In this document: piece after piece, positions 1 to 64,000 of the stretch
How the letters are laid out: every line of letters starts with the position of its first letter
Position numbering within the stretch: the first letter of the stretch is position 1
From: Vicinamibacteria bacterium
GTDB lineage: Bacteria > Acidobacteriota > Vicinamibacteria > Vicinamibacterales > JAENWD01
Direction of reading: 5' to 3'
Length of the DNA stretch: 64,000 nucleotides
Assembly (NCBI GenBank): GCA_963832135.1
Contig: CAWHTD010000009.1
Span: 2,012,166 to 2,076,165 of the forward strand
Position numbers and translations under genes: made by a program
The notes under the pieces: model-generated
Told to the model about the DNA's origin: nothing
Seen by the model: only the letters and a program-made list of their open reading frames with translations
The model's database searches: none

Positions 1-131
1 GGCGATCACCTCCGCGCCTTCGCGCGCGAACAGCTCTGCGCTCGCCCGTCCGATTCCCTGCGCCGCCGCCGTGATGAGTGCCCGTTTGCCGGCCAGCCGT
101 CCTGACACTGCGTCCTCCTCGAGGTTGCTCA
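1..131 (-). CDS. SDR-family oxidoreductase, N-terminal fragment (gene runs off the window start)
   Basis: Manual reverse-strand translation from ATG (131-129) gives MSNLEEDAVSGRLAGKRALITAAAQGIGRASAELFAREGAEVIA. The LITAAAQGIG stretch is the glycine-rich NAD(P)-binding motif typical of short-chain dehydrogenases. It is too short for the ORF track. Confidence 0.55.
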
Positions 132-304
132 TGATTATCGTCGGTTCGTGAGCTCCGCCGGCGTCTTCCGGCCGATGGGCGGCGCGCTATTGGCGTTGCG
201 GACGCTGGCGGGGATTGGCTAAGATTGGAGCTTCGGGCAACACCCGCCGATAGTTCCAGGAGCGCCCGCCCGGGCGTGGAACTCCGGTCGGCAGATCACG
301 GTGT

Positions 305-379
305 TCCTCAGTAGCTCAACGGCAGAGCATCCGGCTGTTAACCGGAGGGTTGCTGGTTCGAATCCAGCCTGAGGAGCCA
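305..379 (+). tRNA. tRNA-Asn (anticodon GTT), CCA encoded
   Basis: The cloverleaf was read by hand. Acceptor stem: TCCTCAG/CTGAGGA. D arm: GCTC-AACGGCA-GAGC. Anticodon stem TCCGG/CCGGA with loop CTGTTAA (GTT). T arm: GCTGG-TTCGAAT-CCAGC. Discriminator G, then CCA. Confidence 0.92.
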
Positions 380-380
380 G
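335..380 (+). repeat. attL-like 46-bp direct repeat (anticodon loop to 3' end of tRNA-Asn), identical to 29,495-29,540
   Basis: ctgttaaccggagggttgctggttcgaatccagcctgaggagccag occurs identically at both positions. Identity breaks at one mismatch immediately 5' (ccgG vs ccgC). Confidence 0.85.
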
Positions 381-862
381 CTCCTAAGATCAATATAATC
401 AATTACTTGCAAGACGGGTTATTAGTTGCTCTCGTAACTCTCAGTCTCCCAGACATTTGTGACGGGCAGGCCGCACTGGACGATTTCCGCAACTGGATGA
501 ACCGGTGCGTTGCACGCGATCTGTCGGTTACAACGCGGTTGAAGGGAGCACGCTTGGAAAACGAAGCCGGCCAGCCGCATTGACCCACTCCGAAGCGCTC
601 CAACGCACACGCGATCAGGAACTTAACCCTCCAAATCGATCACCCCGTGTGCGTCCGTAAACCTCGATGTTCTTCGAGGTTTCGAGCCTGACGTATCACA
701 GTCCTATCACAATCGATTCGCTCACTTACGGCGTGCGCCTCGGTGTTCCTTCGTGTTAGTCGAGTAGGCGAACCACGCATCGGTGCTGCACCACCAGCGC
801 GTGCCATCGACAGTCGGTGGAGGAACGGTAGTAATTTCGGAGCGCGACCTTGGCCCGTGTTC

Positions 863-1864
863 TCAGTGTCCTAGCGTTTCCATCATGCCCGCCGAGTATC
901 GGTCCCCGGCCGCGGACCCGACCGGCGCCGCCGCATCGAGCGCGGTCAGATCGTCTTGCGTCAGTGTGATCTTGGCCGCCGCGACATTCTCTTCGAGATA
1001 TTTCACACGCCGCGTGCCGGGGATCGGCACCGTCCCGACGCTCATGGTCCACGCAATGGCGAGCTGTGACGGCTTGACGCCTTTCGCCGAGGCAATCTCG
1101 GCGATGCGATCGACGAGGCGCAGGTTGGCTTGCAGGTTCTCGCCCTGGAAGCGCGGATCGAGCCGGCGGAAATCTGTGGGCGCGAGCTTGTCGAGGTTCT
1201 TCAGTTCGCCCGACAGGAAGCCGCGGCCAAGCGGCGAGTAGGAGACGAAACCGATACCCAGCTCGCGGACGGTCTTGAGCACGTCGTTGTGCTCAACCCC
1301 GCGCTCGAACAGCGAATATTCGGTCTGGACGGCCGTGACGGGATGGACGGCGTGCGCCTTGCGGATCGTCGCTGCGGATGCCTCCGAGACGCCGATATAG
1401 CGGACCTTGCCGTCCTTCACGAGCGCCGCCAGCGTGCCGATCGTATCCTCGATCGGTGTCGCGGGGTCGATGCGATGCAGATAGAGAAGATCGATATAGT
1501 CGGTCCTGAGCCGCCGCAGCGATCCATCTACGGCCGCCCGCACATCGGCCGGGGCGCCGCTGACGAGAGGTGTGCCGTCCTCCATCGCGAGCTTTCCTTC
1601 GGCGGTGAACTTGAAGCCCACTTTCGTCGCCAACACAATTGTGTCGCGCTTGCCGGCGAAGGCTTTGCCGAGCAGTTCTTCGTTCATGTACGGGCCATAG
1701 ACCTCCGCCGTGTCGAAGAACGTGACGCCAAGTTCGAGCGCCCGCGCCAACGTCCCGAGATTCTCTTGTTCGTCACTCGGCCCGTACGTCGTGCTCATGC
1801 CCATGCAGCCTAGGCCCTGCGCACTGACGACCAGCCCCTGACTCCCAAGATTGACCTGTCTCAT
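863..1864 (-). CDS. Aldo/keto reductase
   Basis: ORF 863..1951. The likely start is the internal Met (MRQVNLGSQGLVVSAQGLGCMGMS...). Typical AKR motifs are present: GxxxFDTAEVYG, LYLHRID, YSPLGRGFL, IPGTRR. Confidence 0.85.
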   Translation of the reverse strand: MRQVNLGSQGLVVSAQGLGCMGMSTTYGPSDEQENLGTLARALELGVTFFDTAEVYGPYMNEELLGKAFAGKRDTIVLATKVGFKFTAEGKLAMEDGTPLVSGAPADVRAAVDGSLRRLRTDYIDLLYLHRIDPATPIEDTIGTLAALVKDGKVRYIGVSEASAATIRKAHAVHPVTAVQTEYSLFERGVEHNDVLKTVRELGIGFVSYSPLGRGFLSGELKNLDKLAPTDFRRLDPRFQGENLQANLRLVDRIAEIASAKGVKPSQLAIAWTMSVGTVPIPGTRRVKYLEENVAAAKITLTQDDLTALDAAAPVGSAAGDRYSAGMMETLGH

Positions 1865-1956
1865 TCGTGTTCTCCTTGAACGGGTTGAAAACGGACGCCG
1901 TTTGATCGGGTTTCCGTGCAGGGCAGCATTGTCGGAGGCCCAGGGCGACACCGTCG

Positions 1957-2871
1957 TCAGACGATGAGTACGACTTTTCCGGGCGGGTGGCCCTGCTTCA
2001 AAGCCGTCTGCGCCGCCGCGGCCTGCGCCAGGGGATACGTCGCTGCGATCGGCACTCTGAGACGGCCGGCGTCGACCATCTCCACGAGCCGGGTCAAGAT
2101 CGCGGAGTCCAGGCGGGCGAAAACGGTCGTGATCCCCGGTCCGCTCTCAGCGATCGAACATGCGCGCTCTCGGGTCGATCCGATCTTGGCGGTCCCGTGC
2201 AGGACACCCTTGCCGACACAATCGAGCACGGCGTCGACCCCGTCGGGCGCCAAAGCCAGGATGCGACCTGCCACCCCCTCGCCCGGCGCGATAGGAAGCA
2301 CGCCGAGGGACCTGAGGAAATCGTGGTGACCCGATGACGCCGCGCCGATGACGCGCGCGCCCCTCGCCAGCGCCAACTGCGCTGCCACCGCGCCGACGCC
2401 GCCGGCGGCGCCGTGGATAAGGACGGTCTCTCCGGACTGGATCTTCAGGGTCTGGACGATCGCGCGGTAGGCCGTGAGACCCGCCAGCGGCAGGCCCGCG
2501 GCCTCCGGCCAGCTCGCCGTGCGGGGTTTCCTCGCCAGCGCTTCGACCGGAGCACTGACCAGTTCCGCATAGGCCCCGTGATGGAGGATCTCCTGACGGA
2601 TGTAGCCGATCACCTCATCCCCCGGCGCAAACTCGCTGACCCCGGCCCCGACCTGTTCGACGACGCCGGCCACATCCCATCCGGGGATGACCGGGAACCA
2701 GGCGTCCGTCTGGCTCACGCCCAGGCCGGCCTGCAGCAGATGGTCCGCCGGATTGAGCGCGGCCGCCCGGACGCGCACGAGCACGCAGTTGTAGGAGAGC
2801 TTTGGGTCCGGAACGTCGGTGTATTCCAACACCTCGGGGCCGCCGTACTGACGATAGACAACCGCCTTCAT
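1957..2871 (-). CDS. NADP-dependent quinone oxidoreductase / zinc-type alcohol dehydrogenase-like (MDR superfamily)
   Basis: 304-aa ORF: MKAVVYRQYGGPEVLEY...VRVRAAALNPAD...; Rossmann motif GAAGGVG. Confidence 0.85.
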   Translation of the reverse strand: MKAVVYRQYGGPEVLEYTDVPDPKLSYNCVLVRVRAAALNPADHLLQAGLGVSQTDAWFPVIPGWDVAGVVEQVGAGVSEFAPGDEVIGYIRQEILHHGAYAELVSAPVEALARKPRTASWPEAAGLPLAGLTAYRAIVQTLKIQSGETVLIHGAAGGVGAVAAQLALARGARVIGAASSGHHDFLRSLGVLPIAPGEGVAGRILALAPDGVDAVLDCVGKGVLHGTAKIGSTRERACSIAESGPGITTVFARLDSAILTRLVEMVDAGRLRVPIAATYPLAQAAAAQTALKQGHPPGKVVLIV

Positions 2872-2885
2872 TTCAGCCGTCCACT

Positions 2886-3365
2886 TCAGAAGGCAAACGG
2901 CAGGTTATGGCGAACCTGCAGCGACTCGATGAGCCACTGTCCATCCACGCGAACCAGCTTCTGCGTGTAGTACCCAGACTCGATCGGCGTGATCGTGCCC
3001 ATCGCGCCCGTCGCACCCGCTGGCCAGCCGCTCGCGGGTTTCGCGTCACCGAGGATGGTGAAGACCATGAACTGGGCGTCGACCGTCGCGCGGTCTCCGT
3101 CGATGTCGATCAGCAGGCCGTCGGTGGCGTTGTGGCTCCACCCTCGCGGCGGGTGCGGCTTCATCAGATGCGTCGTCGCCTGGGCGATCGCCTCGCGCCC
3201 GGCGAGTTCTCCGATCAGCTCCGGCTTCCCGTCGGGATTGTTGTTGTAGAAGATCGTCACGCGCGCCTCGGGCGTGAAGAGCGCCCCCATGGCGGCGCCG
3301 TCGCGCCGATCGTGAGCCCGGGAATAGCGGGCGAGCACTTGCTGCACGGCCAGTTCGTCAGACAT
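2886..3365 (-). CDS. SnoaL-like / NTF2-fold domain protein
   Basis: 159-aa ORF. The N-terminus MSDELAVQQVLARYSRAHDRRDGAAMGALFTPEA matches the usual SnoaL_4/NTF2-like opening pattern. Confidence 0.65.
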   Translation of the reverse strand: MSDELAVQQVLARYSRAHDRRDGAAMGALFTPEARVTIFYNNNPDGKPELIGELAGREAIAQATTHLMKPHPPRGWSHNATDGLLIDIDGDRATVDAQFMVFTILGDAKPASGWPAGATGAMGTITPIESGYYTQKLVRVDGQWLIESLQVRHNLPFAF

Positions 3366-3416
3366 CGGAATCTCCGTTCGTTCATCGTCAATTTCAACAA
3401 CACAACCGCTTGATGT

Positions 3417-3707
3417 TCACTCGACCCCCTGCACTATGAACGTGCGATATTTCGCACCACGAAACCGATGCACGACGGCCTCCTGACAGGCCGGGCTGTC
3501 GTACCACGCTTCGGCTTCCTCGAATGTCGGAAACTCGAGCACGACCGCGCCTTCGATGGGCGCACCCTCAGTCATGCGCAGTCGACCATAGGCCACCCTG
3601 GTGACCAAGCGGTATCCAGCCGCGGACCCGGCGGCCTTGTCGGCGTACAGCCGCATCTCCTTCGGATCGTGGACAGCTTCGCGCAGCGCCACAAAGAATG
3701 CGGGCAT
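3417..3707 (-). CDS. DUF1330 family protein
   Basis: Within ORF 3417..3809 the internal start MPAFFVALREAVHDPKEMRLYADKA...VLEFPTFEEAEAWYDSP..Y looks like DUF1330. The shorter start also avoids overlap with the upstream gene. Confidence 0.65.
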   Translation of the reverse strand: MPAFFVALREAVHDPKEMRLYADKAAGSAAGYRLVTRVAYGRLRMTEGAPIEGAVVLEFPTFEEAEAWYDSPACQEAVVHRFRGAKYRTFIVQGVE

Positions 3708-3711
3708 CGGT

Positions 3712-4716
3712 CTACTCCTCATGCCGAACGACGATCTTGCCGAAGACCTTCCCGCCGGCGTAGTGGGCAAATGCCGATTTGGCCTCCGCGAACGGAAACA
3801 CGCGGTCAATCACGGGGTGCATGGCGTGCGCATCGACCGCGCGGTTCATGGCTTCCACGTCGACGCGGCTTCCGACGCTGATGCAGCGGAGCGTCGCTTG
3901 ACTCATGAACAGGCCCATGAAATCCAGACCGGCTTTGCTCTCCGCGAGTGCGCCGACGAGTGCGACCTCGCCGCCGTACGCCACGGCCTTGAGCGACTCC
4001 GCCAGCGTCCCAGGCCCACCGACGTCCACGACCCGATCGACGCCTCGCCCGGCCGTCAACGCGCGCACGGCCGACCCCCATTGCGGAGTCTCGACGTAGT
4101 CGACAACGGCGTCCGCGCCGAGCGACTTCAGCCGCTCGCCATTCCGCGCGCTGGATGTCGTGGCAATCACTCGGGCTCCGAGCAGTGTGGCGAGCTGGAG
4201 CGCGAAGAGCGACACGCCACCCGAGCCCTGCGTCAGCACAGTGTCGCCGGCACGAACGCCGGCGAGTGCCGACCAGCCCGTGACCGCCGCGCATGGCAGC
4301 GATGCGGCCTCTTCGAACGTCAGACTCGAAGGAGCGAGCGAGAGCGCCTCCGTTCGAACCACCTTGTACTCCGTGAGCCACCCATCCCGATCGGAGCCGT
4401 ACATGTCAGGGTTGGGTGTCCGCGGCCCTCCGTACCAGGTCGGAAAAAATCTGCTGACCACACGATCGCCCACCTTCAGTGTGGAGACGTCAGGGCCGAC
4501 CGCCTCCACTTCACCGGCTGCGTCAGAGATCGGAACAACTCCGGCTCGCACGGGGAATGGCGCCTTGCCAAGGAGGATGGCGAGATCGCGGAAGTTGAGA
4601 GCACTCGCCTTCACGCGAATCAATACCTCTCCAGCCGATGGGACAGGCGTGGCTTCCTCACGAGCAACGAGTCCATCGAAACTGCCGATGGTTTCCAAAC
4701 GATAGACATGCATCAT
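3712..4716 (-). CDS. Zinc-binding dehydrogenase / NAD(P)H quinone oxidoreductase-like (MDR superfamily)
   Basis: 334-aa ORF: GEVLIRVKASALNFRD..., Rossmann GSGGVS, C-terminal GKIVV. Confidence 0.85.
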   Translation of the reverse strand: MMHVYRLETIGSFDGLVAREEATPVPSAGEVLIRVKASALNFRDLAILLGKAPFPVRAGVVPISDAAGEVEAVGPDVSTLKVGDRVVSRFFPTWYGGPRTPNPDMYGSDRDGWLTEYKVVRTEALSLAPSSLTFEEAASLPCAAVTGWSALAGVRAGDTVLTQGSGGVSLFALQLATLLGARVIATTSSARNGERLKSLGADAVVDYVETPQWGSAVRALTAGRGVDRVVDVGGPGTLAESLKAVAYGGEVALVGALAESKAGLDFMGLFMSQATLRCISVGSRVDVEAMNRAVDAHAMHPVIDRVFPFAEAKSAFAHYAGGKVFGKIVVRHEE

Positions 4717-4851
4717 GTTTTCTCACGAGCCTTGCCGGACAACGCTGCCAAACTCCGCCATCGGTGAATCGCAAACGGAGCTCGGCGGGATAGCCCCAGC
4801 CCGAATCATCAGCAGGCCGGACCTGATAGTTCGGCCCTTGATCGATCGGCG

Positions 4852-5601
4852 TCAGGCCACGTAACCGCCGTCGATCGTCATGCTGGCACCGGTGACAAAG
4901 CCGGATTCCGGCCCGACCAGATACGCCACCATGGCGGCGATCTCTGCCGTGCTGCCCATGCGCCCAATCGGGATCAGCGGCTTTACCGCCTCCGCCATGC
5001 CAGGCACCGACGTCATGTCGGTCACCGTGGGGCCGGGCTGGACGTTGTTGACCGTAATGCCGCGTGGCGCGAGATCGATCGCCACGCCGCGCACCAGCGA
5101 AGCGATGGCACCCTTGGTCATCGAGTAGATGCTGGCGCCCGGGAAGCCGGTTCGGACGGCAGTGTTGCTGCCGATGGTAATGACGCGACCGCCTTGCCCC
5201 ATGTGGGCAGCGGCAGCCTGGATGGCCACGACCACTCCGCGCACATTGACGGCCAGAATGCGGTCGAGATCTTCCACGCGGTATTCCAGTATGCCGCCTT
5301 GGATCAGCACGCCGGCATTGACCACGAGGATGTCGAGGCGACCGAACTGCTGCAGGGTTTTCGCCACTGCGCCGCGCAGCTCGGCCTCATTCGCGCTGTC
5401 CGCCTTGATGGCGATGGCGCGCCCGCCGCCGGCCGTCATCTGTTGCACCAGTTCAGTCGCCTTGTCCGCCGCGGCGGCGTAGGTCAGGGCGATGCCGGCG
5501 CCATCTTCCGCCAGGCGCCGCGCGATGCCGGCACCGATGCCGCGCGAGCCACCGACGACCAGCGCGATTTTGTCTTTCAGGGGCTGCAGTGCTTTTGTCA
5601 T
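4852..5601 (-). CDS. SDR-family oxidoreductase (FabG-like)
   Basis: 249-aa ORF: VVGGSRGIGAGIA (TGxxxGIG), NAG, and YSMTKGA (YxxxK catalytic motif). Confidence 0.9.
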   Translation of the reverse strand: MTKALQPLKDKIALVVGGSRGIGAGIARRLAEDGAGIALTYAAAADKATELVQQMTAGGGRAIAIKADSANEAELRGAVAKTLQQFGRLDILVVNAGVLIQGGILEYRVEDLDRILAVNVRGVVVAIQAAAAHMGQGGRVITIGSNTAVRTGFPGASIYSMTKGAIASLVRGVAIDLAPRGITVNNVQPGPTVTDMTSVPGMAEAVKPLIPIGRMGSTAEIAAMVAYLVGPESGFVTGASMTIDGGYVA

Positions 5602-5644
5602 GGGAAAAGCTCAGTTCTGGAATGAATGGTCAAAATGTGCGGAC

Positions 5645-5660
5645 ACACAGGATCCTGTGT
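5645..5660. promoter_or_regulatory. Perfect 16-bp palindrome ACACAGGATCCTGTGT, candidate TetR operator upstream of the SDR gene
   Basis: The palindrome lies ~45 nt upstream of the SDR start (5601, minus strand) and downstream of the TetR gene. A second inverted repeat, TGGACA-GATA-TGTCCA, lies at 5829-5844. Confidence 0.3.
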
Positions 5661-5889
5661 CGTGGCCCTGGGGGATTAGCGGCGCGTCAGCGCCGCCAAA
5701 GAGAACCGTGCCGTCGCCTGCAATAGTTCCGGCTTGACGCCGGCGCGTGCACCGGTCTGAAGGCCCTGCATGAGGGTGCCGATAAAACGCACCGACCACA
5801 GACTGCCTCATCGTTCTCTCCGCAGTAGTGGACAGATATGTCCAAAATTAGACATGCCGAATAACTCCGTATCTATCCATCCGAAGCGC

Positions 5890-6480
5890 CTATTGTGCCT
5901 TCAGGCCGTCGACGGCGATCGCGGCGATCGCCTTCAATGCTTCGCGAGAAGCACCCGCTCTGGCGGTGACCCTCATGCCGGCCAGTGTCGATTGAAGATA
6001 CGCGGCTGTGGTTGCCGGATCGAGCGAGGGCCGGAGCTTTCTCTTGGCCTTCGCCTCCGCCACCAGCTTTTCAAGGACTGACTGCATCGCTGATCGCGAC
6101 GCATCGTTGACGGAACGAACATCGGCGTCAGACGTTCCAAACTCGCACACCGAAGCCACGCCGAGACACGCGAGTGCCCGCTCGCCGGGATGTTCCAAGG
6201 CGATCGACACCAGCATGTCTTCGATCGCCTTCATGGGGGAGTCGGCCTTTCGAAAGATCTCGAAATATCCAAGCACGCGGTCCGAATTATATTGACGCAA
6301 CGCCTCCAAGTAGATTTCCTTCTTGCCTTTGAAGGTGTCGTAAAAGCTCTGCCGACCAATCCCCATCGCCAGACGCAAATCGTCCGTCGACGTCGCGCTG
6401 AAGCCCTTCTTTCGAAAGATGCCCAGCGCCGCTTTCAAGGCTTCATCGCGTTCGAACTCTTTCGGGCGTGCCATCTCCAA
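5890..6480 (-). CDS. TetR/AcrR family transcriptional regulator
   Basis: 196-aa ORF with an N-terminal HTH: ALGIFRKKGFSATSTDDLRLAMGIGRQSFYDTFKGKKEIY. Confidence 0.85.
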   Translation of the reverse strand: MEMARPKEFERDEALKAALGIFRKKGFSATSTDDLRLAMGIGRQSFYDTFKGKKEIYLEALRQYNSDRVLGYFEIFRKADSPMKAIEDMLVSIALEHPGERALACLGVASVCEFGTSDADVRSVNDASRSAMQSVLEKLVAEAKAKRKLRPSLDPATTAAYLQSTLAGMRVTARAGASREALKAIAAIAVDGLKAQ

Positions 6481-6611
6481 AGGCTAAAAGATTATGGATA
6501 GAGTTGTCAATAACAAAGAACAGCGAGAGGCCCGACCTACCGTGGCTGCTTCGCTTCACGATGAAAAACGAGCGGCGGCGCGGGTGGACGGCTGATCCTG
6601 GCGACGACCGT

Positions 6612-6640
6612 TTGACATACATGACGACCGTCATCTAAAC
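6612..6640 (+). promoter_or_regulatory. Candidate sigma70-like promoter (TTGACA at 6612-6617) with an embedded inverted repeat ATGACG-AC-CGTCAT (6621-6634)
   Basis: A perfect -35 hexamer is followed 16-17 nt later by TCTAAA/CTAAAC. The palindrome occupies the spacer, ~30 nt upstream of the second TetR gene, which would suit an autoregulatory operator. Confidence 0.35.
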
Positions 6641-6666
6641 TCAAGGCGTCAGTTGGGAGGCGTGCC

Positions 6667-7266
6667 ATGAGAGCGAGTCGGGAACAGTTCGCCGAAAACC
6701 GTCAGCGCATCCTCGAGGTCGCCGGAAGGCTCTTCCGCGAGAAGGGATTCGATGGAATCGGAGTGGACGGCATCATGAAAGCGGCCGGCCTGACCCATGG
6801 TGGCTTCTATGGCCACTTCGCCTCCAAGGCCCACCTGGCCGAACAGGCGTGCTCGGCGGGGCTGGCGAAAACCACGCGGAGGTTGGAAACCTTGGCGCGT
6901 GACGCACCAGAGGCCGGACTGGCCGACATCGCCCGGGACTATCTGACGAAGCAGCACCGCGACGACCCTGGCAACGGCTGCGTGTTCGCCGCGCTGGGCG
7001 GTGATGTGGCCCGCAGTTCCAAGGCCGTGCGCTTGACAGTCACCAAGGGCATTCGGGCGCAGCTCGGCATCCTCGAACGGGCCGCGAAGGGTCGCTCAAA
7101 GGCGTCGCGCCGGGAGCAGGCGATCACGGCATTGTCGGGAATGGTGGGAGCGATGGTCATTGCCCGGCTGGTGAACGATTCCACCTTGTCCGATGAAATT
7201 CTCACCGTCGCCGCGTCGGCGTTCGGTGGTCACAGAGAGACCAATCAGAAAAGGAACGCAAAATGA
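6667..7266 (+). CDS. TetR/AcrR family transcriptional regulator
   Basis: 199-aa ORF with HTH AGRLFREKGFDGIGVDGIMKAAGLTHGGFYGHFASKAHL. Its stop overlaps the start of the next gene (7263). Confidence 0.85.
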   Translation: MRASREQFAENRQRILEVAGRLFREKGFDGIGVDGIMKAAGLTHGGFYGHFASKAHLAEQACSAGLAKTTRRLETLARDAPEAGLADIARDYLTKQHRDDPGNGCVFAALGGDVARSSKAVRLTVTKGIRAQLGILERAAKGRSKASRREQAITALSGMVGAMVIARLVNDSTLSDEILTVAASAFGGHRETNQKRNAK

Positions 7267-8105
7267 CGATCGAGCTATCCGCACAGGCGCCCACCACCTT
7301 CATCGAAGCGAACGGAGTGAGGTACGCCTACCGCCGACTGGGTCAGCCCGCCGGCGTCCCACTCGTGTTTCTGCAGCACTTCACCGGGACCATGGACAGC
7401 TGGGATCCGGCGGTGGTCGATGGCTTCGCCCAAGCGCGGCCGGTCATCCTCTTCGACAACCAGGGCGTCAGCCGTTCCAGCGGCACCACGCCCGACACCG
7501 TAGCCGCGATGGCGAATGATGCGGTGGCGTTCATCACCGCCCTGGGATTGAAGCAAGTCGACCTGTTGGGTTTTTCGCTGGGCGGGTTCATCGCTCAGGT
7601 CATCGCGGCCGAACATCCCGCGTTGGTCAGGCGACTCATTCTGGCAGGTACCGGACCCGAAGGCGGGGAAGGCATTCGGAATCTGCCGCAGGCGCCGGAA
7701 CAAGCGCAGAAGACCAGTCCGGACGACTTGCGGCGCTACCTGTTCTTCGAACAGACCAATACCAGTCAGGACGCGGGTCGGGCATTCCTCAAGCGCCAGG
7801 CCCAGCGGACCGTGGATCGAGACCCGGAGAGCTCCCAGCAGACGGTTGGTGCGCAATTCACCGCGATCGTGGCCTGGGGAACGGACGGCGATCCGCGTTC
7901 GGCGCGGCGGCTGCAGCAGATCACCCAGCCGGTGCTCGTCGTGAACGGCAAGAACGACATCATGGTGCCGACCATCAACTCGTACACCCTGTTCCAACGG
8001 CTGCCCAACGCGCAGCTGAGTCTCTACCCTGATTCTGGACATGGCGGCCTCTTCCAACACGGCGAGACGTTCGTGGACGAGGGGATCCGTTTCCTGCACG
8101 AGTAA
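7263..8105 (+). CDS. Alpha/beta hydrolase
   Basis: 280-aa ORF with nucleophile elbow GFSLGG and a C-terminal DSGHG motif. Confidence 0.85.
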   Translation: MTIELSAQAPTTFIEANGVRYAYRRLGQPAGVPLVFLQHFTGTMDSWDPAVVDGFAQARPVILFDNQGVSRSSGTTPDTVAAMANDAVAFITALGLKQVDLLGFSLGGFIAQVIAAEHPALVRRLILAGTGPEGGEGIRNLPQAPEQAQKTSPDDLRRYLFFEQTNTSQDAGRAFLKRQAQRTVDRDPESSQQTVGAQFTAIVAWGTDGDPRSARRLQQITQPVLVVNGKNDIMVPTINSYTLFQRLPNAQLSLYPDSGHGGLFQHGETFVDEGIRFLHE

Positions 8106-8110
8106 CTCAC

Positions 8111-8458
8111 GTGCCGAATTCAGAACGATTGACCACGATCTCGAAGGACGCTGATCTCATTACGGTGATCAACGTCTTTACCGTCGACCCCTCGAATCAG
8201 TCACGGCTCGTCGAGCTTCTCACCAAGGCGACCGCCACCTTCGTTCGCTACGCGCGGGGGTTTATCTCGGCGAGCCTTCACCGCAGCCGCGATGGTACCA
8301 AGGTCACGATGTATGCACAGTGGCGAAGTCTTGATGACTATGAGGCGATGCGAAGGGGCCCGGGGCCCGTTCCCTATCTCCAGGAAGCCCTCACCATTGC
8401 GACGTTCGAGCCCGGAATCTACGACGTGGTCGAGTCATTCGCGCCGCCGGCGGCGTAG
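8111..8458 (+). CDS. Antibiotic-biosynthesis-monooxygenase (ABM) domain protein
   Basis: 115-aa ORF: ITVINVFTVDP...FISASLHRSRDGTKVTMYAQWRSLDDYEAM is the typical ABM ferredoxin-like pattern. Confidence 0.7.
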   Translation: MPNSERLTTISKDADLITVINVFTVDPSNQSRLVELLTKATATFVRYARGFISASLHRSRDGTKVTMYAQWRSLDDYEAMRRGPGPVPYLQEALTIATFEPGIYDVVESFAPPAA

Positions 8459-8470
8459 TCGGAGTACACC

Positions 8471-9409
8471 ATGACGCATGACATCGTTCAAACCTCCGCC
8501 GCGGACACGTTGCCGCCCTTCGACCCTGCGACGTTCTGGACGCAGTTCCACCACGATACCGTCGTGATCAAGGGCGTGCGGCTGCATTTCGTCGAAGGCG
8601 GCAGCGGCACGCCGATCCTGCTGCTGCCCGGCTGGCCGCAGAGCTGGTACGCATGGCGTTATGTGATGCCGCTGCTCGCCAAAGCCGGTCGGCGCGTGAT
8701 CGCGCTCGACCCGCGCGGCATGGGCGACTCCGATCGGCCCGCCTCTGGCTACGAGATGCGCACCGTGGCCGCCGAGCTTCATGATTTCGTCGAGGCGATG
8801 AAACTGACGGCGAACGGGCCTGTCGACATCGTCGGTCACGATCTCGGCACCTGGATCGGCTATGCCTATGCGGCCGAATGGCCGGGCGACGTGAAGCGGC
8901 TCGCGGTGTTCGACGCGGCGCTGCCCGGCATCACCCCGCCGCCTCCGGCCGGCATTCCCTCGGCGGAGGCGAATGTGAGGACCTGGCACTTGGCCTTCAA
9001 CCGGCTCGATGACCTGCCGGAGATCCTGCTGCAGGGACGCGAGCGGGAGCTTCTGACTTGGCTGTTCAGGGCCAAATCCACTCGTCCCTGGACGATCACG
9101 CCGGCGGATCTCGATGAATACGTGCGCGTCAACGCCGCCCCCGGCGCGACGCGGGCGGCGCTGTCCTACCAACGACACAATCTCGGGCCCGAAGGCATCG
9201 CGCACAATCGGGCCCGCGCCGAGCGCAAGCTCGCCATGCCGGTACTCGCTGTCGGCGCGGAGAGCGGAGCCGGAGCAACGCTGCCCGACACGATGCGCTT
9301 AGTCGCGGCGGATGTGCGGGGTGCTGTGTTTGCTGGCTGTGGGCACTATATGGCCGAAGAAGCCCCCCGCGCCGTCGCCGAGCAAATCATCAGGTTCATG
9401 GGTAAATGA
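8471..9409 (+). CDS. Alpha/beta hydrolase (epoxide hydrolase / haloacetate dehalogenase-like)
   Basis: 312-aa ORF: LLLPGWPQSWYAWRYVMP, nucleophile motif GHDLGT, C-terminal GCGHYMAEE. Confidence 0.85.
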   Translation: MTHDIVQTSAADTLPPFDPATFWTQFHHDTVVIKGVRLHFVEGGSGTPILLLPGWPQSWYAWRYVMPLLAKAGRRVIALDPRGMGDSDRPASGYEMRTVAAELHDFVEAMKLTANGPVDIVGHDLGTWIGYAYAAEWPGDVKRLAVFDAALPGITPPPPAGIPSAEANVRTWHLAFNRLDDLPEILLQGRERELLTWLFRAKSTRPWTITPADLDEYVRVNAAPGATRAALSYQRHNLGPEGIAHNRARAERKLAMPVLAVGAESGAGATLPDTMRLVAADVRGAVFAGCGHYMAEEAPRAVAEQIIRFMGK

Positions 9410-9694
9410 GTGCGGCCCGCTGACGGCTTGAGCCAGCAAAAGCTGCGTCGCTCTCCGAGTTTCTACCTCGCGAAACCTTAGCGAACCTGTCAAAAATAGG
9501 CCATTTAGGCGGGCTTCTAGGATCAACCAGTTGCGGACCGCGTTTTCCAGCCCGTCGAACATTTCGCGCAGGTCATCGACGTACGAATCAGCCGTCGGCA
9601 CACTCCATCATCATCGTCGTCGGGTCGCTCGCGCTTGGCGCGCTCGATTGAGGACCGTGACCCTCTCGCGAGTAATCTGGCGGCTGACGGCCAG

Positions 9695-11109
<1,415 letters not shown>

Positions 11110-11530
11110 GCGTGACGGCCTGGCGGCGGCTCAGTACGACCGGCGAATGCAGAGGCTATGCGCCGTAGCTCTATAGACGAAACCCTGGCGAAGCTGTTGA
11201 AAGAAGGCCGGTTTACGCGGCTTCACGGATGAGCCAGTTGCGGAAATCGTCCAGTGCGGCGAGCCAATCCTTTCAATTGCTTGCGGCCGGTCGATTTGCA
11301 TTCGGATTCGGAGTGTACCTACATCTGTACCTGTCCCTACCGAGAAGTCGATCTGGCATGGTCAGCGCGAGCTCAATGGCGTTGATCACAGGTTGGCGTT
11401 GAGCCGTGGTGCACTCGGAGGCATCACTCCAACGCGAGCATCGCCGTCGGTGTCGACCTGACTGAACACGCGAAGGCCGTCCGTCAGCTGGCGCAGTAGC
11501 ACCGAAACGACGGGCCTTTTGGCACCGTCG

Positions 11531-12538
11531 CTACGCCGCTGCGCGGTCGTAGCGGTGATGCAGGCCGTTAACCTGTGGAATCTCGACGATGCGTCCGGCA
11601 GAGAGCGGCGTGGCGGGTCGTGACGCCGGTGCGTCCTTGCCGAGACTCAGGTGCGTCCTCGTGTTCATGTAGTACGCGACGTAGTCGGCGAGGACGCGCT
11701 GGAGCCCGGCGACACTGAGTACGATCACGTGATCGAGGCACTCACGTCGGATCGAGCCAATGACGCGCTCGACGTAGGCGTTCTGCCACGGCGATCGCGG
11801 CGCCGTGAGGACCTCGTGGATCTGCATCGCGCCGATGGTGGACACGACGTCCGTGAATGCGGCATCGCGGTCGTGCAGCAGGTACCGCGGCGCGTGGTCC
11901 TCGGGAAAGGCGTTGCGGAGTTGTTGGGCCGTCCATGCGGCCGTGGGATGGTCGGTGACGGCGACGTGGACGATCCGTCGCCGGTCGTGCGCGAGGATGA
12001 CGAGCACGAACAACAGCCGGTAGGTGACCGTTGGCACGACGAAGAAATCGGCAGCCATGATCTGGCCGACATGGTTGGCCAGGAACGTTCGCCACGGCTG
12101 TGATGGTGGCTTGTCTCGTCGCGGCATGTACTTCGCGACGGTCGCCTGACTCACCGAGATCCCCAGCTTCTGCAGTTCCCCATGAATCCGCGGCGCACCC
12201 CAGAGCGGATTCGCGGCGGCCATTCGACGAATCAACGCGCGGACCTCTGGAGCCGCGGCTGGACGACCCGTACGGTACCGACTCTTCCACGTCCAGAACA
12301 GGCGGAACCCGCGTCGGTGCCAGGCGAGTACGGTGTCCGGCTTGACGAGGACGAGCGCCGGCCGCCAACCGCTCCACGCCTGCGACAGCCACGCCCAGAG
12401 AACCCGATCCGCCGCGGTCAGACGAAGTCGCGAGGGGCGCGAGCGATTCAGGACCGCCAACTGATGCCGGAGCGCGAGGATCTCGAGGTGCAGAGCCGCG
12501 CGCGATCGAGTTGATGTCGTCTCGCAGCTTCCACGCAC
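11531..12538 (-). CDS. IS transposase, integrase-core (rve, DDE) type; the only apparently intact copy in the window
   Basis: 335-aa ORF: LEILALRHQLAVLNRS...WHRRGF...ADFFVVPT...HDRDAAF...PWQNAYVERVIGSIRRECLDH...GLHHRYDRAAA. IS ends and inverted repeats could not be defined by eye. Confidence 0.85.
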   Translation of the reverse strand: MRGSCETTSTRSRAALHLEILALRHQLAVLNRSRPSRLRLTAADRVLWAWLSQAWSGWRPALVLVKPDTVLAWHRRGFRLFWTWKSRYRTGRPAAAPEVRALIRRMAAANPLWGAPRIHGELQKLGISVSQATVAKYMPRRDKPPSQPWRTFLANHVGQIMAADFFVVPTVTYRLLFVLVILAHDRRRIVHVAVTDHPTAAWTAQQLRNAFPEDHAPRYLLHDRDAAFTDVVSTIGAMQIHEVLTAPRSPWQNAYVERVIGSIRRECLDHVIVLSVAGLQRVLADYVAYYMNTRTHLSLGKDAPASRPATPLSAGRIVEIPQVNGLHHRYDRAAA

Positions 12539-12705
12539 GACTCAGCAGACCGAGGTGCGGATGACGGTGGAGATGGAGGTCAGTGAGATCGGCAATCAAT
12601 ATGCCCTCCGCCGCTTCAAATGAAGAGATCGACATCGCCACCCTCGAGGCGGCGCGGCTGACGTTGCCGTATCCCGGTGCATGCGACGATCAGGCATCTT
12701 GACGC

Positions 12706-13353
12706 ATGGGAATGACCGGTGGGCTCGTTCGAGCCTCTCTCAAAGAAATCGCGCGTTTGCGCGAACACCCGGCCGAACTGCCGGAGTTCTTGGATTGCGG
12801 AATCTGGGCGCCGCCCAATCGCGAAGTGCGACCCAAGGGAATTCTCGGATGGCTGCTGAGGCTGACGCCGGTGAGGATCTACGAAAGCGATCCAGATGCC
12901 GTGCCGCCGCCCGGCGCCGAGCACGGCGCCCTCCGGCCGAACGTCGATCTCGACAAGGCGTGGGAACCGTTGCATTTCCTGCTCACCGGCACCGCGCTAG
13001 AGGGCGAAGAACCCGCGTGCTATCTCGCCCGCGGTGGTGAGGAAATGGTCGAGCAACTGGACGATGAACTGGGCGATGAAGGGAGCGTGTACAGCTCGAT
13101 TCGTGTGCTCACGCCAGATCACGTGGCGGCGTTCGATCGACACCTTTCGTCACTTACCATCGACGAGCTGAGACGCCGGTTCGACGTCAACCGCATGGTC
13201 GAACTGCGGATCTATGCGAAACGTCGGAGCACGAAGGCGCCGACTAACGACGACAGGACGCTGGATCACCTCATCGAGGCGTTTGAGGATCTGCGCACGT
13301 TCGTGCGTGAAACCGCCGCGTCAGGTGCGGGCGCGATCGCGTATTTGACGTAG
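12706..13353 (+). CDS. DUF1877 (YfbM-like) family protein
   Basis: 215-aa ORF. The pattern ASLKEIARLREHPAELPEFL...VDLDKAWEPLHFLLTG matches the YfbM/DUF1877 signature as I remember it. The gene is convergent with the repeat protein. Confidence 0.6.
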   Translation: MGMTGGLVRASLKEIARLREHPAELPEFLDCGIWAPPNREVRPKGILGWLLRLTPVRIYESDPDAVPPPGAEHGALRPNVDLDKAWEPLHFLLTGTALEGEEPACYLARGGEEMVEQLDDELGDEGSVYSSIRVLTPDHVAAFDRHLSSLTIDELRRRFDVNRMVELRIYAKRRSTKAPTNDDRTLDHLIEAFEDLRTFVRETAASGAGAIAYLT

Positions 13354-13519
13354 CGGCATTCTTGAGACCGTCTACTGACTGGGCTCGGCATCGCCAGAAT
13401 CGAGCTGTCGAACACCTCTCCGGTGTCCGCTGCCGGGTTCCATCAACCGAATGGTGGGACACTACGGGCGCAAGTCGTCCCGTCCGCCCAGCGGCGCCGC
13501 AGCGTGAGCCAGAACGGCC

Positions 13520-15344
13520 CTAATGTTTCCTTCGCCAGTCGCGAACTATCGATATCGTCGCCGAAGATGCAACCTTCGGTGCGATGGGCGCCGGCGATGA
13601 AGCCTTCGTCGTCATAGACGACGATTGTCCCTTCCCCGCGGCGGTTGCTGTCGCAGCTGCGGCCGACGGCACCTTTCCGGTCGCCTTTGCTCCCTGCGCC
13701 GAGTCAACCTTGCCTGCGGGCACTGCCGCCGATGGGATCTTCGCCGCCGGTGGAGCGGCGGGTACCTTCGCGTCGGCCTTCGGCGCCGGAGCGGCTGCGG
13801 CCTGCGTCGCTTTTCCGCTCGCCTCTGCTCCCTTCACCGAGTGAACTTTGCCAGACGGCGCCGCGGACGATGGGACCTTCGCCGCCGGCGGAGGAGGGGG
13901 GACTTTCGCGTCGGGCTTCGGCGCCGGAGCGGCCTGCGGCACTTTTCCGCTCGCCTTTGCTTCCTTCACCGAGTGAACCTTGCCTGACTGCGCCGCGGAC
14001 GATGGCACCTTCGCCTCGCCTGGAGCGCCTTGGGCGTTGGGGATTTTCGCATCGCTCTTCGGAGCGAACTTCTTAATATGCGTGTGTATGACCGTGTCCG
14101 GGGGCGCCCCGAGTTCGCCGGTCCAGAACGGCTCACAGTGACGCTCGCAGGCTGGACCGGATGTGCCGGTGAAGACGCCTTTCGCTCCTTGCCTGAGCAG
14201 CTCCGCCGGTCCCTCAGACTCGACGTGCCAGACGGGGTCGAGCTGGGTGCCCTGCATTCTTGATGCGGGCGATGGACCCAGACTCGCCATCGGTGGCAAG
14301 GGGGTGTGGCCCTTGTCGAGTGCTGCCTTGAGTGCGTTCCACACCTTCTCATCCGACACGGTAACTACGTAGCGCAACTCGCCATTTACTACACCGGCAC
14401 TGACGGCAACCGTGAGGTTCCGATTCCCGGACATGCTCCTGATCTGAGACGCAGCCTGGTTCAGGAAGTGCTCCTTCGTGTGCACGACAGCCTCGTCCCT
14501 GATCATCGCCTTGATGAATGCGTTCACGTCGGCTGGTAAGCCACCGCCTTCTCCAGCTGTGCTCCCTGTCGGCTGAGGAACTTTCTGGATAGGCGCGGGC
14601 TGCGGGACTTTTGGCACCGCTGGGGGCAGCGGGACTTTCGGCACTGATGCGAGCGGCGCGTGCGACGGTACAGCATTGCCGACAGCATTGACGGCAGCGA
14701 GCGCTGCGGCTGCAATCGGCGGAAGCGCGGGCACGGGTGCTCCCGGAGCTGTCGGTGCGGCGGGAAGCTTCGGTGCCTTCGCCGCCGGAACTTCGGCCGC
14801 CGCTGGCGCCGGGGGAAGTTTGGGCGCGGCTTCGTTCGGAGGGAGCTTCGGCGCGGCCGCCTTCGGAAGCTCGGCCCCGGCTGCCGGGATCGGGAGTTTC
14901 GGCACTTCTGGTGCCGGCGGCGGCTTCGGCACGCGTGCGGGTGGGAGTTCGGGCGCAGCCGGTATCGGAACCCGACGGGGCATAGCCGCCAGCATCATAA
15001 GCAGTCCAAAAAGGGCCTCCGCCTCCTTGTATCGTTGCGCTCCTGCTTCCTGATGGTCGCCTGCCCTGGCGGCCTGCTCCGCCTTTCGGTCCGCCTCGCC
15101 AGCCTGCTTGACGGGATCGAGCACGCGCGCCGCCGCGAGAACGCCGCTCGGCCCACCGCCTTCGCTCCTGTACCTGAACCGGCATCTCCTTGATGATTGC
15201 CTTCCCGGCGTCGACGATGCCGTCGACGATGCGGACGGGAGCCGGTATCAGAGAGGCCTGCACGACTGTCGTGATGTGGGTCTTGGCCGCCTCTTTCACA
15301 AAGCCCTTCAACTGTTCAAGGTACTTTGAGTCAGGTTCTGACAT
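13520..15344 (-). CDS. Pro/Ala-rich repeat protein with a central globular domain carrying a deaminase-like HVE...C-x3-C signature (apparent frameshift near 15,130-15,190)
   Basis: ORF 13520..15124 (534 aa) has PKLP/PAAP low-complexity sequence at the N-side and three ~45-aa tandem repeats at the C-side. The central segment is NLTVAVSAGVVNGELRYVVTVSD...WHVESEGPAELLRQGAKGVFTGTSGPACERHCEPFW (HVE at 14,219-14,227; Cys codons at 14,147 and 14,135). A sensible N-terminus, MSEPDSKYLEQLKGFVKEAAKTHITTVVQASLIPAPVRIVDGIVDAGKAIIKEMPVQV, starts at 15,344 in another frame behind GGGAG and then degenerates into Arg/Gly junk. That implies a one-base frame change. Confidence 0.6.
13628..14014 (-). repeat. 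Three in-frame tandem coding repeats (~129-141 bp each) inside the Pro/Ala-rich gene
   Basis: The unit is approximately AKVP..AAKVPSSAA.SGKVHSVK.A.ASGK..QAA.APAPK.D. The DNA copies are visibly similar (gcctttgct.ccttcaccgagtgaac.ttgcc...). Confidence 0.8.
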
Positions 15345-15372
15345 GGTCTGACTCCCGCGGTCGCTCTGGCTG

Positions 15373-18300
15373 TCACCCCTGCGCCTCGGCAACCAACCTG
15401 TCCGTTATCCACCGAATAGTCGCTGGCGCTCTCCCAGCGTCCATCGTCAACATCTGCTGAGCAAAACACAGACACGCGCGTTGCACGGGTTCCTGCGACT
15501 GGCGAGCAGAATCGGGCCGCTCCGCCGCGGGGAACTCGATCAGGTCGTACCCCGCACGCAGACACAGCTGCCAGGTCTGTGGATATCCTTCCTGTGTGGC
15601 GTCCGCCTGCTCGGCCGCCTGCCACCCGGCGCTATACCTCCCTTCCCCTATCAGGTCGGCCGCCGAGTACCGATACAGACACACCGCAGGCTCCTGGCGG
15701 CAGATCTGTTCGCACGCGACGAACGGAGGATAGTGGCGTGCATGGAGGGCATAGACATAGTCGTGAAACTCTGCACGCGATGGCTCCGGCTCCTGATCCG
15801 TCAATCTGGCCAGCAACATCTCACGCAGCTTGCTGGCCAATGTCTCAGTGTCGGAATACGTCCACTGCGCCTGCGCGCCGCGTTTCGTGGCGAACCAGTG
15901 GGCGGCACGAATCATCAGACAGCGGTTCAACTCCTGCTCGTCCAGCTTCTGGGGACGTTTCGCTCGTACCGACGGACAGCAGATTTGGCCAGACGCGATC
16001 GAGAGCGGAGGTGTCTTCAATGGTCGAGAGGATCGAGTGCGCGAACACGCGCTGGAATTGCTGGTCCTCCACGATGTGCCGCGCCGCGTCGCAGGCCGGG
16101 CCTCTCGTGATACAGGTTCGAGCGCACGACGGAAACGGCAGCAACAGGGACATGTCGATGTTCGGGGCTTGCCCACTCGCCTTGCCGGCGACCTCCGCGT
16201 TGTCCGGCGGGGACACACTGGGCCGTTGCTTCTTCGCCGGCACCTGGACCAACACGGGAGCGTCATCTCCTTCGCTGAACACTGCTGCTTGGCCCACAGC
16301 CAGCGTGGCGAGAGCCTGCACCTGCCGGTCGTTCATCGCCATCGCTCCTGCCAGCGATGCGCGATCGTCGAACGCGACCACGCGGTGGACAACCTTCAGG
16401 TTCGTGTTCTTGATCACGTCTGGAGCCAACCTGCCTGGAATCTGGTCGGCGATCACGACTCCCTGGCCGTAAGCCCTGATCTCGGACAGCAGGTTCGCGA
16501 AGGTCTCCACGGCCTTGCCGCGGGCGTTGGCCTCTTCCGACCGCTTCTGGGTCTCCACGGCGGAAAGGAGGCGGTGCGCCTCCTCTATCACGAGCAGGTG
16601 TTGCAGGTCATGGTGGCCGGAGGCACGCCGGAACTCAACCAGCCGGATGAACAACAGGCCCATCAGGAACGCCTTGTCGTCATCGTCGCCAATCGCCTCC
16701 AATTCAAGAACCGTGGGGTGTTCCAGGAGCGCACTCATCGAAAAGGAGCGCTGTACGTCGAGCATGCGACCCTTGCTGCCGCTGCGCAGGCTGTTGATCC
16801 TGGTGAGCAGCGCCGCGCGGATCGTCGCTTCGCTCTCGGCGTCATACCGGAGCGCCTGCGTCACGGCATCTACCTTCGCCGCCAGCTCCGAGAGCGTCGG
16901 GAACGCGGCGGTGAGATCCGCGTCCTCGTCCAGCCGCGCGTTGCTGTTGGTGGCCGTGTCCCATCCGCGATCTTCGTAGACGTAGTGGAGACACTGTTCC
17001 AGGACGGCCGGCAGCACCGACCACAAGCCGAAGCTCGCGTTGAAGACGGAGCGCAGCAGGTCGAGATGCACACCAACGGGAGTTCCCGGGAGCGCTTCGA
17101 GCGGATTCAATCGCAGCGGCGATACGTTCTCGTTGCCGAGGGTGAAAATCCGCAGCTTTGCCCCCAGTGCGGAGTCCCGGAGCAACGCACGGTATTCGGT
17201 CTTGGCGGGTTCGATGACCAGAAAGGGGATGTCTCGCGCCGCCGCCTGCCCGAGCAGGTGGAAGATCGTGTTCGTCTTGCCGGCTCCGGTCACCCCGGCG
17301 ACAAACGCGTGGCGCGCCAGGGCGTTGTACGTGATGGCGTAATTTGCCGGGGTGGGTCGTCCTCGATGAATAACCTGTCCTACCTGCAACCCCGCGTCAT
17401 CTGCGATTGGTGAACGGACGACGTCGAAATCGGGCACGGCCACCACGCTGAATCCACTTGTCTCGAGCTGTGGCAGGTGGATGTACGCGGCCAGTTGTGC
17501 CGAGGTGAGCAGGGTCTGAAACTGAAAAGGATGGCGGTAGCTGCCTGGTCCGGGCGAACCCTCGACATCCGGGATCGCCCAACCCCGGGCCAGATCCGTG
17601 GCGATCGGGCAGTCCCAGATGCGCACGGGTTCAGGTATCGAATGCTCGCCGGAAAACACACCACGCCAGACGCTCGCCAGGCGGTAGTAGCTGGTCGTAT
17701 CACCGAGGAGGTACACACTTGTCCGCCACCCGCCGATTGCGCCACCCGATGTGACGTTCTTGAGGAGTCCCTGAAGCAACTCGAGGTAGGACCGACTCAA
17801 CGGACTTGGCGCGGCCGCGGGATGCATCGGGGACTGAACCGCTCGCATCTCGTTGATGATGCCGTTCCGTAAATCGGAGATCGTGCTCTCGTGGACCGGT
17901 TCCGCGAGCACAAGCGCCGTCCAGGGGACGCCCGACAGCGCACGAATGAGCCGATCGAGCGGCAGCGCTCCGTCAACGGGATCGCCGGGTTTTGCCGTGG
18001 GGACCCCGAGTGCGAGGCCGGCTCGAGACGTCTGCCCTTCGTGTTCGTGTTCGGCCGCCGGAACGAGCTCGATCGAGGGGTAAAGGCTGTGAAGCATGGA
18101 GCCCAGGATCTGCTGCCGGTCGTCCATGACGGAGGCTGAGGCGCTCTCGCGTTCCGCCGGAGACCACACGCCCAGTTGAACGACCACGCCGTCGGCGGCC
18201 CCCTCGACGACGAACGCAACGGGAATCTTGTAGCCATACAGGCCGATCAGCACATCCTCGCTCACGAGTCGTCCGGGCGCGGAGCGGCCCGCCTTCTCGC

Positions 18301-18466
18301 CACGACCGATGGCGGTGACGCGTGAGACGCGGCGAAGTGGGGGTGGCGCGTGAGAGACCGGTGTGTTCCCGGCGAGAACGGCGACGTCCAGCGTCGTTCG
18401 CTGCAAGTAGTCCAGATGGTCGGTCGTGGCGATATCGGCCGGCATATGACCTCCACCCTGCGTCAT
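15373..18466 (-). CDS. HerA/FtsK-superfamily (DUF87-like) P-loop ATPase with an unassigned ~390-aa N-terminal region and a Cys-containing C-terminal extension (apparent frameshift near 15,960)
   Basis: ORF 15845..18466 (873 aa) carries Walker A GVTGAGKT (17,273-17,296), IPFLVIEPAKTEY, Walker B LLVIEEAHRLL and EIRAYGQGVVIADQIPGRL. The tail of that frame is junk-like, while ORF 15373..16266 reads sensibly from ...RAKRPQKLDEQELNRCLMIRAAHWFATKRG... onward. A strong SD (GGAGG) precedes the second Met, suggesting a start at 18,445. Confidence 0.75.
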
Positions 18467-18479
18467 CCCTGCCGATGCT

Positions 18480-19123
18480 CTAGGTAGTAGACACGGTGGC
18501 GCTCGGGGCGGATTGCAGGACCCGCGCCGGACAGCTCACGACGGGTGCACTTCCGATCGCAGCGCCCACGCGAGGAGCGGGCACCGGGCGCACGGTCGGC
18601 CCAAAGTTGCCGATGATCCTGAAGAAGAACAGGAAGAACACGACGAACAGCGCGATCACCACGACCGCTTTCACCACGGACCGCCAATTGACTGCTTTCG
18701 CGCGGACGGTCGCGCCTGTGGTCAGGTTGCGCACCCTCCCGGGACGGACGATCCGCCCCTCGCGCCAGGCCCCGGTACCTCCACCCGATCGCCATCGTTG
18801 ACGAACCCTTCGAACGATCGGCTCCGCATCTCGACGGGCACCGGTGGCAGGCGATTGCCGTCGGCGTCATGTCGCTCGACCCGAAACGTCCAGACGATGT
18901 GCGTGGAAGATTGCGCGCCGCGGGATTCGGTTCGGCTCTGGAAGCCTCGCACTTCGCCGACGATCGCGTCCGTGCGAGACTCAATTGAGTTGGTTATAGG
19001 GTCTGCGCCTTCGGACGTACGCGCTCCCATGGCACCGGCATCTGAAGCGCCCCGCCAACCTGCACCGGCGGGGCCCGTGCCCGGAGGATTGGACAAGGGC
19101 GGTCGGGTGGCTTTGTCGGCCAT
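18480..19123 (-). CDS. Small protein with a beta-rich (OB/SH3-like?) domain and a C-terminal TM helix (apparent frameshift near 18,760)
   Basis: ORF 18722..19150 contains ...IVWTFRVERHDADGNRLPPVPVEMRSRSFEGFVNDGDRVEVPGP. ORF 18480..18734 continues in another frame as ...REGRIVRPGRVRNLTTGATVRAKAVNWRSVVKAVVVIALFVVFFLFFFRIIGNF.... The likely start is MADKATR (19,123), behind AAGGAA. The gene ends 13 nt before the ATPase ORF. Confidence 0.5.
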
Positions 19124-19331
19124 GGCCAGTTCCTTTCTCCCGGTCATCATGGGCGGATCACTTCATCCGGGCAACGAAATCGGACTACTGAGACCTTGCC
19201 GAGGAAGCGCGGCGCATCGAAGTGGCAGGCGGCCGATTGGAACGGAACCCAGCGGGACTTCACTGCAGAATCCCAGACTACAAGCCTTAGGGCGGCAGCG
19301 TAGGGGAGGGTATCCGAAGCGAGGGGTAGCG

Positions 19332-19778
19332 TCAACGTGCGGTTGCGCACGATCGCCACCACAGCTCAACGGGACTCCTCGGACGCCGATTGTGGCGGGT
19401 GGGACCGCCGAAGGTCGGTTGCATTGATCTTTGGGGAATGTCATCCACATTCGGGACCGCCGCGGCTGGCGTGATCGATTGACAGAGTCGGCTCCATACC
19501 GTTTCGCCCGGCGGCACGTCGAGAGGAAGGAAATAGGTATAGGTGCCGGTCGGCGACACGTTTGAGTTCGAAGGCAAATAGCCGAGCGACACCGGCCTTG
19601 TAACGATCGGCGTCGTTGGTAGCGTCATGGTCCCAGGCATGGGCGGCGGCAGCGCGGGATCGAGCGCGCCTGAGTTCTGATCTGTCCACAAGCGGACGGC
19701 GGTGCCGTCGCGATGCCAGTAGGGTACGAGGAGGACGAGACTAACCACCACAAGACTGAGCGCAGGCGAAGTCGTCAT
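19332..19778 (-). CDS. Hypothetical signal-anchored or secreted protein
   Basis: An internal Met behind GGGGAGAG gives MTTSPALSLVVVSLVLLVPYWHRDG..., a hydrophobic N-terminal helix. No recognisable domain. Confidence 0.45.
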   Translation of the reverse strand: MTTSPALSLVVVSLVLLVPYWHRDGTAVRLWTDQNSGALDPALPPPMPGTMTLPTTPIVTRPVSLGYLPSNSNVSPTGTYTYFLPLDVPPGETVWSRLCQSITPAAAVPNVDDIPQRSMQPTFGGPTRHNRRPRSPVELWWRSCATAR

Positions 19779-20344
19779 GATTCTCTCCCCGCCATACGTT
19801 CTACGGCGACCGCGTTGAGTCCCATGCGGTTTCTGGGTAGCGGTCCTTCCTGGCAGATCAATGGGCGCTGCGCCGAGTGTGGGCCGCCCAGGATCATCTG
19901 TCACTACTCACGCGAGTAGGAACCCATCGGATAGCGAGCTGCCATGAGTGGCGCGTTCTGGAAAGCGCCTCGTTCGTGTGGCTCTGCACCATTGACGGTG
20001 TGAGCCGGTTTGACGGAACAGAGTTCGTCACCTCTCGGACCAGCGATGGGCTTCCGGACGATATCGGTGGCGCGCGACGCGATCGCGCTATGCCGCACGG
20101 TGGTGGTAGCTGAGAAGGCCGCCGAGCTGCCGACGCCGCCGAATGCAGCCGGAGTGATGCTGGTCTCCACCATCGTCAATCAGGTCGTTGCCGAGACCTT
20201 AATGAGAGGCCGTGACGACCAAATTCCTCAACGCTGCGGCGTTTACCGCGGTCTTACGGATTGGCGCTCAGCCGCGCCGTGCCCGTCTGCCGATGCTGGC
20301 ATCCGCGGGTCGCTGGAGCGCAAGGACCCTAAAACGCACTTTTC

Positions 20345-20810
20345 GGACGGCGCGTCCAGATTGTGGGATCAACGCCGCATCCCGACGGTCTGTTCATGCG
20401 GCAGGTGAGTCGCACGCTGACCGGTACGGACGGGCCTGTTGGGCGCCCATCGCGTGCTGATTTGTGATCGTGACCGACAATGGAGCCGGAACGTGCGACA
20501 ACGGCTGGGCGACGCCGGGGTGCGCATCGTGCAGAGGCCGTTTTCAGGCGCCAAATGCGAACGCCTACGCCGAGCGGTTCGTGCGGTCCATCAAGCACGA
20601 GTGCCTCGACCGGATGGTGTCCCTCGGCGAGCGCCACTTTCGACGCGCTCTCAAGGAATTCGTCGATCACACCATTGCGAGCGGAATCACCAAGGACTCG
20701 ACAATCGGCTTATCGATGGGAGCGCGCCGAGGCGACGCGAGGGCGGGATCCGTCTGTGGCCGCGGCTGGGTGGCTTGCGAACCGAGAACTTCGCGTCCTC
20801 TGGCGGCGTG
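20345..20810 (+). pseudogene. rve-type IS transposase, 5'-truncated and frameshifted fragment
   Basis: Stitched frames read GSTPHPDGLFMRQVSR...[13 protein letters not shown]...[42 protein letters not shown]...[14 protein letters not shown]. This is closely parallel to the 36.1-37.15 kb copy. Confidence 0.75.
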
Positions 20811-20814
20811 AGAT

Positions 20815-21229
20815 CCGGCGAGCGCCACCTCTACGCGGTGCCGGCGCGATTGGCGCTCAATCAATGGGCGCTGGCCGGCGAATGGACGATGGCCAGTCAG
20901 GTCAGCACGCTGAACGGAGCGCCCGGGCGGATCGTGTGCCGCTTTCATGCGCGCGATCTGCACCTGGTCCTGGGACCGCCACAGGGCGGGATGCCGGTGC
21001 GGGCCGCGTGTCAATCGACGGCCGCCCGCCAGGACCGGCTCACGGCGTCGACGTGGATGAGGGCGGCAACGGCACGGTTGCTGAGCAGCGGTTGTATCAG
21101 CCGATCCGGCAGCCAGCACCGATCGTCGACCGGCGATTCGAGATCGAGTTCCTGGACGCTGGCCTGGAGGCGTTTGCCTTCACGTTCGGAGGATCGTCGC
21201 GACCTTCCCTGACATTACGGCGAGTGTAA
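20815..21229 (+). pseudogene. Fragment resembling the C-terminal domain of DipZ-type thiol:disulfide interchange proteins (frameshifted)
   Basis: LYAVPARLALNQWALAGEWTM...IVCRFHARDLHLVLGP in one frame is followed in another by IDGRPPGPAHGVDVDEGGNGTVAEQRLYQPIRQ...RRFEIEFLDAGLEAFAFTFG. No N-terminal membrane or thioredoxin part is present. Confidence 0.5.
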
Positions 21230-21351
21230 GGTCGTACGTCGCCCGTAAGGGCATTATCCCTACGAGAAGTGGCAAACGACGGACGTGGCGCGCGCACGGC
21301 TCGCCCGAAAGGCACGTCAATTGCTTGGCGCCGCGGACGGAGGACGTCGTC

Positions 21352-23103
21352 ATGCTCAAAGGTCGCCTCGCGTTCGACGTGCGGATCGTTGCGGTCATCC
21401 TCACCACTGTCGCGATTCTGTGGCCTTCGGTAGGCGCCGAGCGCTCGCGGGCGGCCAGCCCTCCAGGGCCTTATGCGCTCACCGACCTCGGAACGCTCGG
21501 CGGATTGAGTGCGCAGGCCCTCGACGTCAACGACCTCGGTCAGGTCGTTGGTTATGCGACGACGGCCGCTTCACAAGCGCGCGGCTACATCTGGCGCAAC
21601 GGCGCGATGACCGATCTGGGGACGTTGGCGGGAACGAGCTCTGTCGCCTACGGGATCAACGCCCAGGGCGCCGCAGTTGGACGATCGACGATCGGCACGA
21701 ACTCGACGACGCACGCCGTTCTCTGGGAGAACGGCACAAAAATCGACCTCACGCCGGGCGCAGTCAGCGGCACCAGCGCGGCCAACGCGATCAACAACGC
21801 GAGACAGATCGTCGGCACGGCGGGTAACGGGTCGGGGTTCCTCTGGGAAGATGGCGTGTTGACCGTACTCGGCCATCTTGGCGGCGGCGCAGCGTATGCC
21901 GCGGACATCAACGAGAACGGGCAGATCGTCGGCTCGTCGAATACGAACATCGTCATCAACGAGCTCGGGCCCCTGGTGCATGCATTCGTCTGGAACGAAG
22001 GCGTGATGACCGACCTGGGCATGCTGCCCGGCGACGAGGAAAGCGGCGCAGCGGCGATCAACAATCTCGGACAAATCGTGGGCTCGTCGAGCGTCACCGA
22101 TCCGCTGACGTATGCGACGACCTCGCGCTCGATCCTCTACGAGAACGGTGTGATGGTGGCGCTCGCCGTGCCGAGCTCCGAGAGCTACGCGTCGGATATC
22201 AACGATGCAGGCATGGTAGTGGGCACGATGAGAACGGGCGTGTTCCATAGCAATTTCGACGCCTACATCTACGCCGACGGTGTCGCGACGAATCTCAACA
22301 CGCTGGTGCCGTCCGGTTCAGGCCTGCATCTGGTGACGGCAACCGGGATCAACAGTGCGGGGCAAATCGTGGGATGGGCGGTCGACTCGCGTAACGCGTA
22401 TCACGCCTTCTTGTTGACGCCGATCGTGGCGGGCACGCCAGCGATCAACGTTGCTGACAACTCTGTCATCGAGGGCAACTCCGGCGCGCACGAGCTTCGT
22501 TTCACCGTGGCACTCGGCGCATCCGCCACGCAGGCAGTCACCGTCTCCTACAGCACGGCCAATGCAACCGCCACGGCTCCCGGCGACTACGCGGCGACCT
22601 CCGGCCTCTTGACGTTCGAGCCGGGTCAGACGACGCGGACGGTCTCGGTTCAGGTCAATGGCGATCGGATCGGCGAGCCGGACGAAGTGATCCTGTTGAA
22701 CCTGTCACAGCCCTCCGGCGCCACCATCGGGGACGGCCAGGGCCGCGGCACGATCACGGACGACGAACCGCGGGCTTCGGTCGGCGATGTCGCGAAGAAC
22801 GAGGGGAATTCCAGCACCACGCAGTTCGTCTTCACGGTCGGTCTCTCCGCTCCGTCCACCGCGGCGACGAGCGTGAACTTCGCGACGGCGGACGGCTCCG
22901 CGAAAGCCGGCGAGGACTACGACGCCAGGACCGGGACAGTCACGTTCAATGCAGGCGAAACGACGAAGACGATCGCCATTACGGTCAGGGGAGACAGGAA
23001 GAGTGAGCTCAACGAGGTCTTCTGGGTGAATCTGTCAGGAGGGGCCGGCGTATTCCTCGGTGACTGGTCGGGTTCTGGTACGATTCGCAATGACGATCGC
23101 TAA
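21352..23103 (+). CDS. Secreted HAF-family extracellular-repeat protein with two C-terminal Calx-beta domains
   Basis: 592-aa ORF (internal Met start) with signal-like MLKGRLAFDVRIVAVILTTVAILWPSVGA. It has repeated G..A.AINN.GQIVG units and HAFLLTP, then two ...GDY....G.LTF.PG.TT.T..V.V.GD...E..E... modules. Confidence 0.8.
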   Translation: MLKGRLAFDVRIVAVILTTVAILWPSVGAERSRAASPPGPYALTDLGTLGGLSAQALDVNDLGQVVGYATTAASQARGYIWRNGAMTDLGTLAGTSSVAYGINAQGAAVGRSTIGTNSTTHAVLWENGTKIDLTPGAVSGTSAANAINNARQIVGTAGNGSGFLWEDGVLTVLGHLGGGAAYAADINENGQIVGSSNTNIVINELGPLVHAFVWNEGVMTDLGMLPGDEESGAAAINNLGQIVGSSSVTDPLTYATTSRSILYENGVMVALAVPSSESYASDINDAGMVVGTMRTGVFHSNFDAYIYADGVATNLNTLVPSGSGLHLVTATGINSAGQIVGWAVDSRNAYHAFLLTPIVAGTPAINVADNSVIEGNSGAHELRFTVALGASATQAVTVSYSTANATATAPGDYAATSGLLTFEPGQTTRTVSVQVNGDRIGEPDEVILLNLSQPSGATIGDGQGRGTITDDEPRASVGDVAKNEGNSSTTQFVFTVGLSAPSTAATSVNFATADGSAKAGEDYDARTGTVTFNAGETTKTIAITVRGDRKSELNEVFWVNLSGGAGVFLGDWSGSGTIRNDDR

Positions 23104-23120
23104 TCCGGCGCGAGGGGCGT

Positions 23121-24436
23121 TTGGTGCTGCAGGATCCGACGGCATGGAAGGACGACCTCGCCTTCTACATGAGCGAGGAGGACGTCGCAGACCAGGTATC
23201 GGCCATCGATCCGCTGCTCCAGACGGGATCGAAGGCTGCGACCGCTGCGTGGGTGGGGATCGCCGGCACGCTGGGCGGCGCCTTTGGCGCCATCACCATT
23301 AGCCCTGCGGTCCGGCGACCGCTCCTCTTCGCCGCTTACCTGGTCGTCGCCGCCGTGCTGCTGCGCAGGGTGTACCCGCTAACCGTGCGGCTCCTGGGCA
23401 AAGGTGCTGGCTGGCTCGCGATGTTCGCGTTCTTCTGGACGTCGCTCCTGGGGCTCAGTGTCGTGTTCGTGGCCGGGATCGAATCCCGCTGGCTGGCCTA
23501 CGGCCTCGGCATCGGAGCCGGTGCGTTCATCGGGATGATGTACGGCGCCTTCCCGCCGGACGTCGCCCGGAAGGACAACCCGTGGATGCTGGCGTTTCTG
23601 GTCGCGCCCGTCGGCGCCTTCGCCGGCGTCTACTTCCTGCGTCACGGCGGCATGCCCGGCACGATTGCCGGCGTGGCCGCCGCCGGCGCAATTGCGGCGG
23701 GCCTGCTGATGGCGCCGATGAGCGTGCTGCTGGTCAAGCTGTGGGACGAGGCGCAGTCGCTCGCCGACCTCGGTCTGCTCTATCTGCACAACGACACGTT
23801 CGCGCCCAAAGCCGTCGCCTATCTCGATCGGGCGATTGCGCTCGATCCGCAGAAGGCGCAGGTACTACAACTTGCGCGGGGTCGGCCTGGCCCAGATGCA
23901 CGAGCCCGAACGGGCAACGGTCGATTGGGACACGGCGTGCAGGTTGGCGCCAAAGGATCCGGAACCGCACGTCCAGCGCGGCGTCGATCAACTGCGGCGC
24001 GGCAACCTCGCCGACGCGATTCGCGCATTCGAGTCCGCGCTCGCGAACGATCCCAATCATGCCAGGGCTCATGCCTATCTTGGCGCCGCGTGGGAGCAGC
24101 ATCAGGATCTGACACGCGCCTTCGACCACTACGATCGCGCGATTGCCCTTGCGCCAGCCGACGCGAAAGTCCATTGCGATCGCAGCTTCGCCTGCGTCCG
24201 GAGCGGTGACTCTGCTCGGGCGCTGTAAGACGCCGATCGCGCCGTGCGCCTCCAGCACCACCGTGGAATCGCGCATGCGGCCCGCGCACAAGCGCTCCTG
24301 AGCGCTGCGGCGGTTCCGGGAAGCGGCAGAGAGTTTTCAGGAAGCGCTCGAGCACGGCCTCGAGCCGCACGTCCACGAGGACCTGCTCCGCAAGCTCGAG
24401 ACCGTGCGCGGTGGAGAACGTGAGGAGCGCGGTTGA
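23121..24436 (+). pseudogene. Multi-pass membrane protein fused to TPR repeats, disrupted (frameshifts near 23,860 and ~24,310; in-frame TAA at 24,226-24,228)
   Basis: The N-terminal half has several hydrophobic helices. TPR-like text continues across three frames: AVAYLDRAIALDPQKAQ | YYNLRGVGLAQMHEP...AIALAPADAKVHCDRSF...SARAL* | DADRAVRL... | RFREAAESFQEALEHGLEP.... Confidence 0.6.
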
Positions 24437-25250
24437 AGACGCCGGTCACCGGCGGCTCGCAGAGAGCAGCGCATCTGCGCCTGATCGTGCTCGTCCTCGA
24501 GGGATACGCGTATCTCGCCTTGATCGTTGCGACGTTTCTCGCTGGGCCGGCAATCCTGGTCTAGGGTGTGCTGGCCCACCGGCCGTTCGCTGCGATCGCG
24601 GCGGTCCTGGTCGGTGTTCCGGTCACCGTCACGATGGCGCGGGCGCTTGGCGCGCTCTGGTTCGCGTTCGAGGACCCGAAGGGCGTCGAGATCGGGCCGC
24701 ACTTCGGCGCGCGGCTGCACCGCGAGGTCCGGGAGATTGCGAGGCGTGTCGGCGCCCCCGCGGTCCAACGCATCGTCGTGAACGGCGCGAACAATGCCTC
24801 GGCAATGCAGCTGCCCCGCATCGGCGTGTTCTGGCCGAAGAACACGCTCTGCCTGGGTACCCGCTGCTCGCCACGCTCTCGTCGGATCAGATGCGCGCCG
24901 TCATCGCTCACGAGGCTGGGCCACATGACGCACGCCCACGGACGCGTGGCGAGTTGGGTCCATCGGACGCGGTGCGCGGATCCACGGGTCGACGGCGGCG
25001 CCCTGGCGCGTCGACTCTCCAGCGAGCCCGAAGTGCTTCGCGCGTTCCTCGCCGCCAAAGAGTTGCGCTACTCAACCGGCACGCTGACCGTGTTGGCGGG
25101 TGCTCACGAAGCACGGCAGCGCCGGCGATCTTGGCGAGCGGTTGTACCGCGACGGTCTCTTGCCGCGCGACGCCATGGTGGCCGCCATCGGCCGACACGA
25201 CCACGGCCTCGAGGTTGCGCTTGGGCCGAGTGCAGTCATCTACGAACGTC
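24433..25250 (+). pseudogene. M48 (HtpX-like) zinc metallopeptidase, disrupted
   Basis: TTG start overlaps the upstream stop. An in-frame TAG lies at ~24,561. The HExxH motif is split by a 1-nt insertion: VIAHE + g + LGHMTHAHGR (cacgagGctgggccacatg). The 3' end is uncertain. Confidence 0.5.
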
Positions 25251-25289
25251 AATGACGGCGAGCCGGGTTACACGGCCAGGGCGCACCCG

Positions 25290-26010
25290 CTATCGGACGC
25301 CACCAGTCTCGATGTCCGCCGCGAATTCGTCCGGCAGATCGCTGGCCCGAATCGCATCGGTAACTTTTCGCACGCCGTACTCGATGCGTCGGAATGTCAC
25401 TGCCGGGTCGTGCTTCAGATCGGCGATGGCGTAGCACGCGCGCCAATCCCCGTCTTTGGGCTTGCCCACGGATCCCACGTTGATGAACAGCACTCCGTCG
25501 ACGTTCTTGACGTACGGCTTGTGGGTATGTCCAAAGACGATGATGTCCGCATTCGAGGATGCGGCCAGCCGCTGAAAACTCGAGATCGGCCGATCCTCGA
25601 ACAGGTACTCATTCATCTTTCTCGGGCTGCCATGGACGAGGAGAACGCGCTGGCCCTCCGCCTCGCACTGGATCTGCGGCGAGAGCCCTCGTAGGAACGC
25701 CTTGTTTCCCAAGGTGGTGTGAGCCCTGGTCCATGCCAGCGACCGATCACCGAGCAGGCGGTCTCGTTCCTCGCGATACGCGCACCCGCACTCGTCGCGA
25801 TCGTAGCCAATGCCGTCGTCGTAGTTGCCCATGATCGTTGGGATGTCGTCGCGTTGGATCCTTTCGACCCACCTCATTGGGAAAGGCGGCGTACTCGACG
25901 AGGTCGCCCAGGCAGTATGTGGCGTCCGGCTTCTGGCGGGCGATATCGTCGAGGACCGCCTCGAGTGCCGGCAGGTTGCCGTGGATGTCACTGAATAGCG
26001 CGATCCGCAT
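25290..26010 (-). pseudogene. Metallophosphoesterase (YfcE/MJ0936-like), one apparent frameshift near 25,870
   Basis: N-terminus [23 protein letters not shown]...YCLGDLV (ORF 25747..26025) continues in ORF 25290..25991 as ...MGNYDD...LLVHGSP...IIVFGHTHKPY...INVGSVGKP. Confidence 0.7.
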
Positions 26011-26091
26011 GACGTGTCTCCGCATTGGCTGATGACGACTGCGGCTGCGCGAGCACGACGGTGAGACGCTTATCGAGCGTTCTCACCGGTA

Positions 26092-26452
26092 TTCGGGTTC
26101 GCGCTGAGTACGGCCGATCGCATCCAGCTGTCGCTGGAGCGCCAGCTTGTCGAGCATGTCCAGCCGCAGACTGGTGAAGATCTTCACACGCGCGTCGAGC
26201 TCCCGGAATGCTCGATTGAACGCCCGTTCGCGCTGCTCGAGCGAGCCTTCTACTGCCGCCGGATCGACAATGCCCCAATTGCGCGGTCATCGGCTGACCG
26301 GGCCAGGTGGGACACATCTCCTCGGCGGCGCGATCGCAGACCGTGGAGACGAAGTCGAGAGGAGCCGAGCCAGGCCCTGCAAACTCGTCCCAGCTCTTGC
26401 TCGATAAGCCCTCGACCGAGAGTCGATTCCTCTTCAGAATCTCGAGTGCCAA
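26092..26452 (-). pseudogene. arsC: Arsenate reductase-like LMW phosphotyrosine phosphatase (ArsC type), frameshifted; N-terminal catalytic loop not recovered
   Basis: ALEILKRNRLSVEGLSSKSWDEF...FVSTVCDRAAEEMCPTWPGQPMTAQ is followed, after a 1-nt insertion (caaTtgggg), by WGIVDPAAVEGSLEQRERAFNRAFRELDARVKIFTSL.... The stop is at 26,092-26,094. Confidence 0.55.
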
Positions 26453-26633
26453 GGGATTGCTGAATGACTATGAGCGAGCCGCGTGAAGTGTTCGGCCGCA
26501 GGCGGCACCCGCTCGGCGGCGAATTTGGGACAATACCGGCTGACGCCTGCGTCGCGGGTGACGGCCGGGAGGCGCAGATCGTGGCGGCGACCGCATCCCC
26601 GCACGGACCCGTGAGCCTCACGGTCTGTGATCG

Positions 26634-28346
26634 CTATCGCCAGTCTCCGGAGACTGCCCCCACCGTCGCTGCCTCGAGCGCGTCGATCGCCGCCCCCGGA
26701 TCCTTGCCGTCGGTGGCGGCATTCTTATACGGACTGGCAGGGCCAAGGCGGTAATTGCCGCGCGAGAGGTCCACGAAGCCGACCTCGCCATCGGTGGCCG
26801 GAAAGAAGTTTCGTGGATACCCCAAGTAATCGGTGGACGCGCTTCCGGTCAGGACGTTCCCAGCGAAGTTGGGAGCGAGATAGAACGTGTTGAGCGTCTG
26901 GCTGCCGTCCCGCGTGACGGGCGGGGAGGGGACCGGCCAGTTCTTCGTCCCTCCCGCGAATCCGTGCGTCCGCTTCGGAGCAATGTTGTTGCGGAACATA
27001 AAGGCGCGGTGCACCGCGACGGGCTTGTCTCCCGTGTACGCACTCCAGGCGTTCGAGAACCCCGTGTTGTGCTCGACCGTCAGTTCCAGAATCCCCGTGT
27101 CACGAGAATCAAGAGAGAGGAACTGGAAGAGCCGCCCCGTGCCGCCCCAATTCTCGGAGCTGATGTCGTCGAGCAGGTTGTCCTGGATCAGGATGCGCTT
27201 GGTCTGCTGGCTGGGGAAGTTGTTGTCCGCGGCGAGGATGTTGAACCCGCCCCCTGAGTGACGGAGGATGTTCTTCCTGAACGTCACGTCCTCGACCGAG
27301 GACCACGGTGCTCCACCCTCCTGGTTCCGGACGGTGAAGAGGATGGCGAACCCATTCTGGTCGTGCCGCCAGTTGTGTTCGAGGAGATTGCCCTCGGCGA
27401 GCACCCGGCGGGCGTTTTTCAGCTCGAAAAGATTCTTGACCGACCACGGCCTCCCGGCATAAGTCGGGTGCCCGATCTTCCAGGATAGCGGCTTGAAGAA
27501 ATGGTTGCGGCGGATCTCGATATCGGAGGGGACGAGATCCGGAATGGTTGGATCGGCTCCCCCGAACATGAGGTTCTCCCCCGCTCCTTCGAGGTGATTG
27601 TTGACGATCTTGAAGGGGCCGGGGCCGTTCCAACCGCTGATCGCCTGTGAGTCCGCTCCCACTTCATGGAAATCGGAGAGGTAGGAATCAACCACCGCCA
27701 TCCTGGCGCCGTTCATGGCGATGCCGCGCCGGACGCTTCCGGTGGCGGTGCCGTGGATATAGCAGCGGTCGAAGACGATATCGGTGGGGACTTGACTCAG
27801 GGAAGTCTGCCCACCTTCGGACTCCAGGTAGACAACGTTATTATCCGAGTAGGGCCCGGTGCTCGGGGTGGTGCCCCTCGCGGTGACTTCGATCCCGACG
27901 AACCGGTAGTGGTGGGCGGCGGCGGCAGTTGTGATGGCCGGCGCCTTATTGGGGGTGTCGATCCTGGGCATAAGGCTCGCATGCGAGGGAAAGACACGAG
28001 TGCCGGGGTCGGAGAGAAGCCCATGCGCCGACGAACGGATGTAGATCCAACCGGTCCCAGGTTTCTTGGGCAGGATGAAGTTCCCGGTGAAGGTGGCGCC
28101 GGCTTGGAGCTCGATCACGTCTCCCGGCTTGGAGGCATTGAGGGCGGCCTGGAGATCGCCGCCGGCCCTCACGGCGACGAGCTTGCCTCGCGTGGGCGGC
28201 GAGTACGTGGTGTCGAGGAAGACCCGCGGCAACTCGGGCTCGGTCTGGGCGAGGGCTCGCACGGGCAGCAGGGAGGTCGTGGAGACAAACGCGATGATAA
28301 AGGCCAGCCGGGCGCGACGGGCGGGCGACCCCGTTCCCAAAAACAT
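26634..28346 (-). CDS. Secreted right-handed parallel beta-helix (pectate-lyase-fold) protein
   Basis: 570-aa ORF with signal peptide (...LLPVRALAQT) and repeated hydrophobic/Asn-rich turns: VDSYLSD, IVNNHLEG, IRRNHF, FRKNIL, IQDNLL, FRNNI. Confidence 0.7.
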   Translation of the reverse strand: MFLGTGSPARRARLAFIIAFVSTTSLLPVRALAQTEPELPRVFLDTTYSPPTRGKLVAVRAGGDLQAALNASKPGDVIELQAGATFTGNFILPKKPGTGWIYIRSSAHGLLSDPGTRVFPSHASLMPRIDTPNKAPAITTAAAAHHYRFVGIEVTARGTTPSTGPYSDNNVVYLESEGGQTSLSQVPTDIVFDRCYIHGTATGSVRRGIAMNGARMAVVDSYLSDFHEVGADSQAISGWNGPGPFKIVNNHLEGAGENLMFGGADPTIPDLVPSDIEIRRNHFFKPLSWKIGHPTYAGRPWSVKNLFELKNARRVLAEGNLLEHNWRHDQNGFAILFTVRNQEGGAPWSSVEDVTFRKNILRHSGGGFNILAADNNFPSQQTKRILIQDNLLDDISSENWGGTGRLFQFLSLDSRDTGILELTVEHNTGFSNAWSAYTGDKPVAVHRAFMFRNNIAPKRTHGFAGGTKNWPVPSPPVTRDGSQTLNTFYLAPNFAGNVLTGSASTDYLGYPRNFFPATDGEVGFVDLSRGNYRLGPASPYKNAATDGKDPGAAIDALEAATVGAVSGDWR

Positions 28347-28373
28347 CGTGGTCTCCGTTCTGACATCAACCCA

Positions 28374-28396
28374 GAATCGAATCCTACCTGAGGACC
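28374..28396 (+). repeat. Degenerate third copy of the tRNA-Asn 3' end (possible eroded att site)
   Basis: gaatcgaatcctacctgaggacc versus tRNA ggttcgaatccagcctgaggagc: about 18 of 23 identical, including cgaatcc and cctgagga. My rough estimate is that such a match is somewhat unlikely by chance in 64 kb, but it is not compelling on its own. Confidence 0.35.
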
Positions 28397-28623
28397 CAAC
28401 CTCTCACGAAAATCGCTCCGAAGCTCACGGCTGTGCCTACCAAAAACTCGATCTCGTCAAATCCCGGGGTTGGCGAGGAGCCTTCTGGAACACGAGTGCG
28501 GTTCGGTTGAACAGACCGGCGCTCGTTCTATTTCCGATCGCGATCAGTCGTCGGTGATTCCGCAATCGATCGGCTGCTTCGGAGAGCGGCGGCGAGCTGG
28601 GTGGGAGAGTTGGGCAGTCTGGG

Positions 28624-28870
28624 TCAGGCCGCGTGTCGCTCGTACCGGTGATGAAGCCCGCCGACCTGCGGGATCGCCACGACACACCCATCGCTCGGCG
28701 CGGCAGTCGGGCGAGGGAGTGTGGCGTCCTTCTTCAGCGACAGGTGAGTGCGTGATTGTTCGTAGTAGGCGAGTAGAGGTTCATGAGCCGCTGCAGTCCG
28801 GCCGCCCCAAACACGATGACGTGGTCCAGACACTCGCGTCGTGGCGGGCGTCGCGATCTGGATCGCGTGG
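28624..28870 (-). pseudogene. rve-type IS transposase, C-terminal fragment (frameshifted)
   Basis: RECLDHVIVFGAAGLQRLMN | LLAYYEQSRTHLSLKKDA...IPQVGGLHHRYERHAA parallels the C-terminus of the intact copy at 11,531. Confidence 0.7.
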
Positions 28871-29084
28871 CGCCAATCTGGCCAGACCCTCGAGAGCCAG
28901 GCACAGCCTTGCTCGGCCCCTACAGTCTTCGACTCTGAGACAGGCCGCCGGCGCGGGACTCTATTCGCGCGGGGGCCCTGAGCGACACTCGGAGCCTGAA
29001 TCGGCAGCCAGTCGATCGTCGAAGTTAGTGATCTAGCCGCTAAGTTGTCGTCTTCACCTCGGCGGTCGTCGCCTCGAGCGCAAC

Positions 29085-29200
29085 ATGCAGTCGGACGATC
29101 CCGACTTCGAATCGAAGGCCGCCGACGTCATCGGCCTGTACATCAATCGACCTGACCACGCGCCCGTTTTCGCCGTCGACGAGAAGGCGGCCAGTCGAAC
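29085..29200 (+). pseudogene. Short fragment resembling an IS630-family transposase
   Basis: MQSDDPDFESKAADVIGLYINRPDHAPVFAVDEKAAS resembles the DP.FE.K..D.VGLY..PP....V...DEK motif of IS630-type transposases. Only ~40 codons are recognisable. Confidence 0.4.
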
Positions 29201-29494
29201 CCTGACGTCGGCCTCGGCGCATTACTCGGCCGCACGCGTAGCGGTGCCAAAAGCGAGAGCGGCACGATTCAACGGTCGGAAAACGTGGAAGGCCGCCGAA
29301 GGGGTCGCACCCGTAGGGGCTGCGATCGACGCGTTGCCCTTTTCTTGCCCTTTGACTGCTACAAACTCCAGCAACTGGCGGCAATGGCCGACACAAAGCG
29401 AATGTCAAAATCCGCACCGCTCTGCCGACAGAGAAAAGCATCCGGCAAGGCGAAGCAACCGGACGCGATGTCCGGCTAACGCCGTTTGTTCCGC

Positions 29495-29540
29495 CTGTTA
29501 ACCGGAGGGTTGCTGGTTCGAATCCAGCCTGAGGAGCCAG
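29495..29540 (+). repeat. attR-like 46-bp direct repeat: orphan 3' half of tRNA-Asn
   Basis: Identical to 335-380. No 5' half of a tRNA precedes it. Confidence 0.85.
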
Positions 29541-29953
29541 TTTCACTTGTGAAGTCGTTGATTTCTGCAGTCTTGAGCGCCGTTCTTGACGCCATGGATT
29601 GGCTCGCCGGCGTTGCGACCCGTCGCGTGCGCAACCGCGTACGGACAGTCCGGCATGCGCTGGTTGTATAAGGCTTGCAGTGTGGTGAGCACCGTGGCAT
29701 TCAGTGGCAGCGCGTGAGGCCGCCCGCTTTTCGTGCGCGGAATCCGAAGAACGCGGTTGAGGAAGTCCACCTGGTCCCAACGAAGGTGGAACAGGCTGCC
29801 CCTTCGTAATCCCGTGTGCACCGACAGGATGATCTTCTCGGCCAGGAACGGCGATGTTTCAATCCTGTTCGCAGCCTGCAGGAGCCGACTGTACTCATCT
29901 TCGGTGAGGTATCGGAGGCGCGAATTGTCTTCCTTGAAAAACTTGACCCGACG
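29541..29953 (-). pseudogene. Tyrosine recombinase (phage-type integrase), internal fragment
   Basis: VKFFKEDNSRLRYLTEDEYSRLLQAA...ILSVHTGLRRGSLFHLRWDQVDFLNRVLRIPRTKSGRPHALPLN...L carries the catalytic-domain Arg box. The text shifts frame (ALKTAEINDF) and stops at the att repeat before the HxxR/Tyr region. The N-terminal domain is replaced by an IS fragment. Confidence 0.7.
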
Positions 29954-29954
29954 C

Positions 29955-30330
29955 ACAGGATTCGATGAAGCGCTCGACGAACGCATTGTGCCAAGGCGCG
30001 TGCGGTGTCGTGAGCACCTCCTCAATCCCCATCGCCTTCGCGGTGGCGCCTAGGCAAGCGAACGCATGATCGCGATCGTGGATTAGGTATCGACGTGCCT
30101 CGTCCCACGGAAACGCCTCGCGAAGCTGTTGGGCCGTCCACGCCGCCGTCGGATGCGCGGTGACCGAGACGTGTGTGATGCATCGTCGATCGTGGGCGAG
30201 CAGCACCAGGACGAACAAGAGGCGATACGTCGCAGTCGGGACGACGAAGAAGTCGGCCGCCACGATCTGGCCGGTGTGATTCCGCAACAACGTGCGCCAG
30301 GTCTCCAGGGAGGTTGCCGCCGGCGCCTGT
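29955..30330 (-). pseudogene. rve-type IS transposase, central fragment
   Basis: WRTLLRNHTGQIVAADFFVVPTATYRLLFVLVLLAHDRRCITHVSVTAHPTAAWTAQQLREAFPWDEARRYLIHDRDHAF...PWHNAFVERFI parallels the intact copy. It is truncated at both ends. Confidence 0.75.
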
Positions 30331-30801
30331 CCTTCGCCAATACTGGATCGGCATCATTTTGCGGGGGACGCCTTTCTGAGATGTTGCCCTTTTCTTGCCC
30401 TTTCGGTGCAACAAGGAGCGGCAAACGGCAGCAAAGGGTGGCACAAAGCGAATGCTGATAATCGTTCGACTCTCGCTGCGACGATGCCCGTAATGTCCCA
30501 CGGCTGGATCGACGGGCGAAAGGAAACCCCGGCCAGTGATCGTAATAGACTCCCGCCGTGACCGCCTCAACGCTCCAGCTGCTCCTCGCCGCACTCACCG
30601 GGTATCTGGACCTATAGGGTGCATATATTCAGATTGACAGTGCCCCGCACGGGTGGCCGAACTGGTGCAGCTATTCGGTGTGCCCAAAGCCACAGCGATC
30701 CAGGCGGTCACGGACCAAATGCGGGAAGAACGGGACGTAATACTCGAGGAACAGGACTGAAAGCTGCAGGCCCGCGGATTGGCACGGCTATTGGCGGCGA
30801 G

Positions 30802-30972
30802 TCAATGTCGTGGCCCTGCCGCGCACTCAAAGCGCTCGCCCGTCAGTGCAAAGAACCCGTCTGTGGGGCAAGCGTAAAGGTACGTCTGGGTCGGCTTGTC
30901 GTTGGCGATAAACTGCAAGGGTTTGCCGCACTGCGGACAGTTGAGCGGGATTGGGCCGCCCGACGTGTTCAT
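30802..30972 (-). CDS. Hypothetical 56-aa zinc-ribbon-like protein (below the ORF-track cutoff)
   Basis: Manual translation: MNTSGGPIPLNCPQCGKPLQFIANDKPTQTYLYACPTDGFFALTGERFECAAGPRH, with CPxC...C pairs. Confidence 0.3.
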   Translation of the reverse strand: MNTSGGPIPLNCPQCGKPLQFIANDKPTQTYLYACPTDGFFALTGERFECAAGPRH

Positions 30973-31370
30973 GCGAGCCTACGTGGCGAGGCGGATCGAG
31001 GGACTTCGTCGTCATGTGTGGCCCAGACGAGTCCGCAGGCCCCGCACGACCAGTACCTGCAGACCCTCGGCCACCAACGTGAGCGGCAACGGGCGCACAC
31101 GTGCGCTGCCTTGGCAATTACGACAAAGCGCGAGGAAGGGATCAGTGGCAAACCCTTGAGTCACGCCTGCATTCTGGACCGACAGCTCATTAGGGCCATT
31201 TACCGAACGATAGAAGGACGTCGTTCACAGAAACGCCCAGGACGCTGGTCCCACGCGTGCGTGCAGCAGCGGTCAATCTCTCGCACCATTACAATTGCGA
31301 AGCTGGTCCCGAAATTGACTGACGACTGGTTTCTTCTGGATACGTCCCGCCTCCACAGCGCCTCCAGCCG

Positions 31371-31581
31371 GTGACACGCGGCGAGCCGCTGTGGAAGTTG
31401 ATCAGGGGCGATCACACCGCGGAGGCGCGCGTCAGAGCCATCGACGGGCATCGGCCTGGAGCTGCGCTTCGAGTGGAATGGGGATCTGCGCGCGAGCCAG
31501 GTATTCAAGTCGTGGGAAGCACTCGAGCAGGCCGCCGCGGAGAAGCGCGGGGAGTTCGAAGCGAATGGATGGCAGGCGTGA
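31371..31581 (+). pseudogene. Small conserved-looking hypothetical protein, frameshifted near 31,445
   Basis: GTG start. (M)TRGEPLWKLIRGDHTAEARVRAIDG, then in another frame IGLELRFEWNGDLRASQVFKSWEALEQAAAEKRGEFEANGWQA*. Confidence 0.35.
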
Positions 31582-32097
31582 GAACCAGAGTGCCGTTTGT
31601 TTTAGACCGGCCCCCTAACGATGTCAGTTCGACGCCCCAAAACATTTGGTCGTGTCTCCCTTAGCCTGAGCGGTCGATGCTTTGGGCATACTGCTGATCC
31701 GTAAGCATGGCACGAGGGCCAGCGCCGATGGCCAAACCCATTCCGACACAAAGCGGCGATGTCTTGATCGTGCGGACGACGAAGTCGTACACGATCCATG
31801 CAGTCGGACGGATATTCAAAGACGGCCAGCCGGATTTGGGCGACGCGGCGAACGCGAACACGAGGCCGATTACTCCGATGCGGTCGCTCTGGCGAAAGCT
31901 CTCGTCTCGCCTGGACGGAAAATTTTCGTACGGAACCTGGACACCGGCGATTGGTCGGAGATTTCTGCCTTGAGACCAGCCTGACTGCGATGCGCGGCGC
32001 GGCTGACCGTACGCATTGCATCTCCCTGATGTGTTGGAGACATGACAAAAGACTCAGAAACATTGACGGGGCAAGGCGAAAGTGGCGAGATGATGGC

Positions 32098-32193
32098 TCA
32101 GAAAAACGCGGTGATGATCCCCGCAACGATGAGCGCACAGGCCACAACCATCAGCACTGATACGAGCACCGCCTTTGATGAAGGTGAAGACAT
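32098..32193 (-). CDS. Candidate 31-aa single-TM peptide (below the ORF-track cutoff)
   Basis: AGGTGAG lies 6 nt upstream of the ATG. Translation: MSSPSSKAVLVSVLMVVACALIVAGIITAFF*. Confidence 0.3.
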   Translation of the reverse strand: MSSPSSKAVLVSVLMVVACALIVAGIITAFF

Positions 32194-32643
32194 GTCTGGT
32201 CTCACCTATGCGCGCCGCAGCCGCAAGTCCTCGCCGTTTTCCGTGGCCCAGACACACCCACAGGGCCTCACAGCGCCAGTACGCAATACCGGGCGCCGCC
32301 TCGTGCGGCATGGCAGCGCAGCGGGGACGACAAAACCCAGACGCACCGTATGCCGGCCGCCAGGACACGCCTCCCCTCCGAACGATGGCGTGATACTGGA
32401 GCGCCCAGGCTCTTCCACTGCCCACCGTCCAAAAGGGGGGTGGCGCAGCGCGGTTACGAGAGTATAGTCACTGCCACCTGATCGAATGCTCGCCAGTAAG
32501 CAGACCGTCAGACCAGCTGCGCAGGACTCGGTAAGGACCTGACCCGACTGCTCAGTAGGCGAGCGCTGTTCGTAAATTCCTGCGTGCGCGCCGCGCCGCA
32601 CCCGACGGATCGCGTGCGCCGGCGAGATCGGCCGGAGGGGCTT

Positions 32644-35600
32644 ATGAGACGAGGTGCAGTAGCTATCCGTTCTGCGCTGGTAATAGTGGGCCTCTGTTGT
32701 CTTCCTGCGGCGGCGCAAGGTGTGTTTGGCACCATCACGGGCACGGTTACCGATTCGAGTGATGCGGTGCTTCCCGGCGCGACGGTGACTGTCACCAATA
32801 TCGCCACCAACGTCGCGAAGACATTGACGACGAACGAGGCTGGCCTGTATAGCGCGACGAGCCTCATTCCGGGCCCGTACAAGGTGGAGGCGTCTCTTAC
32901 CGGGTTCAAGAGAGCCGTTGTCGGTGCGATCAACCTGGAAGTCAACGCCAGCCCGAAGGTCGACTTGACGCTGGAGGTGGGTCAGGCGACGGAACTGGTG
33001 AACGTGACGGCCGAAGCGCCACTCCTCCAGTCCGAGCAGACCAATCTGGGCCAGACCATCACCCAGCAGCAAATCGAGCAGTTGCCCAGCGGGCGGAACC
33101 TCTTCAGCCTAATCCCGCTGGCAGCCGGCGTCTCGCAGCAGATGGCTTGTGACGGCGATTGTGGCAATAACGGCAACTTGCGCATCAACGGCGACCGGCC
33201 GCGGACTCAGGACTATGTGCTCGATGGCACCACCATCAACGCTCCAGTGTTCGGCGGGCAGGCGATCAATCCGTCGATCGACTCCATCCAGGAGTTCAGA
33301 ATCGAAGCCAACAGCATGTCCGCGGAGTACGGGAAGGCCGGCGGAGGTGTGCTGATTGCGGTGACCAAGAGCGGCACCAACCAGTTCCGTGGCTCCGGGT
33401 ACGAGTACCACCGCAACGAGAAACTGAACGCCCGCAACTTCTTCGAGGATCGCTCCGCGCCGAAGAACCCGTTCGAGCAGAACGAATTCGGTGGGACTAT
33501 TGGGGGCCCCGTGCTCAAGAACAAGCTGTTCTTCTTCACGGACTACCAGGGAGTTCGCGGGAATGGCAGCAGTCCGGTCATCGGCGTCATCGTGCCCGAC
33601 GATGCGTTTCGGAACGGCGATCTATCAGCCTTGTGCGCGGCCGGCTTCGATGGCAGCGGCACGTGCAATGATGCGAGTCAACAGATCTACAATCCGGGCA
33701 CGACAACGCCCGTACCGTTCAATCGCATCCCCGAGATCAGTTCGATTTCACGGAACTTCCTGGCCGTTTGGCCCACATCCAGCACGCCTGGTCCCAATCC
33801 TGGGACACGCGAGCGGAGCGCCACGCGCCCGTTCGACAATTCGCTCAACCGCATCAATGCACGGGTTGACTACCACGTATCGCCATCGGACCAGGTGTTC
33901 GGCGTGTTTCACCGCCAGTGGGGCCGGAGCACGGCGTATCCCAACAATCTCCTCGTCGGACGACCCGAGGGAGAGCAGATCTTTCGTCCCAACGACTACA
34001 CGTCCACGGCCGGCTGGACCCGCACCTTCACACCGACGATGCTGAACAACTTCCGGTTTGGCTACATGCACCGCGTCGGCCACCGCATGGGGAACGGAAC
34101 GACGTCTCCCGCAGACTTCGGCCTCCAGGGCATTCCCGGCTGTTTGTCGAGCGTGCCCGACACGGGCAACGGAGAGAAGTGCGGCACGCCTTCGGTCAAC
34201 ATCAGCGGATTCGACGGGTTCGGCGGCGCCGGCGTTCTCTACGAGCCGGCAAACACACTGCAGATTAGCGACACGTTGAGCAAGCTCGCCGGCCGGCACA
34301 GCCTCAAGATCGGCGGTGAGGTGCGGCGCTACGGCATCGACAATTATCAACCTGATGGCCCGAACGGATCCTTCACCTTCACCGGTTCGCAGACGGGCCA
34401 CGCCTTCGCCGATTTCCTTTTCGGCGTGATCAACAACGGCGGCGTCACCATCCAAAATGCCATGGTGTCCACACATGCGTGGAGTTATGCCCTATTCGTC
34501 CAGGACGATTTCAAGGTCACGCCAACGCTGACGCTCAACTTGGGGCTGCGGTGGCAATACGACCAGTCGTTCCGAGAGGAGCATGACGGACTCGCGTTCT
34601 TCAACCCGTTCACCGCCGAGTGGGAGCAGTTTGGCGTGAACGCCCCGAGGGCACCCTTCGACCCGTCGGGGAAACAGTTTGGGCCTCGCGTCGGGGTGGC
34701 GTGGAGTCCGACCCCCACCATTGTCGTGCGCGGAGGCTACGGCATGACGTATCCCAGTGCCATCGGTCACGGCCGCTCGGGCGATGCCGAGCCTGGGCCC
34801 AACATGCGGGCCGGAACTCCCTTGCCGATGGGCACGAACTGGGCAAGCCTGCCACCCATCAACAATCCTGATCCGGCGGCGATTACCGCGCCCATACCCG
34901 TGACCAGCAACGTGTCCTTCTCGGCTTGGGCGCCGCGGAACCAGACGTTCCCACGTTTCCACTTGTGGAATCTCACCCTGGAGAAGCAGCTCGGGCAGAG
35001 CACCGTTGCCCAGGTGGGCTACGTCGGCAGCGCAGGCCGGCATCTGCCTATCAACTACGCATATAACATCTGCCAACAGTCACCCGAAACGACGGCCCAA
35101 TTCGGCTACGACGCGACGACGAGCCCGCATTGTCCGCTCGCGGCGGAAAAAGTGCTCGCGGCAGGTGGCTCCCTGTACGACCTCGTGGTCACGCCAGGTT
35201 ATTGGGGCCTCTCGAGCTCGGACTACCATTCACTCCAGGCCAAGTTCGAGCGCCGCTTCTCGCACGGGGTATCGCTGTTGGCGAGCTTCACGTGGAGCAA
35301 GTTGATGGACGATTCCTCATCCGATTGGGGCGGCTTCTGGTCTCTCGACGTGCTGGGCCAGGACTTTTACAACCGCGCGGCCGAGCGCTCGGTCAGCGCC
35401 GGCGACATCCCGCTTCGTCTGACCGTTGCGCCGATCGTGGAAGTGCCCTTCGGACCCGGTCGCCGCTGGCTGACTAACGGGGTCGCGAGCCACATGCTGG
35501 GCGGGTGGCGTGCGGCCGCCGTGTACACCGTGAGCAGCGGGTCTCCGTTTGGTATTACCGACAACTGGTACGGGTACTGCAACGCTGCGCACACGCTCTC

Positions 35601-36009
35601 GAACCGTCCGGCGATGATCGGCGATCCGCTGTCGTCGGGTTTCAATCAGACGCTCGACCGCTGGTTCGATACGAGCGCCTTTGACTTCTCAGGCACCTGT
35701 CCCGCGCCGGGATTACTCACCCCAACGGGTCCCGGGGATCCGAACAAAGCGTTTGGCAACGCACCTCGATATTTCTCGAGCCTCCGGAACCCGCACCTGA
35801 ACAACCTTGACTTCTCGCTCCAGAAGGACATTCCACTCCCTGGCGGGAATCTTCGGCGCCTTCAGTTCCGGGCGGATTTCTTCAACCTGCTGAACCATCC
35901 GCAGTTCGGCGAACCGGTGTCCGATCCGTTGAACCCTAGCTTCGGACGGATCACCCGCACGGCCGTAAACAACAGGACCATTCAGCTCGGCTTGCACGCA
36001 TACTTCTGA
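32644..36009 (+). CDS. TonB-dependent receptor with an N-terminal carboxypeptidase-regulatory-like domain
   Basis: ORF 32584..36009. The internal Met gives signal MRRGAVAIRSALVIVGLCCLPAAAQG, then GTITGTVTDSSDAVLPGATVTVTN...GLYSATSLIPGPYKV, a plug (QQIEQLPSGRN) and a C-terminal ...NNRTIQLGLHAYF. Confidence 0.85.
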   Translation: MRRGAVAIRSALVIVGLCCLPAAAQGVFGTITGTVTDSSDAVLPGATVTVTNIATNVAKTLTTNEAGLYSATSLIPGPYKVEASLTGFKRAVVGAINLEVNASPKVDLTLEVGQATELVNVTAEAPLLQSEQTNLGQTITQQQIEQLPSGRNLFSLIPLAAGVSQQMACDGDCGNNGNLRINGDRPRTQDYVLDGTTINAPVFGGQAINPSIDSIQEFRIEANSMSAEYGKAGGGVLIAVTKSGTNQFRGSGYEYHRNEKLNARNFFEDRSAPKNPFEQNEFGGTIGGPVLKNKLFFFTDYQGVRGNGSSPVIGVIVPDDAFRNGDLSALCAAGFDGSGTCNDASQQIYNPGTTTPVPFNRIPEISSISRNFLAVWPTSSTPGPNPGTRERSATRPFDNSLNRINARVDYHVSPSDQVFGVFHRQWGRSTAYPNNLLVGRPEGEQIFRPNDYTSTAGWTRTFTPTMLNNFRFGYMHRVGHRMGNGTTSPADFGLQGIPGCLSSVPDTGNGEKCGTPSVNISGFDGFGGAGVLYEPANTLQISDTLSKLAGRHSLKIGGEVRRYGIDNYQPDGPNGSFTFTGSQTGHAFADFLFGVINNGGVTIQNAMVSTHAWSYALFVQDDFKVTPTLTLNLGLRWQYDQSFREEHDGLAFFNPFTAEWEQFGVNAPRAPFDPSGKQFGPRVGVAWSPTPTIVVRGGYGMTYPSAIGHGRSGDAEPGPNMRAGTPLPMGTNWASLPPINNPDPAAITAPIPVTSNVSFSAWAPRNQTFPRFHLWNLTLEKQLGQSTVAQVGYVGSAGRHLPINYAYNICQQSPETTAQFGYDATTSPHCPLAAEKVLAAGGSLYDLVVTPGYWGLSSSDYHSLQAKFERRFSHGVSLLASFTWSKLMDDSSSDWGGFWSLDVLGQDFYNRAAERSVSAGDIPLRLTVAPIVEVPFGPGRRWLTNGVASHMLGGWRAAAVYTVSSGSPFGITDNWYGYCNAAHTLSNRPAMIGDPLSSGFNQTLDRWFDTSAFDFSGTCPAPGLLTPTGPGDPNKAFGNAPRYFSSLRNPHLNNLDFSLQKDIPLPGGNLRRLQFRADFFNLLNHPQFGEPVSDPLNPSFGRITRTAVNNRTIQLGLHAYF

Positions 36010-36096
36010 GCCAGCTCGTGGAGCCCGTGGTGTCCCACTTCTCAGCCGAGGCGATTCGGGCGTGCCGTGGAGTCGGTAATGTAGGCTCCCGCGGTC

Positions 36097-37150
36097 GTGG
36101 ATGTCGCTGCGGTTCGACTCTTCGTGATGGCGGTGGCCGGCTGGTGGGCCGACCAGCGGCAAGAGACGGTTGCCTATTTGGTCGAAGAAAACCGCACCCT
36201 CCGCGCGCACCTGCGCGGCCGGATCCGTTTGACCGATGAGGAACGCCGTCGGTTGGCGATGCACGGAGACCGGCTGGGCCGTCGCCGACTCCGTCAGGTC
36301 GCCACGATCGTCACGCCCGACACGATTCTCCGGTGGCATCGGCAATTGATCGCGCGGAAATGGACGTACGCGACACGAACTGGGCGTCGCGGTGTGCTCG
36401 CGGAGATCCGGCGGTTGGTCGCCCGGATGGCGGAGGAGAATCCTACCTGGGGCTACACGCGGATCCAAGGGCGCTGAAGAACGTCGGCCATCGCGTCGGT
36501 CGCTCGACGATTGCGCGCATCGTGAAGCGCACGGCCTGCCACCCGTACCGCAGCGGCCCGACGTCGTGGCAGACGTTTCTTCGCGCGCACTGGGGGCGCG
36601 ATCGCGGGGGCCGATTTCTTCACAACCGAAGTGTGGACGTGGCGCGGCTTGGTGACGTACTACACGGTGTTCGTCATCGATCTCGCGTCACGCCGGGTCC
36701 AGATTGTCGGGTCCACGCCGCATCCTGGGGATCTGTTCATGTGCCAAGTCGGTCGCACGGTGACGGCCGTTGAGGATGGGCTGCTGCGTGACCACCGCGT
36801 GCTGATCTGCGATCGGGAGCGGAAATGGAGTGCGGAGGTGCGACGGCTGTTGAACGAGGCTGGCCTTCGGGGTGGTGCAGACACCGCTCCAAGCGCCGAA
36901 TGCGAACGCGTACGCGGAACGATTCGTCCGATCGATCAAGGAGGAATGTCTCGATCGGATGATTCCGATCGGCGAGCGGCACTTCCGGCGGGCGATCAGG
37001 GAATTCGTCGATCACTATCATCACGAGCGCAATCATCAAGCGCTGGGCAACGCGCTCATCGACGGCGTCGATCACCGGCAGACGGGACGACGAATTCGCC
37101 GTCGCCCGCGGCTCGGTGGACTGCTCAATTACTACGAACGGGCCGCGTGA
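36097..37150 (+). pseudogene. rve-type IS transposase, near full length but with at least three frameshifts
   Basis: Spread across four ORF-track frames: ...ENRTLRAHL...ILRWHRQLIARKW...NPTWGYTRIQG | ALKNVGHRVGRSTIARI...SWQTFLRAHW | ...FFTTEVWTWRGLVTYYTVFVIDLASRRV...VLICDRERKWS | ...[54 protein letters not shown]...LLNYYERAA. Confidence 0.8.
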
Positions 37151-37321
37151 TAGGACCGGCTGAGTTGTGGAACACTACGGACTCCAGATCTTTCAAAACA
37201 GGCCTATTTACGCAGCTTCCCGGATGAGCCAGTTGCGGAAATCGTCCAGTGCGGCGAGCCATTTTCCCGAACAAAACAAATCTGAGCACTCGCCCACGAC
37301 GTCGCGCCTTAGACGTCTGAT

Positions 37322-38476
37322 TCAACGGACCACGCGGGTGCCGGTACGACCCATCACCGGCAGTGACCCGGCCGCATTCGGAAGCGTCACGGCGCCCGAC
37401 CGCAACCGCTCGAGGAACAACTTCACGTTCGTCTTCATGATGATGCTCGGCGAAAGCCGCACCTCTGGCTGCGGAGGGACGTTCTCCACGACGAGGCGGT
37501 AAAGCATCTGGAAGGCAATGCGGCCTTGCGTCCAGGCTCGCTGATGGATGGTGGCGGCGATGCGTCCCGACTCGATGAACGGCACCAGTGCGGGAAACAG
37601 ATCGGTCGTGATCACGGTGATGCTTCCGCCAAGCCGCCGCTCGTCGATCGCGCGCATGACGGGTAGAGAGTTTGCGGTGCTCACATAGATGCCGTTGATG
37701 TCGGGATGCTTTGCCAGCACCTTGTTGCACTTTTCATGCGCCTCGGCCTCGTCGTCATGAGCCTGGAGGACCGCTGCCAGCTCGATCTGCGGCCAGAGAT
37801 CGTTCATCGCCTGCCGGAATCCTTCCAGCTTTCCAGCATGGTCGCGCGTACTGAGCAGGCCGCTCATGACGATCACCTTGCCTTCGGCGCGCAGGAATCG
37901 GCCCATCAGCTCGGCGACCAGGGCACCGCTGGTTACGGGATCCACCGACACGGCTGCAATGCGTTCGGTACCCGGGGCGTCGGTCGACACGCAGACCACG
38001 GGGATCCCGCGGCGCGTAGCAGCGCTGATCAGAGGCTTCAGCTTGTCCGGACGGCCCGGAGCGATCAGGATGCCGTCCACGTCGGCCTCTAGCGCCCGAT
38101 TCATCGCGTCGGTCTCGCCAATGCCTAAACGTGGATAGGACTCGTCGATCAGATGCACGCCGCTGGCCTCGAACGGCCGGGCGGCATCGCGGATCCCGTC
38201 GCGGACGAGATCGAAAAAAGACGCCACCTCGCGCGGAAGACAGACGGCGAATCGGCGCTGCTTCCCCGATGACAGATAGCGCGCGGCGAGGTTCGGTTGA
38301 TATCCAAGCGCCGCCGCCTGACGCAACACCTTGTCGCGGGTTTTCGCGCTGACCCGGGGCCTGTTGTGCAGTGCCCGATCGACCGTGCCGATCGACACCC
38401 CCAGCGCCTCCGCGATGTCACGAATACCTGCCGGTCTCGGTTGGCCGGCGGTGTGTGGTGGTTTTTTGCGAGGCAC
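37322..38476 (-). CDS. LacI-family transcriptional regulator
   Basis: 384-aa ORF with HTH IRDIAEALGVSIGTVDRALHNRPRVSAKTRDKVLRQAAALGYQPN, followed by a periplasmic-binding-protein-like sugar-binding fold. Confidence 0.85.
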   Translation of the reverse strand: MPRKKPPHTAGQPRPAGIRDIAEALGVSIGTVDRALHNRPRVSAKTRDKVLRQAAALGYQPNLAARYLSSGKQRRFAVCLPREVASFFDLVRDGIRDAARPFEASGVHLIDESYPRLGIGETDAMNRALEADVDGILIAPGRPDKLKPLISAATRRGIPVVCVSTDAPGTERIAAVSVDPVTSGALVAELMGRFLRAEGKVIVMSGLLSTRDHAGKLEGFRQAMNDLWPQIELAAVLQAHDDEAEAHEKCNKVLAKHPDINGIYVSTANSLPVMRAIDERRLGGSITVITTDLFPALVPFIESGRIAATIHQRAWTQGRIAFQMLYRLVVENVPPQPEVRLSPSIIMKTNVKLFLERLRSGAVTLPNAAGSLPVMGRTGTRVVR

Positions 38477-38520
38477 GGAACTCCTTCAAGTGACCGCGTC
38501 GGAACGGGAACCGACTCTAT

Positions 38521-40446
38521 TCACCGGCCTGGTGTGACAGGGGCCGCGCCCGCAGGCTCTTCGACCCGCAGAATCTGATCGGCTCGAACGTCCTTCAGCG
38601 TCTGGACAATACCGCTTGGCCAGCGAATGTCGATACTCGCAACGGTGTCGCGTCCGAGGCCGAAGTGCACGCGCTTGTCACTGGAGGACAGATAGCTGCC
38701 CGCCGTCGTGACGGTCGCAACCTGTTGGCCCTGCACGGAGCGGACGATCACCTCGGCACCAATCGCGTCCCGGTTGCTCCGACGGCCGACCAGATTCACC
38801 AGGAGCCAATGATTCTTGGTGGGCGTATCGTTGCGCAATACATACAGCGGACCGTCATTGGTCGTGACCACGGCATCGAGTCTACCGTCGTTATCGATAT
38901 CGCCGACTGCCATTCCTCGTGCGGCCCACGGCGTCTTGAAGGGCGCCCCAGAATCCGCCGACACGTCAACGAACCCCCGGCCGGTGTTGCGCGCCAGGAG
39001 CATCGGCTCGCGGTATCGCAGCTGGGGATAGGACAGCTCAACGGTGTCGAGCACGTGAGACTGCGCGATCAACAGATCCTTCCATCCGTCATTGTCATAG
39101 TCGAGAAAGCGAACGCCCCAACCCGAATGCAGCAGCGTCATGGCACCGATGCCGGATGTGTGGGTGGCGTAGCTGAACGTGCCGTCCCCGCGGTTCTGAA
39201 AGGCTGCGTACATCTGGTACGCCAGGTTGGTGACGATCAGATCAGGCAAGCCATCGTTGGTGTAGTCAGAAAAATCGACACCCATCCCGGCGAACGCACG
39301 ACCGTTGCCATCCACAGCCGCTTCGGACAGCAGCGCCAGTTCTTCGAACGTTCCGTTCCCCTTGTTGCGGTAGAGAAACTGCGGCACGGAATCGTTGGCG
39401 ACATACAGATCCGTCCGAGCGTCGCGATCATAGTCCGCAATCGCAATACCGAGTCCCTTGCCTGGCTTGGACATGCCGATTCGCTGCGAGACCTCCGTAA
39501 ACGCGCCATCACCGTCGTTGTGGTACACGAGGGGCGCGACAGGTTGAAACTGGTCGGGGTGGCAGTACGATCGGTAGCCTTCTTTCCGTTCTCCGCACCA
39601 GATATCGTTGAAATCCCACTCGAGATAGCGGAGCACCACGAGGTCCAGGAGTCCGTCGGCGTCCAGGTCGACCCATGCCGCACTCGCCGACCAGCCTGCG
39701 CCGCCTACGCCCGCTTTCTCGGTCACGTCCGAAAACGTGCCGTCGCGATTGTTGTGATAGAGGCGATTGGGTCCGTGAGCGGTCACGTACAAATCCTCGA
39801 AACCATCGTTGTCATAGTCTCCGACGGCGACGCCCATTTCGTACCCAAAGCCCCGTAAGCCCGCCTTTTCAGTCACATCTTCGAAAGCTCCTTCCCGTGT
39901 CTGACGGTACAAACGATCCCAATGTTCGGGTGCCGTCTTCCGGGGAATGGTGCCTGGCGGCGTCGGATCTGCGAGAGGGGCGCCGTTGACGACGAACAGG
40001 TCAAGCAGACCATCGTTGTCGTAGTCGAAGAGAGCCACACCGGGTCCCATCGTCTCGATCAGGTATTTCTTGGACGTCTTCGAGGCGATGTGCCGGAAGG
40101 GCACGGCCATCGCGGAAGTGACGTCGACGAACTTCCCTGGCACCGCAGGCGACGGACGCCGGGCTCCCACCTGCGCCTGTGTTTCGGAAGTGATCTTGAG
40201 CGGCCCACCGAAGAAGAGCACGGCAAGCAGCACGATACCCAGTCCGCCCGGCGCTGATTTGAACAACGGGGGTCCGGTGCGGCGTCTCCGCGCAATCGTT
40301 GCCTGCTGAAAAAACCAATGGTAGCATCTGCAAACGCATTCCCCACTCGGCTTCCGATCGTACGCCCGCGACGCATGACGTGAAACACCGCCGCGCGCAT
40401 CAGGTCTGACCGTAATGCCGCTTTTTCGATCCGTTCTTTGCATCAC
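38521..40446 (-). CDS. CRTAC1/ASPIC-UnbV family FG-GAP (VCBS) repeat protein, secreted; start uncertain
   Basis: 641-aa ORF with repeated DYDNDG..DL...N units and a C-terminal UnbV-like tail (VGARV.V...G..Q...V..GSSYLSSSD.R.HFGLG). The annotated start overlaps the divergent TPR gene by ~30 nt. The real start is probably nearer the signal-like RRRRTGPPLFKSAPGGLGIVLLAVLFFGG (~40,270-40,300). Confidence 0.75.
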   Translation of the reverse strand: MMQRTDRKSGITVRPDARGGVSRHASRAYDRKPSGECVCRCYHWFFQQATIARRRRTGPPLFKSAPGGLGIVLLAVLFFGGPLKITSETQAQVGARRPSPAVPGKFVDVTSAMAVPFRHIASKTSKKYLIETMGPGVALFDYDNDGLLDLFVVNGAPLADPTPPGTIPRKTAPEHWDRLYRQTREGAFEDVTEKAGLRGFGYEMGVAVGDYDNDGFEDLYVTAHGPNRLYHNNRDGTFSDVTEKAGVGGAGWSASAAWVDLDADGLLDLVVLRYLEWDFNDIWCGERKEGYRSYCHPDQFQPVAPLVYHNDGDGAFTEVSQRIGMSKPGKGLGIAIADYDRDARTDLYVANDSVPQFLYRNKGNGTFEELALLSEAAVDGNGRAFAGMGVDFSDYTNDGLPDLIVTNLAYQMYAAFQNRGDGTFSYATHTSGIGAMTLLHSGWGVRFLDYDNDGWKDLLIAQSHVLDTVELSYPQLRYREPMLLARNTGRGFVDVSADSGAPFKTPWAARGMAVGDIDNDGRLDAVVTTNDGPLYVLRNDTPTKNHWLLVNLVGRRSNRDAIGAEVIVRSVQGQQVATVTTAGSYLSSSDKRVHFGLGRDTVASIDIRWPSGIVQTLKDVRADQILRVEEPAGAAPVTPGR

Positions 40447-42931
40447 GTTTTCGTCTCTGGTTATTGCTGTATCAGGTAGTTCGAGTGCAGATCCTGTTCA
40501 GCGTTCGAGCCGCAGATCCTCCGGATCTGCGGCAGCCGATTTCGAGCAGGCCAGGGCTCTGCTGTCCGCGGACTCGCTCGAATCGGCGTTGGACGCCGCC
40601 GAACGCGGTCTCGCCCAAAAGCCGCGGAGCGTGGCGGGCCTCAACTTGCTCGGGATGATCTACCACCGGCAACGCCGCTACGCAGAGGCGTTGAACGCGT
40701 TCAAGCGTGCGCTCGCCGTCGATCCCCGGTCAGTGGAGACGCTCAACAATCTTGGCAACACGTATGTGAGCGACCGCAACCCGGCACTGGCGGACCAGGC
40801 ATTTCGCAAGAGCCTACAGATCGATCCGGGGAACCGCACGGCGAATTACAACCTCGGTCTCCTGCTGCTGTCCGAGCAACGGCCTCGGGACGCGATTATG
40901 AAGCTGGAGCGGGTGAAGCCGGCGGATTCCCATACTCTTCTCGCGCTGACCGAAGCTTACCTCGCGGCCGGCTCGACTGCTCGGGGTTTGAGCACGGCCG
41001 AGCGCGTCTCCGCCAGTGCCGCAGGCGACGTGAAGCTTCACTTTTCACTCGGCTTGGTGCTTGCCAACCAGAAGCAGTTCGGCGCGGCGATTCGGCAGTT
41101 CGAGCTCGCCAACAGCCTGCAGCCACGCGCCGCCGAAATCCTGCACAACCTCGGCCTGGCCTATCTGCGGAGTCATCAAGCCGCGAAGGCGCAGGCCGTC
41201 CTGCAGCAGGCAGCGGACCTCCAGCCCGACTCGGTGGACACCCTGCTGCTGCTCGGGCAGTCGCAGGCGGATCAACGCAAGGACGTCGATGCGCTTGAAG
41301 TGTTGATGCGCGCGCGCAGACTGGCTCCGCAGAACACGGCCGTCCTGCTGCTGATGGCTCGCCTCAGCATGAAGCAGTCCTTCTATGAGGACGCCATCGA
41401 GGTGCTCAACAGCGCGGTGAAAATCGATCCGCGGCGCCCGGAGCTGCACGCGGCTCTGGGAGAGTGCTACTTCACGGTCGGACAGACCGAGAGGGCGCTC
41501 GCGGAGTTCAATACCCTGTTGCAGCTGGACCCCTCGGCGCAGGCACATGCATACATGGGGCTGGCGTATCGGCATCTCGGGCGATTCGACGAGGCCAAAC
41601 GGTATCTGGGCGAAGGACTCCGGCTCGACCCGAACGATCCTCTGATTCTGTTCAATCTTGGATCGATCGCAAGACGGCAGGGGAATGATGCAGACGCCGA
41701 ACACTACTTCACCCGTGCGGTGCGGGTGGACCCGAACTACGCCGACGCCTTGCTCGAGTTCGGCAGTCTGAAAATGGAACAGAACAAGCACGATGAGGCG
41801 ATCCCGCTCCTGCGTCGCTGCACGGAGGTGGATCGTGACGCTGCCAGCGCCTACTACAAGCTCTCGATCGCGGAGCGCAAACTGGGCCAGACCGAAGCAT
41901 CGCAACGCGACATGAGGATCTTCCAGACCCTCTCCAAGAATCCCGTCCCGGCCCCTTATCCGCTGCAGCATTTTTTCGACTCTGTGCAGCGGCGTGCGAC
42001 GTTGTCGCCGGACCAGAAGGCGGAAGTCGATCTCCGTGCGCTCGAGGCCGAGGCGAGGCAGCATCCCGATCGTCCCCGCACGTTCCACCTGCTGGCAGAG
42101 GCATATCTGAAGGTCGGCCGCGTTGAGGACGGTCTGAAGACGATCGAGCGTCTCGACGCGCTGAGCGGCGGCGACTTCCGCACGGCGCTGGCTGCAGGCG
42201 TGTTGCTGGCGCGCTTCGGCTTGTACCCGGCCGCGATTCAACGCTTCCAGGCGGCTCTCGCCGCGGATCCCTCTTCCGACGAGGCCAAGTACGATCTCGC
42301 GGCCGCCTATTCGCAGGTAGGTGAGTACAGCAAGGCGTTCGAAGCGTTGAACGGGCTCTCCCCTGCGGCGCGGAAGATGCCTGACTCGCTCGCGCTGTTC
42401 GCCGATGTCGCTCTGCACCAGGGTCGTCCCGCCGACGCGATCGACGCGCTCGAGGAGGCGATTCGGACCAGTCCCGATGACGACCGGCACTATGTGTCGC
42501 TTGCGCTCGTCGAGTTGCAGGCTGGCGATCCGAATCAGGCGCATGCGACATTGCGTCGCGGTCTGCGCCGATTACCGGGTTCCGGCAGACTGCAGTGGGG
42601 CCTCGGCATCGTGTCGGTCGCCCGCGGTAATGATGTGGACGCCGAGTCGTACCTGAAGAAGGCCATGGAGCTGATGCCCACGAGCGAGAACTCGGTCCTC
42701 GCGCTCGGGATGTTCTACTACGCGGCCGGCCGGCTGGCGGATGCTCGGGAGATGCTGGATCGCTACACGGCGGCGTTTCCGCACCCCTCGATGGATGTGA
42801 CCCGGATCCGCGCGACCCTCGATGCTGCGCGAGCCGGTGGCGATCGCGGCCAGCACGCGGCGCGCCTCGATCCTGACGCGCGTCGCCAGTTCACGGAACT
42901 GGCCGTGCGCCTTGCGGCGCCGCGTCGCTAG
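40415..42931 (+). CDS. Large TPR-repeat protein (838 aa), signal-peptide-like N-terminus
   Basis: Many 34-aa units of the A..Y..AL..DP....A...LG type. Confidence 0.8.
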   Translation: MPLFRSVLCITFSSLVIAVSGSSSADPVQRSSRRSSGSAAADFEQARALLSADSLESALDAAERGLAQKPRSVAGLNLLGMIYHRQRRYAEALNAFKRALAVDPRSVETLNNLGNTYVSDRNPALADQAFRKSLQIDPGNRTANYNLGLLLLSEQRPRDAIMKLERVKPADSHTLLALTEAYLAAGSTARGLSTAERVSASAAGDVKLHFSLGLVLANQKQFGAAIRQFELANSLQPRAAEILHNLGLAYLRSHQAAKAQAVLQQAADLQPDSVDTLLLLGQSQADQRKDVDALEVLMRARRLAPQNTAVLLLMARLSMKQSFYEDAIEVLNSAVKIDPRRPELHAALGECYFTVGQTERALAEFNTLLQLDPSAQAHAYMGLAYRHLGRFDEAKRYLGEGLRLDPNDPLILFNLGSIARRQGNDADAEHYFTRAVRVDPNYADALLEFGSLKMEQNKHDEAIPLLRRCTEVDRDAASAYYKLSIAERKLGQTEASQRDMRIFQTLSKNPVPAPYPLQHFFDSVQRRATLSPDQKAEVDLRALEAEARQHPDRPRTFHLLAEAYLKVGRVEDGLKTIERLDALSGGDFRTALAAGVLLARFGLYPAAIQRFQAALAADPSSDEAKYDLAAAYSQVGEYSKAFEALNGLSPAARKMPDSLALFADVALHQGRPADAIDALEEAIRTSPDDDRHYVSLALVELQAGDPNQAHATLRRGLRRLPGSGRLQWGLGIVSVARGNDVDAESYLKKAMELMPTSENSVLALGMFYYAAGRLADAREMLDRYTAAFPHPSMDVTRIRATLDAARAGGDRGQHAARLDPDARRQFTELAVRLAAPRR

Positions 42932-43029
42932 CTCCTCGAGCCGCAATCCGCTTCCACTCAACAGCTTACCGCGGGGTCCAATTTTTCCCTTGACAACCGG
43001 CGCCGGTTGGCGGATTTTCGTGTGCGTTT

Positions 43030-43059
43030 ACGTTAACGCGCCTGTACGTGTCCGTTAAC
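43030..43059. promoter_or_regulatory. Two copies of the palindromic octamer CGTTAACG spaced 22 bp centre-to-centre, upstream of the second TonB-dependent receptor
   Basis: The octamers lie at 43,030-43,037 and 43,052-43,059 within taCGTTAACGCgcc / tcCGTTAACGCctc, 36-65 nt upstream of the ATG at 43,095. TTGACA lies at 42,990-42,995. Confidence 0.3.
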
Positions 43060-43094
43060 GCCTCTCGAGCGGCGTACACGCGAGTGGAGGAGCA

Positions 43095-46000
43095 ATGGGT
43101 TCACGCAAAGCGTTCGCGTCGGGGATCCCTGCGGCCATAGGGATCTGCGTCGTGTTCCTGGTCGCGCCCGCAGCCTTTGCGCAGGTCGATACCGGATCGG
43201 TGCAGGGCACCGTCACGGATGCGAGCGGCGGCGTGATTCCCGGGGCCACCGTGACGCTGACCAACCAGGACACGGGCTTGAGTGTGACGACCACCACGAG
43301 TCTCGGCGGGGACTACACCTTCTCCCCCGTGAAGATCGGCAGGTACAAGGTCGATGTGGAGATGCCCGGCTTCGGTCCGGCGTCGAACGAGAACGTCGTC
43401 GTTGACCTCCAGCAGCGCGCCCTGGTGAATTTTCAGCTCCAGCCAGGGACCGTGACCGAGCGCGTCGAGGTGACGAGCGTCGCGCCTCAGCTGCAGACTC
43501 AGGACGCCTCGGTCGGCATGGTTGCCACGCGCGAGCAGATCAACAATCTGCCGCTCAACGGGCGCAACTACACCTTCCTCGCACAACTCTCCCCGGGCGT
43601 GACGAGCATCAACCCGACCCGCGGGCTCGAATGCGACCGGCAGCTTCGTCGCCAACGGCCTGAACACCGTCTACAACAACTACATCCTGGACGGGATCGA
43701 GAACAACAACAACACCGTTGATTTCCTCAACGGCGCCGCCTACGCCAATCTGCCTCCTCCTGACGCCATCGAGCAGTTCAAGGTGCAGACCAGCAACTTC
43801 AGCGCGGAATTCGGACGCGCTGGAGGCGCAGTGGTGAACGCCACGATCAAGTCGGGCACCAACGACATCCACGGCACCATTTGGGAGTTCTTTCGCCACG
43901 ACAAGCTTGACGCCGCTCCGCTGGCGCAGTACTTCACGAACCCGAAGCTCCCGAAAGGCAAGCTCCGCCGGAACCAGTATCGGCGGCGCGATCGGCGGAC
44001 CGATCGTCAAGAATCGCACGTTCTTCTTCGGCGACTACGAAGGTCTCAACATTCGCCAGGACGCGGTCAGATGCTGGCGACCGTTCCGACAGCGGCGCAG
44101 GTCAGCAGCGGCTTCACCGACTTCCGAGACCTCCTCCCTGCGATCAGCGGCACGCGCACGGACGCACTCGGCCGGGTCTTCCCGGCGGCGACGATTTTCG
44201 ACCCGGCGACCACGCGCCCCGTGACGGCGGGTCAGGTCGATCCCGTCACGGGCCTCGTGGCGCCCGCCAGCGGACACGTGCGTGACCCGTTCTACACGAA
44301 TGGCAGCGTCGCCGGCATCACGGACTTCACCTCGCTGACGCAGTTCCTGAACGTGCTGCCCGCAGGTCGTCTGAATCCGAATGCCCTCAGCCTGCTGGAA
44401 CTGTACCCGGCGACCAACCAGTCGGGCGTGCTCGACAACTTCGCAACGAATCGCGACCAGCCGGACGACAGCCATCATTTCGACATCCGCGTCGATCACA
44501 CCTTCCGTCCAGAGGATCACGCGTTCGCACGCGTGAGCTACACGCGTCGCAGCGCATTCTTCCCGCCGTCGATCACCGGTCTCGGCGAGAATTCGGGCTT
44601 TGGTCAGGGAGAATTCCGCGATCGATCGTTGAACGTGGCCATCAGCGAAACCCACCAGTTTTCCCCGACGATGGTGAACCAGGCTCGAGTTGGCGTCAGT
44701 CGCCTGCGCACCACGGTTCAGCCGGAAAGCGCCAACCAGCAGGGGATTCCCGAGCAGTTCGGCATCCAGGGCATCCCCCAGGGCAGCGGCAACGGCGGCC
44801 TGCCCGGGATCGGCATCGACGGTCTGACCGGACTCGGAGCCGGTGCATTCGCCAGCCCGAATCAGCGGGTCAGCAACACCCTTCAACTCACCGACGACCT
44901 CACCAAGGTCCACGGCTCGCACACCTTCAAGGGCGGCTTCGAGTACCAATCGATGCACTTTCCCTGGCTGGATCCGGCCTGGTCGCGAGGGCAGTTCAAC
45001 TTTGGTGGGTACACCGGCATACCGAACGGCGTCAGTCCCGGTGTCGGCGCTGCCGATCTGCTGCTGACGCCCATCCCCGCGACGGTGCCGAATGGCGTGG
45101 ACCACGTTGGCGGCGCAAATACGGTGTTTGCGTCCAATATCACGGAGCCGAAGGATTTCCGTAATTACTACGGGGCCTACGTGCAGGACGACTGGAGAGT
45201 GAGCTCCAAACTGACACTCAACCTCGGTTTGCGCTGGGAGATGTTCGGCCAGATCAGCGAGGAGGACGGCCGACAGGCGGCACTGCTGCCTGGTGACCTC
45301 AACGGCAATGGCGCTCAATACGTCATTCTCTCGGAACAACGGGCGACGCCACTCTCGCCGGCGTTCACGGAGCTCCTGGCGAACAACGACATCGAGCTCA
45401 CCTATCTGGATGAATCCAGCGTCAGCACCACCCCGCGGAAGAATTTTGCGCCTCGGGTGGGCGCGGCCTATCAGATCACTCCCGACCTCGTCGTCCGCGG
45501 CGCTTACGGCAGGTTCTACGCGGGCTTCGAGAATCTCGGCGGGGCGCCGGACCCCGGCTACAACTATCCCTTTGCCGTAAATTTGGGGTTTTTCAGGAGC
45601 AACGATGTGTCGCCGCTGACGTATCCAAACGGGGAGCGAGCCACGCTCGAGGGCGGCTTGACCGCAGCCGATCCCAATCCCGCCAGCCCGAACTTCAGCC
45701 CGGCGGGGCTCTCCCTGATTGGGTTCCAACGGCCGTGGAAAAACGGTCGCACGGACCAGTGGAATGTGTCGGTGCAGTATCAGCTCACGCCGCGCGACAC
45801 TGTGTCGGCGCAATACGTCGGGAACAGGGGCCGCAACCTGTTGAATGGGAACAAGCGCAACCTCCCGACCGTCCTCCTGCCGCCGGGTACGAACATCAGC
45901 GCCTTCGTCCCGTTCCCGGATTTCGCGCAGGACAGCGACTACATCTCGGCAGATGGCTCTTCGTCCTACCACGGGCTGCAACTGAACTTCGAGCGGCGAT

Positions 46001-46733
46001 TCAGCGACGGATTGGGCGTGGTCGCCAACTACACCCGCTCCAAGTGTCTAGTCACGCAGCGGAACATCCTCGGCATCGGCGACAACTTCTTCTTCCGCGC
46101 TCCTACGTTGCCCGGTTTCGGTCTCGAGCCTGACGAACACCTGTGCGGCAACGACGTCCCGCACATCTTCCACTTCAGCGGCATCTGGGAGCTGCCGTTC
46201 GGGAAAGGGAAGCGGTTCGCCGCCGAAGCGCCTGGGGTCGTGGAGGCCCTGATCGGCGGTTGGAGCGCTCAGTGGATCTACACGTCCCAGAGCGGCTTCC
46301 CCTTCAACATTCTATGCGTCGGCGCGACCGTCAGCGCGGCTTCAGATGCAACGCGAACGTCGTTCCGGGTCAGGAGATCTACCTCAAGAGAGGGCCGCAC
46401 GGTACGACGCAGTACCTCAATCCTGCCGCCTTCGAGACGCCGCCGGTTACCACGACCATCGGTCAGACCGACTTCGCGCCGCTGGGCGGCCCAGCGATGC
46501 AGGCGCGAGGACCCTCGTACAACAACCTGGACTTCTCGATCTTCAAGCGTTTCCCTATGTCGGACACGACGAGGATCGAGGTTCGCGGGGAGGTCTTCAA
46601 CCTGTTTAATCACCCGAACTTCTCCCCCTCGTTCAGGAGCGAGAACTACACGGACGTGAACAACTTCGGCGTGATCAACGGTGTGCGCGGGAGTGAGCGC
46701 CAGGTTCAGCTGGGGGTGAAGTTTTATTGGTGA
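43095..46733 (+). pseudogene. TonB-dependent receptor (CarboxypepD_reg type) with at least four apparent frameshifts (~43,625, ~43,975, ~44,060, ~46,330)
   Basis: A good SD (GGAGGAGCA) precedes the ATG. Signal plus QVDTGSVQGTVTDASGGVIPGATVTLTN. Homologous text hops between frames: ...INPTRGLE | TGSFVANGLNTVYNNYILDGIENNN... | GGAIGGPIVKNRTFFFGDYEG | ...long barrel... | NANVVPGQEIYL...EVRGEVFNLFNHPNF...RQVQLGVKFYW. Confidence 0.8.
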
Positions 46734-46803
46734 ACGCCCGACGTTCATACGGCGTGCCGACCGCGGCCGGTCGACGTAGCGCCGTGTACGATGGCAGTCT
46801 GCG

Positions 46804-48291
46804 ATGCGTGTAACGTCGGCCTGGCGCAAACTCGGTGGATGGCTCTGGACAACGGCCGTGATGGTGTTCGCCGCGGGACAGATTTACGCCGCATCGCAGA
46901 CGTCACGGCCGCAACCCACTCAGTCCGTGCGGCCGTCGGCCGACGTTCAGTTGAAAGAGCAGTTCGAGTCAGCGATGGCGGCGTATCGGGAAGGACGTTA
47001 CTCCGACGCGCTCACCACGCTGCAGCGGCTGCTGCGCGTTCTTCCCGACACTCCCGACGTGAACGAGCTTGCCGGACTGGCCTTCGCGGCAAGCGGACAG
47101 CACGAAATCGCGAATGCCCATCTGGCCAAGGCGGTTCGCCTCGCGCCTGACATCGCGCCCTGGCGTATCGCCCTCGCAGTCAATCTGCTGAAACTCGGAC
47201 GCAAGTCGGACGCCGAGCTTCAGTTCCGCAAAGTCGTCGAGATGAGGCCGGACGACTACGATGCGAATCACAATCTGGGCGAGTTCTACATCCAGATTGG
47301 CAGGTTGAACGACGCCATTCCGTATCTGAGACATGCGCAGCAGCTTCGCCCGAACGAGTACGGCAACGGGTACGATCTCGCACTCGCGCTGGTGCAGGTC
47401 GGCCGGTTCGACGACGCGCGGCAACAGGTTTTGAGCCTGGTGGAATCGGACGACAAAGCGGAGCTGCACAGCCTGCTCGGGCACATCGAGGAGAAGGCCG
47501 GAAACTACATGGCGGCTGCGCGCGAGTATGAAAGGGCCGCACAGATGGATCCTAGCGAAGACAACATCTTCGCCTGGGGCGCCGAGCTGCTGCTCCACCA
47601 GACGTTCGATCCTGCAATGGCGGTATTCCAAGCTGGTATCGATCGATTCCCTCAATCGGCACGCTTGCAACTTGGCTTGGGGATCGCGCTTTACGGCAGC
47701 GGCCGTGCGGATGACGCGGCCAAGACGTTCTGCGACGTATGGGATCGCAACCCTTCTGACCTGCTGCCTCTCACCTTCGCCGCTAAGACCTATGAGGGCC
47801 TCTCCGTCGACATGGCTGATTACGTCAGATCGCGTCTGGGGCGATTCATCAAGAACGGCGGCCGCAATGCCACTGTCACTTATCACTATGCAACCGCGCT
47901 GTGGAAAGAATATCGGCAGCATCCGGAGGCCGTTCCGATCGGGGAGGTCGAATCGCTGCTGATGACTGCCCTTGCGCTCCGGCCAGACTACGCCGACGCC
48001 CGACTGCAGCTCGGCATCGTCTATCACGACCAACAGAAGTATGGAGAGGCGGTCGACCAATACCGGAAGGCGTTGAGGATTGCGCCGGGTGTGGCGACGA
48101 CGCACTACCGGTTGGGACAGGTACTCGCGCGAATGGGAGACAGGGCCGGGGCCCAGCAGCAGTTCGCTATCTACGAGAAGCTGCGACTTCTGGAAGCGGC
48201 GGCGACACAGAAGCAGAGCGCCGACATCCAGCAGTTCGTTTATACAATGCGTGGTGCCAGCGGAACGGCCACCAAGCCGAACGAGCAGTGA
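46804..48291 (+). CDS. TPR-repeat protein (495 aa) with a signal-like N-terminus
   Basis: MRVTSAWRKLGGWLWTTAVMVFAAGQIYAA, followed by multiple TPR units. Confidence 0.75.
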   Translation: MRVTSAWRKLGGWLWTTAVMVFAAGQIYAASQTSRPQPTQSVRPSADVQLKEQFESAMAAYREGRYSDALTTLQRLLRVLPDTPDVNELAGLAFAASGQHEIANAHLAKAVRLAPDIAPWRIALAVNLLKLGRKSDAELQFRKVVEMRPDDYDANHNLGEFYIQIGRLNDAIPYLRHAQQLRPNEYGNGYDLALALVQVGRFDDARQQVLSLVESDDKAELHSLLGHIEEKAGNYMAAAREYERAAQMDPSEDNIFAWGAELLLHQTFDPAMAVFQAGIDRFPQSARLQLGLGIALYGSGRADDAAKTFCDVWDRNPSDLLPLTFAAKTYEGLSVDMADYVRSRLGRFIKNGGRNATVTYHYATALWKEYRQHPEAVPIGEVESLLMTALALRPDYADARLQLGIVYHDQQKYGEAVDQYRKALRIAPGVATTHYRLGQVLARMGDRAGAQQQFAIYEKLRLLEAAATQKQSADIQQFVYTMRGASGTATKPNEQ

Positions 48292-48299
48292 GGCCGCAG

Positions 48300-49454
48300 A
48301 TGGAGCCGGATGCCCCGTTCGAAGCCACGCAGAAAGTGGCTTACCGCCGACGCGATTTTCTGCGGACTGCGGCCGGCGTGGGACTCGGAAGCACTCTTTT
48401 CACCTTCAGCCCGATTTTGCAGGGGCTCGCGAAGACACGCGTCAAAAAGGTTGTGGTAGTCACCTTCGGCGGTGGCGCACGCGATCAGGAAACCTTTTCG
48501 CCCGAAGGACACGAGAACATCCCCCGCCTGGTGCACGAGCTCATTCCCCAGGCGACATTCTTCACGCAGGTGGTAAACCGCGGGATCCTTGGACACTACT
48601 GCGCCACGGCCAGTCTCGCCACAGGCGTGTACGAGACCATCAACAATTTCGCTGCACGTCCGCCGGAGCATCCGACGGTATTCGAGTACTTCCGCAGGGA
48701 CCTGCGGCGTCCCGCGTCCGACGCCTGGGTCGTCGCCCCGAGCAACGGCTTCAATCGAATCGGGGAGAGCACACACCGATCGTACGGCGCCGGCCTTGGT
48801 GCCGGAGTGATTCTCCCGAAGCACCTGGTGATGGCTGCCACCCACGGCGCCCAGCGAGAGCACGATCAGCTGCTGCGCGACAACTACGAAACGCCCTACT
48901 TCACCCCCCAGCTTGAGGGCAACGAGTTCCAGCTCAGACAACTGGAGCAGATCCTGCAGCTCTCGGTGGACGAATTCAGGGCCCACGCAGGGACGGTGGC
49001 CAGCGCGGACGAGCTGTCGGTCTATATCGCCCGGCGGCTCATGCGGCTCCTTGCTCCCTCGCTGTTGTGGGTGACCTTGCACGACATCGACATCGCGCAC
49101 GCGGGCGCGTATTCGTTGTACATCGACGCCATCCGCCGGACCGATCGTCTCTGCGCGGAGCTCTGGCACGCCATCCGGAGCGAGCCGGAGTACGCCGGCA
49201 GCACGACAATGTTCGTGCTTCCCGACTTCGGCCGCGATGCCGACGAGGATGCAGGCGGCAACGGATTCCAACACCACCGCACAGGCGATGCGGCGTCCCG
49301 CACGACCTGGATGATGGTGCTCGGTCGCGGCGTGCGCGAGGGGACCCTGGTCGACCGCAGGATCGAGTCTGTCGATCTTGTACCGACGCTTGGGTCGGTG
49401 CTGGGATTCTCACCCTCCGTCACGCAGGGGAAACCAGTCGCTGAGTTGGCTTGA
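48300..49454 (+). CDS. Tat-signal DUF1501-like protein (alkaline-phosphatase/sulfatase superfamily)
   Basis: An internal ATG gives MEPDAPFEATQKVAYRRRDFLRTAAGVGLGS (twin-arginine motif), then VVVVTFGGGARDQETFSP and LPDFGRD...GFQHHRTGD...VDLVPTLGSVLGF. This resembles the DUF1501 pattern as I recall it. Confidence 0.55.
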   Translation: MEPDAPFEATQKVAYRRRDFLRTAAGVGLGSTLFTFSPILQGLAKTRVKKVVVVTFGGGARDQETFSPEGHENIPRLVHELIPQATFFTQVVNRGILGHYCATASLATGVYETINNFAARPPEHPTVFEYFRRDLRRPASDAWVVAPSNGFNRIGESTHRSYGAGLGAGVILPKHLVMAATHGAQREHDQLLRDNYETPYFTPQLEGNEFQLRQLEQILQLSVDEFRAHAGTVASADELSVYIARRLMRLLAPSLLWVTLHDIDIAHAGAYSLYIDAIRRTDRLCAELWHAIRSEPEYAGSTTMFVLPDFGRDADEDAGGNGFQHHRTGDAASRTTWMMVLGRGVREGTLVDRRIESVDLVPTLGSVLGFSPSVTQGKPVAELA

Positions 49455-50662
49455 TCATGGCCCCGCGCGATCTCGCGCCGGATCGATTCACCGCGTATCC
49501 GCCCGACGCGCGGCGGCTCGCCGTGGCTCATCTGCACACACTGAGACACTTGCCTCTGAGTGTGCTCCCCAGCCTGCTGCGCGAGATCGCGACTTACGAT
49601 TGGAAATTTCCCGCCGAGCGCGCAGCCATCGAGAGCGAACTGAAGGTCCTCGGCGCGTTGACTGCCGAAGGCCGGCAGGAGTGGTTTCACGAATTTGCGG
49701 CCATTCGGCTGTCTTCCGACCTTGAACAGTTGGATTGGGTCGGCGTCCCCGCTCAGTTCGTGGAACACCTCGCGGCACATCTCTGGACCACGGGCCAGAC
49801 GGACGCGTTCCGCGGCGCAGCACTCCACTATGGGGAGCGCTTGCGGGCGGCCGCTCCTCCGCCGACGCCGGCCGTCCCACGATTGCTCATCACCGTCGCC
49901 GGGCGCGATGTCAGCGAAGCGACCATACCGCTGTTTCGGAGGCTGCGTCCGTATGGCGTCTATTTCACCGAGGTTGATGCGACCGACGGTTTGAAGATCC
50001 TGTTGGACGCCGTCGCGGGGCGCGCGAAGGCTCATCCTGCCCCGTACAGTCACTGGTACATCGATGGTGGTGAGGCGGCGCCCCATGACGCGGCCCTGAC
50101 CTGCGTCTCATACGCGGCACTGGCGCCCACGCGGACAGCGCTGCTGCGCAAAATGGAAATGGCCATCCGCTCCGACGCTATGGGGCCGGAGAAACTGCGC
50201 AGCATCCTCGCGCAATTACGGCCCTCCGATCTGCAGATCGCCGGCGCTCGCGATGCCGTGCTCGACCGTTTTGAAATCAGTCTCCTGACGGAAGGCTCCG
50301 GCACGCAGATCTTCAGTACCACGTTTGCCCAGTGGGCTGCCCGTGAAACGCTGCGGCGCGCGCAGCCGCTCACCTTGTTGGTGCGGTTCGCGCCTCGCCA
50401 GCGAGAGAAGGGGATGAACGAATTGCTGGCGGCGACGGGCACCCAGTCCGAACTCGATCCGATCGGTTCGCTGGTAGACGCCGACATGGCCGCCTACTAT
50501 AACTGGCTCAACCTCCAGCGGCTCCCCGGCGCCGATCGGTCCTCGACGCTGGTGTGGTTCGAGGACCATGGTGAAGCGCTGCTGATCGCGCCTTCCTTGC
50601 CACGCGGCACACAGTCGTCTCAGCGCGCTACCATCTCCGACCTGCTCGGGTGGGTGAGCTAG
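49451..50662 (+). CDS. Hypothetical protein (403 aa), translationally coupled to the DUF1501-like gene
   Basis: Its start (TTG 49,451 or ATG 49,457) overlaps or abuts the upstream TGA (49,452-49,454). No signal peptide and no motif that I recognise. The composition is non-repetitive and coding-like. Confidence 0.55.
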   Translation: MIMAPRDLAPDRFTAYPPDARRLAVAHLHTLRHLPLSVLPSLLREIATYDWKFPAERAAIESELKVLGALTAEGRQEWFHEFAAIRLSSDLEQLDWVGVPAQFVEHLAAHLWTTGQTDAFRGAALHYGERLRAAAPPPTPAVPRLLITVAGRDVSEATIPLFRRLRPYGVYFTEVDATDGLKILLDAVAGRAKAHPAPYSHWYIDGGEAAPHDAALTCVSYAALAPTRTALLRKMEMAIRSDAMGPEKLRSILAQLRPSDLQIAGARDAVLDRFEISLLTEGSGTQIFSTTFAQWAARETLRRAQPLTLLVRFAPRQREKGMNELLAATGTQSELDPIGSLVDADMAAYYNWLNLQRLPGADRSSTLVWFEDHGEALLIAPSLPRGTQSSQRATISDLLGWVS

Positions 50663-50748
50663 TCGCCTTTGTGTGCTCATCCTGCCGCCTGGCCCAGCAG
50701 ACTTCGTCTCCAGCGTGGCAGACATCCCGCCATCACGCGAGATTCTGA

Positions 50749-51688
50749 TCACCTCTCTAGGCCTATTTCGAGGGTCCACGTCGCCGTGTCGCGGGGGCCG
50801 ATCTCAGGCGCTTCGCCCTGCGCGGTCGCGGTCGCGAGACAGTCCGCTGCCACGTTCGTGGGCTCCAGGGCAATCGTATGGTGTCCTTGGGCCTGATTCA
50901 GGGGCCAGCCGCCGTAACACAGCCAGAGACCCAGGAAAGGGGTCTTCTCCCGATCGAAGCGCAGACGCAGCACGTCTCCCGTGTCAGGGTAATGTCACTT
51001 CCGCCCACCCCTCGCGCAGCGCCGGGGTGAAGCACTTCACGGCCTGCCTCAAATCGGGCGGCTGCACCACAGCGTAGTCGCGGTCCGGGCCGAGGTAGGA
51101 CCACGGCCGGTGGTCGCCGCGGATCCCCAGCGCCGGGTCCGAAGCCCACTCCACCCGGACCTGCTCCACCTCGGCGGGCAGCACTAGGCGCGCCCCCGCG
51201 GTGACTTTCAGCAACGGGTGAGCCGACCAGATGTAGGGGAAACGCGTGGCTCCCCGATTCCGGAGAAGGTAGTCGATGTGCAGTCTACTCTCCGACAGAG
51301 AGACGCGTTTCGTCAGCACGTAATCGAGTTGCACGCCCGCGATCGACAACTCCAGTTCGTCGGCGCCAGCTTCCCACTGCCATGGGCGCGACCACAGCTC
51401 GCCATGATCGGGCAGCTGGAGCACGCCTCCGTTCGGCCCCGCCGGAAAAAATTCCGAGGGCGCTACAGTGGGGAAACACTCGTCGAACCCGCTCGGATCG
51501 AACAGCGCGAAGTCGTCGCCGTAGCGGGGCAAAGGCTGTGCGGCCTGGTGGGGCTCGCGCAAGAACTGCCGGCCGGTCTCGAGGCTCGCCAGCCGCACCA
51601 TCCGCCCCCCTCGGGCGGGCTGGAGTACCGCCTCTAGGTGCGCATTGCGGAGCGTGACCGCTCCGCTAGGGGCGTCGACGCGGATCAC
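50749..51688 (-). pseudogene. Aldose 1-epimerase (galactose mutarotase)-like protein, one apparent frameshift near 50,985
   Basis: ORF 50984..51688 (...DECFPTV...LPDHGELWSRPWQW...IWSAHPLL) continues in ORF 50749..50973 (...FLGLWLCYGGWP...HHTIALEPTN). The GTG start overlaps the GH36 stop. Confidence 0.6.
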
Positions 51689-54069
51689 GGCCTCTCTGCG
51701 CCCTCTCCGCCGGCGGGCTGCCTGACCAGCGTGATCATTTTGCTGGCGTAGTTGCCCTGCAGGGGCACCACGAGGCCGCTCGACATCAGGCTGCGGCCGG
51801 ACATGGTGCGCTCTTCGATATTGGTGCCAACTCCGGAGGTCGCCTCTGGACCGCTCTCGGAATCGGCGTGCCGTGGAGCTGCGCCTTCGACATCGTTGCC
51901 GAGCCGATAGGTCGCGTTCGGGTCGAGCCCCTGGAGGACGAGGACGGGGTTGTCCGGTGACTTCGGATAGACGTTCTCGGTCGGCTGATGGACAAAGACG
52001 ACGCTTTCATTCCGGTCACGCGTCACGAACTGAACGGCCGTCCTTCCTCCCATCGGACTCGCCAGGCGGTACTGATCTCCGAACTGGATGACATGCCTGA
52101 GGGCCTTGTAGAGCCCGATCATCTCCTTGGCGAGCGCGATGTCTTTCTCTGTCCAGCGATGGAGGTCGTTCCCGATGCCCAGGTTGCCCGCCATCGCGAC
52201 ATGGAAGCGGAACTTCAGCGGCGCCTGATTGCCGTGCCACTGGTTGTCTGTCACCCAATTGACCATGGTCTTGGCAGGAAAGGCGAAGGACGCACCATAC
52301 TGGATGAGAAGGCGGTCGGTGGCGTCCGTGTTGTCGCTCGTCCAGAACTGGTCGGTGAGCTGCAGGATGCCCAGGTCGACCCTGCCGCCGCCGCTCGAAC
52401 AGCTCTCGAAGACGACATCCGGGTGGCGTTCTCGCAGCCGACGCAGGATGTCATACAGGTTGTTCACGTAGCGAATACGTAGCTCTCGCTGCCGCTCGGG
52501 CGGGACGCCGGGCCAGCCGGCTTCCGAGACGGACCGGTTCATGTCCCATTTGACAAACGAGATGTCGTTCTCCGACAGCAGGCGGTCCAGCCAGTTGAGC
52601 GTGTACTGCTTGACATCCTCGCGTGCGAGGTTGAGCACGAGTTGATTGCGTCCTTCGTGGGGCGTGCGATTCGGTGTATGGAGCACCCAGTCCGGATGCG
52701 CCCGAAACAGGTCGCTGTTTCGGTTCACCATCTCCGGCTCCACCCAGATGCCGAAGTCCATCCCCATCGCTTGGATGCGCTGGATCAGCGACTTGAGGCC
52801 GGTCGGGAATTTCTTGGGGTCCACGGTCCAGTCGCCCAGCCCGGCGCGGTCGTCGACTCGCCCCTTGAACCAGCCGTCGTCAATGACAAAGAGCTCGACC
52901 CCGATCCGCTTCGCGATCTCGGCGAGGGAGACCTGGTCGGCCTCGTTGACATCGAACTCAGTCGCATACCAGCTGTTGTAAAGAACCTTGCTCGCCTGCC
53001 GCGCAGCCCGCTGCGGCAGGACGTGGTCGAGCGTGTAGCGGTGCATGCGCCGGCTGGCGCCGTTGGTTCCGTCAATAGCCACCCCGAAAATAATCTTTGG
53101 CGTCTTGAAGGAGGCGCCGGGAAGGAGTTGCCAGGCGGTGTCCCAGAAGTTGATGCCTCCCGTGATCTGCGTCCGCTCGAGTCGGTTCACTTCAGCATCG
53201 ATCTGCCAGTTGCCGCTCCAGGCCACCTCGGCGAACCAGACCGTCCCGTCGTCTTCGGACGTCTCCTCGCGAGGCCGTATGAGCACAACCGGCGGGTGCT
53301 GCTGACTCTTCATGGTCCGTACGAAGATCGACTTGAGCCCCGAGGTGAGCTGCGCGCGCCGCGGCAGGAATTCCCGTCCCCAGTCCCCGCTCAGGTGAAT
53401 CAAATCGTATGCACCGGGAGGAAGCAGCGCCGACCCGGAGTAGGCGCGTTCCACGGTGATCGCTTCCGCGCCGGTGTTCGTCAGGACGAGCCACTTCTCG
53501 AGGAGATCGAGCTCCGGCAGGACGCGGATGTACTCGGAGACGGCGAAGGGGTAGTGGCTGTCCTTCAAATCGAACCGGATGAAGGGATAGCCGTCAATCA
53601 TGCCCGTCTCGTACGCGGCGTATTGCAGCTCGAGCTCGCGGGTGTGGTCAGGGAAGACGATCTCGAGCGCCGGAGTCATCTCGACGAAGCCGCCGCGGTA
53701 GGGCACCTCGCGCAGCAGCGTTCCCTGCGCGACTGGAACGTTCCAGTCGGATGCGTGCAGAAGCTTGGGGTCCGCGTGTGCCCCGAAGTGCCCTGGCGCC
53801 AGCTCCCGGTCTCGGGTCAGCACAACCTGATACGTGGCATGCTCCGTCTGGAGGGTCCACCGCGTCGGGTTCTCGTGCATCTGGACCACCTGGCCGGCTG
53901 CGGCCCGGGCCAGCAGCAGGATCGCCCCGCAGGCAGTGATCAACCGAACGGCCGTACCACGAGAAGAGCCAATCTTTTCACGTCCGACCACTGCGATCAT
54001 CGCGATCCCTCTCAGGCTGGACTCGAGCGAGCCCCGGTAAGTAGCGACGCTGAAATTAAACGAGGTCAC
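51685..54069 (-). CDS. Alpha-galactosidase, glycoside hydrolase family 36
   Basis: 794-aa ORF: YNSWYATEFDVNE, FVIDDGWF, FGIWVEPEMV, FVKWDMNR and ESCSSGGGR are GH36 hallmarks. The start overlaps the galK stop (GTGA). Confidence 0.85.
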   Translation of the reverse strand: MTSFNFSVATYRGSLESSLRGIAMIAVVGREKIGSSRGTAVRLITACGAILLLARAAAGQVVQMHENPTRWTLQTEHATYQVVLTRDRELAPGHFGAHADPKLLHASDWNVPVAQGTLLREVPYRGGFVEMTPALEIVFPDHTRELELQYAAYETGMIDGYPFIRFDLKDSHYPFAVSEYIRVLPELDLLEKWLVLTNTGAEAITVERAYSGSALLPPGAYDLIHLSGDWGREFLPRRAQLTSGLKSIFVRTMKSQQHPPVVLIRPREETSEDDGTVWFAEVAWSGNWQIDAEVNRLERTQITGGINFWDTAWQLLPGASFKTPKIIFGVAIDGTNGASRRMHRYTLDHVLPQRAARQASKVLYNSWYATEFDVNEADQVSLAEIAKRIGVELFVIDDGWFKGRVDDRAGLGDWTVDPKKFPTGLKSLIQRIQAMGMDFGIWVEPEMVNRNSDLFRAHPDWVLHTPNRTPHEGRNQLVLNLAREDVKQYTLNWLDRLLSENDISFVKWDMNRSVSEAGWPGVPPERQRELRIRYVNNLYDILRRLRERHPDVVFESCSSGGGRVDLGILQLTDQFWTSDNTDATDRLLIQYGASFAFPAKTMVNWVTDNQWHGNQAPLKFRFHVAMAGNLGIGNDLHRWTEKDIALAKEMIGLYKALRHVIQFGDQYRLASPMGGRTAVQFVTRDRNESVVFVHQPTENVYPKSPDNPVLVLQGLDPNATYRLGNDVEGAAPRHADSESGPEATSGVGTNIEERTMSGRSLMSSGLVVPLQGNYASKMITLVRQPAGGEGAERP

Positions 54070-55199
54070 ATGTGGCGCACGACGCCGCCGGATGGCGCGA
54101 CGCAGTACGTCGCCGGCGGCGCGAAGCCGGTGCGATCAAGGCTGGCGGTCACCGTGCGGGCGACGTCGGGCCCTGCCCCCGCATCGATCAGCGCGAGAAC
54201 ACAGCCGCCGAAGCCGCCGCCGGTCATCCGGGCACCATACGCGCCGGCCGACAGCGCGGCCTCGACCGCCGTGTCGAGCGGCGGCACCGTCACCTCGAAG
54301 TCGTCCCGCAGCGAAGCATGCGACGCGGTGAGCAGGGGGCCAATGTCCCGGAGCCGGCCGGCCTGAAGCAAGGCGACGGTGTCGAGCACCCGCTGATTCT
54401 CGGTGACCACGTGCCGCAGCCGCCGGCGAACGACGTCGGTCTCGACTCGCGCCTGCGCCGCATCGAGGTCATGAAAACTCACGTCCCGAAGAGCTTTCAC
54501 GCCCAGGATGCTGGCCGCAAATTCACAGTCCGCTCGCCGGGATGCGTATTCGCCAGTCACGAGCCGGTGCGGCGCCCGGGTGTCAATCAGGAGAATGGCG
54601 AGGCCGGCGGCGTGCAGATCGAACGGCACGTGGTGACAGGTGAGAGTGCGGCAGTCCAGAAACAGCGCGTGGCCGTTCCGGCAGAACGTGGCGGCGGACT
54701 GGTCCATGATGCCGCACGGCATCCCGACATAAGCGTTCTCGGCGCGCTGCGCTATCCGGGGCCACTCGTCGAGCGGGACGACGTCGCCCGCCAACGCCCC
54801 CAGCGTAGCGCACTCGAGCGCCGCCGAAGACGACAAGCCTGCGCCGAGCGGCGCGTCGCTGGCCACGGTCAACGCTGCAGGGTCGAGTCCGTAACCCGCC
54901 GAGCGCAGCGCCCAGACAACCCCTGCAACGTAACTCGCCCAGCCTCCGATCCGCCCAGGTGCCAGATCGCGCGGTCCGAACGACACCACGTCGTCAGTTG
55001 CCTCGGACCACACGGTCCACTCAGGACCCTCGGCGGGCCGCACTGCGACGGCCGTGCGCTGCGGCAGCGCGAAGGGGAGCACGTATCCTTCGTTATAGTC
55101 GGTGTGCTCGCCGATCAGGTTCACGCGCCCTGGCGCGCTCCAGACCGTGAGCGCACCTGGCCCTAATGCTTGCGACGCTCGGGCCGCCGGATCCTGCAT
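54066..55199 (-). CDS. galK: Galactokinase
   Basis: GRVNLIGEHTDYNEGYVLPFAL and the GHMP-kinase motif PLGAGLSSSAA. The start is chosen at the internal Met (MQDPAARAS...). Confidence 0.85.
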   Translation of the reverse strand: MQDPAARASQALGPGALTVWSAPGRVNLIGEHTDYNEGYVLPFALPQRTAVAVRPAEGPEWTVWSEATDDVVSFGPRDLAPGRIGGWASYVAGVVWALRSAGYGLDPAALTVASDAPLGAGLSSSAALECATLGALAGDVVPLDEWPRIAQRAENAYVGMPCGIMDQSAATFCRNGHALFLDCRTLTCHHVPFDLHAAGLAILLIDTRAPHRLVTGEYASRRADCEFAASILGVKALRDVSFHDLDAAQARVETDVVRRRLRHVVTENQRVLDTVALLQAGRLRDIGPLLTASHASLRDDFEVTVPPLDTAVEAALSAGAYGARMTGGGFGGCVLALIDAGAGPDVARTVTASLDRTGFAPPATYCVAPSGGVVRHM

Positions 55200-55216
55200 G
55201 AGTGGACCTGAACCTC

Positions 55217-55500
55217 TCACGACCACGAACGTCTCAGCAGCTCCGCCGCTTCCTCAGGACGGATGTCGTTGACGAACACGCCCATCGCCGACTCCGATCC
55301 GGCCAGATACTTCAGCTTCCTGGCTGCGCGCCGGATGGTGAACAGCTGCAGGTGCAGGTGGCCGAGGTCCCGATCGACTCGCACGGGCGCCTGGTGCCAG
55401 GCGGCGATATACGGCATCGGCACCCCAAACAGTCCGTTCCAGTCGGCGCAGCACGTCCATGTAGAGCGGTCCAAACGCATCGCGTTCCGCGTCGGTGAGC
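55217..55500 (-). pseudogene. galT: Galactose-1-phosphate uridylyltransferase, C-terminal remnant only (also frameshifted)
   Basis: LTDAERDAFGPLYMDVLRRL | DGLFGVPMPYIAAWHQAPV...LHLQLFTIRRAARKLKYLAGSESAMGVFVNDIRPEEAAELLR. Nothing corresponding to the N-terminal ~2/3, including the active-site His region, is present before the GH2 stop at 55,510. Confidence 0.6.
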
Positions 55501-55509
55501 GTGGTGAGG

Positions 55510-58388
55510 TCAAAGACCCGGCGGTGCGCCCATCGGCTCGGCCAGCGCGCGGACCTGGTCGGGCCGCAACTCGATCGTCGGGTTGAATCGATCGCTCTGC
55601 AGGTACGTCAGCAGGCTGGACAGCAGTTGCCGGGCGACGGAGTTCCCCGCCATCGCGGTGTTCAGGTCGATGCTGCTCACCAGAAGCCGGCCTCCGCCGA
55701 CACGAGCCTCGAAAACGAGCCCCAGGCGCCGGCTCGTGACCCAGTCGTCGATGGGCTGGACGATCGGCCGCAAGTCCGGCGGCATGTCATCCAGAATCAT
55801 GGCGCCGGCGCGCGTCAGCAGGAACCACCACTGCCAGTTGCTGTGAGCCTCGGTCGGGAAGTTCGCGAGCGCCGGGTGCTTCGGATCGCAGAGAATGCCC
55901 AGCGTGTGCGGCGCCTGACGGTGCGTCCATGCCGTGTTCCAGAAAATGCTGGAGAATCCGAGGGCGACCTTCCCATGCTTGTCGCCTCGCACGCGAGCTG
56001 GTGGGATCAGGAGCAGGTACTCGTCCGCCTCGCTTCAGTGTGGCGAGGGCGGCCTCGTCGAGGCTGTTCACGATTGTCACTGCCGGCGGCACTTGAGTGT
56101 CGACGCGCCGCGGGTAGACCCAGACATCCCAGTCGTTCTCGAACGGTGTGCCGGCCAGGGTGACCACGAGGTTGTAGCGCCGCGGCACGCGCAATTTGCG
56201 AAGATCCACGCGAACGCGGCCGAGCGCGATCCCGTTACCCAGCGCAATGGTACGGGGCGGGAGCTTGCCGCCGGCCACGACTGCGCCGTCATCTGCCACG
56301 AGTTTCCATTCGGCCACGGCGTTCTCGAGCGGCTTCGGACCGAAATGCGCGACTTCGATGTCGGTCTCGAGTACGTCTTCAGTCGTGAAGACTCTTCGGT
56401 CGAGCCGTGCCAAGGGCACCGTCGCGTTGCAGAAGCGGCGGTACTCGTCCGCCGTGACGTAACCTTTCGCTTCCCAGAAGGGGTCGAGCACGCCGACCAG
56501 TGCGGTCCCCTGGCCGGGGAAATCGTGAAGATCGAGCAGCTGGAATCCTCCCATTCCTGGCGTGCGTAGCGCCGATTCGATGTCCTCCTTGTAGGCGAGC
56601 ACCTGCAGCTTGCCCGACGCGTGCAGGAAGGCGCGCGCCTGGTCCGCCATGTGGCGCTCGTTAAGCCGGTCGCGGAATATCTCGAAGTTCTTCGGCTTCA
56701 GGTAGCCTGTGTACTTCGGGATTTCATCGAAGTTCGGATACACACACCACTGGCCGATCTCGTGGCTGATGACCGGGACTGACCGCTCCCCGACGTAGTC
56801 GCGATAATCGGTGCGGGTCTCGGGTGGCTTCGCATTGATCCGCGAGGCGAGGCCCGCACCCCATGCCTGGATGCGCGGATCCGGCGTGACGTGAAACTGG
56901 TTCTCCTTGATCTGGGGCCAACCAGAGGCTGCGGTGTACAGCCGGCGGGGATCGCTGGCGCGATAGCACTTGATCCATTGGGCGAGGTACTCCTCGTCTT
57001 TGCCCGCGGGCTCGTTGCCGTAGGCCATGAGCACGATCGATGGATGATTGCCGTACGCTCGGAGAATGCGGTCGGTTTCCTTGTAGATCCACGCGTCGAC
57101 AGGAAGCCCCACACCAATCCGCGTCGATTGGTTCGCCCACGACGCTGCCTCGACCTGATAGTAGAAGCCCAACTCGTCGGCTGCGATGAACGCCGCCTTC
57201 GGCGGACACCACGAGTGGAAGCGAATCATGTTCAGGCCGTGGGACTTGGCGATGCGGATGATGCGCTTCCAGGAATCGACATCGGTGGGCGGATGGCCGG
57301 TCCGCGGGAAGATGGCCGATTCCAGGGTTCCGCGAAAGAACGTCTTTCGGCCGTTGACGACGAACTGGGTCCCTTCGATACCGATCTCACGCAAACCGAA
57401 GATCATTGCGGCATCGTCGCCGTCGCTCAGGGTCGCGGTCAGGCGGTAGAGCGCAGGATCGAACTCGTCCCAGAGTCGTGCACCGTCGCCGAGCGGATAT
57501 TCGGCTTCGAAGACGCCGCCACCGGCCTCCCATTGCGTGTCGACCTCCAGCGGCGGCACCGGACCGGGCCGATCTGTGTTGAACGATTCGGCCACCAGCC
57601 GCACTTTGCCCCGACCTGCCGCTCCTGTCGCATTGCCTATCCGGCCACGCACACGCGCCGACTTTCGAGCGACGTCTGGAAACACCTGCAGATCGTCGAT
57701 CCAGACCGGCGCCGTTGCTGCGAGCTCGATTCGGCCGACGATGCCGTTCCAGTTGCCCTGAGTGTGATCGCTGATGCTGTGGGAATTGATGCCAACATCG
57801 ACGATGACGCGATTGTCGACACGGATCGTCAACTGGTGCTTGCCCGGTGCGAGCGCGGGGCCCAGATCGTACACGTGAGGTGTCGAGAGGCTGTCGTTGG
57901 AACCGATGATCCGCTTGTCGATCCACACGAGCGTCTGCCAGTGCGGACGCTCGAGTGTCAACACGACGCGCCTCCCCTGCCAGCCGGCCGGGACCTCGAA
58001 GTCGCGCTGATACCAGGCGGCACCGACGAAATGCTTGTCGGGTTGCAGCCAGAATGGAACCTTGATGTTCCCTGGTTGGCGGTACTTCTCGTATTCGGGT
58101 GCAGTGAAATAGGAGCGATCGACGATCTGCCCGGTCCACTTCGTGTCGAGCATGACATCCTCACCAAAGCCCTGTGCCTGTAATACCCCAGGCAGTTCGA
58201 CCTGCTGCGAGAGCTGACGCGTCGACCAGTCATCGGGAAGTCCTCTGTCGTCGCGGTCCAGTTCGAAGCGCCACGCGCCGGCGAGCGACCTGGCATCGTC
58301 GGTCTTCTGTGTGTGTCCTGCCGCGCTCAGTACCGAGGAGTACGAGGCTGACGAAGTAGGCGACAGTCGCGAGACTACGGGAGGTCAT
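55510..58388 (-). pseudogene. Glycoside hydrolase family 2 (beta-galactosidase-like) with a signal peptide; at least two apparent frameshifts (~58,320 and ~55,990)
   Basis: Signal MTSRSLATVAYFVSLVLLG (ATG 58,388), then by frame change ...AGAWRFELDRDD...MLDTKWTGQIV... (ORF 55787..58153: sugar-binding, Ig-like and TIM-barrel text such as NMIRFHSW, MAYGNEPAG, HEIGQW). The C-terminal 160 aa lie in ORF 55510..55992. Confidence 0.7.
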
Positions 58389-58424
58389 GGTCAGGTCGGC
58401 TGATGAAAGACAAGCACGGACAGA

Positions 58425-59858
58425 TCACCGTGCTCGATCTTCTGTTGTCCACGTGCGTTCGATTTCTTCAAGTGTTTTGCCCTTGGTCTCGGGCAGTCGC
58501 GAATAGATGAAAACGAAACCAGCCACGCAGACGCCGGCGTAAATCCAGAAGGTGCCGGCCGCTCCGAACCGTCGGTTCAGCTCCGGGAAGGTGATGGTGA
58601 GGATGAATGATGCGATCCACAGCGCTGCGACCGCGACCGACACCGCTGTACCGCGGATGCGATTGGGGAAGATCTCTGAAATGACGACCCAGGTCACGGG
58701 AGCGAGGGACATGGCGTAACAGGCGATGGCGGCCACGACCAGCGCGACGGTGTAGATACCTTGACTGTGGCTGTAATACGCGGCGCCGAGCAGAACGTAA
58801 ATGACCGTCAGCCCCGCTGAGCCGGTGAGCATGAGAATGCGTCGACCGAACCGGTCGACGGCTGCCAACGCCACGAACGTAAAGGCCAGGTTCACGGTGC
58901 CGGTCACGACGATGTTGAAGAGCATGTCGGAAAGCGTGAAGCCGGCAGCAGAGAAGACTTCCTCGGCGTAGTTGAAGATCACGTTGATGCCGCACCACTG
59001 CTGAAACACTGCGAGCACGACACCGAGCACGAGCGGCTTCGTGACGTCTCCTGAAAACAACTCTTTCAGAGGCGTTTTGTGTTCGCCACGGAGCGTGGCT
59101 TCGATCTCCCGCATCGCCTCATCCGCGTAGGCGCTACCGCCGATCCGGTCGAGGATGCGGCGTGCCTTCGCGTGCTGCCCGCACTTGGCCAGCCAGCGCG
59201 GGCTTTCAGGCACCAGCAGCATGCCCACGAAGAACAACGATGCCGGTGCCGCGGTGACGGCGAACATCCAACGCCATCCGACCTGTCCGTTCCAGGACTG
59301 GTAGATCTGGGCAGGGCTCGCGTCCGGCGGAACCGGTTCTGCGATCAGCCAGTTGACGATTTGCGCGAGAAGAATGCCGATGACGATGGTGAGCTGATTG
59401 ATGGACACCAGGCGCCCGCGGAATTCGGCGGGCGCGACCTCGGCGATGTACAGCGGCGAGAGCGCGGAGGCGAGCCCGATCGCGACACCACCCATGATCC
59501 GCCATGCCACGAATGTGGAGAATGTGTTTGCCGCGCCGGTGCCTATCGATGAAATTGCAAAGAGCAGCGCCGAGGCAATCAGCAGGCGTTTGCGGCCGTA
59601 GCGGTCGCTCAGATCGCCGGCGAGCAAGGCGCCAAAGAGACAGCCGACCAGAGCACAACTCATCGCCCATCCCTGCTGGGTGGAATCGGACAGATGGAAG
59701 AACTCTTCGTAAAACGGCTTGGCACCTCCGATCACCACCCAGTCGTATCCGAACAGGAGGCCGCCGAGGGCGGCAACGAGCGAAATGGCCCAGATGTACG
59801 TCTTGTGGAAGGACGACCGCGCGATCGCTGCGGTCCGGTTCGGAGTTGACGGGGACAT
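58425..59858 (-). CDS. MFS sugar porter (sugar:H+ symporter family)
   Basis: LFGYDWVVIGGA, GRKRLL, PESPRWL and PETKG motifs; about 12 hydrophobic segments. Confidence 0.85.
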   Translation of the reverse strand: MSPSTPNRTAAIARSSFHKTYIWAISLVAALGGLLFGYDWVVIGGAKPFYEEFFHLSDSTQQGWAMSCALVGCLFGALLAGDLSDRYGRKRLLIASALLFAISSIGTGAANTFSTFVAWRIMGGVAIGLASALSPLYIAEVAPAEFRGRLVSINQLTIVIGILLAQIVNWLIAEPVPPDASPAQIYQSWNGQVGWRWMFAVTAAPASLFFVGMLLVPESPRWLAKCGQHAKARRILDRIGGSAYADEAMREIEATLRGEHKTPLKELFSGDVTKPLVLGVVLAVFQQWCGINVIFNYAEEVFSAAGFTLSDMLFNIVVTGTVNLAFTFVALAAVDRFGRRILMLTGSAGLTVIYVLLGAAYYSHSQGIYTVALVVAAIACYAMSLAPVTWVVISEIFPNRIRGTAVSVAVAALWIASFILTITFPELNRRFGAAGTFWIYAGVCVAGFVFIYSRLPETKGKTLEEIERTWTTEDRAR

Positions 59859-59875
59859 GTTGAGCTCTGCGGACC

Positions 59876-62800
59876 TCACGAGGAGACTGCCTTGCTCGTA
59901 AGAGTGCGCAGATGCAGCCTGGCAGGTTGGTGACTCGGATCCAGCCGGAGCACCAGGCGAAACGTTCGCAGACTCTCTGCCTGCCTGCCCAGTCCCCAGT
60001 AGCCCAACGCCATCAGGTAGCGGCAGTCGATCTCGTTACGGCGCGTCAGATCGTCGTCGAAGACGACGAATTCTGGCAGCGAGACGGCGAAATAATCGAT
60101 GCCGATCGGCTTCTTCAGCTGCTCTTTGCCGAATCGAACCAGCGATTGAAACCGCTCCCTGGCAGCCGGCCGCCGACCCAGGCGAGCCAGCGCCAGTCCC
60201 TGATAGAAGATCGTTTCCGGGTTCGGGTCGTTGTAGTACATCGCCACCGCCGGCGCCCGCATGCCAACGGAGGCGATCTTCCAGCACGTCTCGGCAGCAT
60301 CGCGACGATCCTGCCGTGCGTGCGCGGTGCCCATCCAATAGAGGATGTGGTTCTCCTGCGCGCCGTACAGTTTTCCTTCACCCAGATTGGCCGGATACGC
60401 GCGAGCGCGTCCCAACAGTTCGAGGGCGTGCTCGGGATCGCTTGCTTTCAGCCTTTTCTTGGCGAGCTCTACCAGGCTGACCACATACTGTCCGGTTACC
60501 TTGCCCTCGCCGCCTTCCCAGGGATGAAATCTGTGACTGGCCAGAATCTGCAGCGCTTCCTCGTGCGCCCCGAACGAGTTCAGAAGGGTCACGAACTCGA
60601 CGAGCAGGTCATCGCGCTCGTTGACCTGCTCGCGGTGGGCGCGCAGCAGTGCAAGGCGCCTGGCTGGCGCGACGCCTACCCGCTTCCGCAGAAGATCCAG
60701 CTCGAAAAGAACGCGCGCATCCGTCCGGTCGAGCGCAAAGGCCCGTTCGAGCGAACGAAGGGCTTTCGCCGGTTCGCGTCGCTTGTTGAAATACGCGAGC
60801 GCCAGATTGCGGTGCACGGTGGGGAACCGGCTGCCGGCCTTTCGTGATCGTTCCCAGCAGGCGATCGCCTCCTTCACCTGACGTTTGTCGTACCAGAGAT
60901 TGCCGAGATAGTAGGCGGCGCGGGCGTCGCCGGGATTCAGCTTCAGAGCCGTCTCGAGTGCGAGCACGCTATCGAGGCTGTTCGGGAAACAGCAATTGGT
61001 GTCCTGGCGTGAACCCAATGTGAAAAACCGTTGAGCCTCGCTCTCGTCGGCCTGGAGCGAGGCGTAGTAGCCGCACATGTAGAAGAGCATCGGACGTGAA
61101 TTGGGCAGGCCAGCGGCCCCGGCGTGGCCGGGAACGCGTGGCGCGGCGGCGGTGTCGGACATGACGCGATTCAGCAGCTCGATCGCGTCACCGTAGGCTC
61201 CTGCACGCGCGTAGTCCGCCGCAATCTCCAGGTGCGTGTGCGGCTCGCGTCGCATCAGATGCAGCAGCTCCGCCTGCTCGCGTGTCACCTCTTCTGCTTG
61301 GTTCATGTTGGCGAGCAGAGCGACGCGCTCATTGTGCGCACCGAAATCCAGAGGGTCGCGCGCAATGGCTGCGTCGGCCGTCTCCATTGCTTCGACAGCC
61401 CTTCCCATTCTGCGCAGCAGAAGCGTCTTGAGGTGGACCGCTCTTTGGTTGTGGGCATTGCGGGTGAGCGCCCGGTCGACCAACTCGAGCGCTTCGGCCC
61501 ACTCGCGACGGAGCGCTCTCAGCTGCGACGCCTGGAAGAACGCCGCATCCTGCCAGGCCGCGTCCCAGGACGCTCTGAGAAACGCAGCCTGCGCTTCGTC
61601 GAGACGCCCGAGATATCGAAGGCACACGCCAAGGTTGTAGTACGGCTCGCCGTCATACGGGTTCGCGTTGTGCCGGGTCTGGCGCTCAATCGCCGCACGA
61701 AAGAACGGCTCCGCCTTCGCGAACTGGCCGCGCCGCATCAGAAGCAACCCGAGTGCATTGTTGTTGCGAACGTCGCTCGGGTCGCGGCGAAGAGCTTCGC
61801 GGTAGTAGTGTTCCGGCTCGCGCGTGCCATGACGGTACTGTTCGAGGTGGAGACCCGCCTGGTAGAGCGCGTCCGCGCTGGCCAGCTCGCGCGGTTCAGG
61901 GATCGCCGCGGCGGGCTCGGGGACACTGTCCTGCTGCGGCTCCGGTGTGTACTCGACCAGCAACTCGCCTTCGCGACTCACCAGTTCGAGGCACAGTTCC
62001 TGCATCGCCGCACGAGGGACCCGCACGTCCGCCACCAGCGGCATTTCGGGGCTGAGGTCCGCTTTCCGTTCCCACAGACATTCGTCGTCTCGACGGAGGC
62101 GTAGCACGCTGTCCGGACGTGAAGAGGTCGTATAGGCTCCAAGCCGGACACGACCGTGTTCAACCTCGAGGCTGATCGCCGCGTGCACAGAGGCGTTCAC
62201 GACCCGGCCGACGGTTTTGTACGGAAGAAAGTACTGCTTGACTTCCTTCTCTTCGAACGGGTGCAGCCACGCGAAGTCGGGCTGGTTGTCGGCGAAAACA
62301 CCGCACATCAGCTCGACGTACGGCCCATCCTCGTCCGTAAGATTGCGATCCCACGCCTGGCCGAAGTCGCCGCATCCCCATGTCCATTGCTTCTTACCGG
62401 GCACGAGGTGATGGTCGGCAACGTGCAGCACGCCCGCCTTGCGTTCGTGATCGTAGCCGCCGAGGAAGTCGTAATGTGACTCGACCGCCATGTACGACGT
62501 GGGGACCGGGATGTTCGTGTACCTGGAGATGTCAACGCCGCGGGAGTAGTCCACTTTGTAGTATTCGCCGCGAGCGATCGGGAACGCGGAGACGTCCCGT
62601 CGGCCATGGTCGTAGACCGCACGCACATCTGGCGGAAATATCGATTGGTACGAGTCGCCGGCATGCACCGCTGCGTTCGTCCATAGATGAAAGCTCTGGG
62701 GCAGCGGCGTCGGGTTGAACAGACGGACATTGATCTCGAGCAACGCCCGGTCAGGATGGAGTGTCAGGCCCAGCGTACCTTTGAGGTGCCACATCGGCTC

Positions 62801-63323
62801 GATTTCGCTGAGCCAGAGCGTCATACTCCCGTCGGAGCTCTCGGTGATCGTATAGTCCACCGGACAATACGTGCCGGGTCGATGATGTTGCGGCCAGTTG
62901 AACTCGATGCCGCCGGAAAGCCAGGGTCCCGTCAGGCCAACCAGGGCCGGCTTGATCACGCGGTTGTCGTAGATGAATGGAAAGCCGTTCGTCTTGTCGT
63001 ACCGTGTACTGGATGCGGCCGCCGAACGCCGGCATCACCATCAACTTCAGGTAGCGATTCTCCAGAAACACGACGTGGTGTGACTCGTCCGTCCTATCGT
63101 CGAAAATGCGGTCGATCACCGGATAGGGGTAGACCCGCCCAGAGCTGCCCTGGTAAACACGGTTCTCCAGGAACATCGGATTGCGACTCGGCAGCCCCAC
63201 GAGGTACGTCGGGATGACCACCTCGTCTGCCCAAATGTGCACCTTCGCTGCCTCGGCGTCAGGAGCCGGCGGGTGGCGCACAGACTGCGTGGACCGATCG
63301 CCGCGTTCGGGGGTGTGAAGCAC
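59876..63323 (-). pseudogene. DUF5107-domain protein fused to C-terminal TPR repeats (~1,150 aa), one apparent frameshift near 62,990
   Basis: ORF 62751..63323 (...IPTYLVG..NPMFLENRVYQGSSGRVYPYP...FLENRYLKLMVMPAFGGRI) continues in ORF 59876..62959 (IKPALVGLTGPWLSGGIEFNWPQHHRP...KKQWTWG...), followed by a long TPR region. Confidence 0.65.
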
Positions 63324-63354
63324 CTGCCTACCTAATCTCTTTAGCCGCGAGGCG

Positions 63355-64000
63355 CTACGGGAGAGTCACGTTCGTCATGAGATAGGTCGTCACCGACTTC
63401 TTTGGCAGCGTGACCGCGAGCCGGTTGTTCGTAACCGAGACGTTCTTCACTTGCTCCAGGTTCTGGGTCGATGAGGTGCGATACGGCGTCGCGGTGGTGA
63501 TCTGACCGAACAGGCTCAGGTCGTACGTAACTGTCCGATGCGACGTGCCATCGTTGAACGTGACGAGAATCAGTCGTCGGCTCGCGGGATGGTACGCGGC
63601 GAGTGTCTGGGCGTCGCCCGACGCGATGATGCGGTAGCCGGGCCGAATGAACCTCGTGAAGTTCTTGTATCCGTAGTACTGCTTGGCCACCGTCCACTTC
63701 TGTTTGGGATCGAGGTATCTGGCCCAGATCGGCCCCCAACTGCCGTTCTCTTTTTCATTCTGTTCCCAGCTTTCGATCCCGTCCCACAGCAGCCAGGCCG
63801 ATGGTCGGAGGTCGTTCAGGTCACCCACGATCCGCATCGCGAGACTCACGGCTGGCTGGACGTGATTGGGATTCGCGCCGTTGGTTCCCTCACCAGTGGT
63901 GAATTCCGAGTGCCAGAGCTTCTTGCCAGTCGCAGCGGCGGTGTTTCTGAGGGCGGCTGCTTCTGCCGGACTCGTGCCGTACGTATGAGCCGTAATCGTG
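63355..64000 (-). CDS. Glycoside hydrolase family 30-like protein, C-terminal part (gene continues beyond the window end)
   Basis: The frame is open to the window edge: ...TAHTYGTSPAEAAALRNTAAATGKKLWHSEFTTGEG... then ...LLWDGIESW...QYYGYKNFTRFIRPGYRII...TYDLS...AVTLPKKSVTTYLM (beta-sandwich tail). Confidence 0.55.
   Translation of the reverse strand, partial: TITAHTYGTSPAEAAALRNTAAATGKKLWHSEFTTGEGTNGANPNHVQPAVSLAMRIVGDLNDLRPSAWLLWDGIESWEQNEKENGSWGPIWARYLDPKQKWTVAKQYYGYKNFTRFIRPGYRIIASGDAQTLAAYHPASRRLILVTFNDGTSHRTVTYDLSLFGQITTATPYRTSSTQNLEQVKNVSVTNNRLAVTLPKKSVTTYLMTNVTLP

Follow-up and report, generated by a model that had tools for sequence, protein, structure and literature searches.

What does a cassette that joins a HerA-type motor ATPase to a toxin-like protein do for the cell that carries it? 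The question is raised by a minus-strand locus in the window (the whole 64,000-nucleotide stretch of DNA analysed here), which the original prediction presented as a possible four-gene defence operon. The locus is a three-gene cassette, in which a membrane-anchored motor ATPase is combined with a downstream protein that differs between genomes and often bears a toxin domain. It is apparently an undescribed operon around a HerA-superfamily ATPase, widespread among soil bacteria and with the deaminase-like toxin as its variable partner; no prior description of the three-gene cassette was found. Because the ATPase is paired with a genome-variable, often toxin-bearing protein, the cassette may represent an unrecognised route of toxin deployment. 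The reading favoured here, with a probability of roughly 0.4, is that of a self-contained, undescribed module that exports its own cargo.

Organization of the cassette and its frameshifts

The co-directional minus-strand open reading frames lie where they had been placed. The first gene (18480–19150), recognised by tblastn and HMM matches upstream of the ATPase, encodes a small tail-anchored protein whose start codon may be at either 19150 or 19123. Its stop (18480) is separated by 13 nt from the ATG (18466) of the second gene, an ATPase of the FtsK-HerA superfamily (15373–18466) identified by its homologues and by DUF87 and HerA models. Another 28 nt separate the ATPase stop (15373–15375) from the ATG (15342–15344), preceded by a GGGAG, of the third gene, the cargo or effector (13520–15344), which was compared with the intact orthologue P0125. 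The fourth gene originally assigned to the unit, a "signal-anchored" protein at 19332–19778, is matched in none of the related loci. The open reading frame at 12706–13353 does encode a DUF1877 protein (2.8e-26), as proposed, but its role as a partner is not borne out by conservation, the orthologous locus having a different convergent gene of 181 aa with no Pfam hit. The setting between IS copies in a tRNA-Asn island is weak as well: the tRNA is 12 kb away with ordinary metabolic genes and no integrase in between, the GC content does not deviate, and the IS has no repeated nucleotide sequence of at least 25 nt in common with the transposase fragment.

What is conserved is the pair formed by the first two genes: in 34 of 39 related full-length loci, the gene of the small protein immediately precedes that of the ATPase. 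Such loci are found in Actinomycetota, Acidobacteriota, Chloroflexota, Myxococcota, Paraburkholderia, and archaeal metagenome bins, and this conservation, together with the variable gene that follows, speaks for export.

Alignment to intact homologues confirms one frameshift in each of the three genes. In the first (18775–18779, minus strand), nucleotide alignment to the orthologous locus L090 and frame analysis reveal a C missing right after GTAC (GGTA-CCGGGG in the window, GGTGCCCGGGG in the orthologue). The second (15966–15970, minus strand; GTC-G-GTACGA) and the third (15170–15174, minus strand; CAG-G-TAC) have an extra G before GTAC. Minus one G, the second reads LLSVVRAKRPQKLDEQ, matching the orthologue's LLSVVQAKTPPRIDEQ, and the third ...KEMPVQYRSEGGGP..., matching ...KEMPVQYRKEGGGP... 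in the orthologue. All three are 1-nt miscounts, either of the G run before or of the C run after GTAC. Two genes unrelated to the cassette are broken in the same way, namely a DUF5107/TPR gene, where the Pfam profile runs across the break (5–51, then 51–298), and probably a GH2-like gene (at 56017). Since only about 2% of positions are equally near a GTAC, five breaks out of five at this site are not due to chance, and the frameshifts of the cassette are therefore probably sequencing or assembly errors at GTAC sites that are not specific to it.

The original prediction had considered both an inactive copy and assembly indels, and it is the second option that the GTAC pattern favours; an intact orthologous cassette does exist. 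A decayed, non-functional copy with three real frameshifts is improbable. Such decay would account for the interruption of every gene, for the truncated 866-aa product that is the public gene call of the ATPase, and for the IS and transposase fragment flanking the region, and it has a precedent in Streptomyces philanthi, whose locus L056 is a real pseudogenised copy with multiple frame breaks. However, indels aside, the three frames of the window contain no stop codons and are 68–73% identical to intact orthologues.

The small protein and the ATPase

The small protein (~210 aa after frame correction) is disordered at its N-terminus and continues with a conserved, beta-rich domain of ~90 aa (GEVRGFQxRxE...WTFRVER.D..GNRLPPVPVEMR..F.GF.N.GD.VEV...NLTTGA). 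It ends in a transmembrane helix, which in the homologues reaches 2.4–3.3 on the Kyte-Doolittle scale. Its core belongs to no Pfam family, and the protein matches no PADLOC model. Some of its 41 homologues carry N-terminal fusions to zinc ribbons or, in one of them, to an FHA domain, which indicates that the beta domain is cytoplasmic. The protein would be tail-anchored in the cytoplasmic membrane, where its beta-rich domain would dock the soluble ATPase. VirB3 is the membrane-docking partner of the secretion ATPase VirB4, and the small protein may have a comparable role, though the two small proteins are unrelated.

The ATPase has a length of ~1030 aa in intact relatives and is split here into an 873-aa open reading frame and a C-terminal piece of ~200 aa, which are contiguous in homologues (tblastn). 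Among its 1554 homologues, the best 119 (self-match excluded) are 49–69% identical and measure 933–1072 aa, mostly ~1020–1070. The HerA/DUF87 assignment holds, with matches to DUF87 (2.8e-5) and to HerA models. The Walker A motif (GVTGAGKT, 17273–17296) and the Walker B region (LLVIEEAHRL, 16568–16597), both read from the minus-strand sequence, are present, and the former as well as E-E-A-H-R of the latter are invariant in the homologue alignment. The protein matches the PADLOC HerA model (1.6e-14) and HerA chains in the PDB, including those from defence complexes (E down to 1.7e-11). NCBIfam models for the DNA-translocating ATPase CedD and for HerA_antiphage are matched by the window open reading frame (1.5e-19 and 2.2e-13) and by the orthologue P0002 (1.5e-20 and 4e-14), with scores far below the family cut-offs. 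As judged by sequence, the motor thus most resembles DNA-handling ATPases of the HerA and CedD type, anti-phage HerA included, which argues against export. It favours instead the main rival reading, abortive-infection or anti-plasmid defence, which was the idea of the original prediction and follows the logic of SIR2-HerA and DUF4297-HerA: a membrane-tethered HerA-like ATPase would sense or capture foreign DNA as it enters at the membrane, activate or release the downstream toxin within the cell, and kill or arrest the infected cell. This reading is somewhat less probable than export, and other parts of the cassette tell against it.

One of these is the N-terminal domain of the ATPase (aa 1–375; 17342–18466, minus strand), which is unlike the N-terminus of defence HerA proteins. 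In a Foldseek search of the PDB with its AlphaFold2 model (63 sequences; pLDDT 91.9, pTM 0.90), all 13 hits at E≤0.001 were TrwK/VirB4 (type IV secretion, R388), the best at 3.6e-6 with a probability of 1.00, while the following hits had E>0.01 and were unrelated. That this domain matches only VirB4 speaks for export, tempered by moderate TM-scores (0.34–0.44). By sequence there is no significant match to VirB4, either with the VirB4_plasma model (0.004) or among the chains of the PDB sequence search. The original prediction had named, as a finding that would speak against it, a conjugation ATPase of the VirB4 type surrounded by type IV secretion genes; the fold agrees with this in part, but because such neighbours are absent, the ATPase falls short of that description. 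The C-terminal domain (~290 aa; 15373–16260, minus strand) carries cysteines that are invariant or near-invariant in the alignment (CxxCx6C ... Cx3Cx6C ... C), and yielded neither a Pfam hit nor a PDB sequence match at E≤1 in a profile search. The lack of any transmembrane segment in the ATPase, next to the strong helix of the small protein, is also in favour of export.

The cassette shares with VirB3-VirB4 (R388 TrwM-TrwK; PDB 7o43, 8rtb, 8rtd) a soluble FtsK-HerA-superfamily motor, an N-terminal fold of 375 aa for which TrwK/VirB4 was the only match, and a small membrane-protein gene just upstream. It differs in its small protein, a beta-rich domain with a C-terminal helix, in the extra Cys-rich domain followed by a variable toxin gene, in the lack of a significant VirB4 sequence match, and in the absence of genes for VirB2, B6, B8, B9, B10, B11, and VirD4 nearby.

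The variable cargo

In 24 of 37 loci, the ATPase gene is followed by a co-directional gene of at least 250 aa, and for 18 of these the start as predicted overlaps with the stop of the ATPase; about one third of the close loci lack a large gene at this place, which weighs against export. The encoded proteins are mutually unrelated, with all-against-all BLAST similarity in three pairs only, and are rich in disorder-promoting residues (61–88%), as would suit export. The predicted defence-type HerA operon thus stands as far as the conserved operon and its deaminase-like variable partner are concerned; the single fixed effector does not, the partner being hypervariable. Homologous defence loci often differ in their effectors, and the variability agrees with defence as well. 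Three cargo proteins contain OmpA peptidoglycan-binding domains (1.3e-10, 4.3e-6, and 2.4e-4), and none of them has a signal peptide: their N-termini are polar, two lack any hydrophobic segment, and the third (L075) has one internal segment. To our knowledge, OmpA_C domains are functional solely outside the cytoplasm; their presence without export signals supports export, and they have no obvious cytoplasmic use in a defence system. Support for export also comes from the toxin domains of other loci, namely DUF2380/SitA6 nuclease (2.5e-16), Endonuclea_NS_2 (1.3e-9), and Ntox5 (3e-23). DUF2380 is the SitA6 toxin family, with demonstrated nuclease activity (PMC6091211, PMC12077181).

The cargo of the window (~600 aa after frame correction; 566 aa in P0125) starts with a polar N-terminus and ends in a repeat tail rich in Lys, Ala, and Pro; its toxin domain is central, and it contains low-complexity segments rich in Pro and Ala. 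It has neither a signal peptide nor a strong transmembrane segment, 73% of its residues are disorder-promoting, and no PADLOC model matches it. The Pro/Ala-rich repeat noticed earlier consists of a 138-nt unit in three tandem copies, 65–100% identical (13653–14060, minus strand), found by repeat search and encoding the Lys/Ala/Pro/Ser-rich repeats of the tail.

The deaminase-like polymorphic-toxin domain (175 aa; 14039–14563, minus strand) was defined through HMMER homologues, invariant residues, and AlphaFold2, and is 73% identical between the window and P0125. An exhaustive HMMER search found 18 homologues; in the 14 inspected, the domain is C-terminal in proteins of 132–1441 aa, including the Rhs-repeat proteins P0127, P0129, and P0130, a further argument for export. 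The HVE and Cys residues singled out before are invariant in 15 homologues (H113, E115, C139, C143, H160), the HxE and Cx2-3C motifs lying 26 residues from each other. These motifs recall DddA-type deaminase-fold toxins (PDB 6u08, 8e5d). The top Foldseek hits of the AlphaFold2 model (pLDDT 80.5) are nearly all cytidine deaminases, DddA among them, but they stay below significance (best E = 0.07, none <0.001; TM-scores 0.29–0.44), no deaminase was matched in Pfam or in the PDB by sequence, and the cysteine spacing in this family is usually Cx3C, not PCxxC. As in Rhs, CDI, and SitA polymorphic toxins, different toxins occupy one fixed place in the genome (a domain known as an Rhs C-terminus here, SitA6/DUF2380, Ntox5, and Endonuclea_NS_2 domains in other loci). 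Unlike in those systems, the cargo has no known trafficking domain, the toxin domain of the window is central instead of C-terminal, and the close cassette family has no recognisable immunity gene.

Export, defence, or conjugation

Gene order and its conservation, the domain identities, the membrane anchor, the variability of the cargo, and its toxin and OmpA content are observed; as for the physical interactions, the translocation, and the toxin target, we infer the following scheme. The ATPase, presumably a hexamer composed of VirB4-like N-terminal domain, HerA-like motor, and Cys-rich tail, would spend ATP engaging the product of the immediately downstream gene, often translationally coupled to its own, and would move this largely disordered, signal-peptide-less cargo into or across the membrane. 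The cargo varies by genome, being here a protein with a deaminase-like toxin domain that is found elsewhere at the tips of Rhs toxins. Against this scheme, there is no conserved polytopic channel, a protein-conducting pore could hardly be built from small proteins with a single helix each, and diderm hosts would still require an outer-membrane route.

EssC, of type VII secretion, carries an FHA domain, as does one small-protein homologue of the cassette. [quoted passage not shown] 2011, 2012; PMC3113570, PMC3482391). Like it, the cassette ATPase would be a membrane-associated member of the FtsK-HerA superfamily that handles signal-peptide-less polymorphic toxins. In contrast, the cassette ATPase has one ATPase domain, not three, and no transmembrane segment, its cargo lacks WXG100, LXG, and LDXD, and genes for EsaA, EssA, and EssB are absent.

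SIR2-HerA and DUF4297-HerA likewise combine a HerA-clade ATPase, matching the cassette core by sequence, with a toxic effector in an operon. The cassette partners, however, are neither SIR2 nor DUF4297 (no hit in PADLOC or Pfam), the ATPase has a VirB4-like N-terminal domain and a membrane-anchoring partner, and the effector is long, Pro-rich, and hypervariable. Export fits such a disordered cargo with secreted-type toxin and OmpA domains at least as well as SIR2-HerA-style defence does. A recognisable immunity gene downstream of the toxin is absent from the window and from most close loci, which tells against export and fits a defence toxin kept inactive until triggered. Defence would also agree with the presence of cassettes on plasmids and beside IS elements, but the flanks of 32 loci (149 proteins) contain no recurrent family and are not enriched in defence genes, which tells against defence and for export.

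HerA/FtsK "capture" defence has been proposed before (Rakesh, Aravind and Krishnan 2024, PMC10853773), and resembles the cassette in its HerA/FtsK ATPase, nuclease-type effectors, and mobile neighbourhoods. There, the ATPase is paired with Orc/Cdc6 ATPases, restriction-type nucleases, winged-helix proteins, or DndFGH parts (PMC10853773), all of them absent from the cassette.

Distant relatives on plasmids of E. coli, Lactococcus, and Bacillus keep the same logic, with an ATPase and an HNH/EndoVII nuclease accompanied in E. coli and Lactococcus by a protein predicted to be tail-anchored, and in Bacillus by small upstream hypothetical proteins. The E. coli and Bacillus loci also encode an SMI1/KNR4 (SUKH) immunity protein, suggesting toxins aimed at other cells, in support of export and not of defence. 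Conversely, WYL-domain regulators adjoin two distant relatives (Acinetobacter and Bacillus) and dynamin pairs three (E. coli, Lactococcus, and Bacillus). Such neighbours are typically seen in defence loci, and they speak for defence and against export.

Full-length homologues are found on plasmids of Streptomyces, Embleya, and Rhodococcus. Together with the VirB4-like fold, they would suit an accessory or relic of actinobacterial or Gram-positive conjugation, in which a VirB4-type transfer ATPase and a VirB3 analogue would serve variable surface, adhesin, or exclusion factors instead of toxins. This is unlikely, given the bona fide toxin domains of several cargo proteins, a motor that is HerA-like by sequence with a VirB4_plasma match short of significance, and flanks without any recurrent family of type IV secretion, relaxase, or coupling proteins. 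On plasmid pRoPD630_2 of R. opacus, the cassette lies between MobC/relaxase genes and a coupling protein, beside a complete type IV secretion operon, but this operon is on the opposite strand and has its own ATPases. One Streptomyces plasmid has a replication-relaxation gene near the cassette, whereas most copies reside on chromosomes, in genomes from many phyla.

A conserved pair of tail-anchored protein and ATPase

The cassette comprises three tightly packed minus-strand genes, encoding a small, predicted tail-anchored protein (18480-19150), an ATPase (15373-18466) and a cargo protein (13520-15344), each of them split between two reading frames in the window. The stop of the small-protein ORF (18480) lies 13 nt before the ATG of the ATPase gene (18466), and the ATPase stop codon (15373-15375) is followed after 28 nt by the ATG of the cargo gene (15342-15344), which has a GGGAG sequence 7 nt upstream.

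The second gene belongs, as originally predicted, to the FtsK-HerA superfamily. Its 873-aa ORF in the window matches DUF87 (PF01935) at 24.8 bits against a Pfam cut-off of 23.2, PADLOC HerA models match it at 1.6e-14 and HerA chains in the PDB down to 1.7e-11, and its Walker A (17273-17296) and Walker B (16568-16597) motifs are canonical and of the HerA type. By tblastn, this ORF and a ~200-aa ORF of the next frame are contiguous in homologues. A word-indexed search retrieved 1554 homologous proteins, of which the best 119 after the 866-aa self-match are 49-69% identical to the query, mostly of about 1020-1070 aa with a few of 930-1000 aa, and publicly annotated as nothing more specific than 'DUF87 domain-containing' or 'ATP-binding protein'. 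The NCBIfam matches are all sub-threshold (a 'serine-rich protein' subfamily at 4e-35, the CedD DNA-translocating ATPase at 1.5e-20, and HerA_antiphage at 4e-14), and no transmembrane segment was found in the family.

The N-terminal region, previously left unassigned, can now be matched to a fold. A model of these 375 residues, built from 63 sequences (pLDDT 91.9, pTM 0.90), shows a mixed alpha/beta fold, and all 13 Foldseek hits in the PDB with E<=0.001 are TrwK/VirB4 from the R388 type IV secretion system (best E 3.6e-6, probability 1.00, TM-score 0.34-0.44), every other hit having E>0.01. Since the modeled N-terminal fold matches VirB4 and the motor sequence matches HerA, the ATPase is predicted to combine a VirB4-like N-terminal domain, alike at the level of fold only, with a HerA-like motor. 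The last ~290 aa hold conserved cysteines (CxxCx6C ... Cx3Cx6C ... C), for which sequence and profile searches gave no PDB match.

This build differs from that of the known relatives. HerA proper has a HAS-barrel as its sole N-terminal domain, whereas the 375-aa N-terminus matches VirB4 and not HerA chains, and the ATPase stays far below the HerA equivalog cut-offs (52 bits against 800 for HerA_antiphage, 41 against 970 for helicase_HerA). In contrast to the HerA-NurA, SIR2-HerA and DUF4297-HerA systems, its partners have no PADLOC or Pfam match to NurA, SIR2 or DUF4297; a known defence system was rejected for the locus, where the PADLOC models recover only a generic HerA for the ATPase and nothing for the partners. 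The EssC/EccC proteins of type VII secretion carry two or three tandem FtsK-like domains and N-terminal transmembrane segments, unlike this single-domain protein. The order of domains, a VirB4-type N-terminal domain ahead of an FtsK/HerA-type ATPase, resembles VirB4, although this likeness is seen at the fold level only. No match to the Pfam families CagE_TrbE_VirB or AAA_10 was found, VirB4_plasma of NCBIfam scores 14.8 bits (E = 0.004, cut-off 590), and the PDB profile search gave no VirB4 chain at E<=10.

The first gene, once frame-corrected, encodes a protein whose N-terminus is disordered, whose beta-rich core of ~90 aa is conserved, and which has a C-terminal transmembrane helix, with Kyte-Doolittle values of 2.4-3.3 among homologues. 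These homologues number 41; the core corresponds to no Pfam family, and sequence and profile searches with the protein gave no PDB match. Zinc ribbons at the N-terminus of 6 of 28 homologues, and an FHA domain in one homologue, indicate that the core faces the cytoplasm and hence that the protein is tail-anchored.

In Streptomyces sp. NPDC020096, a 189-aa chimeric ORF (7424-7993 of locus L003, equal to 5406-5990 of L034) separates the ATPase gene from a normal gene for the small protein. Its first ~58 aa copy the ATPase N-terminus, including the LDYLQ motif, and towards the C-terminus it is similar to the small protein, transmembrane helix included, a hint that the N-terminal segment of the ATPase and the small protein may work jointly.

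In a scan of one genome per species, at least 505 relatives were counted and 80 of them fetched. The small protein is encoded directly upstream of the ATPase in 34 of the 39 loci with a full-length ATPase; in three more it is found elsewhere nearby, one contig is cut at this point, and a single locus is without it. The loci are drawn from Streptomyces and further Actinomycetota, from Acidobacteriota, Chloroflexota, Myxococcota and Paraburkholderia, and from archaeal metagenome bins. The closest one holds intact genes of 183, 1021 and 566 aa, and an intact orthologous cassette therefore exists. The expected conservation of neighbours, borne out for the small protein, fails for two other window genes without counterparts in the related loci. 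One is a fourth co-directional minus-strand ORF (19332-19778, ~180 nt upstream of the cassette), originally counted in the operon and now rejected, being absent next to related ATPases and having no Pfam or NCBIfam match. The other is a convergent DUF1877 gene (12706-13353; Pfam, 2.8e-26).

A role as a conjugation accessory is suggested by the VirB4 likeness and by the presence of full-length copies on Streptomyces, Embleya and Rhodococcus plasmids. On Rhodococcus opacus pRoPD630_2 (147810-156090 of the record), the cassette lies between MobC/relaxase genes and the type IV coupling protein gene, and the complete actinobacterial type IV secretion operon adjoining it is separate and on the opposite strand. 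VirB4 is usually encoded with VirB2, VirB3, VirB6, VirB8, VirD4 and a relaxase. Around the cassette, 149 flanking proteins from 32 loci were compared; the commonest family, a transposase, recurs three times, and the families matching at least two of these proteins include neither type IV secretion components nor defence families beyond generic kinases. A conjugation accessory role is rated as very unlikely, and as less likely than either export or abortive infection. On the same plasmid, the cassette is followed by two highly repetitive acidic proteins of 437 and 842 aa with DPGFEIPGDPTD repeats.

A hypervariable cargo slot

Of 37 loci, 24 carry a gene of the same orientation after the ATPase gene, with a product of 260-977 aa, and the starts predicted for 18 of these genes overlap the stop of the ATPase gene. 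The products are essentially unrelated, with BLAST similarity in three pairs only. Their N-termini are all polar and without signal peptide, disorder-promoting residues make up 61-88%, nearly all lack a transmembrane segment, and no Pfam trafficking domain was found in them. The globular domains recognized by Pfam include DUF2380 (2.5e-16), Endonuclea_NS_2 (1.3e-9) and Ntox5 (3e-23), OmpA peptidoglycan-binding domains in three loci (1.3e-10, 4.3e-6 and 2.4e-4), and a weak metallopeptidase-like match. DUF2380 is the family of the SitA6 toxin of myxobacteria, a demonstrated nuclease (PMC6091211, PMC12077181). As in polymorphic toxin systems, toxin domains are swapped among differently built proteins; those systems, however, use a trafficking domain or signal peptide, and the cassette cargo has neither. 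Type VII secretion substrates are likewise different, being WXG100 or LXG proteins, families without a match among the cargo.

The cargo protein of the window holds a central domain of 175 aa (14039-14563) for which the word-indexed search found no homologue and an exhaustive HMMER search found 18 relatives. The intact orthologue is 73% identical over this toxin domain, and in the other relatives, among the 14 inspected, the domain stands at the C-terminus of proteins of 132-1441 aa, including Rhs proteins with the PxxxxDPxGL junction motif. Residues H113, E115, C139, C143 and H160 show no variation across 15 sequences. In zinc-dependent deaminases two helices begin with H/C-x-E ... C-x(2-4)-C motifs, and likewise the HxE ... 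Cx2-3C motifs here have the 26-residue spacing of those enzymes, with helices of the model (pLDDT 80.5) starting at residues 114 and 143. Nearly all of the best PDB folds found by Foldseek belong to cytidine deaminases, DddA and blasticidin-S deaminase, at a best E of 0.07 and TM-scores of 0.29-0.44, and no Pfam or PDB match was obtained by sequence. The original description of a deaminase-like repeat protein thus stands for the invariant HxE and Cys residues, while neither fold nor sequence gave a significant match; 'deaminase-like' is supported by motifs and weakly by the modeled fold, and is not proven.

No co-directional ORF follows the toxin gene in the window, and genes downstream of the cargo in 10 loci match no known immunity family. 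DUF1877 had been put forward as a possible immunity protein, an idea not supported by the orthologous locus, where a different convergent gene (181 aa, no Pfam match) takes its place; the literature searched holds no link between DUF1877 and immunity. In three loci, small co-directional genes directly after the cargo (L020, 10497-10868; L028, 10779-11204; L075, 11589-12257) are candidate immunity genes, matching no known immunity family. One of them encodes a DUF202 membrane protein and overlaps the cargo stop codon.

Distant plasmid relatives and the possible role of the cassette

More distant relatives of the ATPase, ~30% identical over residues 230-750, are found on plasmids of Escherichia coli (pTW10590_133, L088), Lactococcus (pB26B, L089) and Bacillus sp. 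PGP15 (p1, L095). Their operons encode, in order, two dynamin-family proteins, a tail-anchored protein, the ATPase, an HNH/EndoVII nuclease and an SMI1/KNR4 (SUKH) protein. The tail-anchored protein is predicted in E. coli and Lactococcus and is not homologous to that of the cassette, the Bacillus operon having small hypothetical proteins in its place; the nuclease of the E. coli copy has an acidic N-terminus, and the SUKH immunity gene follows the toxin gene in E. coli and Bacillus. A WYL-domain regulator adjoins the ATPase relative in Bacillus, where it lies upstream, and in Acinetobacter. The E. coli relative was found in one of 5426 complete E. coli genomes, and no description of the dynamin-linked operon was found in the literature searched.

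It is firmly established that a tail-anchored adaptor forms a conserved pair with an ATPase whose motor is HerA-like and whose N-terminal domain is VirB4-like, and that their partner is hypervariable and disordered, lacks a signal peptide, is often translationally coupled and frequently carries polymorphic toxin domains of the secreted type. Export or membrane deployment of the cargo is the favoured role, at a probability of roughly 0.4, on account of the OmpA domains without export signal, the toxin domains shared with Rhs proteins, the SUKH genes of the distant operons, the VirB3/VirB4-like arrangement and the disorder of the cargo.

Abortive infection, the idea of the original prediction, is kept alive by four points that count against export. 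The cassette includes no conserved channel protein, the close family has no clear immunity gene, the motor sequence is closest to DNA-handling and anti-phage HerA proteins, and distant relatives have WYL and dynamin neighbours. The features that favour export speak for the other side, and abortive infection is rated as doubtful. If it were nevertheless correct, the cassette would represent a new design of HerA system, tethered to the membrane and equipped with hypervariable disordered effectors.

Under export, the cassette family could also be an unrecognised minimal protein-export apparatus and a new trafficking route for polymorphic toxins, which is tentatively proposed and itself on the unlikely side. 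In such an apparatus, the tail-anchored adaptor and the ATPase would thread disordered, signal-less proteins, such as toxins and peptidoglycan binders, across the cytoplasmic membrane. Polymorphic-toxin surveys mention, among FtsK/HerA pumps, only the type VII YueA-like ATPase (PMC3482391, PMC3113570, PMC3239186), and the HerA/FtsK 'capture' systems have other partners than the cassette (PMC10853773, PMC12839542). In the searchable literature only T7SS YueA-type ATPases, DndH/BREX 'capture' systems and SitA toxins were found, and no description of the cassette, although such an absence is unproven. The cassette is rated as a variant of a kind already known, an FtsK/HerA-superfamily ATPase coupled to swappable toxins.

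Exported cargo would mean one more trafficking route beside those known for polymorphic toxins, a VirB4-like ATPase at work outside a type IV secretion system, and an explanation of how signal-less OmpA-type and toxin proteins leave the cytoplasm. Such a route would be widespread, as the family occurs in soil Actinomycetota, Acidobacteriota, Chloroflexota and others, with the more elaborate relatives, bearing dynamin pairs and SUKH genes, on plasmids of E. coli, Lactococcus and Bacillus. Whichever role is right, uncharacterised toxin domains can be found in the downstream slot, among them the deaminase-like domain, for which only 18 relatives were detected; base editing has already made use of deaminase toxins, DddA for one.

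Frameshifts and setting of the window copy

The frameshifts of the three cassette genes (15170, 15966 and 18775) all lie at GTAC sites. Those at 15170 and 15966 consist of an extra G before GTAC, and at 18775 a C is missing after it, the nucleotide alignment reading GGTGCCCGGGG in the orthologue against GGTA-CCGGGG in the window. Two unrelated minus-strand genes are affected in the same way. A DUF5107/TPR gene of more than 1100 aa is split into two ORFs (62751-63323 and 59876-63034) at a GGTAC around 62999-63009; the DUF5107 Pfam profile runs from 5 to 51 in the upstream ORF and from 51 to 298 in the downstream one, and deletion of one G at the break gives ...GGRIQYTYDKTNGFPFIY.... A GH2-like glycosidase gene (Glyco_hydro_2_N and Glyco_hydro_2_C, 55510-58153) has an apparent frameshift at a GTACC near 56017, where removal of one C gives ...LKRGGRVLLLIPPARVRGDKHGKVALGF...; its continuity is judged from reading frames only, the C-terminal piece having no Pfam match. 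Homology and Pfam continuity were relied on, GC3-based detection being too noisy.

All five recognised frameshifts are thus changes in the run length of G before or C after GTAC. The window has 172 GTAC sites, and only ~2% of its positions are as near to any of them, so that five out of five is not chance; dinucleotide-preserving shuffles would give 99 +/- 8.5 sites, and there is no overall base preference around them. The simplest explanation is that run lengths next to modified GTAC motifs were miscalled in an assembly of long reads; the contig measures 2.14 Mb. The pattern suggests that methylation of the motif confuses base-calling, possibly by an active GTAC-specific modification system of the organism. 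The finding of one apparent frameshift per cassette gene stands; of the two readings first offered for it, an inactive copy or indels of the assembly, the GTAC sites and the two unrelated genes favour the second, and in the organism itself the cassette is probably intact. Real decay of the window copy is quite unlikely, and less likely than export or abortive infection are as roles. Annotators should be aware that GTAC-site indels create false pseudogenes in this assembly. By comparison, the ATPase gene of Streptomyces philanthi bv. triangulum, a beewolf symbiont (L056, 6067-9108), is broken into at least four frames and is on this ground read as a genuine pseudogene, unlike the single GTAC-linked indels of the window.

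The proposed tRNA-Asn island between IS copies is weakly supported. Pfam searches do annotate an rve-type IS transposase (11531-12538) and a transposase fragment (20464-20811), but no integrase is found among the genes at 0.4-11 kb, all of them metabolic, GC content is flat across the window (0.59-0.69), and a repeat search of the window found no direct repeat of the tRNA-Asn 3' end. Promoter and terminator matches are no commoner than expected by chance.

A 40-nt inverted repeat (465-504 and 11226-11265, 88% complementary) flanks a 10.7-kb segment reaching from tRNA-Asn (305-379) to the IS, and could represent duplicated gene ends or a rearrangement boundary. Within this segment, an isopropylmalate-synthase-like gene (9775-11109, plus strand, 444 aa) encodes HMGL-like and IPMS_D2 domains. 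Long-form LeuA carries a C-terminal LeuA dimerisation domain, for which this protein gave no match, and the gene stops ~400 nt short of the IS, so that it may be either IS-truncated or a natural short form. Beyond the transposase fragment, a 592-aa protein (21325-23103, plus strand) has a signal-anchor-like N-terminus and four spaced 33-nt units (repeat family D2) encoding INxxGQIVG.

Follow-up and report, generated by a model that had tools for sequence, protein, structure and literature searches.

In the window analysed here, a stretch of 64,000 nucleotides from a Vicinamibacteria bacterium assembly, one gene raises the question of why a zinc signature of the cytidine-deaminase type should lie inside a protein built around proline/alanine-rich and repeat sequences. 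The host looks like a two-membrane bacterium. The preferred answer, held at a probability of roughly 0.6, is that the product of the gene is long and mostly disordered and has as its sole catalytic module a deaminase-like toxin domain, probably deployed by an adjoining ATPase module.

The gene, its domain and the domain family

The gene occupies a position at which related loci often carry toxins and is here termed the toxin-slot gene. Its features are listed below; residue 1 of the domain numbering corresponds to codon 14551-14549.

13520..15344, minus strand: toxin-slot gene, encoding a 607-aa protein once base 15173 is removed
15173..15173, minus strand: single extra base, G in CAGGTAC, which breaks the reading frame
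about 14542..14980, minus strand: P/A-rich low-complexity linker of the PKLP type, 29% Pro and 25% Ala
14050..14551, minus strand: deaminase-like domain of 167 aa, unnamed family, assigned from homologues, models and fold matches
14219..14227, minus strand: H109-V-E111, predicted zinc ligand and catalytic glutamate, invariant in 16/16 sequences, start of helix 110-120
14135..14149, minus strand: C135-E-R-H-C139, predicted zinc-binding Cys pair, both Cys invariant, start of helix 139-144
14084..14086, minus strand: H156, invariant His of a WHT[NH] motif in the last strand (16-sequence alignment)
13659..14015, minus strand: 46-aa (138-nt) tandem repeat, 2.7 copies with 82% matches

In the repaired 607-aa protein, the N-terminal helical region is followed by the P/A linker, the deaminase-like domain, the repeats and a short tail. 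An earlier note on this DNA, made from the letters alone, had described PKLP-type low complexity at about 14,540-14,990, a globular segment of ~170 aa and tandem repeats of ~45 aa, and all of these parts were recovered, the segment being 167 aa long with coding-like GC. The HVE, the spacing of 23 residues from the Glu to the first Cys and the C-x3-C described there can be read directly from the translation (codons H 14227-14225, E 14221-14219, C 14149-14147 and C 14137-14135). Repeat units of ~46 aa number three in the window protein versus two in its orthologue P0001, and the Pro/Ala linker and these variable-number repeats are most likely flexible spacers. The embedding of the domain between the two, which had been called unusual, is confined to the window protein and its orthologue and is specific to their lineage; complete homologues terminate with the domain.

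A search of 1.84 billion representative clustered proteins returned only 15 relatives of the domain. With the window copy included, the 16 sequences are 31-72% identical to that copy and have just 11 invariant columns, four of which are the His, the Glu and the two Cys. Because these residues are invariant among homologues of 31-72% identity, the HVE...CxxxC motif is, as judged from the alignment, more than chance. The Cys pair is spaced as C-x3-C in 14 sequences and as the canonical C-x2-C in the other two, and the family consensus at the HVE is an unusual H-x-E-x-E. The earlier note had made its deaminase proposal depend on the conservation of H, E and C among homologues, which was thus borne out, and no convincing match to another family was found.

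Neither the whole protein nor the domain had a match in Pfam, NCBIfam or PADLOC scans, and no PDB match to the domain was obtained by sequence or profile search. None of the 16 family members matched a Pfam deaminase even at E <= 10. A word-indexed homologue search with the domain alone returned nothing, its repetition with the family profile returned only four proteins, and tblastn found no copies of the domain in plasmid and phage collections. Three candidate members (P0015, P0017 and P0018) were rejected as WHTIR-type repeat proteins with low scores and multiple short matches. By these searches, the family is rare, unnamed and absent from Pfam, NCBIfam and the PDB.

The domain stands as C-terminal cargo behind the Rhs DPxGL motif in three relatives (P0003, P0005 and P0006) and occurs in two Tc loci (L003 and L086), where TcA and TcB genes are present. 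Its N-terminal partners vary, being Rhs/TcC cores in the former three, long disordered regions in L004, L005, P0011 and P0014, and otherwise short and unrelated. BLAST of the N-terminal regions of the family revealed no similarity except between the window protein and its orthologue, and a trafficking domain common to the N-termini was looked for and rejected, as none was found. The family therefore displays the pattern by which polymorphic toxins have been recognised, namely the same C-terminal domain on unrelated N-termini (Zhang et al. 2012). The arrangement of TcC cargo is seen in the homologues at L003 and L086 and not in the window protein, which is devoid of Rhs repeats, TcA and TcB. 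Given its use as Rhs/Tc C-terminal cargo elsewhere, the domain is mobile between toxin genes and, on this distribution, moves among them as a self-contained, putatively toxic module. The toxin-like reading of the earlier note is reinforced by these homologues.

The HerA-like ATPase operon and the proposed deployment of the domain

The toxin-slot gene is the third gene of an operon, preceded by genes for a small single-pass membrane protein and a HerA-like ATPase. This operon had been missed in the earlier note. Its remaining genes and the neighbours are as follows.

18480..19150, minus strand: small protein combining a beta-rich domain with a single C-terminal membrane helix; frame break near 18750
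15373..18466, minus strand: HerA-like (DUF87) ATPase of about 1030 aa; frame break near 15950 in a CCCC run
12706..13353, plus strand: DUF1877 gene, a convergent neighbour belonging to the conserved backbone, outside the operon
11531..12538, minus strand: IS transposase (rve integrase core) from the Pfam scan, one flank of the region
20464..20811, plus strand: C-terminal fragment of an rve-type transposase, its translation judged by eye, other flank of the operon

The stop of the ATPase gene is separated from the start of the toxin-slot gene by 29 nt. The small membrane protein is a conserved partner of the ATPase, and its rejoined form matches the upstream protein of locus L006 (E 2e-17). The domain adjoins a HerA-like ATPase of ~1000 aa in the window and at four other loci, being directly downstream of it in all but one; this linkage is found in the window, P0001's contigs, L001/L002, L004 and L005. 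In Pfam, the ATPase matches DUF87, FtsK_SpoIIIE reaching only E 0.074; it contains a single Walker A site, and its PDB profile matches are HerA proteins only. Its relatives are encoded on at least 456 metagenomic stretches and also on plasmids of Streptomyces, Rhodococcus, cyanobacteria, Acinetobacter and Lactococcus.

In 54 other loci, the gene 3' of the ATPase was inspected, and it encodes an LHH domain in 11, Colicin-DNase in four, WHH in four and Endonuclea_NS_2 in one. In 11 of 38 loci, the gene that follows it encodes a SUKH protein. Metallopeptidase-like proteins also occur at the ATPase-downstream position. The toxin-immunity pairs come from a distant sub-clade of the ATPase (32-39% identity), and downstream of its closer relatives lie disordered proteins without a recognisable toxin domain. 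Since nuclease toxins with SUKH occupy the same slot in distant relatives, the ATPase module probably deploys the toxin-slot protein; by analogy with FtsK/HerA-type pumps and type VII toxins, this would proceed through export or unfolding.

It is possible, and is proposed here tentatively, that the ATPase and its single-pass partner are the central components of a toxin-deploying system, driven by ATP, widespread and as yet undescribed, with swappable downstream cargo, including deaminases of perhaps unusual substrate or sequence preference. A literature search of incomplete coverage yielded no account of a polymorphic toxin system linked to HerA/DUF87. The HerA-like ATPase loci, many of which include toxin and immunity genes, make up a large and uncharacterised group. 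It could represent either a new route of toxin export or a new toxin-based defence, and is relevant to bacterial competition and anti-phage immunity.

The best placed of the alternatives, itself rather unlikely, is that the effector acts inside its producer and that the membrane protein, the HerA-like ATPase and the effector constitute an anti-phage or abortive-infection system. The ATPase would then sense infection or unfold something, freeing the effector, and neither export nor an immunity protein would be needed. In agreement with this, no conserved immunity gene was found beside the ATPase-linked copies of the domain, the ATPase being the only ORF common to these loci; a nucleic-acid toxin synthesised in the cytoplasm would not be expected to lack one. 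Among solved structures and profiles, the nearest relatives of the ATPase are defence-type HerA proteins. Further relatives, often plasmid-borne, adjoin WYL regulators, GTPases and Hsp70-like proteins, and some lie beside a dynamin-like protein similar to LeoBC from the defence system Eleos. The window operon is also situated in a variable region, between the IS transposase and the apparent rve fragment, and the similarity of the window to related contigs stops at 13378. However, Rhs/Tc toxins carry this very domain as export cargo, and the SUKH genes behind toxins in the related loci are the signature of toxins directed against other cells. The HerA anti-phage model NF042943 scores 49.6 bits on the ATPase, far under its curated cut-off of 800. 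Long Pro/Ala spacers, moreover, are typical of proteins in or crossing the cell envelope. Deployment of a toxin by the ATPase module is retained as the preferred reading.

Against this reading, no outer-membrane export component was recognisable at the window locus, despite the apparently two-membrane host. The DUF1877 gene was considered as an immunity gene and rejected, since it belongs to the backbone and is present on related contigs that lack the operon.

Predicted fold and reading frame

The AF2 model of the window domain reached pLDDT 89 and pTM 0.86, and a second AlphaFold model, built for a family member, reached pLDDT 83. Both give the element order hairpin, HxE helix, strand, Cys-pair helix, strand, in which the HVE opens a helix, a strand comes next and the Cys pair lies at the start of the following helix. 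In the window model, the HVE is at the start of helix 110-120, strand 126-130 runs between the motifs and helix 139-144 opens at the second Cys; the HxE of the second model is at the start of helix 95-105. When the models were compared with the PDB by Foldseek, deaminases accounted for 27 of the 50 top matches of the window model and for 47 of the 50 top matches of the family-member model, DddA included (probability 0.98, rmsd 3.6 A, 90 columns). These matches are weak, all having E 0.016 or higher, none E <= 0.001, and TM-scores of 0.30-0.44. Deaminases make up a tiny part of the PDB.

The fold of the domain is most likely that of a zinc cytidine deaminase. [quoted passage not shown] C-x3-C, an insert ahead of helix 2 and the loss of strand 5 all have published precedents in toxin deaminases (PMC3239186). 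The proposal of a deaminase-like domain in the earlier note is supported by the invariant H/E/C/C, the element order in both models and the best structural matches. Profile searches, which it had named as a check, gave no deaminase match in Pfam, NCBIfam or the PDB; Foldseek did return deaminases at the E-values given above. By the predicted mechanism, His109, Cys135 and Cys139 would hold a zinc ion, which would activate water while Glu111 shuttled a proton, and a base in the target cell would be deaminated hydrolytically, the likeliest substrate being cytosine, whether in DNA, RNA or a nucleotide.

Base editors draw on bacterial toxin deaminases as their starting material; DddA enabled the editing of mitochondrial DNA, and every new toxin-deaminase family has added another substrate range and sequence preference. 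The present family could therefore be a new source of base-editing enzymes. Its C-x3-C spacing, its large, probably active-site-capping insert and its extra invariant His are features which could alter specificity, and an unusual substrate or sequence preference, if true, would be useful in base editing.

It is improbable that the fold and the metal site are kept in a domain that is no base deaminase and works as another zinc hydrolase or as a binding module. Such a role could be argued from the absence of a sequence relationship to characterised deaminase families and from the extra invariant H156 together with the H-x-E-x-E consensus. Non-deaminases, JAB/RadC among them, share the deaminase-like fold (PMC3239186), and RadC is among the Foldseek matches of the family-member model. 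However, deaminases are marked by exactly this combination, HxE opening one helix and C-x2-3-C the next, and JAB-type proteins have different motifs (PMC3239186). True deaminases, moreover, fill 47 of the 50 top structural matches.

As sequenced, the toxin-slot gene lies in two frames: the ATG at 15344 gives a sensible reading for 57 codons only, and the long ORF (534 aa, GTG at 15124) is in a different frame. Deletion of base 15173 yields 607 aa collinear with the intact 566-aa orthologue P0001 (MPVQ|YRSEGGG versus MPVQYRKEGGG), which is ~73% identical to the window protein across the domain. The single protein over 13520-15344 assumed in the earlier note thus exists after removal of this base and not in the sequence as it stands, the frameshift having been overlooked. 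Comparison with intact homologues reveals similar 1-nt frame breaks in the genes of the ATPase and the membrane protein and also, near 56017, in an unrelated gene of glycosidase-like type 40 kb off; the last has a 1-nt insertion (CC for C), yet is 98.6% identical to an intact metagenomic copy. In the four genes, the breaks fall in short base runs (GG, CC, CCCC and GGGG). Because three further genes of the window contain frameshifts, the extra base at 15173 is probably an assembly indel error. Programmed frameshifting at this position was rejected in view of the like breaks in three other genes at short base runs.

Were the frameshifts genuine, all three operon genes would be pseudogenes in a decaying region beside insertion sequences. 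Breaks in 3/3 operon genes and transposase sequence on each side of the region are what such a dead locus would show, but it is held to be quite improbable. The unrelated glycosidase-like gene has the same kind of 1-nt insertion, the breaks coincide with short base runs, and the source contig of 2.14 Mb suggests long-read assembly. Furthermore, a coding-type GC pattern is kept on either side of the break, with values by codon position of 0.54-0.68 / 0.38-0.56 / 0.72-0.78 in the globular segment, as in neighbouring real genes, and the orthologous contigs carry intact operon genes of 183, 1021 and 566 aa.

A coincidental HVE...CxxxC in a protein of unrelated fold and function would agree with fold-search E-values that all exceed 0.01 and with uniformly negative sequence-profile searches, but is very improbable given four residues invariant in distant homologues, their correct secondary-structure placement in two independent confident models and fold matches that are overwhelmingly deaminases, despite the tiny share of these in the PDB.

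Comparison with known systems

The domain resembles DddA/SCP1.201 (PF14428; PDB 6u08, 8e5d) in that the HVE opens helix 2 and precedes the helix-3 Cys pair by about 24 residues, in its small size and, among the family homologues, in its C-terminal position in Rhs-type polymorphic toxins. DddA also gave the best local superposition among the PDB matches (probability 0.98, rmsd 3.2-3.8 A, 81-90 columns). Unlike DddA, 0/16 family members match PF14428, C-x3-C replaces CxxC in most of them, and a DddI-like immunity gene is absent. An hhalign comparison of the domain family (A1) with DddA alone was not significant (E 0.21), and that with a three-sequence DddA alignment gave E 0.11 over 25 columns around the HVE, in a test that is weak because the DddA homologue search gave only two sequences and the alignment is shallow. 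The earlier note had considered an atypical SCP1.201/DddA-type member. As no sequence or profile link to SCP1.201/DddA or to Pfam deaminases was found, the domain is, on these comparisons, a separate family with a predicted deaminase-like fold.

With YwqJ-type and other TcC/Rhs deaminase cargo, the homologues share the C-terminal hypervariable slot after the Rhs core and the loci with TcA and TcB. Deaminase cargo regions have already been documented in TcC toxins (PMC7861908). Unlike these, the domain belongs to another sequence family without a Pfam match, and the window copy has no Rhs shell. The Bd3614 clade and APOBEC4 are precedents for CxMxC (C-x3-C) and Cx5C in helix 3, and Bd3614 lacks the terminal strand 5 (PMC3239186). 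Bd3614 and APOBEC4 differ from the present family in that they show no detectable sequence relationship to it and are not toxin cargo.

Type VII systems consist of an EssC/YueA ATPase, WXG/LXG toxins and SUKH immunity proteins (PMC3113570). The related loci are similar in that an ATPase of the FtsK/HerA superfamily stands beside toxins with variable C-terminal nucleases, followed by SUKH. Unlike the type VII ATPase with its three tandem FtsK/SpoIIIE domains, the present one has a single P-loop domain with a DUF87/HerA match, and EssC/EccC is absent from its PDB profile matches. A WXG100 or LXG domain was found in 0/54 ATPase-downstream proteins, the partners being instead the single-pass beta-domain protein and, in some loci, dynamin-like or Hsp70-like proteins. 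A type VII identity of the ATPase was rejected on account of the single Walker A site, the weak FtsK_SpoIIIE match and the missing WXG/LXG partners.

Finally, HerA-Sir2 and HerA-DUF4297 defence systems also place a HerA-type ATPase beside a toxic effector, and PADLOC HerA models match the present ATPase at E 1e-13 to 1e-14. No Sir2, DUF4297 or NurA partner was found in the operon or the scanned neighbours, and a defence-type HerA identity was rejected for this reason and because the matches are partial and the scores below cut-off. Unlike the defence HerA proteins, the ATPase matches only with the C-terminal half of its ATPase domain and is about twice as long, and immunity genes are present in related ATPase loci.

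Operon structure, reading frame and genomic setting

The deaminase-like gene is the third gene of a minus-strand operon that also encodes a small membrane protein and a HerA-like ATPase.

Features of the operon and of its third gene
18480-19150, minus: first operon gene, encoding a small protein that combines a beta-rich domain with a C-terminal membrane helix
15373-18466, minus: HerA-like ATPase of ~1030 aa (DUF87), with PDB profile matches to HerA proteins only
13520-15344, minus: deaminase-like gene, last of the three, starting 29 nt past the end of the ATPase gene
13520-15124, minus: 534-aa ORF as sequenced, from GTG 15124 to the stop at 13520
about 14542-14980, minus: P/A-rich PKLP-type segment (29% Pro, 25% Ala)
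14050-14551, minus: 167-aa segment of ordinary composition holding the deaminase-like motif
13659-14015, minus: tandem repeat with a period of 138 nt (2.7 copies, 82% matches)

The PKLP-type segment, globular domain and tandem repeats described in the earlier note were thus all located. The frame of the globular part is coding, since its codon-position GC (0.54-0.68 / 0.38-0.56 / 0.72-0.78) agrees with that of neighbouring real genes. The gene had been placed at 13520-15344; its start at ATG 15344 is the true one, but the 57 sensible residues opened there (MSEPDSKYLEQLKGF...MPVQ) are out of frame with the remaining ORF owing to an extra base at 15173. Deleting this base fuses them to ...YRSEGGGPSGVLAAARVLDP... 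and gives a 607-aa protein collinear with the intact 566-aa orthologue P0001 (73% identity in the domain). Repeat number varies, as the earlier note had proposed to check: the window protein has three units and P0001 two, with C-terminal tails of 186 and 139 aa, respectively.

The frameshift at 15173 is probably an assembly error, because the ATPase gene (CCCC run near 15950), the membrane-protein gene (near 18750) and an unrelated glycosidase-like gene are also broken, orthologous contigs carry intact 183-, 1021- and 566-aa genes in identical order, and the window stems from a 2.14-Mb contig. The glycosidase-like gene has an extra C at ~56017 and shares 98.6% identity with an intact metagenomic protein of 962 aa, P0037. 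All four breaks are single-base and lie in short base runs (15173, GG; ~15950, CCCC; ~18750, GGGG; ~56017, CC), a pattern suggestive of indel errors made during assembly.

A DUF1877 gene convergent with the deaminase-like gene is a backbone gene. Its DNA is 92.6% identical to four metagenomic contigs; the similarity (window 12663-13378) covers this gene only, ending at 13378, 25 nt past the stop. The flanks differ on both sides, which places the toxin operon and the adjacent IS element within a variable region. The DUF1877 gene and the operon lie between a complete IS transposase (HTH and rve integrase core, 11531-12538) and a separate rve C-terminal fragment (20464-20811, judged by eye).

Other features of the window
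305-379: tRNA-Asn (GTT), found by Rfam and ARAGORN, the sole RNA gene detected in the window
32584-36009; 43783-46659; 38521-40446; 40415-42931: large outer-membrane barrels (OMP_b-brl_4), ASPIC/UnbV FG-GAP protein and large TPR proteins

One of the two barrels has an N-terminal CarboxypepD_reg domain. The barrel, TPR and ASPIC/FG-GAP genes, together with a PEP-CTERM gene on the contig of P0001, suggest a two-membrane soil bacterium as host, perhaps one of the Acidobacteriota.

The domain family and its predicted fold

Neither the whole protein nor the domain matched Pfam, NCBIfam, PADLOC or PDB sequences, and a word-indexed search of 5.8 billion proteins found no homologue. When 1.84 billion cluster representatives were searched exhaustively with phmmer, 18 matched; 15 are true homologues (E 5e-69 to 7e-6), and three repeat proteins with several short matches each were dropped. 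Just 11 columns are invariant in the resulting alignment of 16 sequences, which are 31-72% identical to the window's copy; H109, E111, C135, C139 and H156 are among these columns (residue 1 being codon 14551-14549). The motif is exactly as first described: H109-V-E111, 23 residues, then C135-E-R-H-C139. Two members have C-x2-C in place of C-x3-C. The fifth invariant residue, H156 (14084-14086), lies in a WHT[NH] motif in the last strand; it is not known to have a counterpart in the canonical deaminase signature, and may bind substrate or serve as an additional metal ligand. The family profile and individual members matched no PDB sequence and no Pfam family, the deaminase families included. 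Given the 15 homologues, the invariant columns and the lack of PDB or Pfam matches, the domain family is real, rare and unnamed. It was not found in plasmid and phage collections.

An AlphaFold2 model of the window domain, built on the 16-sequence alignment, was confident (pLDDT 89, pTM 0.86).

Elements of the AlphaFold2 model, in order
first elements of the domain: two N-terminal helices
residues 48-55 and 58-65: hairpin
residues 68-79 (helix) and 89-91 (strand): insert between the hairpin and the HVE helix
residues 110-120: helix beginning at HVE
residues 126-130: strand
residues 139-144: helix beginning at the Cys pair
residues 154-156: strand

The modelled order of hairpin, HxE helix, strand, Cys-pair helix and strand is that of the deaminase core. 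Foldseek matches to the PDB were weak (best E 0.09, TM 0.30-0.43), with deaminases making up 27 of the top 50 (yeast CDD1, DddA, bacterial Cdd, AID and APOBEC3H); viral protein models likewise gave weak matches only, including a CMP deaminase and a RibD-type deaminase. The list was cleaner for a second model (pLDDT 83), built on P0012, a family member whose insert is short and whose Cys motif is CxxC. Its top 50 (best E 0.016) comprised 47 deaminases (cytidine, cytosine, guanine, tRNA-adenosine, blasticidin-S, APOBEC and DddA), two RadC proteins and one designed protein; DddA matched with probability 0.98 and an rmsd of 3.6 A over 90 columns. None of the family's peculiarities disqualifies it as a deaminase, because others show like features: the Bd3614 clade has CxMxC, APOBEC4 has Cx5C, and several toxin deaminase clades have lost C-terminal strands (Iyer et al. 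2011, PMC3239186). As far as the models go, the deaminase-like interpretation is supported in both fold and motif.

The family resembles DddA in fold and motif, but it did not qualify as a member of SCP1.201/PF14428. With a DddA query that agrees with 6u08 (E 5.5e-92), hhalign aligned the HVE of DddA with that of the family over 25 columns only, at E 0.21 for DddA alone and 0.11 for a three-sequence DddA alignment.

In P0003, P0005 and P0006 the domain stands at the extreme C-terminus, after an Rhs core and a DPxGL cleavage motif. SpvB/TcB-like and Rhs ORFs precede P0003 in its locus, and the P0006 locus has TcA (PA14, ABC_toxin_N, Neuraminidase, TcA_TcB_BD), TcB (SpvB, FG-GAP) and TcC/Rhs genes. 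In these loci the domain makes up the hypervariable cargo region, where in TcC toxic enzymes such as YwqJ-type deaminases are known to be found (PMC7861908). Family members have mutually unrelated N-terminal regions; polymorphic toxin systems likewise pair toxin modules with unrelated N-termini. The P0003 locus (L003, an Acidobacteriota MAG) has three overlapping ORFs in its Tc-like part (L003:2391-10474; 2391-5798, 5803-8922 and 8600-10474) and probably also carries assembly frameshifts; a 716-aa ORF (10477-12627) begins 3 nt past the toxin stop.

The HerA-like ATPase and its relatives

The ATPase also adjoins the deaminase-like gene in the contigs of P0001. At L001/L002 a 53% identical ATPase lies beside the toxin gene in divergent orientation, and in two Pseudonocardiaceae MAGs (L004, L005) the ATPase is directly upstream. 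No candidate immunity ORF is common to the deaminase-linked loci.

The family of ~1000-aa HerA-like ATPases is widespread. Scanning metagenomes with a profile of the ATPase gave 600 matching stretches, and 456 of them encode relatives; none of the best 80 of these 456 loci contains the deaminase-like domain. Among 54 products of the genes that directly follow the ATPase gene in the best 80 loci, 20 end in polymorphic-toxin nuclease domains (LHH 11, Colicin-DNase 4, WHH 4, Endonuclea_NS_2 1), and the gene after that encodes a SUKH/SMI1_KNR4 immunity protein in 11 of 38 cases. The deaminase-like gene therefore holds a slot used elsewhere for toxins. The toxin-immunity pairs belong to a distant, low-GC gut sub-clade (ATPase identity 32-39%). 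In the closer sub-clade, and on Streptomyces and Rhodococcus plasmids (homologues with 48-50% identity), the ATPase gene is followed by genes for long, disordered proteins, in which a single OmpA-like domain was the only one recognised. The Streptomyces avidinii plasmid and Rhodococcus opacus PD630 plasmid pRoPD630_2 genes are annotated only as 'DUF87 domain-containing protein'; on the latter, MobC and relaxase genes lie a few kb away.

The partner protein (window 18480-19150; L006:8519-9808; L010:2156-3091; L014:3565-4494; L017:3615-4772) has a small beta-rich domain without a Pfam match, its consensus being roughly FRxERxDxxGNxxxxVxVEMRG...DGDxVEV...NxTTGAxV. A C-terminal membrane helix follows in most loci, and the protein is fused to an FHA domain, zinc ribbon or Ser/Thr kinase, depending on the locus.

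Export or intracellular defence

The most fitting description of the domain is a new family of deaminase-like toxin domains, with catalysis, substrate, toxicity and delivery mode predicted. The operon with its uncharacterised HerA-like ATPase is worth study on its own account; the papers searched do not describe a HerA-like ATPase-linked toxin/SUKH system.

The ATPase module and toxin might instead form an intracellular toxin-based defence system, the less favoured reading. It would fit the missing immunity gene at the window locus and the neighbours of distant ATPase relatives (L050:1307-3355, L043:2387-4216, L031:6478-9757, L093, L094), which encode WYL regulators, a dynamin-like GTPase weakly matching LeoBC of the Eleos defence system, GTPases and Hsp70-like proteins, typical features of conflict or defence islands. 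Against it stand the SUKH immunity genes of related loci and the use of the domain as Rhs/Tc cargo, and for both reasons toxin export by the ATPase module is favoured, by analogy. The window ATPase scores far under the cut-offs of defence-type HerA models.

Identity as a type VII ATPase was rejected: the window ATPase differs in having one P-loop and matches FtsK_SpoIIIE only weakly, and WXG or LXG substrates are absent from the downstream proteins of its relatives. The export proposed here would be driven by an FtsK/HerA-type pump, by analogy with type VII secretion (PMC3113570).
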